Assembly (NCBI GenBank): GCA_966128725.1
Contig: CBHYLN010000006.1
Coordinates: forward strand, 6,236 to 70,235
Length of the DNA: 64,000 nucleotides
Source: an uncultured bacterium
GTDB lineage: Bacteria > Bacteroidota > Ignavibacteria > OLB7
Direction of reading: 5' to 3'
Within the stretch, counting starts at the first letter, position 1. Each line of letters begins with the position of its first letter. The notes under the pieces are model-generated. The model made no database searches and was not told where the DNA came from. It was given only the letters and a program-made list of their open reading frames with translations. This document shows positions 1 through 64,000 of the stretch, piece by piece. The position numbers and the translations under genes are program-made.

Positions 1-38
1 AACGGGGCGCAGGCGCGGCACGCCTGCACATCAAGCAA

Positions 39-740
39 TTACTGGCTTGCGGCCGGGAGCGAGCCAGCCGGGCTGGAGCCCGCGCCAAGCTGCGCCTTCA
101 GCGCGGCCAGTTCGGCATCGGCATCACTGCCGGCCGAAAGCTGCTTGAACTGATCTTCCAACGACGTGTTTTCGCCCGCAAGCTGCGCGAAGGCGTCGGC
201 CTCGGCCTCCTGCTTCTCGACCTTCTGTTCCAGCTTGTCGAACTTGGAGAATGCGTCGCTGCCGACACCGGCAAACGACTGCGCGATCTGCTTCTTGGCC
301 TTGGCCGCCTGGGCACGCGCAATCAGCGTGTTCTGGCGCATGCGGGCCTCATCCAGCTTGGCCTTGATCTGGTCCAGCTGGCCACGAAGCGCGGTGGATG
401 TTGTACGAGCCTCGCCCAGCATCCGCTCCAGATCGCCAACGTTCTTCTGGATGGTGTTCTTGCGCTCCAGCGCCGCCTTGGCAAGATCATCACGCCCCGC
501 GCTTACCGCCTGGATCGCCTTCTTCTGCCACTCGTCTGTCTCGGCGGTCTGCTTGTTGTACTGGCGCTCCAGCATCTTCTCGTTGGCAATGGCGCTGCCA
601 ACGGCGATGGTCGCCTTGTTAACCGCCTCCTCCATCTCCAGCACCATCTGCTTGATCATCTTCTCCGGATCTTCAGCCCGGTCAAGGAGATCGTTGATGT
701 TGGCCTTCATGATGTCGGCCATGCGTCCGAAGATACTCAT
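39..740 (-). CDS. pspA: PspA/IM30 (phage-shock protein A / Vipp1) family protein
   Basis: 233-aa ORF. N-terminus MSIFGRMADIMKANINDLLDRAEDPEKMIKQMVLEMEE is the canonical PspA start. Coiled-coil composition; ATG (rev) at 738-740. Confidence 0.8.
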   Translation of the reverse strand: MSIFGRMADIMKANINDLLDRAEDPEKMIKQMVLEMEEAVNKATIAVGSAIANEKMLERQYNKQTAETDEWQKKAIQAVSAGRDDLAKAALERKNTIQKNVGDLERMLGEARTTSTALRGQLDQIKAKLDEARMRQNTLIARAQAAKAKKQIAQSFAGVGSDAFSKFDKLEQKVEKQEAEADAFAQLAGENTSLEDQFKQLSAGSDADAELAALKAQLGAGSSPAGSLPAASQ

Positions 741-846
741 GTTCCTTTCCTTCGATTATGTGTTGATCCAACGGTATATCACAACTGAACCGATCGCCGG
801 GCGAACGCCCGCCCTCGCATCGCGAGGCTGCATCCCCACACTGTGT

Positions 847-1383
847 TCAACCTTCGGGTACCGGCGCAAGTTCCACCAGTGGGGCCCCTTTCTCAACCGC
901 CGTCCCCCCTCGAGCAATCAGTCTCTTGACAAGCAAACGAGCCGGTGACTTGATCTCGTTTTCCATCTTCATCGCCTCGAGAATGCAGAGCGATGTGCCA
1001 CGCTCCACAATGTCCCCTTCGCTCACCACCATGGCCTTCAACAGGCCCGGCATGGGCGCCGAGATGATCTGCCCGCCGCCGCCCGCGGCACGCGTGTTCT
1101 TGCGCAGGGCAAGCAAACGCTCGTCGCGCGGGGTAACCAGGCGGACACGAACTGCCTCACCCTTCACGTACACCACATAATCGTGCTCATCATCCCCCTC
1201 CTGTACGTAGATCGGGATCGCCTCGCCATCGGCGGTGCGTCCGTTGAAGCTGCGAAGCCGCGCTCCATCCTCAACAACAGGCGCGCTGTTGGTGTCGAGG
1301 AATTGAACGTGGTGTTCGGAGACAACGGCTGCAAGTTTCAAATCACCTGCTTCAACGCTGTAGGAATTGGTAGCATCGCTCAT
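847..1383 (-). CDS. biotin/lipoyl-attachment domain protein (BCCP-like)
   Basis: The ORF track extends to 1554, but the first plausible ATG (rev) is at 1381-1383 (MSDATNSYS...). C-terminal EAMKMENEI biotinylation motif (AMKM). Confidence 0.65.
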   Translation of the reverse strand: MSDATNSYSVEAGDLKLAAVVSEHHVQFLDTNSAPVVEDGARLRSFNGRTADGEAIPIYVQEGDDEHDYVVYVKGEAVRVRLVTPRDERLLALRKNTRAAGGGGQIISAPMPGLLKAMVVSEGDIVERGTSLCILEAMKMENEIKSPARLLVKRLIARGGTAVEKGAPLVELAPVPEG

Positions 1384-1559
1384 GAATCTAACATAGAGAT
1401 TCTGCGTCGGTCGGACAACGGGCTGCGTAATTGCACCACGGCAGCATCGCGCCGCATCCGGGCAATCAGGCCGTCTGTCGCATCTTGATACCAACATTTC
1501 GTGCAAAAGGCTCGTCGGTACGGTAATGCGGCGGGGCACAACACGTGGAACCAACGATC

Positions 1560-3155
1560 ATGAAGACGCACGAGAACATAGCAGGAAACGAGTCGGACGA
1601 CCCCGACGAACGTAGCCGATTGACCTTGCGAGACCACCTGGCACGGCTGCGCAGGCCTTCGCGGCACGCGGCCGACATGCCCACCAGCACGGCCGGCGCC
1701 GCGCGCACGCATCACGGCGACCGCGGGCCGCTGTCGCCGGACCACGACGCACACGAGCAAACCACAACCGAACAAACGGTACCCGCTCCGCCGCACGAAG
1801 CGCGCGCCGCCAGTCGCAATTCGCTTATCGAAGGGCCGATAGCGCCAACCCTGTGGCGCCTGGCGGTACCATTGGCATTCGGATTCGTGATCAACGCGGT
1901 GTACTCGTGGATCAACATGTACTTCGTTTCGGGCCTGGGCGACGAGGCAATCGCCGCCATCGGGTTCTGCGACCAGATCAACCTCGTCATCTTCACGGTC
2001 GGCAGCGGGTTCGGCATCGGCACGGGCATCATCGTTGCACGGCGCGTTGGCGAGCGGCGATTCAAGGAAGCCTCGTTCATCGCAACGCAGGCCTTCTCCT
2101 TCATGGCCGTGTATGCCACGCTGGCCGCGGTGGTTCTGCATTTCCTGATCCCGTACGCATTCGAGCTTCTCCAGTTGAAGGGCGCCGTGCTTCAGAACGC
2201 GACGCTGTACATGACAACGTTGATCTTCGGATTCCCGGCGATCCTGCTGGTGTTCCAGGCCAACGCGTCGATACGGTCCACGGGCAACACCGTGTTCCCG
2301 ATGACCGTAGCCATCACCAGCGCGGTGATCAACGCCGTACTGGATCCCCTGCTGATCTATGGCCTGGCCGGCATGCCGCGCCTGGGACTTCAGGGTGCCG
2401 CGATCGCCACGGCAACAGCGCAGTGGGTAAGCGCCCTGATTGCCACATACGCGCTGTACAGTGGCCGGCTGAACTTCCGGTTGTACCGCCCCACGTTGCG
2501 ATTCCAGTGGGATATCATCCGAAGCATCTTCAGGCTGGGCATCCCCGCCTCGCTGCAAACGCTCGCGGTGAGCGTTTCGCGCGTGGTGGTGATTTCGCTG
2601 GCGAACATGTTCGGCACCGCGGCGGTTGCCGCCTATACCATCGGCCTGCGCGTGGATGTGCTTGTGATGATGCCGATCTTCGCAACGGGAATCGCCATCG
2701 AAACGCTGGTGAGCCAGAATCTGGGCGCCCGACGGTTCGACCGCGTGCAGCAGTTCCGATCCACGGCAATTCGCCAGCTCTGCGGCGTGATCGCCGCGAT
2801 GGGGGTAGCCATCTACTTCCTTGCCGGCCCAATCGCCGGGCTGTTCACCAGCGATGCCGGCGTCACGGCGCTCACGGTGCGCTACCTGCACATCGCGGTG
2901 TTCGGATACCTGTTCTTCGTGGTGGGGCACACCGCGACCCGGGCACTTTCCGGCGCGGGCCATCCGTTGCGCGCTCTGGCAATCACGTGTATCGTGCTGT
3001 TCGCGGTACAGATACCGTTGGTGTACGGATTCGCGCAGTGGTCCGACATGTCGGCCGTGGGAGTTTTTATCGGCATCACCGCCAGCATGCTGGTGTTTGC
3101 GCTGGCCGGCACGTACGCGGTGCGTGGGAAGGCGTGGATGATGAAGACGGTATAA
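1560..3155 (+). CDS. MATE family multidrug/oligosaccharidyl-lipid efflux transporter (NorM/DinF-like)
   Basis: 12-TM hydrophobic profile. MATE-typical segments (PTLWRLAVPLAFGFVINAVYSWINMYFVSGLGDEAIAAIGF..., repeated second half). The first ~100 residues are low-complexity, so the true start may be internal; ATG at 1560, GTG at 1545. Confidence 0.75.
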   Translation: MKTHENIAGNESDDPDERSRLTLRDHLARLRRPSRHAADMPTSTAGAARTHHGDRGPLSPDHDAHEQTTTEQTVPAPPHEARAASRNSLIEGPIAPTLWRLAVPLAFGFVINAVYSWINMYFVSGLGDEAIAAIGFCDQINLVIFTVGSGFGIGTGIIVARRVGERRFKEASFIATQAFSFMAVYATLAAVVLHFLIPYAFELLQLKGAVLQNATLYMTTLIFGFPAILLVFQANASIRSTGNTVFPMTVAITSAVINAVLDPLLIYGLAGMPRLGLQGAAIATATAQWVSALIATYALYSGRLNFRLYRPTLRFQWDIIRSIFRLGIPASLQTLAVSVSRVVVISLANMFGTAAVAAYTIGLRVDVLVMMPIFATGIAIETLVSQNLGARRFDRVQQFRSTAIRQLCGVIAAMGVAIYFLAGPIAGLFTSDAGVTALTVRYLHIAVFGYLFFVVGHTATRALSGAGHPLRALAITCIVLFAVQIPLVYGFAQWSDMSAVGVFIGITASMLVFALAGTYAVRGKAWMMKTV

Positions 3156-3191
3156 CGCGAACCGACCGTCCGGCGACACCGGAACTACATG

Positions 3192-3230
3192 AGGGCGAGC
3201 AACCGAACAGGTGGCTCGCCCTTTCTGTTG
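3192..3230. terminator. bidirectional rho-independent terminator between MATE (+) and mobA (-)
   Basis: GC-rich hairpin GGGCGAGC..(loop)..GCTCGCCC followed by TTTCTGTT, between convergent genes. Confidence 0.55.
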
Positions 3231-3315
3231 TGTGTCCGTTGCGTGTCCACCATTGACTGTGTATCGGTGATCGGCCTTGCACCGGGCAGTTGTCCGCTGG
3301 TGATTTCGTGTGCGG

Positions 3316-3921
3316 TCAGGTATCGGGCGGGGCCATCCCATGTGCCTCGAAATCCCGTGGCTCGTTCATGTTGCACAGTTGCGCGGCGATGTGCGGCGGA
3401 ACAACGATCCGTGCCACGCGTGCCACGGCCAACAGTTCGCGCACGGCAAAACGCTCCTGGCTGATGTGTTCCTCAATCGACCGACGGCAGCCGGCGCGAT
3501 ACAGCCCGAACAACGGTTCCGGCTGGCCGGCATTGATTGCGATTACCGCCTGAAGTGTTGGCTCGGCCGCAATCGCCGCCACGGACTGACGGTGCAACCA
3601 GGCAACGGCCTCGGCCCGCAGCAGCGGCATGTCGCACGCAAGCGCCAGAACGTCCGCACCGTCCGCCGCGGCCAGCGCGGTCACGATGCCACCAAGCGGA
3701 CCGGCACCAGGATGGCGGTCATCCACAAAGCGCACATCATCCAATCGCCACCATGTGGGCCGCCGCCGCCCAACCACAAGTACCGGCAATGCCGCGCCCA
3801 CGGCGGCGGATACGACGCGCTCAAGCATGGGCATGCCGTCGACCACAATCGCGGCCTTGTCGCGCCCCATGCGCCGGCTGCCGCCGCCCGCCATCACCGC
3901 CACGATAACGCCGTTGCTCAT
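3316..3921 (-). CDS. mobA: molybdenum cofactor guanylyltransferase MobA
   Basis: MSNGVIVAVMAGGGSRRMGRDKAAI... contains the GG.S.RMG.DKA, GPLGGI and ACDMP motifs of MobA. Track ORF trimmed to the ATG at 3919-3921. Confidence 0.75.
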   Translation of the reverse strand: MSNGVIVAVMAGGGSRRMGRDKAAIVVDGMPMLERVVSAAVGAALPVLVVGRRRPTWWRLDDVRFVDDRHPGAGPLGGIVTALAAADGADVLALACDMPLLRAEAVAWLHRQSVAAIAAEPTLQAVIAINAGQPEPLFGLYRAGCRRSIEEHISQERFAVRELLAVARVARIVVPPHIAAQLCNMNEPRDFEAHGMAPPDT

Positions 3922-4134
3922 GTTGCCATCCGGTTTGGGAATTTCATCATGTGCGGCCCAAAGTATCGCGCTGCCCGGGTGCGGCAAAATCAAACGGCGT
4001 GCGGGTCACCTTTCGCTTGCGATACAACGAATGCACGCTATTTTGCGCGCCATGTTCCAAGCCAGGCCCACCGATGCGCATCAGCCGCGACGCGTGTGCA
4101 CAACCCCCTGCAACCCAATTGATCGGCACCCCGG

Positions 4135-4629
4135 ATGATTGTGTACCTGATGCGCCACGGCATTGCCGAGGACAGTTCGGCCACCGGCCGCGATGCCGAC
4201 CGCGCATTGACGCGCGAAGGAACGCTGCGCACGGCAATGGTTGCGCGCGGGATGGCCCGAGTCTGCGGCTCGTTCGACAGGATTGTTGCCAGCACGTATA
4301 CGCGCGCGATCCAGACAGCGGAGATCGTGGCACGCGCAAGCACCTATCAGGGCACGCTGGAAACCGACGCACGGCTTGTTCCGTTCGCGCGGTTCGAGGA
4401 CGCCGCCGCGCTGATTGCCGAGAACAGCGACGTAGAACATCTGCTGCTGGTTGGCCACGAGCCAAGCATGAGCGCCTTCATCGGCGGACTGGCCGCGCAC
4501 GGCGGGCTGGCCATTCAGGTAAAGAAGGCATCGATAACCGCCATCGAACTATCGCGATTGCGCCCATCGCCAGCGGGCACGTTGCTGTGGTCGGTAACGC
4601 CCGCGGTTGTTGAACAGTTGGGGCGATAG
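4135..4629 (+). CDS. sixA: phosphohistidine phosphatase SixA (histidine phosphatase superfamily)
   Basis: 164 aa. MIVYLMRHGIAE... (RHG catalytic motif) and size typical of SixA. Confidence 0.7.
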   Translation: MIVYLMRHGIAEDSSATGRDADRALTREGTLRTAMVARGMARVCGSFDRIVASTYTRAIQTAEIVARASTYQGTLETDARLVPFARFEDAAALIAENSDVEHLLLVGHEPSMSAFIGGLAAHGGLAIQVKKASITAIELSRLRPSPAGTLLWSVTPAVVEQLGR

Positions 4630-4729
4630 GCACACCCGCGTTCGCAGCAGGCCACCACGGCCCGCGAACAACCAATCCACAAGCCGGCGCCGCCGGTGAT
4701 CACGTTCGCACAATCAACCGATCTGAACC

Positions 4730-6274
4730 GTGAAGCAAACCGAGACCCACACAACCGGCGCCGATTCACGACGCCTTAGTGCCGGCCTTCTGCCATCGCT
4801 GGGGCTGTTCACAACAACGATGATCGTTGTTGGGGCGGTAATCGGCTCGGGCATCTTCAAGAAACCCGGCGTGATGGCGGGCGACCTTATCGGCCACGGT
4901 GTCGGCTCGCCGGAGTTGCTGCTGGGCGTGTGGGCGCTGGCCGGCATCATCACGCTGTTCGGGGCGCTCACCAACGCCGAAATCGCCGGCATGATCCCGG
5001 AAACCGGCGGCCAGTACATCTACTTCGACAGGATGTACGGCCCGTTCTCGGGCTACATCTACGGGTGGTCGGTGTTTTCGGTGATTCAGACCGGATCGAT
5101 TGCAAGCATCGCGTACGTGTTTGCCGACTACTTCACCAAGTTCGTCGAGCTACCGCACCTGTCGGCCGCGGCCGAGGCATTCTCCATCCATCTCCCATTC
5201 ATCGGCGATATCACCCCGCTTGCAAACATCGGCGTGAAGGGTGTTGCCGCGGCGTTGATCATCGTGCTTACAGCGATCAACTATCTGGGCGTACGCTTCG
5301 GCGGCGTGGTGCAGAATGTGTTTACCGTTTCAAAGGTCGTGGCGATAATGGCGCTGGTTGCGCTGGCGTTCGTGCTTCCGGAGATCGGATCGGTTGCAAA
5401 CATCACAACCGCCAGCGCCGCGCCGGCAACCACCGGCTCCGGCACAACGGACACCGGCGCCCTGGCCATAGCGCTTGCGATCGCGGCCGCACTGCAGGGG
5501 GCATTCTGGGCCTACGACGGCTGGAACAATGTCACGTACATCGCCGGCGAGGTGATCCGGCCACAGCGAAACATCCCGCGCGCGCTGATATTCGGCATGG
5601 CGATCATCATCACCGTATACCTGCTGGTGAACCTGGCGTATTGTTACGTGCTGCCGATCGACGAGATGGCGAAGTCGAGCCTTGTGGCGTCGGACGTAGC
5701 CGAGAAGTTCTTCTCGGGCGGCGGCAAGTGGATCGCCGCAGCGGTGCTGATCTCCACGTTCGGCACAACCAACGGCACCATCCTGGCCAGCGCCCGCGTG
5801 TATTTCTCGATGGCGCGCCGCAACGTGTTCCCGCGCTTCCTGGGCAACGCCCACCCGCGCTATCACACGCCGGCCTCGTCGCTGATGGTGCAATGTGTCT
5901 GGAGCGTGGTGCTGTTGTTCAGCGGCACGTTCGATACCCTTACCGACACGCTGATCTTCGTAAGCTGGATGTATTACGCCGCCGGCGCGTACGGCGTGTT
6001 CGTGCTTCGCCGCAAGGAGCCCGATGCGCCCCGGCCGTATCGCGTGCCGGGTTATCCGGTGGTGCCGGCATTGTTCGTCGTGTTCGCGGTGGTATATCTG
6101 GTGCTCACGGTCTACAACGACATCGCCGCCTATCAGGATGCGGTTGCGGCAGGCAAACCGGCGATCATCAACTCCGCGTTCGGCCTGTTCCTTGTGGCGC
6201 TGGGCATCCCGCTCTACTTCTATTACCGGGCCAAGGGTCGCCGCGCCGATCCGCTTCCGGCGATCAAGGAATGA
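4730..6274 (+). CDS. amino acid permease (APC superfamily)
   Basis: 514 aa, ~12 TM. N-terminal GLFTTTMIVVGAVIGSGIFKKPG motif typical of APC amino-acid transporters. Confidence 0.75.
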   Translation: MKQTETHTTGADSRRLSAGLLPSLGLFTTTMIVVGAVIGSGIFKKPGVMAGDLIGHGVGSPELLLGVWALAGIITLFGALTNAEIAGMIPETGGQYIYFDRMYGPFSGYIYGWSVFSVIQTGSIASIAYVFADYFTKFVELPHLSAAAEAFSIHLPFIGDITPLANIGVKGVAAALIIVLTAINYLGVRFGGVVQNVFTVSKVVAIMALVALAFVLPEIGSVANITTASAAPATTGSGTTDTGALAIALAIAAALQGAFWAYDGWNNVTYIAGEVIRPQRNIPRALIFGMAIIITVYLLVNLAYCYVLPIDEMAKSSLVASDVAEKFFSGGGKWIAAAVLISTFGTTNGTILASARVYFSMARRNVFPRFLGNAHPRYHTPASSLMVQCVWSVVLLFSGTFDTLTDTLIFVSWMYYAAGAYGVFVLRRKEPDAPRPYRVPGYPVVPALFVVFAVVYLVLTVYNDIAAYQDAVAAGKPAIINSAFGLFLVALGIPLYFYYRAKGRRADPLPAIKE

Positions 6275-6524
6275 CGCGCCGACGTCGCGAATGCCCGGGC
6301 CGCGCAGAAGCGGATCACCGGAGCAACCGCTTATCGCCGGCGCGGTAACAGGAAGGATCACACTGGCCGTCACGATGACATTCGTGCGCGGCCGTGCGCC
6401 TCGGCGCAGCCATCCGGAACTGTTCGCGACGATCGCACCGGAAGGCATACGGTATCAGCACGGAACAACAGGCATCGTGCATCGCGATCGCCAGCCTGTC
6501 AGGCCCGTGAGTCAGGCCCTTGAG

Positions 6525-7874
6525 TCAGGCCCCCGGGCAGCGCAGTACCGCGCCGAAGAACGCATCGGTGCCGTGGACATGCGGATAACAGCGGAAGAAG
6601 CCCTCGGCGGTGCGCACCTCGGCGGGCACGTTGCGCGGGTCGATCGCCCAGCCGGGGTTATCCGCCAGGAATCGCGCAACCTGATCCTCGTTTTCCTGGC
6701 GAAGCACCGAACACGTGGCGTACAGCAACAGCCCGCCCGGCTTTACCAGCCTGGCATATTCGTCGACGATTGCGGCCTGCTGCACCACCAGCCGATCCAG
6801 CATCTCCGGATCGAGCGTCAGCCATGCGCCCGGGTTGCGCCTGATTACCCCGGCCCCCGTGCACGGCGCATCCACCAGCACCGCATCGAACGTACCAGCC
6901 AGCGTATCGCGCAACTCCTGATATCGCTCGTGCCCCATCACGCGAACGTTCTGGGCGCCGCTGCGCCGCAGTCGCGGCTTGATCTCGGCCAGACGGCGCT
7001 CGTTCACATCGTGCGCGGTAACCGATCCGCGACCGCGCATGATTGCCGCCAGATGCAGGGTTTTACCGCCCGCGCCGGCACAGGCGTCGAACACCGACCA
7101 GTTTGGATGCGGATCCAGCACAACCGAAAGCAACTGGCTGCCTTCATCCTGAAGCTCGAACCAGCCATCCTTGAACTCGGCGATCGCGTTGGCGTTCATG
7201 CGCCGCGCAAGGATCAGCGCGTCCGGCGCCAGAACGCCCGGTTCGGCCGCTATGCCGCGCTGGGCAAGGGCTTCGGCCAGCCGCTCGCGTGTGGTGCGAA
7301 GCGTGTTGGCGCGCAGCGCAATCGGCGCCTGCCGCCCCAACGATCCCAGCAACGCCCCGCCGTTGCTCTCCCCCATCTGCTGAAGCACCATCGCGGCGAA
7401 CCATACCGGCACCGAGTTCCGCATCGCCGTACGCTCCGGCTCCTCAAGGGCTTCAAGGCGTTCCTCACGTTCGGCCAGCAGCGCCCGGATGCGTTCAACG
7501 TCCCTGCGCTCAAGCTCCAACGCCCGCATCGCGGCCTCGGTTTCGCCCGTGGGCTCGCCGGCCTGCAACAGCCGTGCGGCCAGCAGCAGCGCGGCCTCGT
7601 GGGCGGGCGCAAGGCCATCAAGGCCCAGCAGCCAGCGCAGCGCGATCACCCCGCGCAGCACGGCGTACACCGTTTCGGCGATATAGCCGCGATCGTGCGA
7701 GCCAAGGTATCGGCGAGCGGCAAAGAACCGAGCGATCTGGGCATCGGCCGGGATTCTGGGCGCGGCCAGCACCGCCGCCAACAGTTCGTGGCAGTGCCCA
7801 AGGCGGAACGGCGTTGGGCCTGCGGCCGGGCGTGCAGGCCTTGGCGAGGAGGAGTCACGGTTCGGATGCTGCAT
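6525..7874 (-). CDS. rsmB: 16S rRNA (cytosine-C5)-methyltransferase RsmB/Sun family
   Basis: C-terminal methyltransferase core (FDACAGAGGKTLHLAA..., VLVDAPCTGAGVIRRNP, LLYATCS). The track ORF runs to 8204, overlapping tsaD by 300 nt. The ATG at 7872-7874 (MQHPN...) removes the overlap. Confidence 0.75.
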   Translation of the reverse strand: MQHPNRDSSSPRPARPAAGPTPFRLGHCHELLAAVLAAPRIPADAQIARFFAARRYLGSHDRGYIAETVYAVLRGVIALRWLLGLDGLAPAHEAALLLAARLLQAGEPTGETEAAMRALELERRDVERIRALLAEREERLEALEEPERTAMRNSVPVWFAAMVLQQMGESNGGALLGSLGRQAPIALRANTLRTTRERLAEALAQRGIAAEPGVLAPDALILARRMNANAIAEFKDGWFELQDEGSQLLSVVLDPHPNWSVFDACAGAGGKTLHLAAIMRGRGSVTAHDVNERRLAEIKPRLRRSGAQNVRVMGHERYQELRDTLAGTFDAVLVDAPCTGAGVIRRNPGAWLTLDPEMLDRLVVQQAAIVDEYARLVKPGGLLLYATCSVLRQENEDQVARFLADNPGWAIDPRNVPAEVRTAEGFFRCYPHVHGTDAFFGAVLRCPGA

Positions 7875-7900
7875 ATTGTGAGGATACCTTGCGGAGAATA

Positions 7901-8920
<1,020 letters not shown>

Positions 8921-8980
8921 AAGCGAGGCACAAGATACGAGGCCGGATGAAAGGAGCGACGATGGGGGCGTCGATCGATC

Positions 8981-11209
8981 ATGCGGCGGGCGCCGCCAGG
9001 ACGTATATTGAGCAATTCATCGGACCTTCAAAGTACACGCGTGACATCTTTTTCCGTCGGACTCGCGGCGAGCCTCTGGATCGTGTTGCTGGTGATCGCG
9101 GCAGGTTTCGCGTTCGCCGTGTATACGTATCGCACAACCGCCCCGGCTGTGGCGCCGGCGCGGCGCTGGACGCTTATCACACTGCGCACGCTTGGGCTGG
9201 CACTGTTGCTGCTTACACTGTTCGAGCCGGTGCTCAGCTTGCTGAACATCAACGCCGAACCGCCGGTTGTGGTGGTAGCGGTGGACAACTCGCGCAGCAT
9301 GACGCTTGGCGGCCAGGACTCCTCGCGTATTGCCGAGGCGTGGGCAATTGCCCGGAGGCTGGAAGGCTCGAAACTTGGGGCAACCGCACGGTTTGTGGTT
9401 GTCGCCGATTCGGTGCGCCCGCTAGGCCATCCCCTTGCGCGCGCGGCCTTCAACGCCAACGGGCCGGAGTCGCGGCTGGAAGCGGTATTTGCCTCGGCGG
9501 CGGATTCGCTTCGGCTGCACAATGTGCGCGCGGTGGTGATGCTGAGCGACGGGCGCTACAACGTTGGGGCCAACCCGCTGCAATCGGCCGAGGGGCTTGG
9601 CATGCCGGTGTTCACCGTTGGGCTGGGCGATTCGGTGCCGCCGCGCGACCTTGTGGTGGATGAGCTGTTCACCAACGAGATCGCGTACGTGGGCAGCGAG
9701 CTGCCGGTGGAGGTTCGCGCGAAGTCCACCGGATTCGATAACGGCACGGCAACCATCACGCTTCGCGACGATAACCGCGTTGTTGGCACACAGTCCGTAA
9801 CGCTTGCGCCGGGCAGCAACGAATACACCGCGAGCTTTACGTACACGCCCCGGGCCGAAGGGATCGCCAAGCTCCGCGCCGAGATTTCGCCGCGCCCCGG
9901 CGAGCTTACCGACCGCAACAACGCCCGCATCACGTACGTGCGCGTGAAATCGAACAAGCGCCGGTATGTGCTGATTGCGGGCAGCCCAAGCCCCGACGTG
10001 GCCTTTATTCGCCGCCTGCTGAGCAACGAGCCCAACGTGGAGGTGCGCACGTTCATCGGGCGCACCGGCGCGGACTTCATCGAAGGCAAGCCCGATGCGC
10101 GCGCATTCGCCGACGCCGAGGCCGTGGTGTTGATCGATTATCCAACCACGGGCGCATCAGCCGAAACGGTAAACCTGATCCGCACAAGCGTACGGGCGGG
10201 CAATCTGCCACTGTTTGTGGTGCTCGGAGCAAACACCGATGCCGCGCGTCTGAAGGAGCTGGAGGAGCTTCTGCCGGTAACCGTGGGCGCAAGCCGGCGC
10301 GATGAGATGCAGGTAAGCGCGGAGATCACCGAAAACGGGCGAGCCAATCCCGTTACCCGCATCCGGCACCCCGAGGCGTGGGCGCAGATGCCGCCCATTT
10401 ATCGCACCGAGACCACGTTGCGCGCAAAGCCGGAATCGGAGGTGCTGGCACGGGCGCGGCTTGGGGGAGCGCTGTTGGATGAGCCGCTTATCGTATCGCG
10501 GCGCCTTGGCCGCAGCCGGTCGCTGATTGTCACCGGGTACGGCATCTATCGCTGGCAACTGCTGGGCGAAGGGCCTGCAGCGGCTCGCGGCGCCGAGCCG
10601 GGCGGCGTTCTGGAGGATTTCGTGGCCAACTCGGTACGGTGGCTGGCCGTTGCCGACGAGCAGAAGCAGGTGCGCATCGCGGCCAGCAAGCAGTTGTACA
10701 GCCTGGGTGAGGCAGTCCGGATCCAGGCACAGGTCTACAACGAAAGTTTCGAGCCGGTGAACGACGCCGAGGTAACCGTTGCGATCAAAGGCCCGGCACG
10801 CACGGTGAACCTGGTGCTTGCCGCAATCGGCAACGGGCGCTACGAGGCAACGGTCAGCGGCCTGGGCGCCGGCGACTACAGCTTCACCGGCCGCGCGGTG
10901 TCCGGCGGCCGCGAGCTGGGGCGCGATGGCGGGCGTTTCGCGATCGACGAGGTGGGCATCGAGTTCCAGGAACCTTCGATGAATGCCGAACTGCTTCGCG
11001 AGCTTGCATCGCGAACCGGCGGAAAATTCTATACTGCGCGTACCAGCAATACGTTGGTGGATGATATCGTCAACCACAAGGGCTTTTCGCCGCGTTCGGT
11101 GGAATCCCGCAATGACCTTCCACTTCGGCACCTGCCGTGGCTGCTTGCAGCAGCGCTGGCGGCGTTCTCGGTGGAATGGTTCATCCGGAAACGCTCCGGT
11201 ATGTTATAA
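8981..11209 (+). CDS. vWA-domain protein with N-terminal double-TM anchor (BatA-like, large)
   Basis: Two N-terminal TM helices, then a vWA MIDAS start (VVVAVDNSRSM). 742 aa with a C-terminal TM (WFIRKRSGML). The exact start is uncertain; a GTG alternative exists. Confidence 0.6.
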   Translation: MRRAPPGRILSNSSDLQSTRVTSFSVGLAASLWIVLLVIAAGFAFAVYTYRTTAPAVAPARRWTLITLRTLGLALLLLTLFEPVLSLLNINAEPPVVVVAVDNSRSMTLGGQDSSRIAEAWAIARRLEGSKLGATARFVVVADSVRPLGHPLARAAFNANGPESRLEAVFASAADSLRLHNVRAVVMLSDGRYNVGANPLQSAEGLGMPVFTVGLGDSVPPRDLVVDELFTNEIAYVGSELPVEVRAKSTGFDNGTATITLRDDNRVVGTQSVTLAPGSNEYTASFTYTPRAEGIAKLRAEISPRPGELTDRNNARITYVRVKSNKRRYVLIAGSPSPDVAFIRRLLSNEPNVEVRTFIGRTGADFIEGKPDARAFADAEAVVLIDYPTTGASAETVNLIRTSVRAGNLPLFVVLGANTDAARLKELEELLPVTVGASRRDEMQVSAEITENGRANPVTRIRHPEAWAQMPPIYRTETTLRAKPESEVLARARLGGALLDEPLIVSRRLGRSRSLIVTGYGIYRWQLLGEGPAAARGAEPGGVLEDFVANSVRWLAVADEQKQVRIAASKQLYSLGEAVRIQAQVYNESFEPVNDAEVTVAIKGPARTVNLVLAAIGNGRYEATVSGLGAGDYSFTGRAVSGGRELGRDGGRFAIDEVGIEFQEPSMNAELLRELASRTGGKFYTARTSNTLVDDIVNHKGFSPRSVESRNDLPLRHLPWLLAAALAAFSVEWFIRKRSGML

Positions 11210-11249
11210 TAGGCGCGTGGCTGCGGCCACGAACACCGTTACCGACTGA

Positions 11250-11774
11250 TTGAATACAGGAATGGCGAAGAACGATTCCGGGCCTACGCCGATGTCGAAC
11301 TCAATTCTGGAAGAAGCGCAACGCTACATGCGAATGGCCTATGCCTCGCAGATGAACGGCGACCTGGCCGAGGCGATTGCGCTGTACAAGAAATCGATCG
11401 ATCTGCACCCAACCGCCGAGGCACACACGTACCTCGGCTGGACCTATAGTTTCCGAGGAGATCTGGACGCGGCGATTGCCGAGTGCAAAACGGCGATCGG
11501 CATCGATCCGGATTTCGGCAACCCATACAACGATATCGGGGCGTACCTGATTCGTCAGGGGAAGTTCGAGGAAGCGATCCCGTGGCTGGAGATGGCATGC
11601 GAGGCCGAGCGCTACGACGCGCGCTACTTCGCCTATTTCAATCTCGGCCGTGTGTTCGAGCGCCTGGGCGACATCCACGGCGCCCTGGCGGCTTACCGCA
11701 ACGCGGCAAGGATCGACACCAACTACAAACCTGCGGTGCAGGCGGTTGAGCGCATCGTTGCCTGGATGAACTAA
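11250..11774 (+). CDS. tetratricopeptide-repeat protein
   Basis: 174 aa with repeated TPR-like 34-aa helical units (AEAIALYKKSIDLHP..., AAIAECKTAIGIDP..., ALAAYRNAARID). Confidence 0.65.
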   Translation: MNTGMAKNDSGPTPMSNSILEEAQRYMRMAYASQMNGDLAEAIALYKKSIDLHPTAEAHTYLGWTYSFRGDLDAAIAECKTAIGIDPDFGNPYNDIGAYLIRQGKFEEAIPWLEMACEAERYDARYFAYFNLGRVFERLGDIHGALAAYRNAARIDTNYKPAVQAVERIVAWMN

Positions 11775-11790
11775 CCAATCGTGGCCGAAA

Positions 11791-12405
11791 ATGTCGTTGT
11801 TCAGCACGAAACCCGAACTGCCGAAGGAGAATTCCTACGGGCTCCCGAAGCTCCCAACCGGCCAGCTCTACACCGAGAAGTTCCCGGTGCTTACCTACGG
11901 CCCCGTGCCCATTGTTGAGCTGGAGACCTGGCAGTTCGAGATTTCCGGGCTGGTAAGCCCACGGCGTACGTGGTCGTGGGAGCAGTTCATGGCACTGCCG
12001 CAGACAACGCTTCATGCGGACTTCCATTGCGTTACCCACTGGTCGCGTTTCGATGATGATTGGACGGGCGTGATGTTCCGCGATCTGTGGGCGGAGATTT
12101 CCGGCAACGTGCAGCCCGATGCCGCGTACGTAATGCAGCACGCATACGGCGGCTACACAACCAACCTGCCGCTGCAGTGGATGCTCGACGAGGATGTGAT
12201 GTTCGCGCACACGTTCAACGGCGAACCATTGCCAGTTGAACACGGCGGCCCGATGCGGGTGATTACACCGAAGCGGTATGCCTGGAAGGGCGCGAAGTGG
12301 ATCAAGGGGCTGGAGTTCATGAGCACCAACAAGCCCGGATTCTGGGAACAGAACGGCTACAGCAACAGCGCCGACCCCTGGAAGGAGGAGCGCTACTGGG
12401 AGTAG
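11791..12405 (+). CDS. sulfite-oxidase-like molybdopterin-binding oxidoreductase (small YuiH/MsrP-related type)
   Basis: 204 aa. Motifs HADFHCVTHWSRFDDDWTGV and FNGEPLPVEHGGPMRVITPKRYAWKGAKWIKGLEF are characteristic of Mo-pterin oxidoreductase domains. Confidence 0.7.
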   Translation: MSLFSTKPELPKENSYGLPKLPTGQLYTEKFPVLTYGPVPIVELETWQFEISGLVSPRRTWSWEQFMALPQTTLHADFHCVTHWSRFDDDWTGVMFRDLWAEISGNVQPDAAYVMQHAYGGYTTNLPLQWMLDEDVMFAHTFNGEPLPVEHGGPMRVITPKRYAWKGAKWIKGLEFMSTNKPGFWEQNGYSNSADPWKEERYWE

Positions 12406-12541
12406 CGCATCGCGTTGCGGAAATGGAGCAACAGTGCCTCCATCGAAGGTATCCCCGGCTTGCAGATATGCCGGATCGAGGCATGGCTTTTCGATCCGGC
12501 ATCGTTCGTTATTGGACTATCCAGACCGAACCACAACATCT

Positions 12542-13570
12542 TCAGCCCGGCAGCCGTACGTGATCGTGTTCGGCGATCTCCCCTTCCCGCGCAAGCGGCA
12601 CGCCGTTGGCAACACATACCGCAAAGCCTTCACGCGCCAGCGAGTTCACAACGGCCAGCAGTTGCCGCCGTACCGCTGTTGTGGCATTGGCAACGTTCAT
12701 CGCGGCCAGGGCACGGTCGATCAGCGTGGCAACCGGCAGAGCTTCCTCGGCCAATCGCAGAATCTCCACCAGGCGGCCCCGCCATATTCGACGGGGCGTG
12801 CCAAGGATCGCCGGCTCGGCCCGGGCGGCATGTTCCGGCCGAAAAAGTTCGATTGGCAGCGGGTTGGCCGATAGACAGTGCCCGGCAACCGGGCAGCCGC
12901 CGCATGCCGGATTACGCGCGGTGCACACAGTGGCGCCCAGGTCCATCAACGCCTGATGCCAGCGGTACGCGTCGTTTGCGGGCAGCATGGCTTCGGCGAC
13001 AACCGCAACCGCCGCGGCCGGCATAACCTGCGATGCGGTGTGGCACTTGTGGAAGATCCGCCCCAGCACACGCGCAACATTGACATCCACAACCGGCACC
13101 GCCGCGCCAAAGGCGAAGCAGGCAACCGCCGCGGCCGTGTATGGCCCCAGCCCCGGAAGCCTGATAAGCTCGGCAACCGATTCCGGGAAGCGCCCGGCGT
13201 GGCGCTCAACAACGGCGCGCGCGGCAGCCTGAAGCCTCAGCACGCGGCTGTTGTACCCCATCCCCTGCCATGCGCGAATGACCTCGCCCTGTGAAGCCTG
13301 CGCAAGCGACCGTGCGTCCGGAAATCGACGCAGGAATTCCGGCAGCTTGGCGGCTACCCGGGCGGTCTGTGTCTGCTGCAGCATCACTTCGCTCACCAGC
13401 ACCACGTACGGATCAACGATCGGCTCGCCGGCCGGCCGCGCAACGGCGCGCTCCACCGAACGCCACTGGAAGCTGCGCGCAGTACGGTTGAACCACTCCA
13501 GCAGGCGCCCCTGCACAACGTCACGCCAGCGCTCTACGCTCAGCGGTTGCATCAGTGTTGAACTTGGCAA
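12542..13570 (-). CDS. mutY: A/G-specific adenine DNA glycosylase MutY
   Basis: HhH-GPD region (VSEVMLQQTQTARV...LPGLGPYTAAAV) plus 4Fe-4S Cys ladder (CTARNPACGGCPVAGHC). 342 aa. Confidence 0.8.
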   Translation of the reverse strand: MPSSTLMQPLSVERWRDVVQGRLLEWFNRTARSFQWRSVERAVARPAGEPIVDPYVVLVSEVMLQQTQTARVAAKLPEFLRRFPDARSLAQASQGEVIRAWQGMGYNSRVLRLQAAARAVVERHAGRFPESVAELIRLPGLGPYTAAAVACFAFGAAVPVVDVNVARVLGRIFHKCHTASQVMPAAAVAVVAEAMLPANDAYRWHQALMDLGATVCTARNPACGGCPVAGHCLSANPLPIELFRPEHAARAEPAILGTPRRIWRGRLVEILRLAEEALPVATLIDRALAAMNVANATTAVRRQLLAVVNSLAREGFAVCVANGVPLAREGEIAEHDHVRLPG

Positions 13571-13941
13571 CGAATCTCCTCACGATGGTTGACAAACGAT
13601 GCCCGGCATCACCTGCCTTCACGCCCCGGCGTCGCGGGATTGCATCGGCTTTGCCGAAGCAGCCGGCAATGTGGCGGGCATGTATGCGGCACGGGCAATC
13701 CTACTACGCGCCCTGATGAATCCGCAGGCACGGCTACGCCGTCATGGCCAGCACATCGCAAGTTTCGCCCACCGTGCCCACGGCGAAGCATCAAGTCACG
13801 CAAGATAATCCCTGGGCAGGAGCGGAGCGCACCGGCTTCCACGCATCACACCATCATCAAGCCTGTCCCATGCGGTATATTGCGCCGCTTGTGGTGGCAT
13901 GCAGCATGCAGTGTACGCCAACTTGAACACGTAATACACGG

Positions 13942-14910
13942 ATGCACGTACTTCTTACCGGCGGCGCCGGATACATCGGCAGCGTTGTCTGCGAGGAACT
14001 TATTTCCGCCGGGCACGGCGTTGTGGTGTACGACAACCTTTCGAAGGGCCACCGCGAGATGGTACATCCGGACGCGGCGTTTGTGCAGGCCGACCTGCGC
14101 GACGGCGCCCGGCTGCGCGCCACGATGGCCGAACACGGCGTGCAGGCCGTCGTCCATATGGCGGCTGATTCGCTGGTTGGCGAATCCGTTGCCCAGCCGC
14201 GCACGTATTACGCCAACAACGTTGGCGCCGGGCTGGAGCTTCTGAACGCGATGGTTGATTGCGGTGTAGAGCGGATCGTGTTTTCCTCCACAGCGGCGGT
14301 GTACGGCGAGCCGACGAAGCAGCCGATCGAGGAGACCGATCCCACAATCCCCACCAATCCGTACGGCGAAACGAAGCTTGCACTGGAGCGCGCATTGCAC
14401 TGGTACGGCGGCGCGTACGGCATCCGCCATGCGTCGCTCCGGTACTTCAATGCGGCCGGGGCAAGCCAGCGCTGCGGCGAGCTGCACGTACCCGAAACGC
14501 ACCTTATCCCGATTGTGCTGGACGTTGCGGCGGGCCTTCGCCCCAATGTCACGATCTACGGAACGGACTACCCCACACACGACGGCACTTGTGTGCGCGA
14601 TTACATCCACGTGATCGATCTGGCCCGCGCCCACGTGATGGCGTTGGACGTGCTTGCTCAGCGCAATGCAACGTACAATCTGGGCTGCGGCGGCAACGGG
14701 TACTCCGTGTTGGATGTGGTACAGGCCGCGCGTGCGGTAACCGGGCGCGATATCCCCGTGCAGCTTGGCGCGCGCCGCGCCGGTGATCCCGCGGTGCTGG
14801 TGGCCGCATCGGACCGGATCCGCGCCGAGCTGGGCTGGGCCCCCGAGTATCAGGACCTTGCGGTAATCATCGAATCGGCCTGGCGGTGGCAACTGGAACA
14901 CCGGCGATAA
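13942..14910 (+). CDS. galE: UDP-glucose 4-epimerase GalE
   Basis: MHVLLTGGAGYIGS Rossmann start, YxxxK region and 322 aa length. Confidence 0.8.
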   Translation: MHVLLTGGAGYIGSVVCEELISAGHGVVVYDNLSKGHREMVHPDAAFVQADLRDGARLRATMAEHGVQAVVHMAADSLVGESVAQPRTYYANNVGAGLELLNAMVDCGVERIVFSSTAAVYGEPTKQPIEETDPTIPTNPYGETKLALERALHWYGGAYGIRHASLRYFNAAGASQRCGELHVPETHLIPIVLDVAAGLRPNVTIYGTDYPTHDGTCVRDYIHVIDLARAHVMALDVLAQRNATYNLGCGGNGYSVLDVVQAARAVTGRDIPVQLGARRAGDPAVLVAASDRIRAELGWAPEYQDLAVIIESAWRWQLEHRR

Positions 14911-14946
14911 CAACGGCACAGGTACGGCAATGCCTGTTGGACTGCG

Positions 14947-16638
14947 TTATCGGATTCGTGCCCTGCCCACCCTGGTACGCAGGTCGTCGTGGGCATCAAC
15001 AATGCCCGCGCGCGGTGTCATGATGCCCAGCTCGGCCTCCTCGCGCTGCACGGCATCCAACGACTTCACGCCGCCATTATACCGCGCCATCATCTTCCGG
15101 TATTCACCGAACAGCGCATCGTATCGGCCCCATGTTTTCCGGCACAGATCGCCCCACACCCGCCGGGCCTGCACCAGCGCTGCCTCCTGCACGCCACTAT
15201 CGGCCGTTCCGGTGCGCAAGCTCTCCAACTTGGTGAGCTGCCGGTCGAGCGTGTCGGCAAGTTTTTCCAGATAGTTGGCATCATAATCGATGCTGTCCTC
15301 CAGTTGGCCCAGCACAACTTCCTTTGCCGTGACAAGGTGAATCCGGTCTTCAATGGGTCGGTTGACACCAACGGACTCCTCAACGGTGTCCAACTCGGAA
15401 TCGCGCATGGGAACGTGTTCGGCCACGTCAGGTGGGATAGTCGCCCCATCATCCCGATATCCGGACCATGTTGATTCCTTGTTGTTGTCGATCATCGTGG
15501 AGATGGTCATCATGGCAATCACCAGGCCCACCATGGTAAATCCGATAATCTTCTCGCGCTTTTTCTGTTTGGCGGTACGCTTCACGGGCACGCGGTCCTG
15601 CTGGGTGGGGCGTGCGGCCAAGGCTGCACGGCCAAGCCTGTTGGCCTCGGCCTGCAGCGTGTTGGCAAGCTGCTGGTCGCCGGAAACCACGGCAGCCTCG
15701 ACAATGGTTTCCAGCAGCGCGGCCCCCTTGTCGAACGCGGCTCTGGTGGGCGGGAAGTCCGGCCCGGTCAGCGATTCCAGCTCATGGAGTTTCGGCTGCA
15801 CGTTGCGCCTGAACGCGGTTCGCGCAAGCTCGATGGCAGGCTCAAGTGAACGCGATGGCGCGCGACCAAGCTCTTCCCGGATTGGCGCGATCACGGTATC
15901 GAGATCGATCAGCACCGGAGCAAACGCCTCCATCACGATGGAACGCACATGCTTTCGTGGCGCGCCGGCGCCCGCTAGATCGTCGTTGTGATCGCGCGCC
16001 TGCCCGTACTCGCCGGCCTCCACGAGCGCTGCAAGCAGGTCGCGCGACGGTTCCAGTACGGGCAACCAGGCCTGAGCCCTGAAACTTCGGACGTCGCCCA
16101 TGCCGGCAGCCGGCGTCAATCGCGAATGCGCGTCATCCAGCGCGAACTGTTCCCAGAACTCATCGGAGTTGATCGCAACAGCCCACGCCGCAATCGCCCG
16201 CCCCCAGATCCCCGCCGACTGCCCAATCGGCCCGAAACGTATGTCGTCATCCGATGACGAGCCCGCCAATGCCAGCGAATGCAGCAGCCGCGCAAGGTTT
16301 GCCTTGGCGCGCGCACCGGGCTCGGCCTCCCATATGTCCACGGCCGCTGGAAACCTGCCCCGGTTGATCGCCGCCAATGCCGCGCGATCCTGGTCGGAAT
16401 CAGCCGTGAACCACATCAGCCGCGCGGCCAGCCGAGCAGGCACCGAAGCAAGCGCCACGCCGGCAGCGCTCAGGGCCTCGGCGGTGCGGTCGTGCGCCAT
16501 GATACGCGCCATCGGGTCGGTCCCGGTACAATCGCAGGCGATGCCGCGCTCCGCAACCAACTGGCCCAGGCGCGCGGCATCCATCGGTTCGTTGGCGCAT
16601 ACACCGAGCAAACGAAACGGGTTCGAGAAATAAGCCAT
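14947..16638 (-). CDS. hypothetical membrane-spanning protein (Ala-rich N-terminal domain, single central TM)
   Basis: 563 aa from ATG (rev) 16636-16638 (MAYFSNPFRLLGV...). One predicted TM (IIGFTMVGLVIAMMTISTMI) near residue 390. No motif recognised. Confidence 0.45.
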   Translation of the reverse strand: MAYFSNPFRLLGVCANEPMDAARLGQLVAERGIACDCTGTDPMARIMAHDRTAEALSAAGVALASVPARLAARLMWFTADSDQDRAALAAINRGRFPAAVDIWEAEPGARAKANLARLLHSLALAGSSSDDDIRFGPIGQSAGIWGRAIAAWAVAINSDEFWEQFALDDAHSRLTPAAGMGDVRSFRAQAWLPVLEPSRDLLAALVEAGEYGQARDHNDDLAGAGAPRKHVRSIVMEAFAPVLIDLDTVIAPIREELGRAPSRSLEPAIELARTAFRRNVQPKLHELESLTGPDFPPTRAAFDKGAALLETIVEAAVVSGDQQLANTLQAEANRLGRAALAARPTQQDRVPVKRTAKQKKREKIIGFTMVGLVIAMMTISTMIDNNKESTWSGYRDDGATIPPDVAEHVPMRDSELDTVEESVGVNRPIEDRIHLVTAKEVVLGQLEDSIDYDANYLEKLADTLDRQLTKLESLRTGTADSGVQEAALVQARRVWGDLCRKTWGRYDALFGEYRKMMARYNGGVKSLDAVQREEAELGIMTPRAGIVDAHDDLRTRVGRARIR

Positions 16639-16851
16639 GTGCCGGTTGTGCTGGATGGATAGGCCGGTGCCGCGCATACCGAGGTGTGGGCGGTACCGTA
16701 TCGTGCGAAGATGAAATCAATTGTGGCGCGCTGCCGGTGCGCAAACGGCTGGCACGAAGCGTTGTAAATTGCGTGGCCAGCGTGGCTGGCATGCTACGAA
16801 GGATTTGGCCTTTCGCCAAATACCCAACCGAACCCAATCCGGATATCGCGC

Positions 16852-18216
16852 ATGAAGTACATCAATTCCGTTACCGAGCTGATCGGGAACACTCCACTTG
16901 TTCGATTGAACCGCGTTGTTACCACCGAGTCGGGAGCGTTGGTGCTCGCGAAGCTGGAGAGCGCGAACCCCGGCGGGTCGGTAAAGGACCGGATCGGCAT
17001 TCGGATGATCGAGGCGGCCGAGCGCGATGGCCGGATAAAACCCGGCGGATTGGTGATCGAGCCCACAAGCGGAAACACCGGCATCGGCCTTACGCTTGCG
17101 GCCATCCAGAAAGGATATCGTTGCCTGTTTGTCATGACCGACAAGGCATCGGTTGAGCGCGTTCGTTACCTGAAGGCAATGGGCGCCGATGTGTTGATTG
17201 TTCCGTCGGCGGCAAAGCCGAGCTCGCCGGAATACTACTACAACACGGCGCAGCGCCTGGCTTCGGAGATCCCGAACTCGATCATGCTGAACCAATACGA
17301 CAACCCGGCCAACCCGGAATCGCACTACTACGGGACCGCGCCGGAGATGTGGGAGCAGACCGGGGGCGCAATCACACACTTCGTTGCCGGCATGGGAACC
17401 GGCGGCACGATTTCCGGTTGCGGGCGCTTTCTGAAGGAGAAGAACCCGAACATCAAGGTGATCGGCGCCGACCCCACGGGCTCGTCGCTGAAGACGTACA
17501 AGGAAACCGGACGGCTGGTTGAGGCCCTCCCCTATCTGATCGAAGGAGTCGGGCAGGAGCGCATCCCCGGCAATCTCCATTTCGAGTTCGTTGACGAAGT
17601 AGTGAACGTCACCGATCGCGAAGCCTTCGCGATGGCACGGCGCATGGCACGCGAGGAAGGAATTTTCTGCGGCGGTTCGTCGGGCATGAACATGGTTGCC
17701 GCGCAGAAGGCGGCGCGAGGCCTGAAGCAGGGCGATGTGATGGTGGTGATCGTATGCGATACCGGCGAACGGTATCTCACCAAGCATCATTCCGACGAGT
17801 GGTTGCAGGAGAAGGGTTTCCTGGAGCCGGAGAAAATCACGTTGCAGGTGGTGCTTCAGATGAAGACGCTCCGTAACGGCGCGGCCCCGCTGGTGGCTGC
17901 CTCGCCAACGATGACCGTCCGCGAAGCGCTCGACCTGATGAATGGCCAGGGATTCAGCCAGCTCCCGGTGATCGACGAAGGCAGGCCCGTTGGCTCGCTG
18001 CGCGACAACCGTGTAATGGCGGCCGTGCTGGAGGATCGCGCGCTGCTGGACAGCCCTGTAAAGGACGTGATGGAACCCAGCTTCCCGGTGGTTCCACACA
18101 CCACCGATGTCAACAACGCAATCCGATATCTGAAGGACGCCCGCGCGGTGCTGATCGACGACTACGGCATCATCGGCGGCATCCTTACGCGGCACGATCT
18201 GGTGGAATACACCTGA
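16852..18216 (+). CDS. cystathionine beta-synthase (PLP fold-type II, C-terminal CBS pair)
   Basis: N-terminal cysteine-synthase-like PLP domain (GNTPLVRLN..., [14 protein letters not shown]) plus two C-terminal CBS domains. 454 aa. Confidence 0.8.
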
Positions 18217-18254
18217 TCCACCGCCGAACGGCGCGCTCCACGATTTCATGCCAG

Positions 18255-18290
18255 GGCCCAACAACGAGACGTTGTTGGGCCTTGTGCGTT
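18255..18290. terminator. bidirectional intrinsic terminator between the CBS gene (+) and pyrC (-)
   Basis: Perfect 12-bp stem GGCCCAACAACG-AGA-CGTTGTTGGGCC followed by TTGTGCGTTGC. Confidence 0.6.
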
Positions 18291-18325
18291 GCTAATAGGA
18301 AGTATGTCAGCGGCGGCTGTTGCGG

Positions 18326-19624
18326 CTACAACGTGCTCCAGACGATCGCGCCATTGTTGGCGATCGCAATCGGCTTGCCCTTCAAGGCCCATCCATCGAA
18401 CGGCGTGTTCCACGACATCGTCTGGAACTTCGACTTGTCCACCGTCCACTCCGCATCCGGCGCGAAGATCGTCAGGTTGGCACGCTCGCCCTCGGCAATG
18501 GCGGGCACCGGCTGCGACAGTATCCGCCGGGGATTGATGGCCATCAGCTCCACCAGGCGCCCCAGTGTGATAACACCGGCGTGCAGCAGGTACGTGCAGC
18601 TCAGGCCGATCGATGTCTCCAGGCCGATGATGCCATTGGGCGCGCTCTGGAACTCCACCTCCTTCTCGGCCAGCGCGTGCGGCGCGTGATCGGTTGCGAT
18701 CACGTCGATCGTGCCGTCGGCAAACCCTTCTAGGATTGCGTCCACATCGGCCTGCGTGCGCAACGGCGGATTCATCTTGGCGTTGGTGCCGTATCGCTCA
18801 ACGGCTTCGTCGGTCAGGATAAAATGATGCGGGGTCACCTCGCAGGTGATGCCGGCCGCTCCGCGCGCCTTGGCCGCGCGCACCAGCCCCACGCCACCGC
18901 GGGTGCTCATGTGCGAAACATGATACGGCCGGCCGCCGGAGAACTCGGAGAGCATGATGTCGCGCGAGATGATCAGATCCTCGGCAACATCGGGATAACC
19001 CGGCATCCCAAGCTTGGTGGCGGTAACACCTTCGTTCATCGCGAAGCCGCGTGTCATCGAGTGTTCCTCGCAATGCTGGCTGAGCACGGCCCCCTCGAAC
19101 ATCGTGGCGTACTCAAACGCACGGCGCATCACCTCCGGCGAGCGCACGCAGTCACCGTCATCGGTAAACAGGCGCACGCCGGCTTCATACAGCGCGCCCA
19201 TCGGCGCAAGCTCCTCGCCCTTGCGACCCTTGGTGGTCGCGGCCGAGGGAAGCACATCCACGGCCAGGCCATGCGCGCGGTACAGGATGGAGTGCACAAC
19301 CTCGATCGAATCGATCGCGGGCGTGGTGTTCGGCATCGCGCACACGCCGGTAAACCCGCCATTGGCGGCCGAGGCACATCCGGTGGCGATCGTCTCCTTG
19401 TGCGTGGCGCCAGGCTCGCGCAGATGCACATGCATATCGTAGAAGCCGGGGGCGGCCACCCAGCCGGATGCGTCGCGAACGTCGGCGCCGGCGGGTTCGG
19501 CTAGGTTGTCGCCAATGGCCTGTATCACTCCGTCGGCCAGGAGAAGATCGGCCGTGCGATCCAGATTCTGCGCGGGATGTACCAGTCGGATGTTTTTCAG
19601 CAGAAGCATGAGGAGCCCTAACAA
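18326..19624 (-). CDS. pyrC: dihydroorotase
   Basis: DMHVHLREPG metal-binding motif, carbamylated-Lys region and HHFILTDEA. 432 aa. Confidence 0.8.
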   Translation of the reverse strand: MLGLLMLLLKNIRLVHPAQNLDRTADLLLADGVIQAIGDNLAEPAGADVRDASGWVAAPGFYDMHVHLREPGATHKETIATGCASAANGGFTGVCAMPNTTPAIDSIEVVHSILYRAHGLAVDVLPSAATTKGRKGEELAPMGALYEAGVRLFTDDGDCVRSPEVMRRAFEYATMFEGAVLSQHCEEHSMTRGFAMNEGVTATKLGMPGYPDVAEDLIISRDIMLSEFSGGRPYHVSHMSTRGGVGLVRAAKARGAAGITCEVTPHHFILTDEAVERYGTNAKMNPPLRTQADVDAILEGFADGTIDVIATDHAPHALAEKEVEFQSAPNGIIGLETSIGLSCTYLLHAGVITLGRLVELMAINPRRILSQPVPAIAEGERANLTIFAPDAEWTVDKSKFQTMSWNTPFDGWALKGKPIAIANNGAIVWSTL

Positions 19625-19687
19625 GTCAGTGATCGATGCGGAGATGTCGGTTGGTGCCGAGAGAGTGCCGATACGGAAAGGAAGCGT

Positions 19688-20371
19688 TCAGCCGGCCAGA
19701 CGCGCGCGCGCCAGCGCAACCACGCGATCCACCTGCTGCTCAACGGTCAGCACGGATGTGTCGATCTCGACGGCGTCGTCGGCCTTGCGCAACGGACTGG
19801 CATCGCGCGTGGAGTCCTGCCGGTCGCGCTCGGCAAGCTGCGCGGCAAGCCCGTCGATGCTGACCTCGGCGCCTAGAATTTCCAGCTCGGCATGGCGGCG
19901 GCGCGCGCGCGCATCTATATCGGCCACCATGAAGATCTTTACGTCGGCGTTGGGAAACACCACGGTGCCGATATCGCGACCATCGAGCACGATGCCGCCG
20001 CGCTCGGCAGCCTGACGCTGCAGGTCAACCAGACGGCGACGCACGCCGGGATACGAGCTTATCAGCGATACGTTTGCGGTAACCTCGGGCGTACGGATCG
20101 CCGCCGACACATCCTCGCCGTTAAGCAGCACGCGCACAGCCGCGCCATCGTTGCGCTCCAGCAGGATGGCGGAGCCTTCGGCAAGGGTTTCCACGGCGTG
20201 GCGGTCGTGCGGATCAAGCCCGGAACGCAGCACCGCAAGCGTCACCGCACGGTACATGGCGCCGGTGTCCACGTACACGTACCCCAGCCGCTCGGCAACA
20301 AGCCTGGCGGTTGTGCTTTTTCCGGAGGCGGCCGGCCCGTCGATTGCGATGATCAGGTGCGAGCGTGACAT
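19688..20371 (-). CDS. cmk: cytidylate kinase
   Basis: MSRSHLIIAIDGPAASGKSTTARLVAERLGYVYVDTGAMYRAVT is the Cmk P-loop start. The track ORF (to 20620) is trimmed to the ATG at 20369-20371. Confidence 0.8.
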   Translation of the reverse strand: MSRSHLIIAIDGPAASGKSTTARLVAERLGYVYVDTGAMYRAVTLAVLRSGLDPHDRHAVETLAEGSAILLERNDGAAVRVLLNGEDVSAAIRTPEVTANVSLISSYPGVRRRLVDLQRQAAERGGIVLDGRDIGTVVFPNADVKIFMVADIDARARRRHAELEILGAEVSIDGLAAQLAERDRQDSTRDASPLRKADDAVEIDTSVLTVEQQVDRVVALARARLAG

Positions 20372-20451
20372 ATCGGGCAAACATCCGAAAGCGGCACGGT
20401 TCGCCCAAGGAGAATGATTGTTGCGATTGGTGCCGGAGGCCCGGCAGCCTG

Positions 20452-23088
20452 TCAGCCAACCGGAATCCAATAGGAGAACTTGAGCGTGAAGAAGTTGGTC
20501 CCGAGGGCGGTAATGGACTGGAACAGATCGTCCGGGGCCACGGGCCTGCCGGAGGAATCGTACAGCGATCGATCCTGCTGCCATACCAGATACATGGTGC
20601 TGCCGGGCAGCCACTCCCATCGCATCACCAGATTGCTCCTGAAGGAAACGAAGTAATAATCCGGGAAGGGAATGTTGAACCGGGACGCACCGTCGGTAAC
20701 GGCATATCCCTCATCGGGCACCGGTGTGATGCTGGTTCCGTCGGTACCGTACATCCGCAGGTCGCTGCGCCGCGCGGCAACCAGCTCGCCAAACGAATCA
20801 TATCGCCCGGAGGCCGCGAACGGTTCGGCATATAATTCCAGGCTCATGTCCGGCGAAAGCGAGTACCGTGCCCGCACGGTTGCGTTGATGCTTGTCTGGT
20901 ACACACGGCCGAACACATAACGCGCACCGTAGGTTGCGGCCGGCCCGTCGTTGTACGCCGCAATGAACTGCCGCGTGGTGTTCGATCGCGAATACGTTGG
21001 CTCGAACCGCAGCTCCAGGCGGTCGCCAATAATCGTGCTGATCGACGCCCATGCATTGTAGTACCACTGCTGCTCCCCGTTCCCACCGAAGTTCAGTCCG
21101 GCACTGCCCATTGTGCGGGCGCCGTACGGCGAGTTGACACTCACCGATCCATCCCAGTTCCACGGCACCGCCATCAACGGCCCACCACGTGTCATGTCGT
21201 CGGCGATGCCGGTGGTGCCATAATCGGCCGAAGCCTGTACGCCCCAGAAATTGGGCAATGTCGCGTTGAAGTTCAGGGCAAGCACCGAACCGGAACTTTC
21301 CCACTCGAAGTTGAACGGACTGGATAACGACAGTGTTGCCGAATAATCGTGGAACAGTGCCGTGGGCGTCGTTTCGCGGTAGATAAGCTGGTTCTCGAAG
21401 TTGATATCGGAAGCCGAGCTCAAACGCCCGATGTCATTCAGTTCCAGGCCGGGAGTCTCCACCCAGCCGGATATGGTCCACAGCCAATGGTCGCCGTCGC
21501 GCTTCACCATGGCAAGCCCGCCTGTAAGGCCGGCCAGCGATGTCCGGGTGGAATCGAACCTGACGAACTCGGCATCGGGCCTCTGGAAGTAATGCGCGCT
21601 GGAACGCTGCACGCGCGCAATGGCCCGGGAACTACCGCTTATGTAGCTTCCGCCCAGATGCCCGTTCAGCTCGTAGGTTCCCTTGTCGAACCGAAACACC
21701 CAATCGCCGCCACCGCTGATGGCGGTGCGCACCAGGCGATCATCAAGCGGTGTGCCGGCCTCAAGATCGCGGCGCACGGCGGTCACCATGCCACCAATTT
21801 CCGAGCCGTCGTCGCTCAGTTCGTGCCCAACCCTGGCAACGGCATACGCCGTTACGGGCTCGATCTGCTGCGCATGGATTTCGGTGCTGGAATCCGAAAC
21901 GTCCACGAACTCGCGCTGGGTAACGGCAACCAGACCACCCAACGACGTGCCGGAGGCAAGGCGACCAGTGACCTTCCCGGCGCCAAGAATGGTGGTGTTG
22001 GGCGGCGGCGGGGCCACGGCGTTTGCCGGGGCGCCATGTGGTGGAGCGCCGATGCGGCGCGAGTAGAAGTATCCGCCCGGCCCGGTAAGCAACGAGATAC
22101 CCTCCACAAAAAAGGGCCGGCGCTCATCGAAAATTGTTTCGTACGCCGAAAGGTTCACCTGCGCGGGATCGGCCTCCACCTGGCCGAAGTCCGGATTCAC
22201 CGTTGCATCCAGCGTAAGGTTCGATCCCAGGCCCATCTTCAAGTCAAGGCCGGCATGCGCATGCACCTCGGACTCCTGCGCCGTCGGATCGCCGGGCGTA
22301 CGCTTCGGTGCAAGCGTTGCGCTGAGTGAGGCGTACGGCATTACCTCCAGCCGCATCGTGGGGCGTATCCCGCGTATGCCGGTCAGCTCGCCGAAACGCG
22401 AAGCCCAGCCGGCCACCTCCTTCGGGATCGGTATCCAGTAGATGTCCTCGTTGTTGCTGGGCACATACCGGTCCATGTTCAAGCCCCACACCTGCTCCTC
22501 GTGCTCGTTGAACCGAAGCTGCGAAAACGGAATGCGCATCTCGGCGGTCCAGCCGGCCGAGTCGATCGCCACGCGTGCTTCCCACACCGGATCGAAGCTG
22601 AACTCGCGGGAGAACTCGTTGTCCTCGGCGTGATAATAATCTGTGCGTACGCCTGCGGCGGTTACGCTGAAGCTGTAGGCCGTGCGGCGATCGTGATACG
22701 TATCCAGCGTCACGATGAAACGTTCGGCCGAGCCCGAGTTATCGCGGCGGGTAAGCATCGAATGCAGCTCCTCCGGCTTGGAGCAGTGCATGCGCGCAGC
22801 CACGTACAGCGCATCGGCATCGTACATGAACGCCACCTCGGTTGGCGCGCTCGGCGCCCCGCCCAGCACCGGCTCCTTTTGCAGGAAGTCCGTACGGAAC
22901 GGCACCGCACTCCATACAGCATCATCAAGGCGACCGTCCACGTGTGGGGCGGCCCCCGCCATTGCCACGGCGGTAATACGCTTTCCCGCGGCCGGGTCCG
23001 GCGACGGCGGTGAAATCTGGGCCGCTGCATCGCGGGCCACAACCACGAACAGGAGTACGGCTGGAAGAACGTATCGCAAACGTGTCAT
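20452..23088 (-). CDS. DUF5916 / CBM9-like-domain outer-membrane or secreted protein
   Basis: 878 aa with signal peptide (MTRLRYVLPAVLLFVVVARDAAAQ). N-terminal DGRLDDAVWSAVPF...FLQKEP region typical of CBM9/DOMON-like domains that head DUF5916 proteins. Beta-rich remainder. Confidence 0.55.
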   Translation of the reverse strand: MTRLRYVLPAVLLFVVVARDAAAQISPPSPDPAAGKRITAVAMAGAAPHVDGRLDDAVWSAVPFRTDFLQKEPVLGGAPSAPTEVAFMYDADALYVAARMHCSKPEELHSMLTRRDNSGSAERFIVTLDTYHDRRTAYSFSVTAAGVRTDYYHAEDNEFSREFSFDPVWEARVAIDSAGWTAEMRIPFSQLRFNEHEEQVWGLNMDRYVPSNNEDIYWIPIPKEVAGWASRFGELTGIRGIRPTMRLEVMPYASLSATLAPKRTPGDPTAQESEVHAHAGLDLKMGLGSNLTLDATVNPDFGQVEADPAQVNLSAYETIFDERRPFFVEGISLLTGPGGYFYSRRIGAPPHGAPANAVAPPPPNTTILGAGKVTGRLASGTSLGGLVAVTQREFVDVSDSSTEIHAQQIEPVTAYAVARVGHELSDDGSEIGGMVTAVRRDLEAGTPLDDRLVRTAISGGGDWVFRFDKGTYELNGHLGGSYISGSSRAIARVQRSSAHYFQRPDAEFVRFDSTRTSLAGLTGGLAMVKRDGDHWLWTISGWVETPGLELNDIGRLSSASDINFENQLIYRETTPTALFHDYSATLSLSSPFNFEWESSGSVLALNFNATLPNFWGVQASADYGTTGIADDMTRGGPLMAVPWNWDGSVSVNSPYGARTMGSAGLNFGGNGEQQWYYNAWASISTIIGDRLELRFEPTYSRSNTTRQFIAAYNDGPAATYGARYVFGRVYQTSINATVRARYSLSPDMSLELYAEPFAASGRYDSFGELVAARRSDLRMYGTDGTSITPVPDEGYAVTDGASRFNIPFPDYYFVSFRSNLVMRWEWLPGSTMYLVWQQDRSLYDSSGRPVAPDDLFQSITALGTNFFTLKFSYWIPVG

Positions 23089-23218
23089 GGATATTCAGGC
23101 ATCAGAGTGGGACGAACAGGCATGCGCAAGCACCCGAGCAACGGCGGAACCGACCACGGGAATGCGCAAACGCGGGAGCCGCATGCCATTGATGCCGGCA
23201 TGCAGCATGGCCGGCGAC

Positions 23219-24172
23219 TCAGGCGGCGATCGCGGGCTCGGGCTCGGCAATGGCGCCGCGTCGGCGCCGGATAAGCCCATGCGTGGGCGAAAAAACAAAC
23301 GCGAGAAGGAACTCGAACCCGGCCGTGACGGCAATCGCGCCCGCGATGGAACCGTCGAGCCAGGAGGCAAGCAGATAACCGCCGGCAGCGGCGCCCACGC
23401 CCAGCAGCACGGCGATCGCGATCATGTAGCCCAGCCGGTCGGTAAGCAGATACGCGGCCGACGGTGGCACAACCAGCATTGCAACCACCAGAATCGCGCC
23501 CACCGATTCAAACGCCCCAACGGTGGTAAGCGACACCATGCCCATCAGCATGTAGTGCCAAAGGGTAGCCGAGATTCCCAGGGAGGTTGCAAGCGCGGGG
23601 TCGAATGCCGTTACCTTCAACTCCTTGTAGCCGAACAACACGAACAGCAGATTCAGAACGAACAGCGCGCCAAGCGTCCATACCGCGCGTGGCCCAAGAA
23701 CAAGCCCGGAGGCGGTTACCCACTGGTCCAACGGCACGTAGGCGATCTCGCCGTATAGCACGCACTCCTGATCCAGATCCACCTGTGAGGCGAACAACGT
23801 GATGAGGATAACGCCAAGCGCGAACAGCCATGTGAACGTTACGCCGATGGAAGCATCTTGTTGCAGTTTTCCTCGGCGGTGCAACGTCTCGATGGCAAAC
23901 GTGGTGATCACGCCCAGCGCGCCGGCGCCAACCAGCATGGGCAGCGGTGCACGGCTCCCGGAAAGAAGGAACGCGATCGCAATGCCCGGCAACACGGCGT
24001 GGCTGATGGCATCGCCCAGCATCGCCATGCGCCGCAGCACAAGGAAGCACCCAACAAGCGAGCACGCCCCCGCGGCGAGCGCTCCGGTCAATATGATCCA
24101 ACCGCTATCGGACATCGTTGCACGTTCCTGTTGTTGATTGTCGGCGTCCCGCCTCGCCGGCCCGGCGACCAC
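23219..24172 (-). CDS. metal (Mn/Zn/Fe) ABC transporter permease (ABC-3 family)
   Basis: 317 aa, ~8 TM. Glycine-rich helices typical of ZnuB/MntB/TroD permeases. Confidence 0.7.
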   Translation of the reverse strand: MVAGPARRDADNQQQERATMSDSGWIILTGALAAGACSLVGCFLVLRRMAMLGDAISHAVLPGIAIAFLLSGSRAPLPMLVGAGALGVITTFAIETLHRRGKLQQDASIGVTFTWLFALGVILITLFASQVDLDQECVLYGEIAYVPLDQWVTASGLVLGPRAVWTLGALFVLNLLFVLFGYKELKVTAFDPALATSLGISATLWHYMLMGMVSLTTVGAFESVGAILVVAMLVVPPSAAYLLTDRLGYMIAIAVLLGVGAAAGGYLLASWLDGSIAGAIAVTAGFEFLLAFVFSPTHGLIRRRRGAIAEPEPAIAA

Positions 24173-24190
24173 GGACGGAACTGTCAGGCG

Positions 24191-24682
24191 TTATTGCCGC
24201 CCGGCGTTCCATGCGGCCAGGTTGCGACGTATCTGCGCGATATGCACCGGCACGTGTGCCTCGTAGGTATCCAGCCAGTCATCCAGCGTCATGGTCCCGT
24301 TTTCGGGATGTTCGATCGTGTTGGCCCAGACCGATTCCGGCAACGCCCGTATCAGCTCGTACGTGGTTGCGCGCAGCACGCGGAACAGCTCCAGCGCGGC
24401 GTCGGTATCACGGTTGTGATAGTCCAGCGCCTCGGCCCACTTGTTTTCGTCGTACGCGATCACCGCGCTGCCCGGCTCGGCAATGGCCCGGCGGCAACGG
24501 ATGAAACTGTTGGCTTCGCTGTCGGCAACATGGATCACTACCTCATGCACCGTCCACTTCCCGGGCGCCGGGCGATACTGCCACATCTCGCGCGGCACCT
24601 CGGCAAGCGCTTCGGTAAGCAGCTCGTATGCCCGGGCATAGGAATCCAGTTTCTGGAGCCGGATCTCCGGTTCAAACGTCAT
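24191..24682 (-). CDS. DinB/YfiT-like (DinB_2) metal-dependent four-helix-bundle protein
   Basis: 163 aa. Spaced His residues (WTVHEVVIHVADSE ... HVPVHIAQI) as in DinB_2 family. Confidence 0.55.
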   Translation of the reverse strand: MTFEPEIRLQKLDSYARAYELLTEALAEVPREMWQYRPAPGKWTVHEVVIHVADSEANSFIRCRRAIAEPGSAVIAYDENKWAEALDYHNRDTDAALELFRVLRATTYELIRALPESVWANTIEHPENGTMTLDDWLDTYEAHVPVHIAQIRRNLAAWNAGRQ

Positions 24683-24754
24683 GTCGGTCCCCTTGCCGAT
24701 TGGTTTCAGGATATATGGTCAGCAACTTTTTAATAGCCGTTGATGGTCACGAGG

Positions 24755-25555
24755 CTACCACACCGGGTATCGCAACGATAGTCCAGCGCCAATTCGGTAG
24801 TCGGGCGCGGCTTCGCTGAGGCCCGCACCAATCGAACCATCGAACTGTAGCCAGGGCAACACCAGGCAGGTAAGGCCCGCGTTTGCCGAAAACTCGGCCG
24901 TCGAGCCGGAGCGAGAGCGCCCGAGCACCTCGGCGAACATGCCCACCTCATCGGTGACCGCCAGGCCCACGACAAGCGTGTAGATGAATGCGCCTTCGGG
25001 GTCGGAGCCATCCCACTCGGCGCCAATGTTCGCCCCAACATCCAGGGCCTCGCCCAGGGAATGTTCGGCCGCCACCCGGAACGATGGCGCCACGTTTGCG
25101 GGCCGGTAGGCCGAATCACCAACGGGAAGCTCCAGCTCGCAGATCAACGCCAGCCTGGGCAATACGTCGCCCTCCGGGGCCACAGCGGTTTTAACACCCA
25201 CTGTGACGCTCCCCAACCCGCCGTGTTCCATGTCGTTCACGCGAACCACGTCGTTAGGGAAGTGATACGCGGCGCCCAGACGCAACTCCGTGGTCCCAAG
25301 CAGCCCATACCGCGCCAACACACCAATCTCGGCATCCAACATTGTGGAGCCAATCGAGCTCGCATCATCGGCCAACGTAAGCCAACCACCTTCGGTCTGC
25401 AGCCAGCCCTCCGGCACCACCCAGGCGGACTCGGTTTCGTCGGGACGGTCGGTAATCATGGTGGCCGGCTCCTGCGCGCGCACCTTGGTGGGCAAAACCG
25501 CCGATGCTAGAAGGGCGGCAACAAACAGCGATACGATGTACACACGTGTGATCAT
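24755..25555 (-). CDS. outer-membrane beta-barrel protein (MetA-pathway/'ITDRPD' transporter family)
   Basis: Signal peptide (MITRVYIVSLFVAALLASAVLPTKVRAQ), ITDRPD motif, alternating beta-strand pattern and C-terminal aromatic residue. Start trimmed to 25553-25555. Confidence 0.5.
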   Translation of the reverse strand: MITRVYIVSLFVAALLASAVLPTKVRAQEPATMITDRPDETESAWVVPEGWLQTEGGWLTLADDASSIGSTMLDAEIGVLARYGLLGTTELRLGAAYHFPNDVVRVNDMEHGGLGSVTVGVKTAVAPEGDVLPRLALICELELPVGDSAYRPANVAPSFRVAAEHSLGEALDVGANIGAEWDGSDPEGAFIYTLVVGLAVTDEVGMFAEVLGRSRSGSTAEFSANAGLTCLVLPWLQFDGSIGAGLSEAAPDYRIGAGLSLRYPVW

Positions 25556-25586
25556 GGCTTCGTTGAGTGTGGGCCGCACGGAACGA

Positions 25587-26906
25587 TTATCGGTACGGAA
25601 TGGCACGTTCGTGCGGATCGCTCGACGGCCGGTTCAGCAATTGCTCCAGCCGTTCCTCCAGTTCGGGCGTCAGCACGTGTTCGATCGATTCGGCATCGTC
25701 GTGTACGTGGTCGGGCGCGATCTGAACATAGTCGGTGAGATATACCTCCCACAATCGGTGCAAACGGGTAACACGTTCGCCCTGGCGGCTGCCCTCCGGT
25801 GTAAGCCGCCATGCTTCCCCCTGCTGCTCCAGATAGCCATGCCGCGCCAGACGCCGCACAACGCGCAGCAGCAGCGCATGCGGCATCGAGCGCCGCGAGC
25901 GGATCTCGTCCAGCCCGCGAGCGGCAAACGGCTGATGATCAACCTCGGCCAGGTGGTGGAACGCCTTCAGGACGTTTTCCTCCAGCGTGCGGCGCCGGTT
26001 GTTTCGCTGGCGTCGCAACCGCGCAACCGCGCCGCGCCTGGGGGCGGCCAGCACGGAGACGGCGAAGATCAACGTGGCCGAGGTGACAATCCACGGGCCT
26101 GTTGGCATGTGCGGAGCCACGTAGCTGACAAACGCACCGGAATAGCCGGCGAACGCGCCAAACGCGGCGGCCAGTAACAGCATCACCGGCAGGCGATCGG
26201 TCCAGTAGCGCGCTGCTGCGGCGGGCGTGATCAACATGGCCGCCATCAACACCACGCCAACAGCCTGAATGCCAACCACCACGGCAAGCACCATCAGCGT
26301 TGTAAGCACGATCTCCAGACCCCGCACCGGCAGGCCCAGCGATCGGGCAAAACCGCCGTCGAACGCCAGCAGCTTGAAATCCTTGTACAGCAGCAGGATC
26401 GCCAGCACCAGCACCAGACTTACCGAGGAGAACACCACCACATCCTCCGGAAGCAGCGAGGCTGCCTGGCCGAACAGGAACTTGTCCAGCCCGGATTGCT
26501 CGGCCGCGCCGGACGCCTGGATGTGGGTCAGCAGCAGGATGCCCAGCCCGAAGAACACGCTCAGCACGATGCCGATCGCGGAGTCCTCACGGATGCGCGA
26601 GTTGCGCACGATGGCATCCATCGCCATCATGCTCAACCAGCCGGCGATCGCCGCGCCGATCAACAACGCCACCGGATTTTTTCCGCCGATCACCATGAAG
26701 GCAATGGCCACCCCGGGCAGCGCGGCATGCGCAACCGCATCGCCAACCAGCGCGCGCTTGCGCAGCAGGGCAAAGCAGCCGATCGCGGCCGACCCGATTC
26801 CCAGAAGAACCGAGCCAACCACAACCACCCGCACATTGAGATCGCGCAGCAGAAGAAAATTCAGGATATCCACGGCATGGTCCGGTACAGTCAAATGAAT
26901 GGCCAA
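25587..26906 (-). CDS. metal ABC transporter permease fused to a C-terminal DtxR/MntR-like metal-sensing domain
   Basis: N-terminal ~290 aa ABC-3 permease (8 TM). C-terminal ~140 aa soluble domain (LRVVRRLARHGYLEQQG..., RLHRLWEVYLTD) resembling the winged-helix and dimerisation region of DtxR-family repressors. Confidence 0.6.
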   Translation of the reverse strand: MAIHLTVPDHAVDILNFLLLRDLNVRVVVVGSVLLGIGSAAIGCFALLRKRALVGDAVAHAALPGVAIAFMVIGGKNPVALLIGAAIAGWLSMMAMDAIVRNSRIREDSAIGIVLSVFFGLGILLLTHIQASGAAEQSGLDKFLFGQAASLLPEDVVVFSSVSLVLVLAILLLYKDFKLLAFDGGFARSLGLPVRGLEIVLTTLMVLAVVVGIQAVGVVLMAAMLITPAAAARYWTDRLPVMLLLAAAFGAFAGYSGAFVSYVAPHMPTGPWIVTSATLIFAVSVLAAPRRGAVARLRRQRNNRRRTLEENVLKAFHHLAEVDHQPFAARGLDEIRSRRSMPHALLLRVVRRLARHGYLEQQGEAWRLTPEGSRQGERVTRLHRLWEVYLTDYVQIAPDHVHDDAESIEHVLTPELEERLEQLLNRPSSDPHERAIPYR

Positions 26907-26927
26907 TGCAAACGTGCGCGGCGCGCG

Positions 26928-27752
26928 TCATCCGTCACGCCCGGAGCGGCCCTGCTGGCGCATCAGCTCGGTAACCTCGCTGAGGATATTCAGCCGGCCA
27001 CCGTAGGTCTTCTGCAGAAGCTCGCCGGTGAAGGCGTCGTCGATCGGGCCAAAGGCTACCTGGCGAAGGTTCAGCAGCAACACCCAGTCGAAATATTCGC
27101 GCGCGGTCTGCAAGTCGTGGTGCACCACCAGCACCGTCTTGCCAAGGCGGCGCATCTCGCGAAGCAAATCCACGATGGCCGTTTCGGTGGAGGCATCAAC
27201 GCCAACAAACGGTTCATCCATCAGGTAGATATCGGCGTCCTGCGCCAGGGCACGGGCCAGGAACACTCGTTGCTGCTGCCCACCGGAGAGCTGCGAAATC
27301 TGGCGTTCGGCGAAATCATGCATCCCCACCTTGCGCAGCGATTCGCGCGCCACCTCAACATCGGCCGCGCGCGGCCTGCGGAACAGGCCCAGCCGGCCAT
27401 AACGGCCCATCAGCACAACGTCGAGCGCGTTTGTTGGGAAATCCCAATCCACCGAGCTGCGCTGCGGCACGTATCCCACACGCCGGCGCACGCTGGCAAG
27501 GTCCTCGCCAAAGATCTTCACGTAGCCGCTGGAGAGCGGCACCAGACCCATCACGGCCTTGATCAGCGTTGACTTCCCCGCCCCGTTCGGCCCCACGATC
27601 CCGATCAGCTTTCCGCTGGGCACGGCGAAATCGATATCCCACAGCACCGGCCTGCGATTGTAGCTCACGGTAAGATCGTGCACCTCGAGCGGCGAAACGG
27701 CCCCGGCAACAGGCCCAGCGGAGTGCGGCATGGCGGTGTCTTGAACGCTCAT
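26928..27752 (-). CDS. metal ABC transporter ATP-binding protein (ZnuC/MntA-like)
   Basis: Walker A GPNGAGKST, signature LSGGQQQR, Walker B IYLMDEP. Track ORF trimmed to the ATG at 27750-27752, directly abutting the upstream SBP stop. Confidence 0.8.
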   Translation of the reverse strand: MSVQDTAMPHSAGPVAGAVSPLEVHDLTVSYNRRPVLWDIDFAVPSGKLIGIVGPNGAGKSTLIKAVMGLVPLSSGYVKIFGEDLASVRRRVGYVPQRSSVDWDFPTNALDVVLMGRYGRLGLFRRPRAADVEVARESLRKVGMHDFAERQISQLSGGQQQRVFLARALAQDADIYLMDEPFVGVDASTETAIVDLLREMRRLGKTVLVVHHDLQTAREYFDWVLLLNLRQVAFGPIDDAFTGELLQKTYGGRLNILSEVTELMRQQGRSGRDG

Positions 27753-28699
27753 CGCAGTGCCTTCACGATTTTGTTGACGTTGGCCGACACCATGCCGATA
27801 TACGTCCCCTCGGCGGTTCCGGCGGCCCCCATCGCGTCGGAGTAAAGCTGGCCGCCGATCGTGATATCGTGTCCCTTGTCGCGCACGCCCTTCACCACGG
27901 CTTCGATGGAACGCTTCGGCACGCTCGACTCCACGAACACCGATTTCACACGCCGTTCCACAATCATGTTCACGAGCGATGTGATGTCGGCAAGGCCGAA
28001 CTCGCTCACGGTGCTGATGCCCTGCAAACCGCGCACCTCGATATCGTAGGCGCGCCCGAAATACCCGAAGGCATCGTGCGCGGTAACCAGCACGCGCCCC
28101 TCGCGTGGGATCGAGGCGATCTGCTGGCGCACCCACACGTCCAGCGAATCCAGACGCGCCAGGTACGCCACGGCGTTGCGTTCGTATTCGGCCGCATGCG
28201 CGGTGTCGAACTGCTTCAGTTGATCGGCGACCGTGCGAACCGCGCGCTGCCACAACTGCACATCGAACCAGATATGCGGGTCGTAATTGCCCTTGAACTC
28301 CGGGGGGCGGCGCAGCTTCGCCGTATCGATGCCGGCGGCCACCGGGCTCACGGGCTTGCTTTGGGCCAGCTTCTCCAATGCGTCAACCATCTTCCCTTCC
28401 AGATGCAGCCCGTTGTAGAACACGATGTCGGCATTGCGAAGCTTTTCAAGATCGCCCTGCGTGGCCTTGTAGAGATGCGGGTCAACGCCCGGCCCCATCA
28501 ACGCAACAACCGTAACGTGGCTACCGCCAACGTTGTGAACCGCGTCGGCGATCATTCCGGTTGTCACAACGGCGGTGAACGGCTCGTTGCCGGATCGGCG
28601 CGGCCCTCGCTGTTCGCTGCACGCGGCAAACGCAAACGAGGCAAGAAGCACAAGAACCAGGCGGATGTGTATGCGATGCGATGAACTCATTGTTGGCAA
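27749..28699 (-). CDS. metal ABC transporter substrate-binding protein (ZnuA/MntC/TroA family)
   Basis: Lipoprotein-type signal (LLASFAFAACS). His-containing metal site motifs (VDPHLY, DPHIWFD). 316 aa. Confidence 0.8.
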   Translation of the reverse strand: MPTMSSSHRIHIRLVLVLLASFAFAACSEQRGPRRSGNEPFTAVVTTGMIADAVHNVGGSHVTVVALMGPGVDPHLYKATQGDLEKLRNADIVFYNGLHLEGKMVDALEKLAQSKPVSPVAAGIDTAKLRRPPEFKGNYDPHIWFDVQLWQRAVRTVADQLKQFDTAHAAEYERNAVAYLARLDSLDVWVRQQIASIPREGRVLVTAHDAFGYFGRAYDIEVRGLQGISTVSEFGLADITSLVNMIVERRVKSVFVESSVPKRSIEAVVKGVRDKGHDITIGGQLYSDAMGAAGTAEGTYIGMVSANVNKIVKALR

Positions 28700-28766
28700 C
28701 TCCCAATCTCTCTATCTCTCGATTTCCCGGTTCCGGATGCACCCGGCGACCGTGCATGCCAGCACC

Positions 28767-29507
28767 CTAGCGCTGGGCAACAATTGCAAGGCGCGAAGCC
28801 CCGAAGGCGAATGGGCGGCCGGTGCTGGTATCGTATCCTTCCACTGTTCCGAAGCCTGCATCGCGCAGCATCGCCGCCAGTTCGCGATACGTGTAGATCA
28901 TCATCGAACTCTCGGAAGTCCGGGCGGGATGGCCGTCGCGCAGAAACGTCCAGACCACGTTAATGCATCCGGCAGCATGGTCGTACCGCCGCTCCTCGGT
29001 GATGATCATCCCGGCCTGGCGCGTAAAGCCGCGCGGCTGAAGCTTCGGCAGCAGCGATTCGGCAACATGTGTGTCGATCAGGAACCGAGCGCCCGGGCGC
29101 AGCGACCGCGCCACGGAGTTCAGGAATTCGACGTTGCCGGCGTGATCGAAATAGCCGAAGCTCCCGAAGAAGCAGTAGGCCGCATCGAACTCGGCATCGC
29201 GGTTGATGGCGCGCATGTCGCCCTCGATCCACTCGATCTCCAGGTTCCGTTCGGCGGCCCTTCGGCGCGCCTCGGCCAGAAGAGCGGGCGTGATGTCCAG
29301 CCCGGTAACGCGCATGCCGCGCCCCGCCAGCTCGATGGCATGCCGCCCCGGACCGCACGGAACATCCAACAGCCGCGCGCCGGGCCGAAGCTCCAGCAGG
29401 CGCACCAGCAAATCCGCTTCGGCCCCGGTGCGCTCCGGCTCGATTGCCGTCGCCACATCGTACCACTGATCCGAAGCGAACAGTTTACCCCACCATTCGT
29501 CCATCAT
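28767..29507 (-). CDS. class I SAM-dependent methyltransferase
   Basis: Motif I LDVPCGPGRHAIELA and post-I acidic residue (GLDIT). 246 aa. Paralog of 37902..38753. Confidence 0.7.
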   Translation of the reverse strand: MMDEWWGKLFASDQWYDVATAIEPERTGAEADLLVRLLELRPGARLLDVPCGPGRHAIELAGRGMRVTGLDITPALLAEARRRAAERNLEIEWIEGDMRAINRDAEFDAAYCFFGSFGYFDHAGNVEFLNSVARSLRPGARFLIDTHVAESLLPKLQPRGFTRQAGMIITEERRYDHAAGCINVVWTFLRDGHPARTSESSMMIYTYRELAAMLRDAGFGTVEGYDTSTGRPFAFGASRLAIVAQR

Positions 29508-29579
29508 GTCATCCTTATTCCAACTGCATCAATCACAAGGGATCCGTTCGATCCGCCAACACACCCGATCCACGATGGA

Positions 29580-30053
29580 TCAGACGCTGCCGCGAAGCCG
29601 GCGCAGCATGCGGCGCAACCGGTCGACGAACGAAATTTTGGCGGCCGGCACATTTGGCGCGCGCACACCAATCTCGGCGTACAGCATCTCGTAAAAACGC
29701 GGCGAGCCAAACGGCGCCTGCATTACACGATGCCCCATGGCGTTCAGATCGATGTACATCGCCGCCGCGGCAATGGTATTCATGGTGTGCACGATGAATG
29801 CCCCATGCTCGCCGCCGTTGGCGCGCAGCCACCGCACCACCTCCATCCCGCAGTCGTCGCGGCTGCTCTCCACAAACGTTTCGCCGCCAAGGTCATGGTC
29901 CAGCAACACCAGATCGAATCGTGCCTCGCCAAGGCGCGCGATACACTCGGCGGCGGTTTCCACCGTAAGCAGCTCGCAGGCCACGGCGCGAAGGCGAAGG
30001 CGGATTTCATCGGTACGGCGTGTGTCGTCGTCCAGGAACAGAATCGTCTTCAT
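29580..30053 (-). CDS. stand-alone receiver (REC)-like domain protein
   Basis: 157 aa from the ATG at 30051-30053. LFLDDD acidic pocket, LVLLDHDLGG (putative phospho-acceptor Asp) and FIVHTMN as in CheY-like folds. No output domain. Confidence 0.5.
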   Translation of the reverse strand: MKTILFLDDDTRRTDEIRLRLRAVACELLTVETAAECIARLGEARFDLVLLDHDLGGETFVESSRDDCGMEVVRWLRANGGEHGAFIVHTMNTIAAAAMYIDLNAMGHRVMQAPFGSPRFYEMLYAEIGVRAPNVPAAKISFVDRLRRMLRRLRGSV

Positions 30054-30057
30054 CGCT

Positions 30058-30789
30058 TCACGCTCCTTTGCGCCTGGGCCGTGCTTCGGGCGTACCGCGC
30101 GGGCGCGTCGCCTGGCGTGGAGACTCCTCGCGTTGCACGAACACGCTGTTGGCCAGCTTGTCGGAAACCACGGTGTCGCGCCCGTTGGCCACCAACCGCA
30201 CCGAGCCGTCGAAGGAGATTTTCTCCAGCACATGCACCTGCGCCGCCAGCGACAATCCAAGCGACGATGCGTAGCGCAGAATCTCCGGGAACTCGTCGCT
30301 CACCCGTGCAACAGTTGCAAGCTCGCCCGGCGCCAGATCGGCCAGCGGCACCAGAACACGCTCCACCACCTCGCCCTTCTTGTTCGGGATCGGGTCGCCA
30401 TGCGGATCGTGCGTGGGGAAGCCCAGGAACTGCTCCAGGCGGTCGATCAGGTCGTCGGAATCGATGTGCTCCAGCTCGTCGGCCAGATCGTGTACCTGAT
30501 CCCACTCGAACCCGAGATGCTGAATCAGGAACACCTCCCACAACCGATGCCGGCGCGTAACGTTCACGGCCAGGTCGCGGCCCGCCTTGGTGAGGCGTAC
30601 ACCCTGATACCGCTGATAACTCAGCAACCCGCCCTCGGCCAGGCGCCTCGCCATCTCGGTGACGGCCGATGCGCTGATAGCCAGTTCGCGCGCCACCGCC
30701 GTGGTGGACGCCTTGCCATCGCGCTGCTCCAAGCGATACATGGACCGGAGATAATTCTCGACGGTATGGTTAACTTCAATTTTCACCAT
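30058..30789 (-). CDS. DtxR/MntR-family metal-dependent transcriptional regulator with C-terminal FeoA/SH3-like domain
   Basis: N-terminal HTH (TTAVARELAISASAVTEMARRL). Metal-site region (RRHRLWEVFL, HDPHGDPIP). C-terminal FeoA-like segment. Confidence 0.8.
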   Translation of the reverse strand: MVKIEVNHTVENYLRSMYRLEQRDGKASTTAVARELAISASAVTEMARRLAEGGLLSYQRYQGVRLTKAGRDLAVNVTRRHRLWEVFLIQHLGFEWDQVHDLADELEHIDSDDLIDRLEQFLGFPTHDPHGDPIPNKKGEVVERVLVPLADLAPGELATVARVSDEFPEILRYASSLGLSLAAQVHVLEKISFDGSVRLVANGRDTVVSDKLANSVFVQREESPRQATRPRGTPEARPRRKGA

Positions 30790-30898
30790 GCTTAACTTTT
30801 AATATAGGCAAACATGATCCAAGAAGTCAAACAACCTTGCCAACACCCCATCAACTCCCCCATTTTGATATCTTCGTGCGGCACATTCGGAACCAATT

Positions 30899-32515
30899 AT
30901 GGCAACTACTGAACATCAGATACAGAACGGCGTTGGCGATATCGTAGCGCCCACGGCAATCACGGACACGCCCGTCGACCCGATGGAGCGGCTTGCAGAC
31001 ATGCGGGCGGCGTCACGCATGGGCGGTGGTGAAAAGCGCATCGCCGATCAGCACAAGAAAGGCAAGCTGACCGCGCGCGAACGGCTGGAGATCCTTCTGG
31101 ACGACGGCAGTTTTGTTGAGATCGACGCGTTCGTGCAACATCGGTCGCACGATTTCGGGCTGGCCGAACAACGTTTCCTGGGCGACGGCGTGGTAACCGG
31201 CACCGGAACGGTCAACGGTCGTACGGTGTGTGTGTTCTCGCAGGACTTCACGGTGTTCGGCGGCTCGTTGTCGGAAGCACATGCCGAGAAGATTGTCAAG
31301 GTGATGGACCTGGCGATGAAGATCGGCGTGCCGGTGGTTGGGCTGAACGATTCCGGCGGCGCGCGCATTCAGGAGGGTGTGGTGTCGCTGGGAGGTTATG
31401 CCGACATCTTCCTCCGCAACACGCTGGCATCCGGCGTTGTGCCGCAGATCTCGGCGGTGCTGGGCCCGTGCGCCGGCGGCGCGGTGTATTCGCCCGCCAT
31501 TACGGATTTCGTGGTAATGGCCCGCAACAGCAGCTACATGTTCGTTACTGGCCCCAACGTGGTGAAAACGGTTACCCACGAGGACGTAACGCAGGAGGAG
31601 CTGGGCGGCGCGATGACGCATGCCTCGAAGTCCGGCGTGGCGCATTTCGCGGCCAACGATGAAGTGGACGCGTTGATGACGATCCGCAAGCTGCTGGGCT
31701 ACATGCCGCTGAACAACCGCGAGCAGGCGCCCGTGATCGATATGGACGATCCGGTTGACCGGCGCGACCACATGTTGAACGCAATTGTTCCGGATAATCC
31801 GAACAAGCCGTACGACATGAAGGACGTGATCAATCGCGTGGTGGACGAGGGGTCGTTTCTGGAAGTTCATGCCGATTATGCCCCCAACATCATCGTCGGC
31901 TTCGCGCGGCTTGGCGGCACGTCGGTGGGCATTGTGGCAAACCAGCCGGAGTCGCTGGCCGGCGTGCTCGATATCGACGCATCGGTAAAGGGCGCGCGTT
32001 TCGTCCGGTTCTGCGACTGCTTCAATATCCCGCTGGTGGTGTTCGAGGACGTGCCCGGCTTCCTGCCCGGCACCGATCAGGAATGGCGCGGCATCATCCG
32101 CCACGGCGCGAAGCTGCTGTACGCCTTCTGCGAGGCAACGGTGCCAAAGATGACGGTTATCACCCGCAAGGCATACGGCGGCGCCTACGATGTTATGAAC
32201 AGCAAGCACATCCGCGGCGACTACAACATCGCCTGGCCCAGCGCCGAGATTGCCGTGATGGGCAGCAAGGGCGCTGTGGAGATTCTGTTCCGACGTGAGA
32301 TTCAGGACTCGGCCGACCCCGAACGGGCCGTGGCGGAGAAGGAAGCGGAGTATCGTGCCAAGTTCGCGCACCCGTATCTGGCGGCCGAGCGTGGCTTCAT
32401 CGACGACGTGATCGAACCGGCCGATACACGACCACGGCTTATCCACGCGTTGCGCCTGCTGAAGAACAAGCAGGATTCCAACCCATGGAAGAAGCACGGC
32501 AACATACCGCTGTAG
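30899..32515 (+). CDS. pccB: acyl-CoA carboxylase carboxyltransferase subunit (propionyl-CoA carboxylase beta / methylmalonyl-CoA carboxyltransferase)
   Basis: 538 aa. Two carboxyltransferase half-domains; diagnostic stretches [38 protein letters not shown]. Confidence 0.85.
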
Positions 32516-32655
32516 CAGGAGCACCGGCCGGGCGCATGGTGTTGGCAGCGCCATTGGCCGATACCCTGAAATTTTTGTGGCGCGACTTGCTACATCTGCA
32601 TATCTTTGGCACGGCTCCTAATCGGAAACACGAAAACACCCGTCCCGATATACCA

Positions 32656-32690
32656 GGCCCCGGCATCGATCCGGGGCCTTCCTTTTTTCC
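32656..32690. terminator. bidirectional intrinsic terminator (pccB + / FG-GAP protein -)
   Basis: GGCCCCGG-CATCGAT-CCGGGGCC hairpin followed by TTCCTTTTTTCC. Confidence 0.65.
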
Positions 32691-32738
32691 GAAGTGCCCG
32701 GCACCATCGCGCCACACCGGGAGAATGCCACCAGAACG

Positions 32739-35651
32739 CTAACGCACCACCAGGCTGCGCACCGAACACCGCCCGGCGATATCCACTCTTACGAAGTACA
32801 GGCCGGCAGGCATGCCCAGTGCCCGGGTATCGATTGCCAGATCGTGCGGGCCGGCATTCATCATCTCATCATACATGTAGCCACCAATCGCGGCACCCAA
32901 TGCATCGTATATCCGAAGGCGCACCGGGAGGCGTGCCGGCAACACCAGGCGCACGCGTGCCTGCCCGGTTGTCGGGTTCGGCGTGATATCAAACGCCGCC
33001 GAGAGGGCCGCCTCCGCTCGCGACATCTCGACGCCTGAAGACGGGTTGCCGCCGTAGAACAACAGATCCTGATTGTCGCGGCCCACGTACAGATCGGGCA
33101 GCCCGTCCGCGTTGAAATCGGCGAAGGCCAGACACTTCGCCATCATTCTCGTCTGGAAATCCTGGTTACGGAAATAACGCCCACCAACGGAACTGACGGC
33201 GAAGGTGCTGTCCAGCTCGGCAACAACGATGTTATCCGACCCGGCAATAACGATTTCATTGCGGCCATTGCCATCCAGATCGTACGCGGCCACGGCCCAG
33301 CATTGCTGAGCGGCCACCGATACCGGAATCCTGTTGATCTGCGGACGCCCGACGCTATCGCGCGCTCCGGTGATTTGATAATAGATATCGCTGGCAAGCA
33401 CGCTGCCGGTGGTTTCCCATACGCCCTGTTTACCGGTGTTGGCAGGATCAACAAAGATGGCGGCATTGGCGAAGTTGCGCTGAAGATACCCGGCCGCGAT
33501 CTGATAGCCCGGCGAGGCAGCGGGATACGTTGTCGTGGACAGGTACAGCGCGGAAGCCCCCATATAGTTGGTGATGATCAGATCCTTCCAACCATCGCCG
33601 TTAACGTCGGCGGCATCAACGGTCCGGTTCCACCCGGAGTTTGCCGGAAGCCATTGCGAGGAATCCACGAATCGATGCGCGCCGGCATTCCAGAGGAAGA
33701 GCTTGCTGACGCCCAGGCCGGGCGGAAGGTTCCCGATAGGCAGAACGAGATCCGGATTGTGGTCGTTATCCAAATCGATGAACCGCGCACGGTTCACCAG
33801 GCCGATGGAGGCCAGTTCCGGCAACCATCGGGCGGTGGAGTCCACAAACCGCGGCGTCCCCTGCGCATCATTGCCGGCATTACACAGCAATATGGAGTTT
33901 GCGTTGCCCGCAAGAAGAACATCGGGCCGGCCATCGGCATTGATATCGGCCGCGGCCACACCGTGGCAGGGGCCCACAAGCAACGGGATCGCGCCCGATC
34001 GATCCTCGAATCGTGCGTGGCCATCGGGGGTATTCTCCACGTTGATCAACAGAGTGAACGGGTTCGCGTCATCGTTCGCCGCAATCACATCCATCCTGCC
34101 GTCACCGTTGAAATCGGCCACGGCCACATCCTCGGTGTTGGCACCCTCCGGCGGCAGATTGGTTTCGGTGGCGTCAACAAACGTGCCGTTCGGGCTCTGC
34201 AGCAAAACCCGGTTCTGCTCGTTCGAATTGGCCATCGCGATATCCTTGCGGCCATCACCGTCGAGATCGGCCACAACCATTCCCATCGAGCCGAACTGAT
34301 GCGGACGCCCGGTTCCGGGGTGCAAGGGCAACCTGTCCGTTGCATCCACGAAGCGCCCCCCACCCTGATTGATCAACAGTTCGTTCGCGAGCCCGGCAAC
34401 CACGATGTCTGGAAGGCTGTCGCCGTTGATATCCGTCAGCTCCACGCGAATACCGGTCTGCTTTAGTGGCCGATTCGGCGGCAGCAACGAATCGGTGGCA
34501 TCGGTGAATCGGCCCGCGCCGTTGTTCAGATACAGCCGGGTGCGCCCAAGCGTAGGGTCGGCCGTAGGACGCCAGTCGTTGGCGACAACCAGATCGACGT
34601 CACCATCGCGATCAACATCGCCGGCGGCTGCCGAGGTCGAGCCCAGAAACGCGCGCGGGAATCGCGTGGAGTCGTACGCGAACCGCGACGTGCCGTCGCC
34701 GTAGTTGATGTATACCCGGCTCAGGTAGTCATCCACCTTATAAAGGGAACCCACATCGTTGTACAGGTAGTAGTTGGACACAAAGACGTCGTCCCAGGAG
34801 TCGCCGTTAAAATCGGCCACGACAACGTCCGTGGAAATATCCTCGGCTGTGGCGATACGGCTGGTCTCGGTGAGGTCAAGAAAATCCGGAACACCATCGC
34901 CACCCTCATCAGGGCGCCCCAGATAGATGTTCTCGTGCAACAGATCGGCCATCGGGCCCAGATAGAAGAGATTCGATTTCATCAATCCGGGCCACGGGAA
35001 TAATCTCAGCCCGCCGTTTGCGATAACCAGATCCGGGATATGGTCCTTGTTGAAATCGCCGGCGGCAATCCCCATGCTGAAGTTGATGGTGTCGCGGCGC
35101 TGCACGCGCTGGCATGTGAAGTCCACACCGTTAAGAAGCTGGGGCCCTAACGGCAGGTTGTTGCTGGCTTCCACGAAACCGCCGCGCCCGGTGTTCAGCA
35201 GGATCTGATCGTGGCCGGGCATCAGGCTGCACGCCGATCCGGACTCGGTTCCATCGTCCGGACCACGCGAGACAATCAAATCCACCCGACCGTCATGGTT
35301 GATATCAACGGGAAGCAGGTCGTAGCTCCCACCCGGAGCCTGCCAGCTCGCGGTATCGGGCAGGCGTTGGAAGCCCGCGTGGCCATCGTTCATATACACC
35401 TGCATCGGCTGGAACGAGCGTCCCACCACCAAATCCAGGTCGTTGTCGGAATCGATGTCGATGGCGGCGATGCACCAATTTCCGCCCGTCCCGTACGGCC
35501 TGCCGGTATAGCCGGGCAATGTGAATTCACGAATCGACTGCGCGGAAAGTCTCTGGGCAAGCCCTGAGGCAAGCACAACAAGAACCACGGATGCAATCAT
35601 GCAACCGACATCCGAATAACGCCAGGTATGGGCCATCACGTCTCCTTGCAA
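32739..35651 (-). CDS. FG-GAP/VCBS-repeat (beta-propeller) protein with type-A T9SS C-terminal sorting domain
   Basis: 970 aa. Signal peptide, many D.D.DG..D...G FG-GAP-like Ca-binding repeats, C-terminal ~80 aa ending ...GLYFVRVDIAGRCSVRSLVVR typical of Por-secretion CTDs. Confidence 0.65.
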   Translation of the reverse strand: MQGDVMAHTWRYSDVGCMIASVVLVVLASGLAQRLSAQSIREFTLPGYTGRPYGTGGNWCIAAIDIDSDNDLDLVVGRSFQPMQVYMNDGHAGFQRLPDTASWQAPGGSYDLLPVDINHDGRVDLIVSRGPDDGTESGSACSLMPGHDQILLNTGRGGFVEASNNLPLGPQLLNGVDFTCQRVQRRDTINFSMGIAAGDFNKDHIPDLVIANGGLRLFPWPGLMKSNLFYLGPMADLLHENIYLGRPDEGGDGVPDFLDLTETSRIATAEDISTDVVVADFNGDSWDDVFVSNYYLYNDVGSLYKVDDYLSRVYINYGDGTSRFAYDSTRFPRAFLGSTSAAAGDVDRDGDVDLVVANDWRPTADPTLGRTRLYLNNGAGRFTDATDSLLPPNRPLKQTGIRVELTDINGDSLPDIVVAGLANELLINQGGGRFVDATDRLPLHPGTGRPHQFGSMGMVVADLDGDGRKDIAMANSNEQNRVLLQSPNGTFVDATETNLPPEGANTEDVAVADFNGDGRMDVIAANDDANPFTLLINVENTPDGHARFEDRSGAIPLLVGPCHGVAAADINADGRPDVLLAGNANSILLCNAGNDAQGTPRFVDSTARWLPELASIGLVNRARFIDLDNDHNPDLVLPIGNLPPGLGVSKLFLWNAGAHRFVDSSQWLPANSGWNRTVDAADVNGDGWKDLIITNYMGASALYLSTTTYPAASPGYQIAAGYLQRNFANAAIFVDPANTGKQGVWETTGSVLASDIYYQITGARDSVGRPQINRIPVSVAAQQCWAVAAYDLDGNGRNEIVIAGSDNIVVAELDSTFAVSSVGGRYFRNQDFQTRMMAKCLAFADFNADGLPDLYVGRDNQDLLFYGGNPSSGVEMSRAEAALSAAFDITPNPTTGQARVRLVLPARLPVRLRIYDALGAAIGGYMYDEMMNAGPHDLAIDTRALGMPAGLYFVRVDIAGRCSVRSLVVR

Positions 35652-35729
35652 GGATCACCACGAATCGATTGCCGCGTATCACGGCAACCGACAATTGCGC
35701 ACCGGATTATCAGAATCATTCCCCATCAT

Positions 35730-36938
35730 TCATCGCGCGTCGATCGACGCCTGCCGCCGGACGGCCGGGCGGGCAATCGTGTCGCGCAACATCCGCAACG
35801 GCCGTACCAGCCGATACATCCACGCATGGCGCGGCGCCAGCGAAATCATCGCACGATCGCGTTCGTTTGGCGTGAACGTCCAGAACCACAGGTAATGGGC
35901 GCGGTCACGCAGGCGCTCGCGCATGGCCATCAGAAATTGATGCGAGCCTCGGGCGTCAAGATACTGGCGGTCATCCACCAACAGGCGCCGAATCACGCCC
36001 GCGGCAAGGCTGGCCGCGGCACGGTTGGCGGCAACGGCGTTGCCAACAGGCTCCGGCAGCCGTGCCCCCCACAGATCAACCGCCAGATGCAGCGCCAGAT
36101 GCAGCATCCGCTCGGCGCCAAGTTCCCGGGCATCGTGGGAAACCCGGTCCCAATCAAGACCCGGCTCGGCGACGATAAGTCGCTCGATATCATACGACCA
36201 TGCCAGAATTGCCCAGGCATGTTTGGAGCCGTGTACCGCAAGTGTCAGCAGCAGGTGCTCCGGCGACATCGCCAACACGTCGGCGCCAAGCATTCGTCCC
36301 TGGCGCAGCCCACCCCAGAACTCAGCCGTATCCAGCGGGAAGTAGATATAACGATCGAACAGGCGCCAATGCAACTCCAGATGCACCGCCGACTCCGGGC
36401 GTCGGAAATTTCGGTCGTGCTCGAATCGCACGAAGATCTCCTCCTGGCGGCCATCGATCGCCGGAAACGCCTGGAATCCAGCCTCCTTCAGCACGGCCAT
36501 CGCCCGCAGGGCATTGTGCTGCTCCACAACGATGTCGATATCGCTGAACGACCGCATCGCAAGATTTCCATGCAACAGCAACGCAAGCGCAGGCCCCTTG
36601 ATCGGCAGCACCCGAATGTTGGCATCCAAAAGCAAGGCGATCACGTGCAGAAGTTCGGAGGTCAGGCGAAGATTATTGCGGGCGATCGCGTCGGTATTGG
36701 CGCGCAGCTCGGCAACAAACGCCTCCGGGAAACGATCAACGCCGATATGCTCCACAGCCGCGCGCAACTGCGGCGTAAGCCGATGCTGGAATGCAAACGC
36801 AAGCAGGCGTGCAGGATCAACCGCGCCGAGGATGCCGGCCGGAACCCCGCCGCCATCGGGTACATCGCCGTGCATCAAGGCAACCAGCAGCGCGGCCTCG
36901 GGCCTCGTGTCGGCAGGGATGTTCGGCTTGAAGTTCAT
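35730..36938 (-). CDS. uncharacterised nucleotidyltransferase (NTP_transf_5-like)
   Basis: 403 aa from the ATG at 36936-36938. Pol-beta-like NTase core (G..LLHG......SDIDIVV) and following helical domain as in PF14907-type proteins. Confidence 0.55.
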
Positions 36939-37180
36939 CGGCGCAAGATAGGGCCTGGGCGGCGGACACATCGCAGCCATACGCCAGCCCCCTGCCCACG
37001 ATCCGCTCCCGACAACCTGCGCAACCTTCGCCGGATTGGCGTCCGGGCTTGCGTGGTGAATCGGCGATGTGCAGCCATCGTGCCGTACCGGCCAACACAT
37101 CCCCGTTGCAAAGTGAACGTAGGCTGGGCGGCCGGGGCGCTTTATCTTGCACGGCGAATTCCAGAAACGTTCCCCTCAAC

Positions 37181-37777
37181 ATGCTGTATACGTCGGAGTC
37201 TCTCGAAGCCGCCATCGAACATCTCAGCCGCCTGCCAACCATTGGCAGGAAAACGGCTCAGCGCATCGCCATGTATCTCCTGAAACAGCCTCATGAGGAT
37301 GTTGTGGGGTTGGCCGAGGCGTTGATCGGCATGAAGGAGCGCACACATTATTGTTCGGTGTGCCAGAACATTACCGAAACCGATCCATGCCCGATCTGCG
37401 AGTCGCCGAAACGCGACCGCTCGCTGGTATGCGTGGTTGAGGAACCAAGCGATGTGCTGGCGGTGGAGAAGACCAACGATTACACCGGCCTGTACCATGT
37501 GCTGGGCGGCGTGATCAATCCGCTGGACGGAGTAGGGCCGGAGGAACTGAAGGTGCGCGAGCTTCTGGTGCGCATTCAGGAAGGGGTCAGCGAGGTTATC
37601 CTGGCCTTGAATCCGAATGTGGAAGGCGAGATGACAACGCTGTACCTGGCGAAGATGCTGAAACCATTCGAGGTGAAGGTGACGCGTATCGCGCGAGGCA
37701 TTCCGCTTGGCAGCGAGCTGCAGTTCATCGACGAGGCAACAATCTCGCGAGCGATGGAAGGGCGCGTGGCCGTATAG
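37181..37777 (+). CDS. recR: recombination protein RecR
   Basis: HhH ([17 protein letters not shown]), C4 zinc finger ([16 protein letters not shown]), Toprim. 198 aa from the ATG at 37181. Confidence 0.85.
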
Positions 37778-37901
37778 CCACCCCAGCCGATCGCCGGGCG
37801 CCATGATGCCGCACGGCGCACCCGGCTCCCCGCAAACGCCGGCCCCATATGGCACGGCGACTTTTGATACACGATTCAACCGAGTCACGACAGATCCGCG
37901 C

Positions 37902-38753
37902 ATGATGACCGACATACCGGCAACCGCAACCGGAGCAAATTCCGGAAACGGAGATGATGCCGACTGGTTCGAGGAATGGTTCCGCAGCGACTTCTATCTG
38001 AAGCTTTACAGCCACCGCGATCATCGCGAGGCCGACGCATGCGTTGACCTGATTCTCCGCTCGGTGAACATGCGATTGGGCCAGGATGGCCCGGCACACG
38101 CACTGGATCTGGCCTGCGGCCCCGGGCGGCATGCGATCGCGCTGGCCACGCGCGGGCTGGCCGTTACGGCGGTGGACCTGTCCCCCACCCTGCTGGCCTA
38201 CGCCATGGCCGAGGCGCGTGCCGCCGGCACGGATGTAAAGTTCGTGCGGTCCGACATGCGGGACATCGATTTCCAGGGGGAGTTCGATCTGGTATTGCAG
38301 CTTTTCACCAGCTTCGGTTACTTCGATGACCATGCCGACGATGCTCTGGTGCTGGAACGGGTTCGTGGCGCGTTGATCCCCGGCGGTTATTACGTGCTCG
38401 ATCTGATCAACGAGCGGAATCTCCGCGAGACGCTGGTGCCGCGGAGCGTGAAGCATGTTGACGGGCTGGAGGTTGTGGAACAGCGCCGGATTGTTGGCGA
38501 CCGTGTGGAGAAGGAAATCACGATCCCCGGGGCAGACAACGCGCCGCACAGGTTCGTGGAATCGGTGCGGTTGTATTCGCCGGAGACTATCGAAGGCATG
38601 CTGTACGATGCCGGATTCTCACCGGTACATTGGTTTGGCAGCTACCAGGGCGAGCGGTTCGACCCTTCGACTTCGGAGCGCATGCTGGTTATCAGCCGTA
38701 CCGAACCAGGCGCAGGTGAGGCCCTTGCCGGCCCGGGCAACAGCATGCCGTAA
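37902..38753 (+). CDS. class I SAM-dependent methyltransferase (paralog of 28767..29507)
   Basis: ALDLACGPGRHAIALATRG, VDLSPTLLAYA, FTSFGYFDDHADD align with the other methyltransferase in the window. Start taken at ATG 37902; the track ORF begins 37707. Confidence 0.65.
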   Translation: MMTDIPATATGANSGNGDDADWFEEWFRSDFYLKLYSHRDHREADACVDLILRSVNMRLGQDGPAHALDLACGPGRHAIALATRGLAVTAVDLSPTLLAYAMAEARAAGTDVKFVRSDMRDIDFQGEFDLVLQLFTSFGYFDDHADDALVLERVRGALIPGGYYVLDLINERNLRETLVPRSVKHVDGLEVVEQRRIVGDRVEKEITIPGADNAPHRFVESVRLYSPETIEGMLYDAGFSPVHWFGSYQGERFDPSTSERMLVISRTEPGAGEALAGPGNSMP

Positions 38754-38770
38754 TCAGGATTCATCGATCG

Positions 38771-39406
38771 ATGCCAGGCAGAACCTCCATACCGTTTGCA
38801 ACGGCGATCCCGCAACTGCTGGCGGGCGCATTGGCGCTTGGCTGCATGCTGGCGCTTGCATCGTGTGGATTGTTCGACACACGCGATCCCGAGAATCCGA
38901 TCAATGCCGGCTCCACGTTCGAACCGCCAACCACGCCAAGCGTTGTGCTGCACAACCTTGCCAGCTCATTAAACGAGGCGAACGCCGCCGACTACCGCAA
39001 GTGTTTCGGGGATACGGCGCTGGGCCTTACTCCGTTCTTCTTCGTTGCGTCGGCGCAGGGGATCTCCGCCGCGCCGAACAAGTTCGCGCAATGGGGGGTC
39101 GACCAGGAGGAGCAGTACATCCGGAACATCTTCTCCGAGCTGGAACAGGGCGGTGTCTGTTCGGTGGTGTTCACCCCGGCCGACGTTACCGACGTACCGA
39201 TAGCCGATTCGGTATCGTTCAGCGCAAGTTATTCGGCGCGGTTCCCGCATACTCGCGACGGCGCCGAGCGCGAAGCCGAGGGCACGATGTACCTTACGTT
39301 TCGCATGTCCAAACAGAACGAGTGGTACATCTCCTCCTGGCGCGATGTTGCCGCGCAGGGCAAGACCAGTTGGTCGTTGATCAAGGCCCGATTCATTGAT
39401 CGCTAA
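38771..39406 (+). CDS. hypothetical lipoprotein
   Basis: Lipobox LALASCG. 211 aa. C-terminal WYISSWRD motif shared with the next ORF. Confidence 0.5.
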   Translation: MPGRTSIPFATAIPQLLAGALALGCMLALASCGLFDTRDPENPINAGSTFEPPTTPSVVLHNLASSLNEANAADYRKCFGDTALGLTPFFFVASAQGISAAPNKFAQWGVDQEEQYIRNIFSELEQGGVCSVVFTPADVTDVPIADSVSFSASYSARFPHTRDGAEREAEGTMYLTFRMSKQNEWYISSWRDVAAQGKTSWSLIKARFIDR

Positions 39407-39487
39407 GGCATGCCGCCCGCGATTGCCCGCCATGCGCGTGATGCAGCCGAATGCGCGCGTAGAATGCTTCGCCCGTGAACTTCAGCG

Positions 39488-40003
39488 ATGACAACAACAC
39501 AACGATATGTTCTGCTGACAGCATTGGCGGCCGCACTGGCTGGCTGCACAAATCCGTTTGCGCCCAAGCTGGAACCCGAGCTGTTGCCGAACACCACGGT
39601 GTTGGGCGATCAGCGCACGGTAAGCGGCGTGTTCCAGAACGTTCAGTACGCCTACACGTTCCGCGACACGCTGATCTACGCAAACCTGCTCCACCCCGAG
39701 TTCCAATTCCGCTACTACAATCCCGATCGCGCATCCGATGTCACGTTCAACCGCGACGAAGAGGTGCGCACCACGTACAACCTGTTTCGCGGCGCCGATC
39801 AGATCGACCTGCAATGGAACGACATCCTCTCGCAGGAGGGGGATTCGCTGCTGGTTGATGTAACGCGCGCATACACGCTGAAGGTTGCGCTGCAGGCCAA
39901 CGATGTGTTCCGCATCGAAGGGCGTGCTACGCTCAGGCTTGTACGAACCACTCCCAACGACATATGGCTTATTCGAAGCTGGCGCGACGACTCAAGTTTC
40001 TGA
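39488..40003 (+). CDS. hypothetical lipoprotein (paralog of 38771..39406)
   Basis: Lipobox ALAGCT. 171 aa. Shares C-terminal W[LY]I[RS]SWRD motif and overall pattern with the upstream lipoprotein. Confidence 0.5.
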   Translation: MTTTQRYVLLTALAAALAGCTNPFAPKLEPELLPNTTVLGDQRTVSGVFQNVQYAYTFRDTLIYANLLHPEFQFRYYNPDRASDVTFNRDEEVRTTYNLFRGADQIDLQWNDILSQEGDSLLVDVTRAYTLKVALQANDVFRIEGRATLRLVRTTPNDIWLIRSWRDDSSF

Positions 40004-42045
40004 TCGCTTCGTACCGGCGCCACGGTATCGCTCATGTCGTGGAGGTGTTCCGCCAGGAACGTATTCGCCGTGCGTACGCGGCCGCGCCAATCCCCCCGCC
40101 CACAGCCAACGAACTGCTTGCCACGTACGGCATCAACGACGGTGATGCGCGCACGTTCATCGAACGCTTTGCCGGCGGGGCCGCAGCCAGCCTGCCGCCC
40201 GTTGCCGCGATCAAGGCCGGCTCGTTCGGCCGCGATCTTATTGCCCTTGGCATCGGCGACCAGTTGCGCTCCGACGCATCGACGATTGCGTCCGGGCGTT
40301 TCGAGGGGCTTGGGATCTGCATCAACGAACCGGGCGGCGAGTTCGATTGGAGCCGTGACTACGGCAGCGCGCACCGGTGGCCGCCCGTACCGTTCAACCG
40401 GATCGCCTATGGCGCCAACGACGGAGCCGATGTAAAGTATCCGTGGGAACTCAGCCGCATGTATTGGATCGGCTGGCTGGGCATGGCGCATCATACCGAA
40501 CCCGGCGGCATGTGGCCCGCGCAGTTCGTGCGCCTGCTGGACCATTGGGCAGCGTGCAACCCGGTGAACGTGGGTGTGAACTGGGCAATGCCGATGGAGG
40601 TTGGCATCCGTGGATTCTGGCTGGTGATGGGATACGCGTTGTTCGGCGATGCCGACTCGATTACGCCGGGATGGTGGGTAAACTACCTCTGCCTTGCCTG
40701 GGCGCACGGCGCGTACCTGGAGCACAACCTGGAGTACTTCTCCAATCTTACCAACCACTACATAGCAAACTGCCTGGGCCTGGTGGCCCTTGGCGCGTTG
40801 TTCGCCGACACCGTCACGGGCCAGCGCTGGCTGCGTAACGGGCGTGACCGGCTGATCGCCGAGCTGGAGCATCAGGTATTGCCCGACGGCACGCACTACG
40901 AGCGCTCGGTAGGATATCATCGGCTTGTGCTGGAGATGTACCTGGCCGCGCAGGCCCTGCTGCAGGGCGCACGCCTGCCGTTCGGCGCGCAGGCGTGCGC
41001 GAGGCTCGAACGCATGGCGGAGTTCCTGCGCGACTATTCACCGAACGCAGTTGGTGCGCCGCCGCCAACCGTACCGCAGTTCGGCGACTCGGACAACGGC
41101 GTACTGCTGCGGCTTTCGATGGATCAGGAGCTGTACAACCATCATGACACGCTGGCGCTGGCAGGGGCGGTTCTGCACCGAAAGGATCTGCTTCGCGATG
41201 CAGGCGGCGACCACGCATGCTCTGTTCTGCTGGGTTATCCGGGTACCGATCAGCCACAGGGGCCGTCCGGCAGCAACGGCGGCACGCCGGGACCGGAGCC
41301 CGCGCTGGGGTCGGTGCTGTATCCCGATGGCGGGTTTGCTGTTCTGCGTGGCGCAGGCTGGCATGTTGTTGCCGACGTCGGCCCGATTGGGCTGCACGGA
41401 AACAACGACACGCTGGCCTTTACGGTTAACGGCGCAACCGGCGCGTTTATCATCGACCCCGGAACCTACTGCTACACACGTTCCCCCCGCCTTCGCAACA
41501 CATTGCGCTCATCACGGGCACACAATGCGCCGGTACTGAACGGCGCCGAAACGGCCGAGTTCGACGGCCTGTGGCGCGTGCGGCACGACGGCACCAACAC
41601 ACGCGTGCTGCGCTGGGAGCACCAGCAACGCCAGGACCAAAACGGCACAGCGGATGAAACGTTGCTTGTTGCCGAACACGCCGCTTATGACAGGCCCCCT
41701 CTGGCGGCGCGTGTGCGGCGCACGTGGCAACTGCGCGGCAACGAGCTGCGTGTGCGCGATGCGGTCATCGGCGTGGGCCGGCATCAGGTGGCGGTCCGGT
41801 TTGCGGTGGCGGCCGACGCGCGTACAGTGCAACAGGCGCCGAACGTTGTTGTCATCATCCGCCCGGGCGGCGAACAACTGACACTGGAGTGCTCGCACGA
41901 GCTGGCCATCGAATCCGGCTGGTACTCGCCGAGCTACGGTGTGGCCGCCGGCAATCAGTGGATAACGCTGAGCGCCGGGATTGCCGCGGTTGCTCCGGAT
42001 GGGACCGATCAAATAGCGTATATTTGGCGCTTATCCTCGCTGTAA
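39964..42045 (+). CDS. heparinase II/III-like (alginate-lyase-type) protein
   Basis: 693 aa. Central (alpha/alpha)6 toroid and C-terminal beta-sandwich signatures (LPDGTHYERSVGYHRLVLEMY, WHVVADVGPIGLHGNNDTLAF, PGTYCYT). 40-nt overlap with the upstream lipoprotein gene. Confidence 0.65.
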   Translation: MAYSKLARRLKFLIASYRRHGIAHVVEVFRQERIRRAYAAAPIPPPTANELLATYGINDGDARTFIERFAGGAAASLPPVAAIKAGSFGRDLIALGIGDQLRSDASTIASGRFEGLGICINEPGGEFDWSRDYGSAHRWPPVPFNRIAYGANDGADVKYPWELSRMYWIGWLGMAHHTEPGGMWPAQFVRLLDHWAACNPVNVGVNWAMPMEVGIRGFWLVMGYALFGDADSITPGWWVNYLCLAWAHGAYLEHNLEYFSNLTNHYIANCLGLVALGALFADTVTGQRWLRNGRDRLIAELEHQVLPDGTHYERSVGYHRLVLEMYLAAQALLQGARLPFGAQACARLERMAEFLRDYSPNAVGAPPPTVPQFGDSDNGVLLRLSMDQELYNHHDTLALAGAVLHRKDLLRDAGGDHACSVLLGYPGTDQPQGPSGSNGGTPGPEPALGSVLYPDGGFAVLRGAGWHVVADVGPIGLHGNNDTLAFTVNGATGAFIIDPGTYCYTRSPRLRNTLRSSRAHNAPVLNGAETAEFDGLWRVRHDGTNTRVLRWEHQQRQDQNGTADETLLVAEHAAYDRPPLAARVRRTWQLRGNELRVRDAVIGVGRHQVAVRFAVAADARTVQQAPNVVVIIRPGGEQLTLECSHELAIESGWYSPSYGVAAGNQWITLSAGIAAVAPDGTDQIAYIWRLSSL

Positions 42046-42053
42046 CTGTACCA

Positions 42054-43427
42054 ATGTCCGAAACGCCCGCAGCCACGCCCCCCGGATCGCGCCGAACCAT
42101 GTCGCCGTTGAAACTCGCGGCATGGGCAGCCGCGGACAAGATCCTGCCGATGCTCTATGGCGTGGCCGTGATCTTCATTCCCCTTCGGTGCCTGAGTGCC
42201 GAGGAGTGGGGAGCGTGGACGAACACACAGATGGTGTTCATGATCATCGCGCTTGTTGGTGACTTCTTCGTGTTGCAGCCGATGGTTAAGATCACCGCCG
42301 AAACCGACGACGACCCACGCCCGGTGATAACGGCGTCGTTCCTGCTGTACGCCGCGTTCACGCTGGTGCTGGGCCTTGGCGTGACGTTCGGGCAGAACTC
42401 GCTTGCGGCCCTCGTGAAGTCGCCGGAGGCCGCGGCCTCATTCGGTCTGATGGGCTGGCTGATTCTAGCGAACATCGTGCGTACCGTGGCAATCCGGGCA
42501 CTTCAGATTTACTACCGCATCATCGCGATTTTTGTTGTCGACGCTGTGTACTTCGTGCCGCTGATCGCCTTGATGGTGGTGGGCCAGCGGACCGACACGT
42601 TCAAGTCGTCGGTGGATTTCGTGAACTACAACCTGATCGCGTTTGGCATCAGTTCGGTTGTGGGCGTGGCGCTGTGCGGGCGCGTGCTGCTGCCGCGGCT
42701 TACCAACGTCGGGCGGTCGGTGCGTCGCCTGCTTGATCTCGGCATTCATCAGGGCGGCACCGGAATGCTTACGGTGCTGCAACAACAAAGCGATCTGGCG
42801 ATTGTCTCCGGCCTGCGCGGCGGCGTTGCAGCCGGCCTGTACAATGCAGCACGCACCTTCTACCGCTTTTTCGATTCGGTGCGCGATGCCGCGCAGCTAC
42901 TGCTTGTGCCGGCTACCTCGCGCGCGTACACACAGGAGCGGATCGAGGATGTGGAGGAAGTCACCGAGCTGGCCACCGCGGCAATCGCCGCATTGATGAT
43001 TCCGCTCTCGATTGTGATGATCGCCCTGGCGCCCTGGATTGTGCCGATTGTGCTGCACAAACCCGATGCGGTTGAGGAGTTCCAGATCCTGATGGCCGGC
43101 GGTTTCGTGATGCCGTTCGTGATTGTACCCTCGGCGGTATTGCTCGGCATCGGCCACACGCGCGATCTGTATCGGTGCACATTCGTGGGCACGGTTGTGC
43201 TGATCGTGGGCGGCTTCGCCCTGACATGGTTCTTTGGCAGCGAGGGCATGGCGGCCGGCGTATTGCTGGGCACATCGGTGACTGCCATCCTGCTCACACG
43301 GAGAATGAATCGCCACGTACCGTTCACGTTCCGGTCGGTGTTGCGGCGCTCACGCAGCTTCGGGCCGCTGGTTCGGCGACGCCTGGCAATGCTGCAATTA
43401 CCCACCAAGCGCAACGGAAACAACTGA
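42054..43427 (+). CDS. polysaccharide biosynthesis protein / Wzx-like flippase (MOP superfamily)
   Basis: 457 aa from the ATG at 42054, immediately after the heparinase stop. ~12-14 TM and N-terminal KILPMLYGVAVIFIPLRCLSAEEWG pattern typical of polysaccharide exporters. Confidence 0.6.
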   Translation: MSETPAATPPGSRRTMSPLKLAAWAAADKILPMLYGVAVIFIPLRCLSAEEWGAWTNTQMVFMIIALVGDFFVLQPMVKITAETDDDPRPVITASFLLYAAFTLVLGLGVTFGQNSLAALVKSPEAAASFGLMGWLILANIVRTVAIRALQIYYRIIAIFVVDAVYFVPLIALMVVGQRTDTFKSSVDFVNYNLIAFGISSVVGVALCGRVLLPRLTNVGRSVRRLLDLGIHQGGTGMLTVLQQQSDLAIVSGLRGGVAAGLYNAARTFYRFFDSVRDAAQLLLVPATSRAYTQERIEDVEEVTELATAAIAALMIPLSIVMIALAPWIVPIVLHKPDAVEEFQILMAGGFVMPFVIVPSAVLLGIGHTRDLYRCTFVGTVVLIVGGFALTWFFGSEGMAAGVLLGTSVTAILLTRRMNRHVPFTFRSVLRRSRSFGPLVRRRLAMLQLPTKRNGNN

Positions 43428-43802
43428 CAGGCAGCCGCCACACGCAATCGGCCTGCGCACGGGTAGTATGCCATGCCCGAATGCGCCTTGCTCGATGCAT
43501 GGCATACACCCACAGCTTCACATCGGGAACCGTTGCTCACAGCGCGCAGGCCCCGCATCAACAAGCAGTGGATCGCAACTTTTACCCTGAAATTTTTGCG
43601 TAGTTCGCGCGAAATGGATGCGCGTTCCGATGGAAATCCATAACTTTGCCACGCTTCGAACATCGTTGAGCGACCATGCACGGCACACCATGCGTATGCG
43701 CCAGCTCGTCGGTTCGGGCCCCCGAACTGAACGCCGGTTGCCGACCGCCACGAAGATGCCTACCCTCCAGTTCGGCAACTCCGGCACAAAACACATTCAA
43801 CC

Positions 43803-44885
43803 TTGGTAGAGACTGTTCCTATGGCAGACCCAATGAAGGAAGCGCGCCAGCGTGCGATCACCAATGCGGTGGATCAGATCGAAAAGCAGTTTGGCAAGGG
43901 GGCGATCATGCGCCTGAGCGACTCGGCCGTGGTGCCGGTCGAGGCCATTTCCACGGGGTCGCTCTCATTGGATGCGGCCATCGGAATCGGCGGCATCCCC
44001 CGCGGTCGTATCACGGAGATCTACGGTCCGGAATCGTCGGGCAAGACCACGGTGTGCCTTCACGTGATCGCCGAGGCGCAGAAGCGTGGCGGCGTGGCGG
44101 CATTCGTTGATGCCGAACACGCGTTGGATATCAACTACGCGGCACGCCTGGGCGTGGACGTCAACAACCTGCTGCTGGCACAGCCCGAGTTCGGCGAGCA
44201 GGCGCTGGAGATCGTGGAGACGCTTGTGCGCTCCGGGGCGATCGACGTGGTTGTGATCGACTCGGTTGCCGCGCTTACGCCGCGCGTGGAAATCGAGGGC
44301 GAGATGGGCGACGCGCAGATGGGATCGCAGGCGCGCCTGATGTCGCAGGCGATGCGGAAGCTGAACGCCGCGATTGGCCGCAGCAACGCCATCGTGCTGT
44401 TCACCAACCAGCTTCGTTCCAAGATCGGTGTGATCTACGGCAACCCCGAGACCACAACCGGCGGCAACGCGCTGAAGTTCTACGCGTCGGTCCGCATCGA
44501 CATTCGCCGCAAGGAAGTGCTGAAGGACGGGCAGGAGATTGTCGGAAACCGCGTTCGCGCGAAGATCGTGAAGAACAAGGTGGCGCCTCCGTTCCGCGAG
44601 GTTGAGTTCGACGTGATGTACAACGAGGGGATCTCGAAGATCGGCGACGTTATCGATATCGCGATCGAGAACAGCCTTGTGCAGAAGAGCGGCTCGTGGT
44701 TCACCTTCGGTGAGGAGCGCGTGCAGGGTCGCGACCAGCTTAAGAAGCTGTTTCAGGACCAGCCCGAAACCTTCGCCTCGTTGGAATCACTGGTGCGCGA
44801 ACGGCTTGGCATCCGCGACCCGCAGCCACTGTCGGACATGCCCAACAGCGGCATCGACAATCAGAAAGGCAAGCCGTCGAAGTAA
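43803..44885 (+). CDS. recA: recombinase RecA
   Basis: Walker [11 protein letters not shown]1/L2 loops, [11 protein letters not shown]. 360 aa. Confidence 0.9.
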
Positions 44886-44911
44886 CGTCGGGCTGCACGA
44901 ACAAACATCCG

Positions 44912-44952
44912 CCCGCCCGTGTTGGTTTACCATCAGCACGGGCGGTTTCACG
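44912..44952 (+). terminator. putative intrinsic terminator downstream of recA
   Basis: CCGCCCGTG ... CACGGGCGG stem with a 15-nt loop, followed by TTTCACGTT. Confidence 0.45.
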
Positions 44953-45470
44953 TTCGGAAGTGCCATAGCCATCGCCGTTCCTGGAACTGAGACGGATTAG
45001 GGGATTGGCTGTACGCCGCATGCAGCGGCAAACGGCGTCCTTGATACAAACGGAGCGCACACGCGAAGCCGATGATCTGTTGGAAATACAGGCGACAAGT
45101 TGTGCTCCAAGTGCTTTACAAATAGCCAAACAATCGTATTTTGGGCGTGCTAACTCTCATCCGGCAGGTTTTTGAACGTGTGTACTTGTGGCTGCTCCAC
45201 AATGCGACCCCGTTCCTCTTTTCCCAAACCGGTCGCTGTGTCTGTTCGGTCCCGCATTGACACCCCAATCAGCATTACAGTAGCCCTATCTCGATAGATA
45301 TGTGCGCTTGTTGTGCCTGAATTCATGCGCCTGTCGCCGTGATTCCCCCGGTTGACGTTGGTAGCCTCCGAACTAACCTTTGCGCATTCGCTGTATCGCG
45401 GCCTGCATGGCAGTGATACGTTGATTGCCGCATCGATATGACTAACCCTCACTGAGCTCGGGTCAAACAC

Positions 45471-46733
45471 ATGAAGAAGCGCACGCTCTCGACCAACAGC
45501 AGCCGACGTTCGGCTTTGAAAACTCTCGGCATGGCCTCGGCCGCAACGCTTACCGCGCCGTTCCTCACGACGATGTCCGGCTCGGTTGGTTCGGTTGCAA
45601 CGGCCGGTACGTTCATCGGTCGGCGCCGCGATCTCCGTTTGGCTGTGCTTATGCCCGGCACGCAGGGTGTTGGCACTGCTTCGTTTAACAACGGCATCAA
45701 CCTTGCCCTGGAAATGGCGGGCACAACGGCCGTTCGTGCGCGCGTTCACGATATCGGCGGCGGCGTCAGTTGCGCTGTACGCTTCGCGCGCGAGCAGGCG
45801 GCAAACCGCGACGCGGATGTTGCAATCGGACTGATGAGCCCACGTGTGGCACGATGGCTGGATACGGATCTGGAGCAGGCAAGGCTTCCTTTGATCGTTG
45901 CCGGCGCCGGCGAACGGGCGGTCAGCAGCGACGCGGTTTCCCCGGCGTTTGTGTACACAACCTTGCAGCTCACCAGCGCCGCCTACGCCGCTGGTGCATG
46001 GGCCGCCAATAACCTTGGCCGTTCGTGTGCGCTTGCGGCATCGTATTACGAAGCGGGATACGATATCGTGCATGCCTTCGGGGCCGGGTTCCAGGCCGCC
46101 GGTGGCACTGTGATATCCAGCTACATCAGTGGCTCACCGGTTTCAACGGTAACCGCCCACGATGTTGTGCGGGCGATCGCCGAAAGCAAGGCCGACGTTG
46201 TTGGCGCTTTCTACAACGGCGCGGAAGCAGCCGAGTTCTTTGCCCGGTATGCGTCGTACGAGAGCACCGCATACCGGCCCGTTGTTGGCAGTGCGCTGGT
46301 TTCCCCAACACAGACCTCGGGCATTCGCCTGATGAGCGGCACCACGTGGTCGGCCGCGCTCGACAACGTTGCCAACCGCGCGTTCGTTGACGCGTACACC
46401 GCACGGTTCGCGCAGGCGCCCGATTCCTTCGCGCTGCTTGGCTACGAGAGCGCGCAGCGCGCGATCGACGCCTACGATCGCGGCGGCCGCGATGGCGTGG
46501 TTGAGGCGCTTCGCTCCTCGGCATCGAATGCTCAGGTTGCGGTTGGCGCCCGTGGCATGGTTGCCGTGAACAAGGGGACAAACGAGATTTCGGCCCCGGT
46601 GTATCTCCGCCGTTTCAACAGCGACGGAACCGAGGAGATGGTCGCCGAACTTTCCACGGCCGATCAGGCACAGAAGATTGCCGCGCAGCTCCCACAGCGC
46701 AGCGGCTGGATTACTTCCTACCTCACAGTATAG
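45471..46733 (+). CDS. Tat-signal periplasmic-binding-protein-like protein (type I PBP / LivJ-like fold), orphan
   Basis: Twin-arginine motif SRRSALKTLGMASAA. ~390-aa mature domain, Ala/Gly-rich alpha/beta pattern of type I PBPs. No ABC transporter genes adjacent. Family assignment from pattern only. Confidence 0.5.
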   Translation: MKKRTLSTNSSRRSALKTLGMASAATLTAPFLTTMSGSVGSVATAGTFIGRRRDLRLAVLMPGTQGVGTASFNNGINLALEMAGTTAVRARVHDIGGGVSCAVRFAREQAANRDADVAIGLMSPRVARWLDTDLEQARLPLIVAGAGERAVSSDAVSPAFVYTTLQLTSAAYAAGAWAANNLGRSCALAASYYEAGYDIVHAFGAGFQAAGGTVISSYISGSPVSTVTAHDVVRAIAESKADVVGAFYNGAEAAEFFARYASYESTAYRPVVGSALVSPTQTSGIRLMSGTTWSAALDNVANRAFVDAYTARFAQAPDSFALLGYESAQRAIDAYDRGGRDGVVEALRSSASNAQVAVGARGMVAVNKGTNEISAPVYLRRFNSDGTEEMVAELSTADQAQKIAAQLPQRSGWITSYLTV

Positions 46734-46868
46734 GAGTCGGTTACCGCCGAGAGATGGATTCCCTTGAGGCCAGATCTCACCAACATCGGCGAACCGCGTT
46801 TCGATGGGACGGATGCACGGCATTGGGCCGTGCGAGTTCACACAACCATTTAGTTAGGAGAAGTTCAC

Positions 46869-47396
46869 ATGGCAGAACCGTTTATCGGCCAGATCATCCA
46901 GGCTGGGTTCAACTTCGCACCGCGTGGCTACGCTACGTGTGATGGACAGCTCTTGTCCATCGCGCAGAATACGGCGCTCTTCTCGCTGCTCGGCACCACA
47001 TTCGGCGGCGACGGACGTGTCACGTTCGGGCTGCCCGATCTCCGTGGCCGTGTAGCGATTCATCAGGGCCAGGGTCCGGGCCTTACCCCCCGTGTGATGG
47101 GCGAGGCAGCAGGCTCTGAAACGGTAACGCTGATCAACAGCGAAATGCCGATGCACAACCACCTGATGGCGGTCACCAATGTGTCGGGTGCGGTCGCGAC
47201 GCCAAACGGCAACTTCATCGCCGCGAGCAGCGATGCTAACGCCGTTGTCACGTTCCGTCCCACGTCCGACGGGTCCACGCTGAATCCGCAGTCAATCGGC
47301 CTGGCCGGTGGCAATCAGCCGCATAACAATATGCAGCCGTACCTCGTGATCAACTTCTGCATCGCGCTGCAGGGCATCTTCCCGTCGCGCAATTGA
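46869..47396 (+). CDS. phage tail-collar domain protein (MdpB-like), copy 1
   Basis: 175 aa. MAEPFIGQII..FNFAPRGYATCDGQLLSIAQNTALFSLLGTTFGGDG...LPDLRGR is the hallmark start of collar-only proteins. AGGAG Shine-Dalgarno 8 nt upstream. Confidence 0.8.
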   Translation: MAEPFIGQIIQAGFNFAPRGYATCDGQLLSIAQNTALFSLLGTTFGGDGRVTFGLPDLRGRVAIHQGQGPGLTPRVMGEAAGSETVTLINSEMPMHNHLMAVTNVSGAVATPNGNFIAASSDANAVVTFRPTSDGSTLNPQSIGLAGGNQPHNNMQPYLVINFCIALQGIFPSRN

Positions 47397-47450
47397 TCAT
47401 CGTTCGGTAACAAAAACTCAACGACTGATTAACCTGTAGGAGAACGATCA

Positions 47451-47978
47451 ATGGCAGAACCATTTATCGGTCAGATCATAATGACCGGGTTCAACTTCGC
47501 ACCGCGAGGCTACGCAACATGTGATGGGCAGCTCTTGTCCATTGCGCAGAACACGGCCCTTTTCTCGCTGCTGGGCACCACGTTCGGCGGCGACGGACAG
47601 GTCACGTTCGGATTGCCCGACCTGCGTGGTCGTGTCGGGATTCATCAGGGGCAGGGCCCCGGCCTGACCAATCGCACAATGGGTGAGGCTTCGGGCACTG
47701 AAACGGTAACGCTGATCAGCAGCCAGATGCCGATGCACAACCACTTGATGGCAACCACCAACGTGTCGGGTGCGCTCGGGACACCGAACGGCAACTTCAT
47801 CGCCGCAAGCAGTGCGCCAGGCACCGCGGTGATGTTCCGCCCTACGTCGGACGGATCCACGTTGAATCCGCAGTCCATCGGTTTGGCTGGCGGCAATCAA
47901 CCGCACAACAACATGCAGCCGTATCTGGTGATCAGCTTCAGCATCGCGTTGGAAGGAATCTTCCCGTCGCGCAACTAG
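47451..47978 (+). CDS. phage tail-collar domain protein (MdpB-like), copy 2
   Basis: 175 aa, ~77% identical to copy 1. Own AGGAG RBS. Confidence 0.8.
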   Translation: MAEPFIGQIIMTGFNFAPRGYATCDGQLLSIAQNTALFSLLGTTFGGDGQVTFGLPDLRGRVGIHQGQGPGLTNRTMGEASGTETVTLISSQMPMHNHLMATTNVSGALGTPNGNFIAASSAPGTAVMFRPTSDGSTLNPQSIGLAGGNQPHNNMQPYLVISFSIALEGIFPSRN

Positions 47979-48010
47979 CCGACATACAAACGCGTTTGTT
48001 GCGGAATATT

Positions 48011-48055
48011 GTGGCCGGCATACATCCAAGCGATCGTGCCGGCCACAGTTGTATT
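48011..48055 (+). terminator. putative terminator hairpin after collar gene 2
   Basis: GTGGCCGGCA-(16 nt)-TGCCGGCCAC inverted repeat followed by AGTTGTATTC. Confidence 0.4.
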
Positions 48056-48153
48056 CAACACCGGCACCATGGCCCGCTCGCTCCCATGATGATATGGCGC
48101 CGGTTCCACATAAAGCGCCCTTCATACGGCACATCCACCAAGAATACCCGTTC

Positions 48154-48660
48154 ATGCTTGCCAACTTCGGCCCGTATACGTTTCGCAGAATCGAGGAACG
48201 CGACAGCGAGTTTGTGCGCTCTCTGTTCCACATCACGCTGCGCTCGCAGATGCCATTTGAGCAGACCGGATTAAGCGATGACCAGATCGATGCCCTGCTG
48301 GATCACCAACTTGAGGCGCAGACACTGCACTACAGCTCCAACTACCCACAGGCCGAGATTTCAATCGTAGAGCACCCCGACGGCCCGGTGGCACGGTTGA
48401 TCATCATCGAGTTCGACAACGAGGTTCGGTTGGGTGATTTGATGGTGCTGCCCGAGCATCAGAACAATGGCCTGTGCTCATACATCATGGATCAGTACGT
48501 GGCGCTTGGCCTGGCTACCGGGCGCATGATCCGTCTGCACGTTGAGAAGGTGAACCGTGCGATCAACCTGTACAAGCGAAAGCACTTTGTCATCATCGAG
48601 GACCTGTCGTCGCACTGGCTTATGGAATACCAGCCCGAGAAAGCCTCACAAGCAGCATGA
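48154..48660 (+). CDS. GNAT family N-acetyltransferase
   Basis: 168 aa from the ATG at 48154. Acetyl-CoA motif A region (LMVLPEHQNNGLCSYIM) and beta-strand pattern of the GNAT fold. Confidence 0.6.
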   Translation: MLANFGPYTFRRIEERDSEFVRSLFHITLRSQMPFEQTGLSDDQIDALLDHQLEAQTLHYSSNYPQAEISIVEHPDGPVARLIIIEFDNEVRLGDLMVLPEHQNNGLCSYIMDQYVALGLATGRMIRLHVEKVNRAINLYKRKHFVIIEDLSSHWLMEYQPEKASQAA

Positions 48661-48944
48661 TTGTGGTGATGCAGGCAATTGTCGCGGAACACATGAAACC
48701 CGTTGGCAATTACCACGCCCCACGGGAAACCTGCGTGTTCGTGTGTATCCCGTGGAGCATGTTCAGCAAGGTTTTCGCAAAGGCATAATCCAGCTCCTGC
48801 TCACATCCGCCCCGTTGGTTCAGAGGTCGGCGATCCTCGCGAGCCAACCGGCGCACCCGCCCCTTCTCCCCATTCCACTCCGCTGCATCACGTGACCATG
48901 ACATCGGATGCAGCATTGCTACCCGGTTATAGGCCGCACGCGCG

Positions 48945-49319
48945 TCAGTTAAACACGGATTCGTACTGCCATCCGGTCTCACCCGGACCAACCGGTACCA
49001 CTCCCATCTGGAACTGCCCCACCTCCGGGTGATCGAACTGGTACAATCCCTGGCGTGTCAACGCCATTTCATCTCCACGAAACAAGAGAACAAATGGATC
49101 GGTACGCACATACCCTGCCTTGCCCAGGGCCCTGCCATCCATGGGCTTAAGCTGAAGGGGCTCGGCACTGATCAGCTCCAGATTCACGGTGACCCCATCC
49201 GGGCGAGTGACGACGAAGTTGGTGCCAACGTGCCGCACGAAGGTCTCGTATGTAAAGGGACTGGGGGTTGGCACAAATGCATTATCCACGGGGCATTCCT
49301 CTTGGCAAAGTTGGTCCAC
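48945..49319 (-). CDS. hypothetical small protein (124 aa), no recognised family
   Basis: ORF with noticeably lower GC than its surroundings, downstream of and co-oriented with the giant fibre-like gene. No motif recognised. Confidence 0.4.
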   Translation of the reverse strand: MDQLCQEECPVDNAFVPTPSPFTYETFVRHVGTNFVVTRPDGVTVNLELISAEPLQLKPMDGRALGKAGYVRTDPFVLLFRGDEMALTRQGLYQFDHPEVGQFQMGVVPVGPGETGWQYESVFN

Positions 49320-49380
49320 GAAATCCGGGGCAAACCCAAACTATCATGTTCACGATGATGATTGGATCCCCATTTACAAC

Positions 49381-49410
49381 AAGGGACATCCACATACGTG
49401 GATGTCCCTT
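49381..49410. promoter_or_regulatory. perfect 13-bp-stem palindrome (AAGGGACATCCAC-ATAC-GTGGATGTCCCTT)
   Basis: Lies between the giant gene stop (49455) and the small ORF start (49319). Either a U-tract-less terminator/attenuator or a dimeric-regulator operator. Confidence 0.45.
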
Positions 49411-49454
49411 GCTCGATGATCGTTCAACGATAGCCGTTAGCTGCAAGCAGCAGC

Positions 49455-52400
49455 TTACCAGCCATACCAGTTGCCGGCGCCATCGGAATACAGGCGGCGG
49501 TTACCGCCGGCATTGCCGAATGCCATGTTATTCTGGCCGTCGATCTTGTCGGTTCCATTCGGCTGAATGGTCAGAACCGGCAGAAGCGCATTGTTGTACT
49601 TCTCGATCTTGATAATCAGGATCTCACCGGCAGTTGTTGCCGGCTGCAGATTGATCGTGAAGTTCGTACCGGCCGACATATCAACACCGATGATGTCGTC
49701 GGCACCAACAACGTTGTACGACGTATTACCGGCATTTGCGATAAGCCCGGTGCGAGCAAACAGAATGGCGCCACCGCCAATCGAACCCCACTTCAACGTG
49801 GCGTTGTTGCCCGCAACCGCCTGTACCTGCAGCACCTGATCAACCCCCGTTGGGGCGGCATTCGGGAGCGTGTAGGTAAGATCGGCGGCCTGCGCCTGTG
49901 CCTTGATCGCGGTATAGTTCACACCCGAGCCACTGGGCTCAAGCAAACGCAACTCGCGGGCAGTGTTGTCGTTGTTGCCGATTGCGATGTGCGCGTTCGT
50001 TGTCGTGAACGTGCCCGCGGCGATATCCGCGCCCTGAATCGTACCGTCGGCGATCTTGGCACTGGTAACCGCACCATCGGCGATGTGTGCCGTGTTCACC
50101 GCCGAGGTAAGCAGCTTCAGGCCCGAAACGGCACTGTCGGCCAGCTTCGAGGTCGTCACCGTACCGTTGGCAACCTTCGAGGTCGTGATCGCGTTGGCCA
50201 CGATGTCAGCGTTCTGGATGCTGTTGACAAGCGACAGCTTCGAGTACACAATCGCCGCCGTCGGCGAAACATCGGCGTCAACGATCGTGCCGTCCAGGAT
50301 CTTCGCGCTCGTCACGGCATTGGCCGCGATTACCGGGTTCGGATACGTGCCGGTAAGATCACCGCCCGCCGCGCCGCTTGGCGGCAACGAGGTTGGCGCA
50401 CCGCTCAGCTTCGAGTAGCTGATGCCGTTGGCAACCTTGGCGTCGGTAACCGCACCATCGGCGATGTGCGCCGTGTTCACCGCCGAGGTAAGCAGCTTCA
50501 GGCCCGAAACGGCACTGTCGGCCAGCTTCGAGGTCGTCACCGTACCGTTGGCAACCTTCGAGGTCGTGATCGCGTTGGCCACGATGTCAGCGTTCTGGAT
50601 GCTGTTGACAAGCGACAGCTTCGAGTACGCAATCGCCGCCGTCGGCGAAACATCGGCATCAACGATCGTGCCGTCCAGGATCTTCGCGCTCGTCACGGCG
50701 TTGGCCGCGATCGTCGGGTTCGGATACGTGCCGGTGAGATCACCACCCGCGGCGCCACCCGGCGACGGGCTGCCCCACACGATGTTGGTGCCGTTGTACG
50801 TGATCGCCTGGCCCGAGGCCGCACCCGTTGGGCTCAACTTCGGAAGCGTGATCGATCCGTCGATATGATCGGCCGTAACCAGGCTGTTCGTCAGGTTCAG
50901 CTTCGAGTATGCGATCGCTGCTCCGGCCGCAACATCGGCGTTGACGATCGTGCCGTCCAGGATCTTCGCGCTCGTCACGGCGTTGGCCGCGATCGTCGGG
51001 TTCGGATACGTGCCGGTGAGATCACCACCCGCGGCGCCACCCGGCGACGGGCTGCCCCACACGATGTTGGTGCCGTTGTACGTGATCGCCTGGCCCGAGG
51101 CCGCACCCGTTGGGCTCAACTTCGGAAGCGTGATCGATCCGTCGATATGATCGGCCGTAACCAGGCTGTTCGTCAGGTTCAGCTTCGAGTATGCGATCGC
51201 TGCTCCGGCCGCAACATCGGCGTTGACGATCGTGCCGTCCAGGATCTTCGCGCTGTTGACCGAGCCGTCGACAAGGTCACCAGTGACGATGCTGTTGGCA
51301 AGCGCCAGCTTCGAGTACGCAATCGCCGCCGTCGGCGAGACGTCGGCATTGACGATCGTGCCGTCGAGAATCTTCGCGGTCGTGACCGCACCGTCGGCAA
51401 GGTCCGCCGTGACAACGGTGCCATCGGCGATCTTCGCGGTAGTGACCGAGCCATCGGCAAGGTCCGCCGTGACGATCGTGCCATCGACGATGTCGCCGCT
51501 GACAATGCTGTTGGCAAGCGCCAACTTCGAGTACGCAATCGCGGCCGCGGCGGCAACGTCGGCGTTCACAATCGTGCCGTCGAGAATCTTCGCGCTGTTG
51601 ACCGCGCCGTCGGCAAGGTCCGCCGTGGCGATCGTGCCATCGACGATGTCGCCGCTGACGATGCTGTTGGCGAGCGCCAGCTTCGAGTACGCAATCGCGG
51701 CCGCGGCGGCAACGTCAGCGTTCACAATTGTGCCGTCGAGGATCTTCGCGCTGTTTACCGCATCGTTGGCGATATCCTGCGTCTTGACCTCGCCGTCCTT
51801 GATCTTCACGGACGTGACGGAACTGTCGGCAAGGATGGACTCGGTCACCGAACCGATGGCGAGCTTGTTGGTCGTCACCGCGCCGTTGGCCAGATCGGCC
51901 GTGGCGATGGTGCCGTCGAGAATCTTGTCCGACGTAACGGCATCCGGAGCAAGCTTCGGATTGGTCACCGCGCCATTGGCCAGCTTCACCGTGTTGATCG
52001 CCGAGTCGGCAATGTATTCACGCTTGATGCCCCGTCCGGCGATCGAGAGCGACGTGGTCGGTCCGTTCGGATCGGAAACGATGATGGCATCGTCATTGCT
52101 CTGGATGGTGTTGATCGTGCCAACACTCAACGAGGTCACCGTGATCTTGCCCGTGGCATTGTTCTTGGTGATCTGGATGTTGGTACCGCCCAGAATTTCG
52201 AGATCGCCCTTCATTCCGTTCAGGCTGCTCACAACCAGACCGGGCAGCGAAGTCCAGGCAACGCCGGCGCCGGTGGAAACAAGGATCTGGCCCGCGGTGC
52301 TGCCCAGGGAGCTGAGCTTGGCCGGGGTCACCGAGCCGTCGGCAATGCTGGAAGTGCCGATCGCGCCTGGCGCAACCGCGCGCGCGGAATCGGCCATGAT

Positions 52401-52778
52401 CGCCCGCATGCTATACGGCGAACTGGTGAGCTGGACACGCGGCGTCAACTCGGTGCCGCCATCGATACCAAACCCAAGCCAATAGGTACGGTCGAACTGA
52501 ACGCTCGACGGGATACCACCCGGGGTGGATGCACCGATGATCAGGTTGTAGATGCCCTTGTTTACCGACACAGTCTGTGTCTCGGAGAACAGAGCCGTGC
52601 CACCGGTCTCTACATCGTAGAGCTTTACGGCAATGGCGTGATTGCCCTGCACGGGGTTACCACCTGCATTGGTGATATATCCCTGATAGGATATCGTGCG
52701 TGGAGCCTGGGCCCAGGCTGTTGTTGCCATCAGGAGTCCGGCAACCGCAACGCCGAAATACCTACGTGGATGCTTCAT
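49455..52778 (-). CDS. large secreted tail-fibre-like repeat protein (putative surface fibre/adhesin)
   Basis: 1107 aa from the ATG at 52776-52778 (MKHPRRYFGVAVAGLLMATTAWAQA signal peptide). N-terminal ISYQGYITNAGGNPVQG...LYDVETGGTALFSETQTVSVNKGIYNLIIG domain, then ~800 aa of DGTI[VA].AD.A.GAVT.AKI fibre-type repeats. ~180-aa C-terminal non-repeat domain ending GNWYGW. Confidence 0.7.
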   Translation of the reverse strand: MKHPRRYFGVAVAGLLMATTAWAQAPRTISYQGYITNAGGNPVQGNHAIAVKLYDVETGGTALFSETQTVSVNKGIYNLIIGASTPGGIPSSVQFDRTYWLGFGIDGGTELTPRVQLTSSPYSMRAIMADSARAVAPGAIGTSSIADGSVTPAKLSSLGSTAGQILVSTGAGVAWTSLPGLVVSSLNGMKGDLEILGGTNIQITKNNATGKITVTSLSVGTINTIQSNDDAIIVSDPNGPTTSLSIAGRGIKREYIADSAINTVKLANGAVTNPKLAPDAVTSDKILDGTIATADLANGAVTTNKLAIGSVTESILADSSVTSVKIKDGEVKTQDIANDAVNSAKILDGTIVNADVAAAAAIAYSKLALANSIVSGDIVDGTIATADLADGAVNSAKILDGTIVNADVAAAAAIAYSKLALANSIVSGDIVDGTIVTADLADGSVTTAKIADGTVVTADLADGAVTTAKILDGTIVNADVSPTAAIAYSKLALANSIVTGDLVDGSVNSAKILDGTIVNADVAAGAAIAYSKLNLTNSLVTADHIDGSITLPKLSPTGAASGQAITYNGTNIVWGSPSPGGAAGGDLTGTYPNPTIAANAVTSAKILDGTIVNADVAAGAAIAYSKLNLTNSLVTADHIDGSITLPKLSPTGAASGQAITYNGTNIVWGSPSPGGAAGGDLTGTYPNPTIAANAVTSAKILDGTIVDADVSPTAAIAYSKLSLVNSIQNADIVANAITTSKVANGTVTTSKLADSAVSGLKLLTSAVNTAHIADGAVTDAKVANGISYSKLSGAPTSLPPSGAAGGDLTGTYPNPVIAANAVTSAKILDGTIVDADVSPTAAIVYSKLSLVNSIQNADIVANAITTSKVANGTVTTSKLADSAVSGLKLLTSAVNTAHIADGAVTSAKIADGTIQGADIAAGTFTTTNAHIAIGNNDNTARELRLLEPSGSGVNYTAIKAQAQAADLTYTLPNAAPTGVDQVLQVQAVAGNNATLKWGSIGGGAILFARTGLIANAGNTSYNVVGADDIIGVDMSAGTNFTINLQPATTAGEILIIKIEKYNNALLPVLTIQPNGTDKIDGQNNMAFGNAGGNRRLYSDGAGNWYGW
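50685..51248. repeat. intragenic perfect tandem duplication, 2 x 282 bp (94 aa x 2)
   Basis: Track residues 517-610 and 611-704 of the giant protein are identical (AKILDGTIVNADVAAGAAIAYSKLNLTNSLVTADHIDGSITLPKL...TIAANAVTS). A 2 x 153-bp repeat lies further 5' and a near-perfect 2 x 381-bp repeat at ~50022-50684. Confidence 0.8.
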
Positions 52779-52804
52779 GGAGATCCCTCTCGTCATTGTG
52801 AGTA

Positions 52805-52832
52805 GATTCTACAGTTCAAACGTTGTCAGCAA
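52805..52832 (-). promoter_or_regulatory. candidate sigma-70-like promoter of the giant gene
   Basis: On the minus strand, TTGCTG-(15 nt)-TAGAAT ~45 nt upstream of the start, with AGAGGGA RBS. The 290-bp upstream gap is AT-richer. Confidence 0.35.
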
Positions 52833-53085
52833 ATCTTGTGGGGAGGGGGGATGAACCAGCTCGCCTCCATTGGGGAAAAGGAGCGGACCTCCGGCCAAAG
52901 GCCACAGAGTTTACGAAGGGTTCATGCCAAGCCGGCCATGTTGGGCGCGGTTCAACGAAGCTCAAACATACGGAATTCATTTTAAACAAAAACCAAATGC
53001 CAAGCCCGGAAGGTTGAGGCCTGCATACCCGCCAACGTAGACACAGGCGCGCGCGCAGCGGCATGCCGACAGCAGAAACCATATG

Positions 53086-55485
53086 TTACTTGGCCGGTCC
53101 GTCGTCGAACACGATTCCGTTGCCCTTTACAACCGGCGTCCCGGGTACAACGCGTGGCTCGGTAACGTAATCGGCGCCGCTGCCGCGATCGATCAACAGC
53201 CCGATCGAACCGGAGCCTCGTACACGGTTTGCGTTGCCACCGCCCTGGCTGAGCGCCGAATCGCTCAGCTTGGCGTAATACATATCGTCGCCCGCCGCAT
53301 CCAGAAGCCACGCGAACGACACGGTCAACGCCGAACCCTGGCTACTGTTGGAGCCCCGATACGTGTCGTTGCCCGATGCGTCCTCAAGGCAGCCGGCCGA
53401 CCAGTCGTGCGCGTTCCCCTGCTCCAGCCCCGCGTAGGCATCATACATATCGTCGCCGGCATCGTCGAGCAACGCCCCGAACGACAGGTGAATCCCACTT
53501 CCCTGCGAATACTGACCGGCCGTGTACCGATCGGCACCGGCGCCATCGTGCAATATGCCGAGCGCATACCAGTAGCTGCCGCCCTGGCTGAAGTAGTCCG
53601 AAGCGTACACATCGTCGCCGGTACGATCGGTAAGCACGCCAATGCCTCCGTCGGTCCCGATACCGGTGCCCCACGGACGCATGCCGAAACCGAAGCCCTG
53701 CGACATCGCCAGATACGCCCGGTTCGGATACCGCGAGTCGGGAATCTTCCACCCTGCCCTGTAGGCATCATTCCCCTCGAACTCCAGAATGGCGCCAAAG
53801 CCCCGGGCATAACCAAATCCCTGCGAATACACCTGTGAGGTATACTGGTCGTCGCCGGCGCGATCACACAACAGACCGATCCCCAGGAACGCCGCCCCCT
53901 GCGAACACCAGCGGGCATCGTAGACATCGTTGCCGGCATGATCTACCAATACACCAACGCCGAGAAGCCCGGCGCCCTGCGAGAAGTGACCGGCACGATA
54001 GGTGTCGTCGCCGGCAAGATCGAACAGAACATCCACGGCCCCCAGGCCCGCGGCCTGCCCTGTTGCGGTGGTGTTGTAGAAGTCGTTGCCGGCAACATCG
54101 CCAACATAACGGAAGCCGCCCATGCCAACCGGCGGAAGCTGGTACAGGTCATCGCCGCCAACATCGATGATCACGGCGAAGTCACCGGTATAACGATTAT
54201 GCCCCGGGCCGCCGATCACGATTCTCCCAAAGGGTGTAGATGTCACCTGCAACACCGTGCCTTCCACGCCGGGGACCGCAACGGGCACCGACGATCGGAT
54301 TGGCGGAAGTGAGCGCACGAACGCAACCAACCACGACGAATCCGCAAGCCCGGCCAGCAGTGCCCCGGCCTGGAACAGCGAGATGCGGTCCAGGCCATCG
54401 GCGGCACCCAGTAACGCAGCCATCCGCTTCTCCTCGGCAATACGAAGCTCGCGGTGGCGCACGGGGTCCTTCACGGTATCCAGCCCGGCCTCCCAGTTGC
54501 TGTCGATATCAAGCAAACCGCTCAGGCCCCGCACCAACGAGTCAAGCGGGTACCGGATCGCACGAAACGCCTCGTGCAGTTCGTTGGCCACAGCCGTGCA
54601 ACGGTTGCGCAGCGTGGACATCGAGGCGGGCAGAATCGGTTCGGGCGCCACTGTTGGCAGCGAGACATCAAGCCCGGAAGCGGCGGTGGCCACGGCGCCG
54701 GCAATACCGTTGCGTTCTACGGAGCCCCAGATATCGGTGCAGACCTGGCGCGCAAACGCGCCGATGCGTGTGGGGTTATGATGCAGATAGGTGACGGCGT
54801 TCAACCGCCATGGGCTGCGCCGCTGCGTAAACGGTACGGTGCAGAAATCCTGATCGGCGACTACACACATCTGCTTCTGAATTGTCCGGGCACGCTCTGT
54901 CAGATTGGTTTGCTCCAGCGTCCGGGCAAGCCAGCTTTGCTCCACAACCGGCCCCAGCCCGGCCGGAGCCGGCGGCACCGGCATTGGCGCTCGTTCGGGC
55001 GCACGCACCGGCACCATCAGATCGCGGGCAACACCGGCGCGAACAATCCGGAATCGAGCGGTGTCCCCGGGCGACATCCCGCGCACGGTCATGTTCAGAT
55101 AGTCATCGTACTGATAGACGGTATCACCGATTGGGTGGCCGTTGAGCGAAACAATCAGGTCCCCGATCAACATGCCGCCATCGTCGGCAAGCCAGTGTGG
55201 CATCACGTGCCACACACGCACGGGCCGCTCCCCTGCCTGCACGCCCGGAATCAGCGCCATGCTGTCGTCGGGGATCGCGTTGACATACACACCAAGGCGC
55301 GGGCGCAGCGGATCGGGCTGCCCGCCCCACACGAACGGTGGTAGATCGAACATCGACAGGCTGACGCGCATAAGGCTGTCGGCCCGTTGACGATTGTACT
55401 GCGCTGCAAGCGGGCGCGCAGCGGCAAGATGAAGCAGCACAAACGCGAGAACGGCAACGAGGAAGCAACGAGCTGTGATTCGCAT
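53086..55485 (-). CDS. secreted PDZ-domain protein with C-terminal Gly/Asp/Tyr-rich ~23-aa repeats (predicted beta-helix/beta-roll), unknown family
   Basis: 799 aa from the ATG at 55483-55485 (signal peptide MRITARCFLVAVLAFVLLHLAAARPLAAQ). PDZ-like segment (GMLIGDLIVSLNGHPIGD), helical middle, then ~12 units of pattern h..D.AG[ND]D.Y.......SQG.G..G. Confidence 0.55.
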   Translation of the reverse strand: MRITARCFLVAVLAFVLLHLAAARPLAAQYNRQRADSLMRVSLSMFDLPPFVWGGQPDPLRPRLGVYVNAIPDDSMALIPGVQAGERPVRVWHVMPHWLADDGGMLIGDLIVSLNGHPIGDTVYQYDDYLNMTVRGMSPGDTARFRIVRAGVARDLMVPVRAPERAPMPVPPAPAGLGPVVEQSWLARTLEQTNLTERARTIQKQMCVVADQDFCTVPFTQRRSPWRLNAVTYLHHNPTRIGAFARQVCTDIWGSVERNGIAGAVATAASGLDVSLPTVAPEPILPASMSTLRNRCTAVANELHEAFRAIRYPLDSLVRGLSGLLDIDSNWEAGLDTVKDPVRHRELRIAEEKRMAALLGAADGLDRISLFQAGALLAGLADSSWLVAFVRSLPPIRSSVPVAVPGVEGTVLQVTSTPFGRIVIGGPGHNRYTGDFAVIIDVGGDDLYQLPPVGMGGFRYVGDVAGNDFYNTTATGQAAGLGAVDVLFDLAGDDTYRAGHFSQGAGLLGVGVLVDHAGNDVYDARWCSQGAAFLGIGLLCDRAGDDQYTSQVYSQGFGYARGFGAILEFEGNDAYRAGWKIPDSRYPNRAYLAMSQGFGFGMRPWGTGIGTDGGIGVLTDRTGDDVYASDYFSQGGSYWYALGILHDGAGADRYTAGQYSQGSGIHLSFGALLDDAGDDMYDAYAGLEQGNAHDWSAGCLEDASGNDTYRGSNSSQGSALTVSFAWLLDAAGDDMYYAKLSDSALSQGGGNANRVRGSGSIGLLIDRGSGADYVTEPRVVPGTPVVKGNGIVFDDGPAK

Positions 55486-55805
55486 GGCGCTGTTGAACGA
55501 GAGAGAGAGAGGATTTCCGTGAACGGGAAGAATCCGCGAAGCTACAATACTTACCGCCGATGCCCTAACAGGCTGCCAGCGACTATTGCTGATCAGTCCG
55601 GGGGGACCTGAGCGGCGGTTCAACAGACGACAGGAGTGTTGCGAGGGATGGCTATGATGAACGTGGAGAGGAGGTGATAACGTGGATCAGAATCGGATGC
55701 ACGGCACACCCGACGCTGGATCACATCCGCGCCCGGATCGCGCTTGCCAGTCCTTACCGGCCGAGCGCGTATCCAGGCTGCCGACGGTGCGCGGCTGACC
55801 GCGCA

Positions 55806-56102
55806 TCAACGATGACGACGCCCGCGCTGTATGTCCTCGCGCACTTCCAGAATCTCGGCGCGAAGCCCAAGGATACCGAACATCGGCGCCCACAGGCCGA
55901 TGAACAGCGCGATTTCGTGACGGCTTTGTTCGTTGCCGCCATGTGCCAGCAGAAACAGGTACAGCGAAAGCACAATCGACAACCCAGCCAGGGCATACCA
56001 TACGGTTGGGCCTGCCAGCAACGGCAACCTTTGCTCCGGACGCTGCTTCTCCGGCGCAGCCGTCTCGGTTCGAATCTCGATGATCTTTGGTTCCATGCTC
56101 AT
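55806..56102 (-). CDS. small two-TM membrane protein
   Basis: 98 aa from the ATG at 56100-56102 (MSMEPKIIEI...). Two hydrophobic helices (VWYALAGLSIVLSLYLFLLA, IALFIGLWAPMFGILGL). Confidence 0.4.
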   Translation of the reverse strand: MSMEPKIIEIRTETAAPEKQRPEQRLPLLAGPTVWYALAGLSIVLSLYLFLLAHGGNEQSRHEIALFIGLWAPMFGILGLRAEILEVREDIQRGRRHR

Positions 56103-56169
56103 GTGAACATCCCTGGCTAGCGTTCTGGTTCCCGTGGCACCGGCACGCACCTACGTTTGCGAGCCCGTG

Positions 56170-57123
56170 TCAGAAACTGGCATTCACGGTAACACGGTGG
56201 TTGCCGCCCAGGCGGTCGAGACTGTTGAACGCATAATCGAATCGATATCCCTTCACAGCCACACCCAGCCCAGCCGAAAAACCGGCCAATCCCTTCGATT
56301 GCCCAAACGCCACATCCTGGCGCACCCGGTTATTATAGCCAACGCGCACACGCAGCGGCTTGGAGAGTGTGAACTCGCCACCAACACTGAAGGAGCTGAA
56401 CCGGGAAAGGAAGTCATCGGTTTCGTCCAACAGCCGGCTGAAATTCACGGCAACCAACAGCGGAAGCCCGCGCAACTGGTGCGAGGCGCCGATCTTCAGA
56501 TCCAGCGGCAGGCGTTCGTTGTCCGCACCGAAGGAGGAGACCTGCGAGCCGAGGTTCAGCAGCGCAAGGCCCGCCTGCACGCGATTGGCGGTATCCATGT
56601 AGTGCAGGCCGCCATCCAGCGCCAACGCGGCCGAGCCGTAGCTGTCGATCGTTGAGAATATCGCCTTGCCGTTGATGCCAGCGGCAAATCCCTCGCCAAG
56701 CTCGGTTCCCCAACCAACAACGGCCACGATGTCGTTCGAGCCGAAGGTGCCGTTAAGCTGGCCGGCACGATCGGTACGATCGAACGAACCGTAATTGGTA
56801 TACGAGACACCGAACCCGACCTTGCCCACGCCCTCCAACGACGTTGCAATCGTGGCCGAGCCGCTGTTGATATCCAGCAGATGCTTGAAGAAGGTGAACG
56901 ACGCCTGCGTGGAATCCACGGAGTTGAGCGTCGCCGGATTGTAGTACATGCCCGACGGATCGTTGGCGATCGTAACGAACGCCCCACCCATGCCAGCGGC
57001 ACGCGCGGAGACGTCGTTGTGCAGAAAATCGTATACGTATACGGCCTGCGCGCGCGCCTGCACCGCCGAGACGCATGCCACGATCGCGATTGCCAGAACG
57101 ATCCGCGAAGGAGTCAGGAACAT
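56170..57123 (-). CDS. PorV/PorQ-family (T9SS-associated) outer-membrane beta-barrel protein
   Basis: 318 aa from the ATG at 57121-57123. Signal peptide, then DVSARAAGMGGAFVTIANDPSGMYYNPATL motif shared by PorV/PorQ-type FadL-like barrels. C-terminal aromatic residue. Confidence 0.55.
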   Translation of the reverse strand: MFLTPSRIVLAIAIVACVSAVQARAQAVYVYDFLHNDVSARAAGMGGAFVTIANDPSGMYYNPATLNSVDSTQASFTFFKHLLDINSGSATIATSLEGVGKVGFGVSYTNYGSFDRTDRAGQLNGTFGSNDIVAVVGWGTELGEGFAAGINGKAIFSTIDSYGSAALALDGGLHYMDTANRVQAGLALLNLGSQVSSFGADNERLPLDLKIGASHQLRGLPLLVAVNFSRLLDETDDFLSRFSSFSVGGEFTLSKPLRVRVGYNNRVRQDVAFGQSKGLAGFSAGLGVAVKGYRFDYAFNSLDRLGGNHRVTVNASF

Positions 57124-57327
57124 CAGGTATTGTCCAGAAGATTGCCGCCATGGGTTACGCCCCATCGCACCAAGGTATGCCGCCGAATCGAATCGGCAAT
57201 GAACGGCCGTCAATAAGCGGAGAGCCGCCAACATTTGCAAGGCCAACATGCGCCGCACTCCGGCGTCCTGAAATCGCCGGATGCCCGGGCGCGACAGCAC
57301 GATCGGCTTGCCCTGAAAGGCCGCCAA

Positions 57328-57780
57328 TCAGTGAGCCATTTCCGGAACGGCCGGGAACCACTGATACAGCATCATGTACACCAGCACGCCGGTAACCGAG
57401 ACGTACAGCCAGATGGGCAATGTCCACCGGGCAATTCGGCGATGTGGATCGTAGCGCGCGGCCAGTCCGCGACGAATCGTGATAATGGCCAACACCGGCA
57501 CGCAGGCCGCCAGGACCACGTGCGAGATCAGCATCGCGAAATACACCGTGCGGATTGCGCCGGTACCGCCGAACGGCGAGGCCACGCCACCACGCAGGGC
57601 ATGGTAGGTGAGATAACAGGCGAGGAACAACACCGAAACGAAAAACGCCGACAGCATCACCTTGCGATGGGCCGCCACACGCTTGCGACGGATAAGGATG
57701 TACCCGATCACGAGCAGCACGGTGGCGACAGCGTTCAGCGATGCATTGATCGCCGGCAGAATCATCACATCGAAATTCAT
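57328..57780 (-). CDS. DUF420 (CtaM-like) membrane protein of cytochrome oxidase operons
   Basis: 150 aa, 4 TM. Located between the SCO1 and cox genes as in aa3 oxidase operons. ATGA overlap with SCO1 stop. Confidence 0.5.
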   Translation of the reverse strand: MNFDVMILPAINASLNAVATVLLVIGYILIRRKRVAAHRKVMLSAFFVSVLFLACYLTYHALRGGVASPFGGTGAIRTVYFAMLISHVVLAACVPVLAIITIRRGLAARYDPHRRIARWTLPIWLYVSVTGVLVYMMLYQWFPAVPEMAH

Positions 57781-58430
57781 CACTGGGCCTCCTTCACAAG
57801 CAGCGCGACATCGGCCAGCAGCTTGCGCTGTGCCTCGGGTTCGTCGCTGCTGTAATACCCACGGATATGCCCCTGCGAGTCCACCAGCACAAATCGCTTC
57901 GAGTGGATGATCGGCTCGGCCGGATCGGTCCCTTCCTCGATACCAAGATGAAACGCGTTCTTGGCCAGATCCTGCATTTGGTCGCGGCTTCCGGTAAGGA
58001 ACAGCCACTTGTCGGCACGGGCCTTGTAGGTTTCGGCGTAGTCCCGAAGCTTGCCGGGGGTATCGTTGTCGGGGTCAACCGTGAACGATACCAGCAACGC
58101 GTTGCCCACCGAAGCAAGCGAATCCTGCAACTGCCCCATCTTGGCGGACATCGCCGGGCAGCTTCCGGCACAACGGGTGAAAATGAAGCTGGCCACCCAC
58201 ACCTTGCCGTGCAGGGCATCCAGGTTCATCGGCTTGCCGCTTCGTTCGGTAAGCTGCGCGCCGGGCACTGCGCCAAAGTCGGCCAGCCCGGAGGATGGCT
58301 GCACGCCGCGGAGCCGCACAAGAAACAGGATCATCGCAACCACCGCGGCCGCGGCAATCACGTACAGGGCAATCAGCAAGGGCGACCGGCGCGCGCGCGG
58401 CATCGTGCCCGTGGTTATCTCTGGAGTCAT
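57780..58430 (-). CDS. SCO1/SenC copper chaperone (thioredoxin-like)
   Basis: N-terminal TM, then FIFTRCAGSCP (CxxxC copper site) and a conserved His region. Confidence 0.8.
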   Translation of the reverse strand: MTPEITTGTMPRARRSPLLIALYVIAAAAVVAMILFLVRLRGVQPSSGLADFGAVPGAQLTERSGKPMNLDALHGKVWVASFIFTRCAGSCPAMSAKMGQLQDSLASVGNALLVSFTVDPDNDTPGKLRDYAETYKARADKWLFLTGSRDQMQDLAKNAFHLGIEEGTDPAEPIIHSKRFVLVDSQGHIRGYYSSDEPEAQRKLLADVALLVKEAQ

Positions 58431-58461
58431 GGGCTACAGGGGTGTATTACGTTCGGGATGT

Positions 58462-59052
58462 TCATGCACTGTGAAGAAGAAGAACGATGACCAATGCCAC
58501 GACGCCCACGAACCCCCAATACAGCTCCTGCGCCGAAAGCACGGCTGCGGGCATCATTGGTTCGTTCATCCGCGCCGATCGCACGGCCGCAAGCATTGCG
58601 GGTATCAGGCCGCCCGTCAGGTGCACGACATGCGCGCCAGTGAGGGCAAACGCGAACCCGGCTTTCACATTCGTTCCAATCCCCTGCCCGGCCGCGTTCC
58701 ACTGCGCCCATTGCATCAGCACAGCGGCAACCGAGCCAAGCCCGGTTACCACGGTTCCCCACAGGGCAATCCGATAGGCGCCAAGCGAGCCGCGCTCACC
58801 GGCCAGACGCGCATGGCGCAACGCCAGCGAGGCAACAATCAGCAGGGGCAGAAGCAGGTTGATTGGCCCAACCTCGGTTGGCGGCATTCCCTGGAAGTTG
58901 TGCGAGGAATATCGCAACACGATGTATGCCGCCAGCAGCACCACGAAGAACATGGTTTCGGCCGCCACGAACAGTATCATCCCCAGACGCGCGTTGCTGG
59001 CGCGCCCACGCATCGGCACGGATGCCCGATCGACAACGGGATGCTGGTTCAT
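58462..59052 (-). CDS. coxC: cytochrome c oxidase subunit III
   Basis: 196 aa from the ATG at 59050-59052. 5 TM. GFAFALTGAHVVH pattern of Cox3. Confidence 0.7.
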   Translation of the reverse strand: MNQHPVVDRASVPMRGRASNARLGMILFVAAETMFFVVLLAAYIVLRYSSHNFQGMPPTEVGPINLLLPLLIVASLALRHARLAGERGSLGAYRIALWGTVVTGLGSVAAVLMQWAQWNAAGQGIGTNVKAGFAFALTGAHVVHLTGGLIPAMLAAVRSARMNEPMMPAAVLSAQELYWGFVGVVALVIVLLLHSA

Positions 59053-59186
59053 GGATAGCTCGGGAAGATTCAGTCCGCCATTTCCGATGCTCCGGATGCA
59101 ACAGCGCCGTATTGAACATGACGGCTGCCGCAAGGCGCAGGCACGATGGGCCGCATACACGGCCGCATCATCGCCGGATGGAGCAA

Positions 59187-60089
59187 CTACATGCCGCGAT
59201 CCAGCGCCATCAGCAACAGAAGGATTGGCAGATAGAGAATCGAGTAATGGAACAGATGTTTGGCGTGTTTGTTCTTGCGTGTGATCGCCTGCTGTGCCGC
59301 GAACGCAAGGAACCCTATGCCCAACACCAACGCGCCGTAGAAGTATGTAGGCCCGGCCATCCCCATGATCGCCGGGATCAGGCTGATCGGCAGCAGGGCC
59401 GACGTATAAAGCAGGATCTGCCGGCCCGTGCTTCCACCCTCCGGATCAACTACGGTAAGGATCTTGTACCCGGCACGCTCGTAGTCGTTGCGGTACATCC
59501 AGGCAAGGGCCAGGAAATGCGGCATCTGCCAGAAGAAGAGAATGGCGAACAGCACCATCGCCTCGGGTTCGATCACGCCGCGCGCGGCCGCCCAGCCCAT
59601 CACCGGCGGGATGGCGCCCGGGATGGCGCCAACAACGGTGTTCAGGGTGGAAAGCCGCTTCAGCGGCGTGTACATCAGCACGTAACTGACGATGGTTGCA
59701 AGCGCCAGCACCGCCGTAAGCAGGTTCACGAGGAACAACAGATACACCACCGACGCAACGGCAAGCGCAAGGCCAAACACCAGGGCCTCACCGGGCACAA
59801 GCCGGCCGGCCGGCAATGGGCGGGTCATGGTGCGGCGCATCTGGGCATCGTGCTCGCGTTCCACGTACATGTTCAAGGCGCCACACGCGGCCCCTGCCAT
59901 GAATGTGCCAACCAACGTGTGCACCAGCAACAGCGCATCGATGCCGTCGCCGGACGCCATATAGAAGCCCGCCAGCGTGGTGAGCACCGAAAGCATCGTA
60001 AGCCGTGGCTTGGTCAGCTCCAGATATTCGCCGAACCGGGCAGTGCGCTTCATCTCCGCGGCAAGCGTGGTGCCATCGGGCTCGCTCAT
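59187..60089 (-). CDS. ctaB: protoheme IX farnesyltransferase (heme O synthase)
   Basis: UbiA-family motifs (NMYVEREHDAQMRRT, YRNDYERAG). 300 aa. 4-nt overlap with ctaA. Confidence 0.85.
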   Translation of the reverse strand: MSEPDGTTLAAEMKRTARFGEYLELTKPRLTMLSVLTTLAGFYMASGDGIDALLLVHTLVGTFMAGAACGALNMYVEREHDAQMRRTMTRPLPAGRLVPGEALVFGLALAVASVVYLLFLVNLLTAVLALATIVSYVLMYTPLKRLSTLNTVVGAIPGAIPPVMGWAAARGVIEPEAMVLFAILFFWQMPHFLALAWMYRNDYERAGYKILTVVDPEGGSTGRQILLYTSALLPISLIPAIMGMAGPTYFYGALVLGIGFLAFAAQQAITRKNKHAKHLFHYSILYLPILLLLMALDRGM

Positions 60090-61195
60090 GCGATCGCCTC
60101 CCCTACCGAGGTGCTGCCCTGCGGCACGGCCCGCGCCGCGGGTTCCGGCAGCGTATCGCCCAGCAGATGGCGTGCCCGCACGGTAAGCATCAAACTTGTC
60201 ACAAGGGTCGCGGCTCCGTTAACAACATGGAATGACGTAATCGTGAACTGCTTTTCGGTAAGGATCGTAAGGATACCGAGCGTTGCCTGCACAACCAGCA
60301 ACGCAAGCAACATCCACGCGGGGCGGCGCAGCTCGGCAACATCCCGGTAGTTGCGCATCACGCGCACAACGCTCCACACCACCATCACGCTCACCACCAG
60401 CGCGCCCAATCGATGCAGCAGATGCGAAAGCATCTGCATCCGGGTAACCGATTCAAGATCGAGCGCGATCAGCTCGCGGTTGGCCGAAGCAAGCGCCGAA
60501 TCCGACAGCGGCGGCAACCAGCTTCCGAACATGGTCGGGAAATCCGGGATGGCCAGGCCGGCCTCCGAGTGCCGCATCACAGCGCCGATGATAAGCTGCA
60601 AGGCAATCACCACGGTTGTGGCCAGCGCCAGACGCCGCAACGATCCGCCCACGGGTTCCGGCCGGCGCGAGGCGCCGTCCACCCAGGATGCCGAGGTCAC
60701 CATTGCCAGCACCACCACCATCGAGAGATAGATCTGGGCAAGCGTGCCGTGGCTGGTGGAGATCCACGCAGGCAGCATGAACAATACCGTCATCCCGCCG
60801 AGCACGCCCTGAGCCAGCACGGCCACCGAGGCCCACACCGCCAGGCTGCGAACCCAACGCCGGGGATCGAAGCGGTACACCATGATGGTGAGCGCGAATG
60901 TGAACAGCCCCGCGAACGAAGCAACCATGCGGTGCAGGTGCTCCCAGAAAATCCCGCCAACCATCTTCTCCCATGGAAAGGAGAACATGAAGTGATTGTA
61001 TGTGTTCGGCCAGTCAGGCACCGACAGACCGGAGTTGGTGCTCTTTACCTGCCCTCCCAGGAAAATCAGGCATAGGATCCAACCGGCCAGGAAGATCGCG
61101 AAGCGATGGCTTCGCCGCCGCCACACGGCGCGCGACGTGGTCGCGGCATCGGATGCCACCGCACGAGAATCGGTATGCGTATGCATGTTGCTCAT
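60086..61195 (-). CDS. ctaA: heme A synthase (COX15/CtaA)
   Basis: 8 TM with conserved His pairs (WEHLHRM, HSEAGL). Start taken at the ATG at 61193-61195, just after the coxA stop; the track ORF extends to 61402. Confidence 0.75.
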   Translation of the reverse strand: MSNMHTHTDSRAVASDAATTSRAVWRRRSHRFAIFLAGWILCLIFLGGQVKSTNSGLSVPDWPNTYNHFMFSFPWEKMVGGIFWEHLHRMVASFAGLFTFALTIMVYRFDPRRWVRSLAVWASVAVLAQGVLGGMTVLFMLPAWISTSHGTLAQIYLSMVVVLAMVTSASWVDGASRRPEPVGGSLRRLALATTVVIALQLIIGAVMRHSEAGLAIPDFPTMFGSWLPPLSDSALASANRELIALDLESVTRMQMLSHLLHRLGALVVSVMVVWSVVRVMRNYRDVAELRRPAWMLLALLVVQATLGILTILTEKQFTITSFHVVNGAATLVTSLMLTVRARHLLGDTLPEPAARAVPQGSTSVGEAIA

Positions 61196-61205
61196 GTGCT
61201 CGTCT

Positions 61206-62957
61206 TCATCGCCCTTTTCTGCCGGCTTCGCCATTGGGTGGGGCATCCTGCCGGAGGAAATCGTCGGCACAGCCGGGCGGGCTGTACTCGTACGGACCGT
61301 GCGATACGGTCGGCTGCGGTTGGAAGGAGGCAGGGCCTGGCGGCGACGGCAACGACCACTCCAATGTCGTGGCCCGCCATGGGTTGTCGCCGGCAGGGGC
61401 ACCGCGTTTCAAACTAAGGAAAATGTTGGCCACCAATAGGAGCTGCCCGAAACCGAGTGTAATGGCCGCGATGGTGATCGCGGTGTTCAGCGGCTGAAGG
61501 CCCGCCAGGTGGGCATACACGTTGGGATCGTAAATCCGACGCATATGCCCGGCAATGCCCAGGATGTGCATCGGAAAGAAGGTGCAGTTGAAGGCAACAA
61601 ACGTGATCCAGAAATGCCACCGGCCCAGCCCGGCGTGCATCATGCGCCCGGTGGCCTTCGGGAACCAGTACGCGATTGCCCCGAACGCGCCGAAAAGTGT
61701 GCCGCCAAACAGCACGTAGTGGATATGCCCCACGATGAAGTAAGTATCGTGGATGTAGGAATCAACCGGCGTGGAGGCCATGAAAATCCCGGACAAGCCG
61801 CCGATCGTGAAGGTGAGCACGAAGGCCAGCGCGAAGTGCATCGGCAGCGTGAACTGTATCCTGCCGCGCCACAGCGTGGCCAGCCAGTTGAAGACCTTCA
61901 CCCCCGACGGAATCGCAATGGCCATCGTGGAGAACATGAACGTGCTGCCGACCAGCGGGTTCATGCCCGATTGGAACATATGATGCCCCCACACCAGCCA
62001 ACCCAGCAGGGCGATCGCACACGTGGAATAGATCATCCCCCGATATCCGAACACGGGTTTGCGGGCGAACACGGCAAGCAGTTCCGAAACGATCCCCATG
62101 GTGGGCAGGATCATGATATACACCACCGGATGCCCGAAGAACCAGAACAGGTGCTGCCACAGCAACGGATCGCCACCGCCGGAATGGCCGGCCAGCGGAA
62201 TACCTGAAACGGCGAGCCCAGCCGGGAGAAAGAAGCTGGTGGCGGCCGTACGATCCAGCAGCAACAGGCCAAGCGCGGCGGCAATAACCGGCATCGCCAG
62301 CAGCGTTATGATGGCGGTAACAAAAAAGGACCACACCGTAAGCGGCAGCCGCCGGAACGTGAGCCCCGGCGCACGCATGTTGATCACGGTGACAATCTGG
62401 TTTACCGCGCCAATGGTAAGCGCAACGCCCAGCAGCACAAGCGAGCCGATCCACAGATTGCCCCCCAACGTGCCATTGGTATACCCGGCAACCGCCGAAA
62501 GCGGCGGGTAGGCCGTCCACCCCGCCGATGCCGGCCCGCCCTGCACGAAGAAGCTGGCGCACATGGCCGCGCCCGCAACGGCGATCATCCAGAACGACAG
62601 CGAGGCCAGGCGCGGGAAGGCGTTGCCGGGAGCGCCGATCTGCAACGGGATCACGAAGTTCGCGAAGGCGCCGGCCAGCATCGGCAGAATCGCGAAGTAG
62701 ATCATGAACGTGGCATGCATGGTGAACATGCCGTTGTATGCGTCGGGGGCAATGATGCCACCGGGCGCCATCGACGCCGGCAACAGCATCCGGAACGGCT
62801 GCGGGACGGGCGTGCCCGGGAATCCCAACTGCCACCGCACGTACAGCGCCAGCGCGCCGCCAACAAACATGAATGTGATGGCAAGCCACATGAACCGGCG
62901 CGCCAACACCAGGTGATCGCCGCCGCGTTGTACTGTATCGGTTCCCGCCAATCTCAC
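61206..62957 (-). CDS. coxA: cytochrome c oxidase subunit I
   Basis: 583 aa, 12 TM. Heme-copper oxidase motifs (GGDPLLWQHLFWFFGHPVVYI, HHMF). Confidence 0.9.
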   Translation of the reverse strand: MRLAGTDTVQRGGDHLVLARRFMWLAITFMFVGGALALYVRWQLGFPGTPVPQPFRMLLPASMAPGGIIAPDAYNGMFTMHATFMIYFAILPMLAGAFANFVIPLQIGAPGNAFPRLASLSFWMIAVAGAAMCASFFVQGGPASAGWTAYPPLSAVAGYTNGTLGGNLWIGSLVLLGVALTIGAVNQIVTVINMRAPGLTFRRLPLTVWSFFVTAIITLLAMPVIAAALGLLLLDRTAATSFFLPAGLAVSGIPLAGHSGGGDPLLWQHLFWFFGHPVVYIMILPTMGIVSELLAVFARKPVFGYRGMIYSTCAIALLGWLVWGHHMFQSGMNPLVGSTFMFSTMAIAIPSGVKVFNWLATLWRGRIQFTLPMHFALAFVLTFTIGGLSGIFMASTPVDSYIHDTYFIVGHIHYVLFGGTLFGAFGAIAYWFPKATGRMMHAGLGRWHFWITFVAFNCTFFPMHILGIAGHMRRIYDPNVYAHLAGLQPLNTAITIAAITLGFGQLLLVANIFLSLKRGAPAGDNPWRATTLEWSLPSPPGPASFQPQPTVSHGPYEYSPPGCADDFLRQDAPPNGEAGRKGR

Positions 62958-63010
62958 ATCGTATCCAACATTTGCACGTGTCGTTCAATTCAGGCCGTCA
63001 GGCCCCCCAA

Positions 63011-63829
63011 CTATCTTGCCAATCCGGCACCGCTGGCCCGGCCGGCGGAATCCAGCCACGAGCGGAATTCGTTGGGCGGCATCACGATCAACGCCCCGCG
63101 CATCCGATAGTGCCCAAGGCCGCACAGCTCGGCACAGGCAATCTCGTACCGCCCGGGCACGGGCACGTTGAACCATGTGCGCGTCACCATTCCGGGCACG
63201 GCATCCTGCTTCACACGGAACTCCGGCACGAAGAACGAATGGATCACGTCCTGCGCGGCCAGCCGTACAACAACGTCGCGCGCCGCCGGCACTCGCAGCA
63301 CGTTGATCGCGGTGATGTCGTCGGCCGTGCCGAACGCCCCGTCGAGCCCCGCGTACACCACATCCCACTGGAACTGGCGCGGCTTTACCAGCACAACAAA
63401 CGACTCCGCCTCGGACGGCATGGCCTCGGTCATCCGCGACCAGATCGAGTTGCTGGCGATCGCTATGACTATCAGAACCGCCGCCGGAATCGCAGCCCAC
63501 AGCAGCTCGATGCGGTCGCTCCCGTGGGTGTACAGCGCCTGCCGACCGGTGCGTTCGCGATACCGGATAACAATTACCACAAGCGCCACGGTAACCAGCG
63601 CCAGGAAGAACAGCGTGATCCACAGGATCAACCCGAACAGGCCGTCGATCCGGCCCGCGATGTCGGTGGCCGCCTCGGGAAGCCACCAGCTTGAATACTC
63701 AGGTCGCGGCTGCGCCGCACCGCGTGCCATGGGCGCCAGCATGCATACGGCAATCAGCGCCGCCAACCGGCGGCCGTACCCACCCGTGCCCGCCGCGCTT
63801 CGGCCGTTATCGGGTTCGGCGCCCGTCAC
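63011..63829 (-). CDS. coxB: cytochrome c oxidase subunit II (CuA; no fused cytochrome c, aa3-type)
   Basis: CuA site YEIACAELCGLGHYRM. Start uncertain: GTG at 63827-63829 or an internal ATG giving MLAPMARGAA signal. Confidence 0.8.
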   Translation of the reverse strand: MTGAEPDNGRSAAGTGGYGRRLAALIAVCMLAPMARGAAQPRPEYSSWWLPEAATDIAGRIDGLFGLILWITLFFLALVTVALVVIVIRYRERTGRQALYTHGSDRIELLWAAIPAAVLIVIAIASNSIWSRMTEAMPSEAESFVVLVKPRQFQWDVVYAGLDGAFGTADDITAINVLRVPAARDVVVRLAAQDVIHSFFVPEFRVKQDAVPGMVTRTWFNVPVPGRYEIACAELCGLGHYRMRGALIVMPPNEFRSWLDSAGRASGAGLAR

Positions 63830-64000
63830 GGAGCAACAAACGTGAACGTTGCCGAGGCCGCGCCCCGTTCGGTTACCGTTACCGTTGCCTGCTGCGTTCC
63901 GTACTTCTCATGCCAGGCGGTCATCGTGTACGTTCCGGGCGGCACGCCGGAAATGTTGAACGCGCCATCGGTGCCGGTGACCGCGAAGAACGGATGGGTA
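63826..64000 (-). CDS. 3' end of a gene (partial, runs off the window)
   Basis: Minus-strand frame reads ...THPFFAVTGTDGAFNISGVPPGTYTMTAWHEKYGTQQATVTVTERGAASATFTFVAP-stop. The stop overlaps the coxB start. Confidence 0.4.
   Translation of the reverse strand, partial: THPFFAVTGTDGAFNISGVPPGTYTMTAWHEKYGTQQATVTVTERGAASATFTFVAP

Follow-up and report, generated by a model that had tools for sequence, protein, structure and literature searches.

A YtgCR-type fusion of an ABC-3 permease with a DtxR-like metal-sensor domain in a metal importer operon of an uncultured bacterium

The DNA analysed here (the window) is a stretch of 64,000 nucleotides from an uncultured bacterium. Its reverse strand carries a string of genes that includes a predicted metal importer operon, and one gene of this operon, 25587..26873 (-), encodes an ABC-3/PsaC-like nine-helix permease followed in the same polypeptide by a TroR/DtxR-like winged-helix and metal-binding/dimerisation domain. 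The features are given below in the order in which the reverse strand is read.

30058..30789 (-), free-standing DtxR/MntR-family regulator with SH3/FeoA domain (Pfam PF01325, PF02742 and PF04023)
27749..28690 (-), TroA-like periplasmic metal-binding lipoprotein in the YtgA/TroA position (Pfam ZnuA, E 2e-78)
26928..27752 (-), ABC ATPase in the YtgB/TroB position (Pfam ABC_tran, E 8e-31)
25587..26873 (-), YtgCR/TroC::TroR-like fusion gene, 428 aa, GTG start at 26873, stop codon at 25587-25589
26046..26831 (-), ABC-3/PsaC-like transmembrane domain of the fusion, about residues 15-276, nine predicted TM helices (Pfam, Foldseek)
25980..26045 (-), strongly basic linker of the fusion, APRRGAVARLRRQRNNRRR (AF2 secondary structure, sequence)
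25803..25979 (-), winged helix-turn-helix (wHTH) subdomain of the fusion, residues 299-357 (PDB alignments to DtxR 10-73, fold match)
25590..25802 (-), metal-binding/dimerisation subdomain of the fusion, residues 358-428 (Pfam Fe_dep_repr_C, invariant columns)
24755..25606 (-), outer-membrane channel-like gene of the Phenol_MetA_deg family (Pfam, E 1.4e-19)
23219..24115 (-), unfused second ABC-3 permease in the YtgD/TroD position (Pfam ABC-3, E 3e-50)

The genes for the binding protein, the ATPase, the fusion and the second permease stand in the order of ytgABCD/troABCD, with two inserted genes before the second permease. The ATPase gene begins with an ATG that shares letters with the stop codon of the gene for the binding protein; this binding protein matched T. 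pallidum TroA (1toa) at E 2e-83, with the four ligand motifs conserved. The sequence-only reading had called the fusion the second permease of the operon, which is wrong: it is the first (YtgC/TroC position), and its unfused partner lies downstream at 23219..24115 and likewise has the D/H motif (MLGDAISHAVLPG). A second permease was found downstream of the fusion in 66 of 71 related loci. The outer-membrane channel-like gene sits between the two permease genes and overlaps with the fusion gene at the latter's 3' end. L002 and L003, the two loci closest to that of the window, have the same Phenol_MetA_deg insertion. Together with genes for DinB, a CheY-like receiver and a methyltransferase, the channel-like gene is extra in the window operon in comparison with chlamydial ytgABCD. 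A distinct full-length DtxR gene, likewise pointed out from the letters (30058..30789), is real (Fe_dep_repress, Fe_dep_repr_C and FeoA/SH3 domains) and heads the same-strand gene string that includes the operon. It matched the NCBIfam MntR model (Thermus type) at E 2.5e-47, under that model's cut-off. Of the 72 loci with enough upstream sequence, 56 had a free-standing DtxR homologue ahead of the operon. The genomes nearest to the window locus were MAGs labelled Chlorobiota and Armatimonadota.

The fusion had first been delimited as an ORF at 25587..26906 (-). This ORF is present and unbroken and contains both peptides originally quoted from it (RLARHGYLEQQG and RLHRLWEVYLTD), but its start (TTG at 26906, 439 aa) is without support, and no homologue supports the 11 N-terminal residues that it adds. 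GTG 26873 is the start of an identical database protein (P0001) and of the homologue consensus, and is the likely start of the fusion, giving 428 aa. A missed frameshift or stop codon, flagged earlier as something to check, was excluded: all 81 related loci keep both parts in one continuous frame, and the best 120 database homologues (426-439 aa, identity down to 57%) all have both Pfam domains. The same loci and homologues show that the fusion is conserved in relatives, and they led us to reject a sequencing or assembly frameshift joining two genes.

Pfam ABC-3 was matched at residues 26-286 of the 439-aa ORF (E 7e-66), and the transmembrane domain of the AF2 model matched PsaC (7kyp) in Foldseek with a TM-score normalised to the target (TMt) of 0.89 and an rmsd of 2.6. 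In the alignment to PsaC, D45/H49 of the fusion fall on D46/H50, the channel coordination-site pair of that protein (PMC8346216), and the transport-channel residues are shown by this alignment to be intact. With its ABC-3 domain, nine-TM PsaC-like fold and Asp/His channel site, the N-terminal half has the features of an ABC-3 (cluster A-I) metal importer permease such as PsaC, MntB, ZnuB or TroC. The nine-helix type II-like transmembrane domain and the D/H coordination site are common to the fusion and the PsaBC, MntBC and ZnuBC importers; the permeases of the latter are homodimers without cytoplasmic extensions, whereas the window importer is a predicted heterodimer with a sensor on one subunit. 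None of the NCBIfam equivalog cut-offs for SloB, AztB and ZnuB was reached by the fusion, and the permease therefore cannot be named as the orthologue of any one of them. NCBIfam gave no equivalog-level assignment for the fusion, the second permease or the free-standing regulator.

The C-terminal extension is DtxR/MntR-like, as had been proposed. Pfam Fe_dep_repr_C was matched at residues 369-437 of the 439-aa ORF (E 8e-24, 83.9 bits, with the cut-off at 27), the NCBIfam DtxR and MntR models cover residues 314-437 of the same ORF, and DtxR/IdeR/SloR PDB sequences align to the fusion over DtxR residues 10-133, which indicates that the winged-helix and the metal/dimerisation subdomains are both present. 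In the AF2 model of the fusion (pLDDT 87), the C-terminal domain matched DNA-bound DR2539/IdeR in Foldseek with TMt 0.83-0.85 and rmsd 1.7-2.1. The N-terminal DNA-binding model of Pfam (PF01325, Fe_dep_repress) was not reported for the fusion; as DtxR 10-73 is aligned and a wHTH fold is predicted, the fold is present while its sequence signature is absent. The HTH turn carries a 3-residue insertion. AF2 places residues 282-312 in one continuous helix that connects the final TM helix with helix 1 of the fused sensor, and the basic character of the linker is kept in both homologue alignments (A1 and A2).

Conservation of the metal-binding residues, another of the checks put forward, was upheld by an intact ligand set. 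H372, E376, H391, E395, E398 and H399 correspond to DtxR H79, E83, H98, C102, E105 and H106, and E299-N300 to the DtxR E9-M10 position. Across 71 homologues and 56 loci, N300, H372, E376, H391, E/D395, E398 and H399 were invariant or conservatively replaced. LTPELE, a signature of the family, and a DPH motif occur in the metal/dimerisation subdomain, and no SH3 domain comes after it. Fused domains share the signature RLHRLWE.YL...EH.LTPELE...DPH..IP, and residues E310, R328, R367 and T402-P403-E404 (428-aa numbering) are invariant specifically in the fused form.

The novelty implied by the sequence-only reading is not supported, as the architecture is already known from chlamydial YtgC-YtgR (CT069). 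The first descriptions of this permease-repressor fusion in Chlamydia date from 2011-12 (Akers 2011, Thompson 2012, cited through the review PMC5599777 and later papers of the same group), and such fusions have already been reported from 11 phyla. A literature search for permease-DtxR fusions returned nothing beyond the Chlamydia work. The idea that Deinococcus MntB (DR2283) might be a similar fusion was dropped, with no mention of one in the Deinococcus passages searched. In BLASTP with chlamydial YtgCR sequences taken from Supplementary Data 5 of PMC7755916, the window fusion showed 29% identity to C. trachomatis YtgCR (residues 23-428 against 20-444, E 6e-61) and 33% identity to Protochlamydia YtgCR (E 1e-81), and both alignments were collinear through the junction and covered about 95% of both proteins. 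In a neighbour-joining tree of 142 columns, with limited sampling of free regulators, the fused domains including those of Chlamydiae formed one clade (bootstrap 100/100) apart from the free-standing regulators of the same loci. Collinear homology with chlamydial YtgCR and the single clade led us to reject an independent convergent fusion. Given the two-domain polypeptide, the homology through the junction, the operon order and the conserved metal ligands, we assign the window gene to the YtgCR family with high confidence.

In chlamydial YtgCR (CT069/CTL0325), as in the window fusion, the ABC-3 permease comes first and a DtxR-like domain lacking SH3 comes second, and the two systems also have in common the operon order, the ligand set (79/83/98/102/105/106) and a non-canonical, fast-evolving HTH. 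They differ in the WWW motif, which the window fusion does not have, and at position 10, which is Asn in the window fusion and His in C. trachomatis YtgCR. The TroABCD-TroR system of Treponema pallidum and T. denticola resembles the window in its close TroA homologue and its two different ABC-3 permeases. TroR is described in passages of PMC2628430 and PMC5599777 as an SH3-less, Mn/Fe-responsive repressor of the DtxR family. Treponemal operons end with troR as a gene of its own, whereas the window has its TroR-like module joined to the TroC-like permease in one polypeptide and a further DtxR gene at the head of the cluster. The free-standing metalloregulators DtxR, IdeR, MntR, SloR and DR2539 have the same wHTH and metal/dimerisation core as the fused domain (TMt 0.8-0.85), and their H79, E83, H98, E105 and H106 are conserved in it. 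Position 102 is Glu in the fused domain, as in SloR and DR2539, which are Mn-responsive according to their PDB entry descriptions. In contrast to these regulators, the fused domain is membrane-tethered and SH3-less, with a variable recognition helix, PF01325 undetected and the insertion in the HTH turn.

The fused domain and the free-standing regulator were compared across the same 56 genomes. In the recognition-helix region, mean pairwise identity was 0.34 for the fused HTH against 0.59 for the free-standing paralogue (Wilcoxon p 0.006), while helix 1 and the metal/dimer subdomain were equally conserved in the two. The core helix HRLWEV(Y/F)L and other dimerisation-domain columns were nearly identical between them. 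The mean net charge of the recognition helix was +4.7 in the fused domains and +2.5 in the free regulators, in which this helix was near-invariant across loci. The wHTH fold was retained in all fused members. By these alignments the fused domain is one that keeps all of its metal ligands on a background of a fast-evolving and strongly basic recognition helix. In Bacteroidota a conserved palindrome, TTTAGA-N4-TCTAAA, precedes the free-standing DtxR gene, and for this candidate operator the free DtxR is the simpler assignment. The window's own promoter regions yielded no operator-like palindrome beyond chance expectation. The L002/L003-type motif (TTAAG-N4-CTTAA) occurred in the window only as copies with 2 mismatches and no more often than by chance (3 found against 3.7 expected), and the inverted repeats in the two window promoter regions were short GC-rich hexamers with no evident meaning.

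A model for the fused domain can be drawn from its chlamydial relatives. In C. trachomatis the YtgR domain is cleaved from YtgC and acts as a metal-dependent DNA-binding repressor, which binds the ytg promoter in an Fe2+-dependent manner and represses its own operon and trpBA (PMC5599777, PMC6504234, PMC7755916). Release of YtgR from the permease is known from immunoblots in Chlamydia and E. coli only. Nine predicted TM helices would put the N-terminus outside and the C-terminus inside, which would place the sensor in the cytoplasm just under the transporter, where it may sample the metal that the transporter imports. Under metal sufficiency, by homology with Chlamydia, the fused domain would bind metal at two DtxR-type sites, be proteolytically released from the permease, dimerise, bind DNA and shut down transcription. 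The outcome would be negative feedback in which the dosage of the sensor is tied one-to-one to transporter synthesis. We read the protein as the TroC/YtgC-type subunit of a predicted heterodimeric Mn/Fe/Zn importer with a TroR/YtgR-type sensor tail, and on balance lean slightly towards such feedback as the role of the tail. For the release mechanism itself, carried over by homology to the window protein, we put the chances at about even.

The DNA-binding potential of the fused domain is supported by its retained wHTH fold and its strongly basic recognition helix. The main repression of the operon probably falls to the neighbouring free-standing DtxR, so the fused domain is likely to be an auxiliary or differently targeted feedback arm. 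That it is not simply the operon repressor, as had been suggested, is plausible and gains some support from its divergent recognition helix. The two roles proposed along with this, gating of transport and sequestration of a regulator, are not supported in the form in which they were put. A released repressor is harder to reconcile with several observations. DtxR-type DNA binding needs a dimer, whereas the domain is present on a single one of the paired permease subunits; the recognition helix is poorly conserved, the HTH turn carries an insertion, and PF01325 went undetected. Moreover, with a free DtxR beside the operon that has a near-invariant recognition helix and, in Bacteroidota, a conserved palindrome before it, a second repressor for the same promoter looks redundant.

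In an alternative that we consider less probable, the fused domain stays attached to the permease without reading DNA and acts as a tethered allosteric sensor, so that the metal-bound domain locks or slows the importer (trans-inhibition). A rise in cytoplasmic metal would reorient helix 1, an unbroken continuation of TM9 and the linker helix. The drift of the DNA-reading positions while the metal ligands stay invariant is as expected of such a sensor, as is the short linker, where the single AF2 helix (282-312) joins TM9 to the ligand-bearing helix 1. Transcriptional control could be left to the canonical DtxR with its conserved candidate operator, the presence of a single domain in each heterodimeric transporter fits an intramolecular role, and the conserved positive charge could equally bind anionic lipid or the ATPase. 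Against this, the sole studied homologue, that of Chlamydia, is cleaved and binds DNA, and a loss of DNA binding would make it difficult to account for the whole wHTH fold being kept in a very old family.

Such a sensor would resemble the substrate-binding regulatory domains of MetNI and ModBC, though attached to a membrane subunit. In MetNI and ModBC the regulatory domain sits on the ATPase, and known trans-inhibition domains in general are found there and not on the permease, which also weighs against a tethered sensor. The window ATPase (26928..27752) gave nothing but matches to nucleotide-binding/P-loop-type Pfam models (ABC_tran and AAA-type) over the 290-aa stretch scanned, and the sensor is on the permease instead. 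The likeness to MetNI/ModBC is thus one of function alone (a substrate-sensing domain on a transporter, with product feedback), with no homology. A further analogy is offered by CadC, described in passages of PMC11484849 as a membrane-anchored regulator freed by cleavage; it is likewise not homologous and is not a transporter subunit.

It is improbable that the fused domain serves instead as a partner or decoy that heterodimerises with the neighbouring DtxR through shared dimerisation helices, coupling repressor availability to the number or state of the membrane transporters. The near identity of the dimerisation-domain columns in the fused and free paralogues, their co-occurrence in 56 of 72 loci, and a single-copy domain without a homodimer partner within one transporter are compatible with such pairing; the deep separation of the two paralogues in the tree speaks against it. 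The fusion also occurs without an adjacent free regulator in Chlamydiae and in 16 of 72 loci, so heterodimerisation cannot be the ancestral function. The weakest reading, an artefact in which a permease and a small regulator were joined by error, or a recent independent fusion unrelated to YtgCR, draws only on the general expectation that a fusion seen in one assembly may be an error and on the separate troR of T. pallidum-type operons (in passages of PMC2628430), and we regard it as already refuted by the continuous frame in loci from different genomes, the two-domain homologues, the full-length fusions among cluster representatives given below, the junction collinear with chlamydial YtgCR and the single clade of fused domains.

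Species-representative genomes contained at least 578 matching stretches for YtgCR-type fusions, and among the best 150 representatives of 50%-identity clusters about 70 were full-length fusions (410-470 aa). Short representatives of 130-155 aa also turned up, which may be either YtgR-like proteins standing alone or fragments of genes. The YtgCR architecture is therefore a large and old family and not an oddity of reduced intracellular genomes, and in most members examined the fusion coexists with a conventional DtxR. This coexistence, and the contrast of invariant ligands with a drifting recognition helix, frame the question of a released repressor versus a tethered sensor, for which cultivable Bacteroidota (Pontibacter, Marivirga) would be far easier to work with than Chlamydia. 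Loci with the fusion include those of Pontibacter (L010), Marivirga tractuosa (L051) and Reichenbachiella (L005). Under the present annotation the fusion genes are called just 'metal ABC transporter permease', and a name that states both functions is called for. We offer, as a tentative and somewhat doubtful suggestion, that in free-living bacteria of the FCB group the fused domain is a permanently tethered cytoplasmic sensor acting on the importer or, through heterodimerisation, on the free regulator and not the operon repressor, a task that would fall to the adjacent canonical DtxR with its conserved recognition helix and candidate operator. This suggestion covers Bacteroidota and related uncultured lineages, the source of the window included. 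If true, it would mean that a transcription-factor fold has become a post-translational metal governor on the membrane subunit of an ABC importer.

The open reading frame at 25587..26906 (minus strand) was present without interruption. In its 439-residue version, residues 26-286 matched the Pfam ABC-3 permease model (E 7e-66), residues 369-437 matched Fe_dep_repr_C, the DtxR-family metal-binding and dimerisation domain (E 8e-24), and residues 314-437 aligned weakly with the NCBIfam DtxR and MntR models. The PDB sequences of DtxR, IdeR and SloR aligned to the C-terminus from DtxR residue 10 to 133. Judged from these alignments and matches, the extension comprises the whole DtxR core, with both its subdomains, the winged helix-turn-helix and the metal/dimer domain, but has no SH3 domain. 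The gene probably starts at the GTG at 26873, where both P0001, a database protein of identical sequence, and the consensus of the homologues start, giving a product of 428 aa, whose numbering is used below. Pfam, the PDB alignments and the relatives agree that the fused DtxR-type domain, rightly recognised by the sequence-only reading, is real and conserved. That reading had placed it on the second permease of the operon; by gene order, the fused permease gene comes first and the unfused one second. The separate full-length DtxR/MntR gene it had described was also found. Every gene of the string was on the minus strand.

Metal-uptake gene string in the window
30058..30789, minus: DtxR/MntR regulator with SH3/FeoA domain (Pfam)
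29580..30053, minus: stand-alone CheY-like receiver, 157 aa, beginning 4 nt past the DtxR stop
28767..29507, minus: SAM-dependent methyltransferase-like ORF, 246 aa (sequence judged by eye alone)
27749..28690, minus: TroA-like binding lipoprotein (T. pallidum TroA 1toa, E 2e-83; 4 of 4 ligand motifs kept)
26928..27752, minus: ABC ATPase, its ATG overlapping the stop codon of the binding-protein gene
25587..26873, minus: fusion gene, between the ATPase and outer-membrane channel-like genes
24755..25606, minus: outer-membrane channel-like gene (Phenol_MetA_deg family), directly following the fusion gene in order
24191..24682, minus: DinB_2 protein, after the channel-like gene
23219..24115, minus: second, unfused ABC-3 permease, after the DinB_2 gene
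20452-23088, minus: ORF of 878 aa immediately downstream of the unfused permease, with a signal-like sequence at its N-terminus

The binding protein carries the His-His-His-Asp motif set known from TroA. The receiver and methyltransferase-like genes (28767-30053) sit on the same strand between the DtxR and TroA-like genes. The channel-like insertion between the permease genes was shared with the two closest genomes (L002, 8257-9132; L003, 8257-9108) and mostly absent from the Bacteroidota loci among those listed, and the window additionally has the DinB_2 gene there. The channel-like protein might be the outer-membrane entry route for the importer's metal.

A frameshift artefact does not account for the fusion: the permease and DtxR-like parts share one continuous frame in all 81 loci examined, and each of the 120 top-ranking homologues (415-439 aa, 57-100% identity) has both Pfam domains. 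When one genome per species was scanned, at least 578 related stretches came up; the 80 best-ranked all span query residues about 13-439 (numbered as in the 439-residue version). These 80 were mostly from Bacteroidota (Cytophagales, Chitinophagales, Saprospiraceae, Flavobacteriales), the other carriers being MAGs labelled Chlorobiota, Armatimonadota, Nitrospirales and Hydrogenedentota. L002 and L003 (73% and 71% identity) have identical synteny including the channel gene; their MAGs are labelled Chlorobiota and Armatimonadota, respectively, and at least one of these labels is doubtful. With the C-terminal 144 residues as query, a profile-free search of 1.84 billion cluster representatives returned 767 matches at E <= 1e-10. 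Among the best 150, the match lay at the C-terminal end of nearly all, and about 70 were full-length proteins of 410-470 aa. Six representatives of about 130-155 aa (P0128, P0141, P0152, P0164, P0241, P0251) matched right from the N-terminus; these are perhaps fission products, YtgR-like proteins that stand alone, or else contig-end fragments.

The gene almost certainly belongs to the YtgCR family of permease-repressor fusions, as collinear alignments and a single clade indicate. Compared with sequences published in PMC7755916 (Supplementary Data 5), the window protein aligned end to end with YtgCR of C. trachomatis (29% identity, window 23-428 to YtgCR 20-444, E 6e-61) and of Protochlamydia (33%, E 1e-81). 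In a neighbour-joining tree of fused domains, same-locus free-standing regulators and DtxR, all fused domains, including those of Chlamydiae, formed one clade (100/100 bootstrap). In the Chlamydia work, CT069/YtgC of C. trachomatis is described as a ytgABCD-encoded ABC-3 permease whose C-terminus forms a DtxR/TroR-like domain, YtgR (PMC5599777). [quoted passage not shown] By these accounts the architecture is not new, the family being known since 2011-12 and its wide spread already noted. Unlike in Chlamydia, a free-standing DtxR with an SH3 domain lies just upstream of the binding-protein gene in 56 of the 72 loci whose upstream sequence extends for 3.5 kb or more; a second permease is encoded in 66 of the 71 with sufficient downstream sequence.

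In Bacteroidota, a conserved AT-rich palindrome, TTTAGA-N4-TCTAAA, lies about 20-60 bp upstream of the free DtxR gene (L005-L069, e.g. L013, L009, L024) and is exact in 25 of 56 loci. It adjoins the Bacteroidota-type promoter box on the upstream side and is probably the operator of the free regulator. In L002 and L003 its place is taken by TTAAG-N4-CTTAA, which abuts the start codon. The window has a G+C content of 60-65%, in contrast to the AT-rich promoter regions of Bacteroidota loci.

An AlphaFold2 model of the fusion protein (71-sequence alignment; mean pLDDT 87, pTM 0.72) was compared by Foldseek, with TM-scores normalised to the target (TMt). The membrane part resembled PsaC from the Mn importer of pneumococcus (7kyp; TMt 0.89, rmsd 2.6), and the tail resembled the cores of DR2539, IdeR and DtxR, DNA-bound forms among them (TMt 0.83-0.85, rmsd 1.7-2.1). 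The channel of PsaC contains a coordination site at Asp46/His50, and its TM helices number nine (PMC8346216); the model also has nine, with D45/H49 at the aligned positions, and the unfused permease has the Asp/His motif too. In the model, TM9 continues through a single long helix (282-312) into helix 1 of the DtxR-like domain. A cytoplasmic C-terminal domain is suggested by the helix count together with the basic loops and the strongly basic segment after TM9 (APRRGAVARLRRQRNNRRR).

The fused and free DtxR-like modules, which are paralogues, were compared by alignment column across one set of 56 genomes (Wilcoxon on paired columns). Mean pairwise identity was similar for helix 1 (fused 0.62, free 0.65; p 0.62) and the metal/dimer subdomain (0.69 and 0.73; p 0.19), whereas the helix-turn-helix had drifted in the fused domain (0.34 versus 0.59; p 0.006), with 3 columns at identity >=0.8 versus 10 and a 3-residue insertion in the turn. 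Metal ligands were invariant or conservatively replaced in both modules, DtxR 10, 79, 83, 98, 102, 105 and 106 corresponding to N300, H372, E376, H391, E395, E398 and H399. Position 102 is thus Glu, not Cys, and position 10 Asn, not Met; the aligned SloR and DR2539, both described as Mn-responsive, likewise have Glu at 102. For chlamydial YtgR a response to Fe2+ is reported, and to Zn2+ in other assays (PMC5599777).

The reading with the best support, held with middling confidence, is that the gene encodes a feedback module of the YtgCR type. In a Mn/Fe/Zn importer of the TroABCD type, the TroC-like subunit would bear a cytoplasmic TroR-like sensor binding the metal brought in; by homology, proteolysis would free the sensor, which would then dimerise and repress transcription. 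Despite its drift, the recognition helix keeps a strong positive charge (mean +4.7, versus +2.5 in free regulators), and the fused helix-turn-helix varies among chlamydial lineages too, although C. trachomatis YtgR is reported to bind DNA (PMC5599777, PMC7755916, PMC6504234). The fused domain would be redundant with the DtxR next door, its recognition helix drifts and each heterodimeric transporter has a single copy, all of which leave room for other roles. A permanently tethered sensor gating transport is the less probable account, set against the cleavage described for YtgR. One 612-aa protein from the cluster-representative search, P0159, whose gene is truncated at its start, has a partial ABC-3 domain, Fe_dep_repr_C and a second ABC-3 stretch (Pfam). 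This apparent TroC-YtgR-TroD triple fusion could be a read-through or gene-calling error; if real, its sensor would be tethered at both ends, which would count against simple release by one cleavage. That the fused sensor acts as a partner of the free regulator is improbable. The remaining interest lies in the part that the fused domain may play in free-living bacteria with a conventional DtxR of their own.

What the first reader, a model, noticed from the sequence alone, without database searches (positions are those of the whole stretch)
45471..53086. Candidate cell-encoded fibre/collar module: tandem tail-collar-only paralogs + GNAT + orphan + giant tail-fibre-like protein, with no phage structural genes
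After recA the sequence changes character: long lower-GC spacers, strong AGGAG ribosome-binding sites and hairpins. The genes are two 175-aa paralogs made only of a T4 gp12-type tail-collar domain (MdpB/'microcystin-dependent protein' family), a GNAT acetyltransferase and a 124-aa orphan. The last is a 1107-aa signal-peptide protein whose N-terminal domain and DGTI..AD.ADGAVT.AKI repeats match bacterial tail-fibre-like surface proteins. Collar-only proteins have no established function. No capsid, terminase, sheath, tube, baseplate, tape-measure or integrase gene is in the window, so this does not look like a prophage or tailocin. Hypothesis: a surface fibre plus collar/tip proteins acting as a receptor-binding or lectin-like module (adhesin or contact-dependent system), with the GNAT a possible modifier. 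A PorV/PorQ-like gene lies 3 kb away, so the T9SS is one possible export route.
Basis: partly seen in the sequence, partly recalled or inferred. Interest (0 to 1): 0.75.

Follow-up and report, generated by a model that had tools for sequence, protein, structure and literature searches.

The report
Phage-free fibre-plus-collar gene cassette
A bacterium of the Kapaibacteria group carries a small phage-free set of genes built from phage tail-fibre parts (a long secreted fibre, two short 'collar' head proteins, an acetyltransferase, a small barrel protein and an exported binding protein); the same set recurs in unrelated bacteria, so it is probably one uncharacterised cell-surface binding device.

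Summary
The "124-aa orphan" is a DUF6916 protein. The interval also holds an unmentioned Tat-signal periplasmic-binding-protein gene (45471-46733). None of about 45 window ORFs scanned is a phage structural gene.

The main result concerns the last ~100 aa of the 1107-aa fibre. This "tip" recurs (33-87% identity) at the C-terminus of quite different secreted fibres, including short collagen-repeat proteins in Burkholderiales MAGs. In all 14 such loci on long enough contigs, collar-only genes and DUF6916 lie next door. A GNAT is detected in every locus whose contig reaches its position. This holds across changed gene order, genomic context and phylum, and two prospective tests both held.

By fold and weak profile matches, the tip resembles the T4 gp9/gp10 and CBA120 TSP4 "XD" domains, which dock other trimeric fibres in phages. 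The collar proteins match gp12-type heads and keep an invariant HxH motif. A wider core (collar x3, GNAT, DUF6916) occurs in Ruegeria and Aminobacter; Deinococcus has collars, binding protein and GNAT only.

Best reading: a domesticated two-part surface fibre in which collar trimers dock on the tip. The docking is inferred, and the collars have no export signal. T9SS export is not supported.

The parts
45471..46733 (+). Tat-signal periplasmic binding protein (Peripla_BP_6, 420 aa)
   Evidence: Pfam PF13458, E 1.4e-24. The best solved relative is 4ey3, a 'twin-arginine translocation pathway signal' substrate-binding protein. The N-terminus carries SSRRSALK. An RR motif is conserved in the orthologues of L002, L004, L006, L013, L018 and Deinococcus. 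No ABC permease or ATPase gene is adjacent. The gene is present in the cassette in Burkholderiales-type MAGs, L018, L021 and Deinococcus. It is absent from L008, L009, L026 and L027.
46869..47396 (+). Collar-only protein A (175 aa), equivalent to a gp12-type head without a shaft
   Evidence: Pfam Collar 92.7 bits; weak Gp10_C hit. PHROG tail and tail-fibre families down to 5.6e-23. A collar profile hits the solved long tail fibre 8kec_A (E 2e-8, covering the HxH and QPYL motifs) and T4 gp12 (E 5e-5). HxH is invariant in 26 collars. There is no signal peptide. An AGGAG site precedes the gene.
47451..47978 (+). Collar-only protein B (175 aa), a recent paralogue of A
   Evidence: 87% identical to A. 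Pfam Collar 96.2 bits. The differences from A are concentrated at about residues 100-135, after the HxH motif. Copy number in orthologous cassettes varies from 1 to 3.
48154..48660 (+). GNAT acetyltransferase (168 aa from ATG 48154; the ORF opens at 48049)
   Evidence: Pfam Acetyltransf_7 and Acetyltransf_1, just above cut-off. Orthologues of 59-71% identity sit in type I cassettes; a second GNAT type (Acetyltransf_3-like) sits in L018, L021 and L027 and in the Alphaproteobacteria. No signal peptide.
48945..49289 (-). DUF6916 protein (114 aa from GTG 49289; the ORF opens at 49319)
49455..52778 (-). Secreted fibre protein (1107 aa): Sec signal, MAT-like N-terminal domain, tail-fibre-like beta-repeat shaft, conserved C-terminal tip
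   Evidence: More than 3691 homologues, mostly from Kapaibacteria, Calditrichota and Bacteroidota, with interchangeable C-terminal domains such as Peptidase_S74, C1q and a T9SS CTD. PHROG tail-fibre families 1e-59 to 1e-25. Bdello_MAT_N E 1.7e-7, below cut-off. No T9SS CTD.
49458..49760 (-). C-terminal ~100-aa 'tip' domain of the fibre: the part that co-occurs with the collar cassette
52359..52778 (-). Signal peptide plus N-terminal domain of the fibre (about residues 1-140)
   Evidence: The sequence shows a Sec signal ending AWA|QA. NCBIfam Bdello_MAT_N matches residues 21-92 of the 1113-aa ORF form (about 15-86 of the 1107-aa form), E 1.7e-7, 31.2 bits against a cut-off of 60. The first 200 aa are 48-59% identical in L008, L009, L020 and L027.
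50616..51761 (-). Near-identical internal tandem duplications in the shaft
   Evidence: TRF finds a 282-bp unit x2.3 at 96% identity (50616-51254) and a 156-bp unit x2.1 at 92% (51430-51761). This fits the shaft length varying among orthologues (663-1519 aa among tip-bearing homologues).

Best explanation
The region is a chromosomal, phage-free, horizontally mobile cassette built from domesticated phage tail-fibre modules. Most likely it makes a two-part receptor-binding fibre on the cell envelope.

Proposed mechanism:
1. The 1107-aa protein is exported by Sec. It forms a trimeric fibre held to the cell by its MAT-like N-terminal domain.
2. Its distal end is a ~100-aa beta-sandwich of the T4 gp9/gp10 and CBA120 TSP4 'XD' type. 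In phages this domain type is a trimeric hub on which other fibres dock.
3. The two collar-only proteins are shaft-less equivalents of the gp12-type receptor-binding head (collar plus HxH metal site). They form trimers that dock on that hub and supply the binding specificity. Copy number (1-3) and the variable stretch after HxH tune that specificity.
4. The GNAT and DUF6916 act in the cytoplasm as maturation factors for the collars (acetylation; small beta-barrel chaperone or adaptor).
5. The Tat-signal binding protein may escort folded collar trimers across the inner membrane, or serve as a periplasmic partner.

Shown: the gene content; the homologies; the absence of phage genes; the strict co-occurrence of tip, collar and DUF6916 (with a GNAT wherever the contig reaches it) across phyla with swapped shafts; and the conserved twin-arginine motif.

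Inferred: trimerisation, tip-collar docking, export of the collars, the roles of GNAT, DUF6916 and the binding protein, and an adhesive or recognition function.

My confidence that these genes form one functional module is about 0.8. My confidence in the docking mechanism is about 0.3.
For: 1. Co-occurrence. Every fibre carrying the tip domain on a long enough contig has collar and DUF6916 genes beside it, and a GNAT is detected in every locus whose contig reaches its position. The loci are the window, JGI 3300041965, L008, L009, L019-L021, L026, L027, L002, L004, L006, L013 and L018. (In L004 the Pfam GNAT call is only 'weak', but tblastn finds 66% identity over 167 aa.)

2. Prospective test. 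Two look-ups made as predictions, P0034 and P0020, both held.

3. Only the tip is shared between fibre types. The shaft is a DUF5907 repeat in Kapaibacteria and an IPT-like domain plus collagen GXY repeats in Burkholderiales-type MAGs and L018.

4. Gene order and orientation differ between lineages: convergent, co-directional, or with the fibre on either side. Flanking genes differ too: recA; def and alaS; lysS and an M23 peptidase; Band_7 and NfeD; aspS.

5. Tip and collar identities track each other across loci. L018 and L021 keep a window-like tip (74-87%) and collar (81-83%) while carrying a different GNAT, DUF6916 and binding-protein type.

7. The collars are gp12-type heads: Pfam Collar, an invariant HxH, a solved long tail fibre at E 2e-8 and gp12 at E 5e-5.

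8. A twin-arginine motif is conserved in the cassette's binding proteins in seven loci from three phyla.

9. No phage genes in the window. No DUF6916 relative in INPHARED. No DUF6916 or tip relative in IMG/VR.

10. The same core order (collar x3, middle protein, GNAT, convergent DUF6916), next to giant secreted proteins, occurs in Ruegeria sp. TM1040 and Aminobacter. Deinococcus ficus has collar x3, a Tat binding protein and a GNAT.

11. In Acaryochloris marina, a run annotated as three collar genes, a hypothetical protein and an acetyltransferase (AM1_3686-3690, plus AM1_3684) is co-regulated in RNA-seq (PMC11633204). Homology to the window's genes was not checked.

12. Bdellovibrio MAT fibres are a precedent for cell-encoded, surface-located chimeric trimeric fibres with swappable tips (PMC10769870).
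Against: - Collar A and B, the GNAT and DUF6916 have no signal peptide, whereas the fibre is a Sec substrate. As the sequences read, they belong in different compartments.
- The proposed Tat escort is missing from the cassette in L008, L009, L026 and L027. In Alphaproteobacteria it is replaced by a 405-494 aa protein without a signal.
- In the Alphaproteobacteria and Deinococcus the neighbouring giant proteins lack the tip domain. So the collar-GNAT(-DUF6916) core does not depend on this tip.
- RhiA, encoded in the same operon as the collar-family protein RhiB in Rhizobium, is an abundant cytoplasmic protein (PMC2275737).
- In phages the XD-type domain is N-terminal and binds the N-terminal parts of partner fibres. 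Here it is C-terminal, and the collars have no N-terminal extension.
- The tip model has only moderate confidence (pLDDT 69), and the sequence-profile hits are marginal (E 0.004-0.25).
- No interaction, localisation or phenotype data exist.
Confidence: 0.4

Rival explanations
1. The collar, GNAT and DUF6916 proteins form an independent, essentially cytoplasmic system, the same uncharacterised kind as RhiB/MrpB/COG4675 operons. Its link to the fibre is regulatory or indirect, for example co-expression with envelope proteins. There is no physical docking.
For: - The collar, GNAT and DUF6916 proteins have no export signals.
- The core cassette occurs in Ruegeria and Aminobacter, and partly in Deinococcus, next to non-homologous giant proteins that lack the tip.
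- In Alphaproteobacteria the middle protein also has no signal.
- RhiA, from the rhiABC operon that includes the collar-family RhiB, is used as a cytoplasmic marker (PMC2275737; PMC6969944).
- COG4675 proteins are abundant in soil metaproteomes (PMC5579227).
Against: - The tip domain co-occurs with the cassette in 14 of 14 loci, even though the rest of the fibre is exchanged and gene order is shuffled.
- Tip and collar identities co-vary while the GNAT and DUF6916 types are swapped.
- Both parts come from the phage baseplate-fibre repertoire, whose members interact with one another.
- A secreted giant protein is a neighbour in every lineage examined.
Confidence: 0.3
2. The collar proteins, and possibly the fibre, are trans-encoded fibres for a contractile injection system or tailocin-like particle encoded elsewhere in the genome.
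For: In Acaryochloris marina the annotated collar-acetyltransferase run changes expression together with genes annotated as phage tail sheath and baseplate assembly proteins (PMC11633204). Collar domains are typical of tail fibres.
Against: - No sheath, tube or baseplate gene lies in the 64-kb window, nor within the up to 10 kb of flank fetched in any related locus.
- The fibre and the binding protein carry Sec and Tat signals, which particle components assembled in the cytoplasm do not need.
- The A. marina co-regulation is one of many light-responsive changes.
Confidence: 0.1
3. The region is a decayed prophage or tailocin remnant with no cellular function.
For: The shaft, tip and collars are all homologous to phage tail proteins. 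GC content is slightly lower than in the surrounding sequence.
Against: - All reading frames are intact.
- Sequence conservation is strong: collar 70-88%, GNAT 59-71% and DUF6916 50-64% in the type I cassettes across two phyla.
- The set is conserved in many genomic contexts with no other phage gene nearby.
- No DUF6916 relative in INPHARED, and no DUF6916 or tip relative in IMG/VR.
- Three of the conserved parts (GNAT, DUF6916, Tat binding protein) gave no PHROG hit.
Confidence: 0.03
4. The giant protein is an ordinary T9SS-exported adhesin linked to the nearby PorQ gene, and the collar genes are unrelated neighbours.
For: PorQ lies 3.4 kb away (NF033711 above cut-off). The order PorQ, PDZ protein, fibre is syntenic in Kapaibacterium MAGs. 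Some family members carry a T9SS CTD, PF18962.
Against: - This fibre has no CTD by Pfam or NCBIfam. Its C-terminus is the tip domain instead.
- The same tip and cassette occur in Burkholderiales-type MAGs; Betaproteobacteria are not known to carry T9SS (general knowledge, not tested here).
- In L026 and L027 the cassette sits away from PorQ.
Confidence: 0.07

Closest known systems
Bdellovibrio bacteriovorus MAT (mosaic adhesive trimer) fibres, non-S74 subfamily (PMC10769870)
   Same: Both are cell-encoded rather than phage-encoded and carry a signal peptide. Both have a conserved N-terminal domain, a long phage-tail-fibre-like shaft and an exchangeable C-terminal tip. The window's protein gives a weak Bdello_MAT_N hit, and its homologues show many alternative tips, including Peptidase_S74.
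   Different: The N-terminal match is below the NCBIfam cut-off (31 vs 60 bits). The organism is a Kapaibacteria-type bacterium, not a known predator. The MAT text read here (keyword passages only) mentions no dedicated collar, GNAT or DUF6916 partner genes. The tip here is a gp9/gp10-XD-like domain, not one of the tips solved for MAT proteins.
T4 baseplate gp10-gp12(-gp11) network and the CBA120 TSP4/TSP2 XD-domain branched tailspike complex
   Same: The fibre tip resembles the gp9/gp10-N and TSP4 XD beta-sandwich. The collar proteins resemble the gp12 receptor-binding end and weakly match Gp10_C. From general knowledge of these phage complexes (not tested here), XD-type domains are hubs that hold other trimeric fibres.
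   Different: No phage particle is involved. The XD-like domain is at the C-terminus of a secreted fibre instead of the particle-proximal N-terminus. The collars lack the N-terminal shaft through which gp12 and the tailspikes attach. Homology of the tip rests on a moderate-confidence model and marginal E-values.
COG4675 / MdpB / RhiB / MrpB collar-only proteins (rhiABC of Rhizobium leguminosarum, mrpAB of Microcystis)
   Same: These are stand-alone collar-domain proteins encoded outside phages, often in tandem copies, and of unknown function (PMC6969944, PMC3328848). The window's collars are about 175 aa.
   Different: rhiABC and mrpAB are described with RhiA/MrpA and RhiC partners. They are not described with a GNAT, DUF6916, a Tat binding protein or a tip-bearing fibre. 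Whether RhiA or RhiC relatives exist here was not tested. Direct homology of the window's collars to RhiB rests on the shared COG and Pfam family only.
Collagen-like surface filaments with globular C-terminal domains (for example Bacillus BclA; comparison from my own knowledge, not tested here)
   Same: The Burkholderiales-type and L018 versions of the fibre are signal-peptide proteins with GXY collagen repeats ending in a small beta-rich C-terminal domain.
   Different: The C-terminal domain is gp10-XD-like, not C1q/TNF-like. It is strictly linked to the collar, GNAT and DUF6916 genes.

Membership tests
Phage tail collar domain proteins (Pfam PF07484; COG4675-type stand-alone form) | Collar domain above the Pfam gathering score | tested here: met
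   92.7 and 96.2 bits against a cut-off of 24.
Phage tail collar domain proteins (Pfam PF07484; COG4675-type stand-alone form) | Stand-alone ~175-aa protein that starts at the collar motif, with no fibre shaft | tested here: met
   The collar domain covers residues 7-62 of 175. The rest is the head region with HxH and QPYL motifs. All 26 aligned homologues start at the same position.
T4 gp12-type short tail fibre | C-terminal receptor-binding region with collar and HxH metal-site motif | tested here: met
   A collar profile hits gp12 (1ocy, 1pdi, 5iv5) at 5e-5 to 4e-4 and the long tail fibre 8kec_A at 2e-8, including the HxH and QPYL regions. HxH is invariant. Metal binding itself was not tested.
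T4 gp12-type short tail fibre | N-terminal shaft and baseplate-attachment region, encoded in a phage morphogenesis module | tested here: not met
   The proteins are 175 aa with no shaft. No phage genes are in the window.
Bdellovibrio MAT chimeric fibre family | N-terminal MAT domain at NCBIfam cut-off (NF053851) | tested here: not met
   31.2 bits, E 1.7e-7, against a cut-off of 60; 74 of 162 profile positions are covered.
Bdellovibrio MAT chimeric fibre family | Signal peptide, long tail-fibre-like shaft and exchangeable C-terminal tip among paralogues or homologues | tested here: met
   A Sec signal is present. PHROG tail-fibre hits range from 1e-59 to 1e-25. Homologues carry alternative C-termini: S74, C1q, a T9SS CTD or the tip.
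Bdellovibrio MAT chimeric fibre family | Trimeric fibre located on the cell surface | not testable with these tools
   Needs microscopy or fractionation.
gp9/gp10-N/TSP4 'XD' docking domain | Fold and sequence similarity to solved XD-type domains | tested here: inconclusive
gp9/gp10-N/TSP4 'XD' docking domain | Binds a partner trimeric fibre | not testable with these tools
   No multimer prediction or experiment was available. There is only genomic co-occurrence with the collars.
Prophage / tailocin / contractile injection system | Capsid, terminase, portal, sheath, tube, baseplate, tape-measure or integrase genes nearby | tested here: not met
   None among about 45 window ORFs, nor in the up to 10 kb of flank of related loci. 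No DUF6916 relative in INPHARED; no DUF6916 or tip relative in IMG/VR.
T9SS cargo protein | C-terminal sorting domain (PF18962 / TIGR04183 type) | tested here: not met
   No such hit for the fibre in Pfam or NCBIfam. The C-terminus is the tip domain.
DUF6916 (PF21880) | Match above the Pfam gathering score | tested here: met
   73.2 bits against a cut-off of 27, covering profile positions 1-91 of 91.
GNAT acetyltransferases | Acetyltransf domain above the Pfam gathering score | tested here: met
   28.7 vs 27 and 27.6 vs 20.7. The closest solved relative is 2i79, a GNAT-family protein, at E 3e-4. The substrate is unknown.
Tat-exported solute-binding protein (Peripla_BP_6) | Peripla_BP_6 fold plus a twin-arginine signal | tested here: met
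   PF13458 at 87.8 bits. SRRSALK lies in the N-terminus, and RR is conserved in 7 orthologues. Export by Tat was not tested. No transporter genes are adjacent.
Known anti-phage defence systems (PADLOC) | Match of any cassette protein to a defence-system model | tested here: not met
   Only a repeat-region hit of the fibre to PD-Lambda-5_A (E 1e-7). Nothing for the collars, GNAT, DUF6916 or binding protein.
rhiABC / mrpAB operons | Collar-family RhiB/MrpB together with RhiA/MrpA (and RhiC) | not tested
   Only the family-level link (COG4675 = RhiB) comes from the literature.

The most novel reading that the evidence does not exclude
The cassette is a previously undescribed, widespread bacterial 'branched fibre' system. 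A secreted trimeric scaffold of exchangeable type (beta-repeat or collagen) ends in a gp10/XD-like hub that captures separately encoded gp12-like collar trimers. This would retain the phage baseplate gp10-gp12 docking principle on a cell surface. The folded, signal-less collar trimers would reach the periplasm by hitch-hiking on the Tat-signal binding protein, after maturation by the GNAT and DUF6916.
Probability: 0.2. Interest if true: 0.85.

Novelty: new variant of a known kind. Interest (0 to 1): 0.66.

Why it matters
Stand-alone collar proteins (COG4675, MdpB, RhiB, MrpB) have been known since the rhiABC work of the early 1990s. They are abundant in soil metaproteomes and still have no function. 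This analysis links them to fixed genomic partners:
- a GNAT and DUF6916, seen in the Kapaibacteria-type, Burkholderiales-type, Ruegeria and Aminobacter loci examined;
- and, in one lineage, the specific C-terminal domain of a secreted fibre.

That gives concrete, testable hypotheses: tip-collar docking, Tat-dependent export and acetylation. It also points to cultured organisms that carry the core cassette and could be used for experiments (Ruegeria sp. TM1040, Aminobacter and, for the collar/binding-protein/GNAT part, Deinococcus ficus; Acaryochloris marina by annotation only).

If the docking model holds, it would be a second example, after the Bdellovibrio MAT fibres, of bacteria reusing phage receptor-binding hardware for their own surface. 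It would be the first with a multi-protein, phage-baseplate-like architecture.

Tried and rejected
- Prophage or tailocin remnant. Rejected after Pfam scans of about 45 window ORFs, INPHARED tblastn with DUF6916 and IMG/VR scans with DUF6916 and tip profiles.
- T9SS cargo. Rejected because the fibre has no CTD and the cassette occurs in lineages not known to carry T9SS (general knowledge).
- Anti-phage defence system. PADLOC gave nothing relevant.
- Genome-wide census. The pattern-based scans recovered only 7 loci (genome contigs) and 4 loci (metagenome contigs), so they cannot give family-wide statistics. One of the 7 (L016) was a false positive: a dimethylglycine-dehydrogenase-like protein sharing the VPVGPGETG motif.
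- Look-up of the window's own 73-kb contig through P0014. This failed, so sequence beyond the window edges was not inspected.
- Promoter and terminator consensus scans. Counts were no higher than in shuffled sequence.
- The first literature search on 'MdpB' returned only dental-monomer papers. Searches for DUF6916 (0 papers), COG4675 (4 papers) and 'phage tail collar' (32 papers) found no description of this cassette.
- The Asp/Asn hydroxylase and the HExxH-like 167-aa protein seen in some related cassettes have no homologue in the window.

Full report
**1. What is in the interval**

ORF listing and family scans give the following gene order:
- recA (43803-44885, +).
- A 585-bp spacer with GC 0.54.
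- A 420-aa Peripla_BP_6 protein with a twin-arginine N-terminus, SSRRSALK (45471-46733, +).
- Collar A (46869-47396, +) and collar B (47451-47978, +). They are 87% identical, and each is preceded by AGGAG.
- A GNAT (ORF 48049-48660, likely start ATG 48154, +).
- On the minus strand, convergent with the GNAT, a DUF6916 protein (48945-49289/49319).
- Upstream of DUF6916 on the same strand, a 1107-aa signal-peptide protein (49455-52778).

Beyond this lie an 845-aa PDZ/repeat protein (53086-55623, -) and PorQ (56170-57327, -; NF033711 at 228.9 bits against a cut-off of 220).

There are two exceptions: the 'orphan' belongs to Pfam DUF6916 (E 2e-20), and the binding-protein gene, which lies inside the stated coordinates, was not mentioned. 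GC is modestly lower across 45-50 kb (0.56-0.61 against about 0.62-0.64). The spacers contain hairpins.

**2. Not a prophage**

About 45 ORFs across the 64-kb window were scanned against Pfam. They encode housekeeping or envelope functions:
- PspA, MatE, an amino-acid permease, RsmB, endonuclease III and cystathionine-beta-synthase-like PALP/CBS;
- a ZnuABC-type transporter, acetyl-CoA carboxyltransferase and an FG-GAP protein;
- heparinase II/III, a polysaccharide flippase and recA;
- SCO1, DUF420 and COX1/2/3, CtaA and CtaB.

No capsid, terminase, portal, sheath, tube, baseplate, tape-measure or integrase family appears.

The source is a Kapaibacteria-type MAG. The fibre is identical to a protein on a 73-kb NCBI/ENA contig. 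The closest named relatives are from 'Candidatus Kapaibacterium/Kapabacteria'.

**3. The cassette recurs with the same partners**

Homologues of DUF6916 were traced to their contigs.

The nearest relative (JGI 3300041965) has the order recA, binding protein, collar x2, GNAT, DUF6916, then a 1036-aa protein.

Four Burkholderiales/Casimicrobiaceae-type MAG loci (L002/L014, L004/L015, L006/L010, L013) have one operon encoding:
- a signal-peptide collagen-repeat protein;
- a Tat binding protein;
- one or two collars;
- a GNAT;
- a convergent DUF6916 at the end.

These loci sit among unrelated housekeeping genes.

Two Kapaibacterium-type MAGs (L008/L012, L009/L011) have the order COX genes, SCO1, DUF420, PorQ, PDZ protein, fibre, DUF6916, GNAT, collar x3, def, alaS. 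They have no binding-protein gene.

**4. The decisive observation**

A tblastn of the window's proteins against these loci showed one thing clearly. Only the last ~97 residues of the giant protein match the Burkholderiales-type loci (47-65% identity). They match the C-terminus of the collagen-repeat proteins (translations).

So the shaft is exchanged: DUF5907/tail-fibre-like beta repeats in one lineage, an IPT-like domain plus GXY collagen repeats in the other. The C-terminal 'tip' travels with the collar, GNAT and DUF6916 genes.

A third arrangement (L018, unplaced metagenome contig) puts a collagen-tip fibre convergent to the following genes:
- collar x2;
- a divergent Tat binding-protein-like gene;
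- an Acetyltransf_3-type GNAT;
- a divergent DUF6916;
- an Asp/Asn hydroxylase.

A metagenome scan with the tip profile gave three more loci long enough to judge (L019-L021; L019 reaches only the edge of a collar gene). All have DUF6916, a GNAT and a collar.

I then treated the association as a prediction and looked up two further tip-bearing homologues:
- P0034: tip 85% identical, in a different genomic context.
- P0020: tip only 33% identical, at the recA locus.

Both have DUF6916, a GNAT and two collars adjacent.

In total, 14 of 14 tip-bearing fibres on long enough contigs carry collars and DUF6916. A GNAT is detected in each locus whose contig reaches its position. (In L004 the Pfam GNAT call is only 'weak', but tblastn gives 66% identity over 167 aa.) The one uninformative case (L017/L022) is a 1.8-kb contig.

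Across loci, tip and collar identities track each other. L018 and L021 combine a window-like tip and collar with a different GNAT, DUF6916 and binding-protein type. This points to the tip-collar pair as the tightest functional unit.

Cross-phylum identities are high: collar up to 83%, GNAT 71%, DUF6916 64% between Kapaibacteria and Burkholderiales-type MAGs. Together with the strong Shine-Dalgarno sites, this suggests horizontal transfer (inference).

**5. What the parts are**

*Collars.* The evidence is as follows:
- Pfam Collar.
- PHROG tail and tail-fibre families down to 6e-23.
- A profile of 22 collars hits a solved phage long tail fibre (8kec_A, E 2e-8, spanning the HxH and QPYL motifs) and T4 gp12 (E 5e-5).
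- The HxH motif is invariant in 26 sequences. Variation is concentrated just after it.
- None has a signal peptide.

*Fibre.* It has more than 3691 homologues, many per genome, with interchangeable C-termini: Peptidase_S74, C1q, a T9SS CTD or the tip. This is the architecture described for Bdellovibrio MAT fibres (PMC10769870). The N-terminal match to Bdello_MAT_N is below the cut-off.

*Tip.* The evidence is as follows:
- No Pfam family.
- A whole-library HMM search finds 284 cluster representatives. Part of these hits fall on the neck/shaft region that the profile also covered.
- Where the tip itself matches, it lies at the C-terminus of proteins of 100-1500 aa, or in proteins of ~110-140 aa.
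- The distant short members hit phrog_20556 'baseplate protein' (1e-15 to 1e-10), the LTF proximal subunit, Phage_depo_C (1e-4) and T4_gp9_10_N (0.007).
- A 28-sequence profile hits T4 gp10 residues 70-129 (E 0.0036). Among the next hits are gp34, TSP4 and a gp9-like connector.

Each of the two routes to the tip assignment is weak. They converge on the same small set of phage proteins.

*DUF6916.* A small split beta-barrel (pLDDT 80) with only generic structural neighbours.

*Binding protein.* Its closest solved relatives are Tat-signal aromatic-acid-type SBPs such as 4ey3. The RR motif is conserved in seven loci from three phyla. No transporter genes accompany it.

**6. A wider core**

tblastn of collar A against PLSDB found tandem triplets in cultured bacteria. 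The annotated regions, with local searches, show:
- Ruegeria sp. TM1040 megaplasmid and an Aminobacter plasmid: a giant secreted protein, collar x3, a 405-494 aa middle protein without a signal, a GNAT and a convergent DUF6916 (Pfam E 3e-25 and 1.5e-21).
- Deinococcus ficus pDFI2: two large hypothetical proteins, collar x3, a Tat binding protein and a GNAT.

Their giant neighbours lack the tip domain. The three collars there are three orthologous types, whereas the Kapaibacteria copies are recent duplicates.

In Acaryochloris marina, genes AM1_3684 and AM1_3686-3690 are annotated as three collars, a hypothetical protein, an acetyltransferase and another hypothetical protein. They are co-regulated by light in RNA-seq (PMC11633204). 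Homology to the window's genes was not checked.

COG4675 is the RhiB/MrpB family, whose function is unknown (PMC6969944, PMC3328848). RhiA, from the same operon, is cytoplasmic (PMC2275737).

I found no paper describing the collar-GNAT-DUF6916 cassette.

**7. Interpretation**

The data establish a conserved, mobile, phage-free module.

The mechanism I favour is that collar trimers dock on the gp10/XD-like fibre tip, as gp12 and the tailspikes dock on gp10 and TSP4 in phages. The GNAT and DUF6916 would act as cytoplasmic maturation factors, and the Tat binding protein as a possible escort.

This explains the strict tip-collar linkage, the phage ancestry of both parts and the conserved Tat signal.

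It is undercut by three facts:
- The collars have no export signal.
- Some cassettes lack the binding protein.
- Tip-less cassettes exist in other phyla.

The main rival is a cytoplasmic collar-GNAT-DUF6916 system only indirectly coupled to envelope proteins. Trans-acting fibres for a particle encoded elsewhere, a prophage remnant and T9SS cargo are less likely. The evidence for each is given in the rival entries.

**8. Verdict**

The fibre is a new member of a known kind (MAT-like chimeric fibres). The collars belong to a known but uncharacterised family. What is new is the fixed partnership of tip, collar, GNAT and DUF6916, with or without the Tat binding protein. It makes the long-open question of what stand-alone collar proteins do directly testable.

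Noticed in passing
window 25587-26906 (-), within the operon 23219-28699: An ABC-3 family permease (residues 26-286) is fused to a C-terminal Fe_dep_repr_C domain, the DtxR-type metal-binding and dimerisation domain (residues 369-437). It sits in a ZnuA / ABC ATPase / ABC-3 metal-uptake operon. This could be a transporter with a built-in metal sensor.
   Followed up: no
window 53086-55623 (-): An 845-aa protein with a weak PDZ domain and many G-(N/D)-D-x-Y repeats lies between PorQ and the fibre gene. The order PorQ, PDZ protein, fibre is kept in two Kapaibacterium-type MAGs (57-60% identity). It is not kept in L026 or L027, where the cassette lies elsewhere.
   Followed up: partly
window 50616-51254 and 51430-51761 (fibre gene, minus strand): The shaft contains near-identical tandem duplications: 282 bp x2.3 at 96% identity and 156 bp x2.1 at 92%. 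They point to recent recombinational length change of the fibre.
   Followed up: partly
L002 8529-9760; L006 1159-2432; L013 8471-9897; L018 739-1266 and 6779-7567: The Burkholderiales-type and L018 cassettes carry two extra recurrent genes. One is an Asp/Asn beta-hydroxylase (PF05118). The other is a 167-175 aa protein with no Pfam family and an HExxH-like 'LHE(G/A)GHL' motif. The JGI relative of the window keeps only a 92-aa hydroxylase fragment, and the window has neither gene.
   Followed up: partly
L027 (GCA_964455525.1) 10001-23403: The cassette sits at the same recA locus as in the window. RecA is 83% identical, but the tip (33%), DUF6916 (34%) and GNAT (28-31%) are far more diverged, while the collars are 63-71%. 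Either the cassette evolves fast or a different allele has replaced it at a conserved site.
   Followed up: partly
L023, L024, L025 (Aminobacter, Deinococcus ficus, Ruegeria sp. TM1040 replicons): The three tandem collar genes fall into three types that are orthologous across these taxa (copy 1 with copy 1, and so on). That hints at a heterotrimer or three distinct trimers. The Kapaibacteria copies, by contrast, are recent duplicates of 85-88% identity.
   Followed up: partly
L016 9900-10430: The DUF6916 motif VPVGPGETG also occurs in the C-terminal barrel of a dimethylglycine-dehydrogenase/GcvT-like protein. This produced a false-positive locus. It may be chance, or it may reflect a shared small-barrel fold.
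   Followed up: no
L008 16753-17846; L009 16358-17454: A gap of about 1.1 kb with no called gene (GC 0.59-0.60) follows the third collar gene, at the position where other cassettes have the binding-protein gene. It gives no tblastn match to the binding protein, and its content is unexplained.
   Followed up: partly
window 46853-46868 and 47436-47450: Canonical AGGAG Shine-Dalgarno sites precede both collar genes, whereas the GNAT start has none. This fits acquisition of the collar genes from another lineage, but I did not compare it with the window's other genes.
   Followed up: no
window 20452-23088 (-) and 32739-35651 (-): Two large envelope-type proteins lie elsewhere in the window: a DUF5916/CBM9 protein (878 aa) and a 970-aa protein with nine FG-GAP repeats. 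Neither is linked to the cassette in related loci.
   Followed up: no

Follow-up and report, generated by a model that had tools for sequence, protein, structure and literature searches.

Long in-frame duplications within a single gene of an uncultured, Kapabacteria-like bacterium (FCB group) raise the question of whether they record the way in which a surface fibre changes its length, or whether they arose in assembly, by homogenisation of older copies or through some other system. The gene lies within the 64-kb stretch of DNA analysed here as a whole, which we call the window (Table 1). We consider it probable, at roughly 0.75, that it encodes a secreted, phage-tail-fibre-like surface fibre in which cassettes of the rod are gained and lost by recombination.

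Table 1. Positions in the window of the fibre gene, its parts, its repeats and its neighbours.
Feature	Position	Strand	Basis and remarks
Two tandem 175-aa paralogues with a phage-tail-Collar domain	46869-47396, 47451-47978	+	Pfam Collar, E 1e-26 and 1e-27
GNAT acetyltransferase gene	48049-48660	+	Pfam matches, synteny; conserved neighbour
DUF6916 gene, directly downstream of the fibre gene	48945-49319	-	Pfam PF21880, E 1.9e-20; conserved neighbour
Fibre gene	49455-52778	-	1107 aa plus stop; ORF list, translation, P0001, GC3
C-terminal tip, predicted beta-sandwich of ~95-100 aa (ILFARTG...NWYGW)	49458-49754	-	AF2 pLDDT 91-97
Neck module (NNDNTARELRLLEPSGSGVNYTA.KAQAQA..TYTLP)	49755-50006	-	BLASTP to P0003, P0041, P0034, P0104; alignment A1
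Repetitive rod, aa ~271-924	50007-51968	-	Autocorrelation, motif counts, DUF5907, PHROG
381-nt (127-aa) unit, ~1.8 copies, 97% identical	50064-50756	-	Self-comparison; repeat-family search, 96% (family D2)
29-nt boundary motif AGCGCGAAGATCCTGGACGGCACGATCGT, perfect copies	50281-50309, 50662-50690, 50944-50972, 51226-51254	-	DNA search
Perfect 282-nt (94-aa) tandem array, a-b-a-b-a (29+253+29+253+29 nt)	50662-51254	-	Self-comparison at offset 282
156-nt (52-aa) tandem pair, 94-95% identical	51443-51761	-	TRF period 156, 2.1 copies
N-proximal shaft, aa ~126-270	51969-52403	-	Conserved and colinear in orthologues; MAFFT with P0002 and P0004
N-terminal beta-sandwich resembling the MAT fibre N-domain	52404-52709	-	Presumed cell-proximal anchor
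Predicted Sec-type signal peptide, MKHPRRYFGVAVAGLLMATTAWA followed by QAP	52710-52778	-	Translation; helix in model, residues 4-20; equivalent leaders in orthologues
845-aa protein, directly upstream of the fibre gene	53086-55623	-	Pfam PDZ_6 and PDZ_2, weak; conserved neighbour

The ORF list and the translation give a single long reading frame on the minus strand (49455-52796). Met at 52778 is the likely start, as in the orthologues and in the identical 1107-aa protein held in public databases (P0001), while an in-frame ATG upstream at 52796 would lengthen the protein by 6 aa. Antisense ORFs, which the first-pass annotation reported as repeating too, do mirror the repeats of the fibre gene, but they are only its shadows and were rejected as genes on codon-position GC (GC3 of 0.555, against 0.777 for the fibre ORF, a value typical for genes of the window). 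A scan for promoters and terminators did no better than chance, and sequence searches of the PDB returned no match for the fibre or for the PDZ-like protein upstream.

Repeats of at least 100 nt are confined in the 64-kb window to the fibre gene and the neighbouring Collar paralogues, and no inverted repeats of that length were found in it. Of the tandem duplications first described as long and perfect, the 282-nt pair alone deserves the adjective. A stretch of 311 nt recurs without a mismatch 282 nt away (50944-51254 vs 50662-50972), which makes a 593-nt periodic array of 2.1 copies (TRF places period 282 across 50616-51254), and residues 517-610 and 611-704 of the earlier numbering do agree at 94 of 94 positions. 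The element a of the array is the 29-nt stretch that encodes SAKILDGTIV; its three boundary copies do not differ, and divergence of the flanks sets in directly outside the outer two. In the gene as a whole this 29-mer occurs four times perfectly and three times with 3 mismatches, against a chance expectation of 0. The second doubling exists as well, with a unit of 52 aa/156 nt instead of the 51 aa/153 bp given at first and with imperfect copies (153/163 nt identical, 8 of the 10 differences being synonymous). The 127-aa unit is likewise repeated (302/312 nt), although its second copy is partial (~104 of 127 aa) and the register first proposed matches at only 79 of 94 residues; where the 282-nt array ends, it overlaps with the first copy of this unit.

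The a-b-a-b-a structure is the footprint that a single unequal crossover, or a single misalignment in replication, would be expected to leave, and it suggests how the rod may change. Each cassette appears to start and end with one short motif, SAKILDGTIV-N/D-ADV, the DNA of which forms near-identical 29-52-nt stretches that are scattered in frame along the gene. Mispairing of two such stretches, whether in an unequal sister-chromosome crossover or through misalignment during replication, would add or remove a whole cassette and keep the reading frame. The 282-nt array would then have formed recently, in a single event of this kind that joined two 29-nt motifs lying 282 nt apart, and the 156-nt and 381-nt repeats may have arisen earlier in the same way or may have been partly homogenised since.

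Comparison with syntenic orthologues supports the earlier suggestion of length variation by recombination, on an evolutionary scale. In a MAFFT alignment the N- and C-terminal domains are colinear and the rods differ by whole in-frame cassettes, with protein lengths of 1107, 1233, 1099 and ~1015 aa, which is the opposite of a repeat structure shared by all relatives. P0002 and P0004 share 95.5% identity, and a single 134-aa block, equal to the 402-nt tandem self-repeat offset in L001, sets them apart; the 156-nt unit has four copies in the relative L005 vs two in the window gene. Repeat copies group by genome rather than by position: for unit X, nucleotide identity is 99/93/92% within genomes and 79-88% between them, and third-position identity is 97/84/83% within and 56-68% between. 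These differences in length and this grouping favour recombination, and over evolutionary time rod length and cassette order would change while both ends of the protein stay fixed. The closest relative of the window locus that was found has ~83% nucleotide identity. Searches that included metagenome scans found no strain of the same species, so the case for "ongoing" variation depends on a single perfect duplication, in a single metagenome-assembled contig. In the metagenome scans, the N-terminal 270 aa of the fibre as query yielded no relative and the tip yielded three. P0041 was considered as a paralogue in the same genome that might swap cassettes with the fibre and was rejected, its locus having 46% GC and only ~72% nucleotide identity.

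The copy number given here could be wrong if the 282-nt duplication had been falsely expanded in assembly or if an array of more than two copies had been collapsed. The 311 nt of perfect identity exceed typical short reads and k-mers, the source is apparently a metagenome assembly and the relatives are all MAGs. The initial warning of an assembly hazard was reasonable, given that the contigs of L003, L004 and L008 stop within the rod; furthermore, contig ends have probably cut three database proteins, of which P0008 and P0015 start within the rod and P0012 is marked as partial. P0001 is known from one contig only, and thus offers no independent check of the 282-nt duplication. Still, a graph assembler that meets a tandem repeat will usually collapse it or break the contig there and not create extra copies, and the a-b-a-b-a arrangement with divergent flanks matches the trace of a real unequal exchange. 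The relatives' own duplications of these cassettes have diverged (91-96% identity) and cannot be artefacts, and a collapse would alter the count, not the conclusion. On balance an assembly error at this array is unlikely. More generally, genes for repeat-rod fibres break or distort short-read assemblies, so copy numbers taken from MAGs are not to be trusted without long reads.

We regard it as similarly improbable that the two 94-aa cassettes are old, predating the split from the L001 lineage, and were made identical later by intragenic gene conversion. L001 does have two copies of the 94-aa cassette at the homologous place (offset 378 nt, 94.6% identity), and in three genomes the copies resemble each other more than their counterparts elsewhere, a classic sign of concerted evolution; this clustering by genome could come from gene conversion instead of repeated new duplication. 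However, L002, 95.5% identical to L001, has a single copy of the cassette, and the spacing is 282 nt in the window gene as opposed to 378 nt in L001. Perfect identity also ends exactly at the outer 29-nt motifs. A duplication junction would be expected to look like this, whereas a conversion tract would end there only by coincidence.

If recombination of cassettes is the process, the next matter is what kind of protein it acts on, and here several features point to the surface fibre that the first-pass annotation proposed: a signal peptide, a match of the N-domain to MAT fibres, tail-fibre matches of the rod and a tip fold like that of gp10 and tailspikes. As read from the translation, the protein appears to carry an N-terminal Sec signal peptide, and since this has no Cys the product would not be a lipoprotein. 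The NCBIfam model Bdello_MAT_N (NF053851) matches aa 15-86 with 37.3 bits (E 2.3e-9), below its curated cut-off of 60 bits; it also matches 21 of 22 family members (best E 2e-11), and homology to the MAT fibre N-domain is likely despite the score. Residues 31-110 are modelled by AF2 as a confident beta-sandwich (pLDDT mostly 89-97 per 10-residue block), with no match among PDB folds at E<0.01, and this domain may hold the fibre at the cell surface. BLASTP over aa 1-268 gives 63-64% identity to orthologues.

The rod that follows has a 10-aa base periodicity, with autocorrelation peaks at 10, 20, 42 and 52 aa, and contains three GGDLTGTYPNP (DUF5907) cores and seven AAIAYSKL motifs. Two PHROG tail-fibre families match it (phrog_892, 5e-52; phrog_28766, 2e-46). 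Pfam DUF5907 (PF19264) scores 26.5 bits over three stretches of the fibre, against a gathering cut-off of 27; the precomputed annotation of P0001 includes PF19264.5, and PF19264 is annotated in nearly all of the 120 best relatives. The name denotes a repeat and not a function, and a literature search by name returned no papers. The rod consists of beta-repeat cassettes and is presumably trimeric. Its 10-aa periodicity and tail-fibre PHROG matches indirectly favour a possible intertwined trimeric beta-helix or prism of MAT type.

The neck module is found internally in other fibres as well. The tip, in its AF2 model, resembles in Foldseek searches of the PDB the N-terminal region of CBA120 TSP4 (E 1e-5) and the KP1 baseplate (rmsd 2.7 A over 104 columns), and the T4 baseplate also matches; 164 viral models match it at E<=1e-3. 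In a word-indexed homology search the tip gave 18 matches and the N-domain alone one. Three proteins (P0128, P0129 and P0135) mount the same tip on collagen-repeat stalks, it is found on stalks of other types too, and the tip thus appears to be an independently folding module that is exchangeable between stalks. Such a small beta-sandwich, of a fold common on viral fibres, would be expected to bind a ligand. As for export, a Pfam scan of the fibre found neither Por_Secre_tail, the T9SS sorting domain that would mark cargo of type IX secretion, nor an autotransporter barrel or YadA-type membrane anchor, and no outer-membrane export route is evident from the sequence. One neighbour gene in L005 has a weak Por_Secre_tail match.

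MAT proteins are defined by a signal peptide with a conserved beta-rich N-domain of ~130 aa, a trimeric rod and swappable tips, and MATs from FCB-group bacteria have already been listed (PMC10769870). Judged by its predicted architecture, the fibre would be grouped broadly with the MAT fibres of Bdellovibrio bacteriovorus, and the lack of a Pfam match to Peptidase_S74 in it would place it in the non-S74 subgroup (e.g., Bd2133 and Bd1334; PMC10769870). It shares with them a signal peptide directly ahead of a conserved beta-rich N-domain, a length of ~1000 aa, a rod of beta-repeats that is related to the tail fibres of phages and an independent C-terminal beta-sandwich tip that is swapped between stalks. 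It differs from them in an N-domain match that stays under the curated cut-off (37 vs 60 bits), in a host that has no known predatory habit, in a gp10/tailspike-like tip outside the six solved MAT tips and in number, with 21 genes per Bdellovibrio genome and one in this window. The MAT study was not concerned with recent duplication of cassettes inside a gene (PMC10769870).

The same likenesses could be read to mean that the gene is the tail fibre of a prophage or phage remnant and not a cellular surface protein, as the PHROG matches to the rod are strong, phage fibres and baseplates commonly have the tip fold (T4 gp10, CBA120 TSP4, Klebsiella phage KP1 baseplate) and two phage-tail-Collar-domain genes lie 1.5 kb away. 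This is very unlikely in view of the N-terminal Sec signal peptide and of a chromosomal setting that is syntenic in free-living relatives. The genes that flank the fibre gene are of housekeeping type (recA, a cytochrome oxidase cluster and a gene for a periplasmic binding protein), and the synteny around it is kept in six genomes. Its surroundings are not those of a mobile element with genes for phage structure: the flanking ORFs that were checked encode no integrase, no packaging protein and no further structural protein of a phage. In GenBank the nearest phage proteins match over the repeats alone, at ~30% identity.

Dedicated systems for varying a fibre do exist, and Mtd, the fibre tip protein of a Bordetella phage, is diversified by a diversity-generating retroelement. 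Mtd is an adhesion protein that binds host pertactin (PMC10769870). That such a retroelement, or a site-specific recombinase, acts on the present repeats in place of general recombination is scarcely credible in spite of this precedent and of the in-frame, cassette-sized repeats, because the neighbouring ORFs scanned include no reverse transcriptase, template repeat or recombinase, the window has no long inverted repeats and the copy differences are mostly synonymous, not adenine-focused changes in a tip.

Cassette gain and loss by recombination in a secreted surface fibre also has counterparts among other proteins. The group B Streptococcus alpha C protein and staphylococcal SasG/Aap are surface proteins with variable intragenic tandem repeats. 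Like the fibre, such proteins have long, in-frame, identical or near-identical repeats, the copy number of which shifts by recombination or slippage and sets the length of a surface structure; unlike it, they have other folds and anchors and vary between strains, whereas variation of the fibre is seen between species-level relatives only, including the 95.5%-identical pair. Intragenic repeats have also been described in Legionella (PMC2639597). Trimeric autotransporter adhesins (YadA, Hsf) similarly combine a head with a modular, repetitive stalk of variable repeat number, and are trimeric where a trimer is only presumed for the fibre. Their polarity is reversed, however, as the fibre ends in a gp10-like beta-sandwich in place of a C-terminal barrel anchor, has no Pfam match to one and carries its anchor-like domain at the N-terminus.

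The neighbourhood may deserve attention in its own right. The DUF6916 gene occupies the same position in L001, L002, L004, L007 and L008, and in L001 and L002 the fibre gene has an 804-aa counterpart of the PDZ-like protein upstream of it. The Collar paralogues are 87% identical to each other, are present in 1-3 copies in relatives and are likewise conserved neighbours; a relationship of the fibre tip to them was considered and rejected, as there is no sequence similarity between them. It is a doubtful, speculative idea that the PDZ-like protein, the MAT-like fibre, the DUF6916 and GNAT proteins and one to three Collar proteins form one unit of cell-cell recognition in Kapabacteria, for example in the capture of prey or partners as in Bdellovibrio, with cassette turnover tuning the reach of the fibre. 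If true, it would point to an unrecognised contact-dependent lifestyle in these uncultured bacteria.

The gain and loss of cassettes in the rod is real and well supported, yet ordinary for such proteins; it is already well known that repeats drive changes in the length of surface fibres and adhesins, and current understanding is not overturned. What the locus adds is an extension of MAT-like fibres to Kapabacteria, a conserved neighbourhood and a clean, datable case of length change in what would be a phage-derived surface fibre, in which one exchange between two 29-nt in-frame motifs would have added a 94-aa cassette. By analogy with Bd2133, in which 370 residues span 142 A (PMC10769870), one such cassette would lengthen the fibre by an estimated 3-4 nm.

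The fibre gene is the single long minus-strand ORF of its region, and the Met at 52778, which is also the start in the identical database protein P0001 and in the orthologues, gives a product of 1107 aa, in agreement with the coordinates of the first-pass annotation. The ORFs on the opposite strand are indeed repeated, as had been noted, but they were rejected as genes on codon-position GC content and are shadows of the minus-strand gene, whose GC3 (0.777) resembles that of other window genes, compared with 0.555 for the antisense ORF. Residues 517-610 and 611-704 are identical at 94 of 94 positions, as first described, and self-comparison of the DNA returns a 593-nt array with perfect 282-nt periodicity, a period that TRF also reports. 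The other two duplications thought to be perfect are real but imperfect. The shorter one is doubled, though its unit measures 156 nt (52 aa) and not 153 nt, and its copies agree at 153/163 nt with 8 of the 10 differences synonymous; the 381-nt unit agrees at 302/312 nt and its second copy is partial. Apart from the neighboring Collar paralogues, no repeats of ≥100 nt were found elsewhere in the 64-kb window.

Coordinates of the fibre gene, its repeats and neighboring features
Feature	Position in window	Strand	Remark
Long ORF holding the fibre gene	49455-52796	-	
Fibre gene	49455-52778	-	
Perfect 282-nt repeat	50944-51254, 50662-50972		311 nt identical at 282-nt offset
Antisense ORF	49989-52805	+	938 aa; mirrors fibre gene
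Shorter antisense ORFs	50056, 50422, 51223		mirror fibre gene
Conserved neighborhood	45471-55623		six genomes; PDZ-like protein 804-845 aa
Collar-domain paralogues (phage-tail-Collar, MdpB-like)	46869-47396, 47451-47978	+	175 aa each
recA	43803-44885	+	
Heparinase II/III-like and polysaccharide-export (Polysacc_synt/MurJ-like) genes	39964-43427	+	

The limits of the perfect array point to how it could have arisen. It reads a-b-a-b-a, where a is the 29-mer AGCGCGAAGATCCTGGACGGCACGATCGT, coding for SAKILDGTIV, and the outer two copies of a are the exact limits of identity. A single exchange in which two copies of a, 282 nt apart, paired out of register would yield the array, whether by RecA-dependent unequal crossover or by replication misalignment; the sequence fits either pathway. 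The 29-mer occurs in four perfect copies and three more with 3 mismatches, all in frame (0 expected by chance), and 12 copies of a broader 52-nt family are present; thus sites at which cassettes could be gained or lost in frame abound along the rod.

Length variation by recombination, which had been proposed from the repeats, is supported on an evolutionary scale. Alignment of the fibre with P0002 (1233 aa) and P0004 (1099 aa), its orthologues at syntenic loci, shows the first ~270 aa and the last ~190 aa to be colinear, with rods that differ by whole in-frame cassettes. P0002 and P0004 share 95.5% identity over 1099 aligned residues and are set apart by one 134-aa block, which equals a 402-nt self-repeat offset in the related contig L001. 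The syntenic fibre of contig L007 (~1015 aa) has the same end domains with a rod made mostly of another cassette type, and a non-syntenic fibre on L005 has the same tip (89% identity) and four tandem 156-nt units compared with two in the window. Cassettes are also most alike within genomes: DNA identity of the 127-aa cassette core is 99, 93 and 92% within genomes and 79-88% between them, with third-position values of 97, 84 and 83% versus 56-68%, and in the window the two 94-aa cassettes are mutually closest, at 83-85% identity to their counterparts in L001 and L002. Together, these differences and this within-genome likeness show that in each lineage cassettes have repeatedly been duplicated, lost or converted. 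No relatives closer to the window than ~83% nucleotide identity were found, so the cassette variation observed is that between species-level relatives. The caution about assembly was justified, since three related contigs end in the rod interior and the database proteins P0008 and P0015 start inside rod sequence; a further one, P0012, is labelled partial. The two copies of the perfect 282-nt repeat are the count as assembled, in a single contig.

Contig L003 carries the tip most similar to that of the window fibre (92% identity). At 1157-2107, ~300 nt past the end of its first fibre gene, it has a second fibre-like N-terminal region, 66% identical in nucleotides to the window fibre gene over nt 67-1014 of the latter, which suggests an organism with tandem fibre genes. 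The Alphaproteobacteria label of this contig is apparently a binning error.

Among described systems, the nearest is the superfamily of mosaic adhesive trimer (MAT) fibres of Bdellovibrio, which already counts FCB-group bacteria among its members (PMC10769870). Read from the translation, the protein starts with a putative Sec signal peptide, MKHPRRYFGVAVAGLLMATTAWA|QAP, followed by ~100 residues confidently modelled as a predicted beta-sandwich. This N-domain scores 37.3 bits (E 2.3e-9) against the NCBIfam model Bdello_MAT_N, whose curated cut-off is 60 bits, and 21/22 N-domains of relatives match that model and no other. Its fold has no PDB match at E<0.01, which agrees with the report that the MAT N-domain is without a structural homologue in the PDB (PMC10769870). 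At E<=1e-3 an N-domain profile matches 98,177 representatives of 50%-identity clusters, of which 4,156 remain at E<=1e-30, so the domain is very common in metagenomes, although the counts are probably inflated by overlap of the C-terminal end of the profile with rod repeats.

A base periodicity of 10 aa runs through the rod (aa ~271-924), which contains three DUF5907 repeat cores (GGDLTGTYPNP) and strongly matches PHROG phage tail-fibre families; GenBank phage proteins reach only about 30% identity, over the repeats. The tip, the last ~100 residues (model pLDDT 91-97), resembles in predicted fold the N-terminal region of CBA120 tailspike 4 and one T4 baseplate chain in the PDB, and fits a chain of the Klebsiella phage KP1 baseplate with an rmsd of 2.7 A over 104 columns. 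It is matched by 164 predicted viral proteins, annotated tail fibres and collagen-like proteins among them, and in other organisms it sits on collagen-repeat and other stalks, and is therefore an exchangeable module. Pfam found no S74 domain, T9SS sorting domain or autotransporter anchor in the fibre. By analogy with MAT and phage proteins, we infer that it would form trimers, be displayed at the surface and bind a ligand, and it would function as a MAT of the kind that lacks S74. Formal assignment to the superfamily is likely though unproven, the N-domain score being below threshold and the trimer putative. Because repeat-built surface proteins are well known to vary in length (e.g. PMC2639597), the fibre belongs to a known kind; what is notable is a duplication that is both tidy and very recent, together with a conserved neighborhood that may deserve attention.

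The gene is set among housekeeping genes, with a cytochrome oxidase cluster upstream and a periplasmic binding protein and recA downstream. The order PDZ-like protein, fibre, DUF6916, GNAT, one to three Collar-domain genes and periplasmic binding protein, with GNAT and Collar genes on the strand opposite to the fibre, recurs whole or in part at L001, L002, L004, L007 and L008 (the PDZ-like gene was observed in L001 and L002, the binding protein in L008), in Kapabacteria, 'Bacteroidetes' or unnamed metagenome assemblies. These flanks and the synteny across relatives make the fibre a cellular gene, and a prophage origin was rejected. The members of this neighborhood might be functionally linked. 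The two tandem Collar paralogues share 87% identity and lack a signal peptide; syntenic relatives have 3 copies (L001 and L002), at least 2 (L004) or 1 (L008). The recA gene lies ~4.6 kb from the fibre gene, a proximity that is probably coincidence. Upstream of recA, the heparinase-like and polysaccharide-export genes hint at surface-glycan functions nearby.
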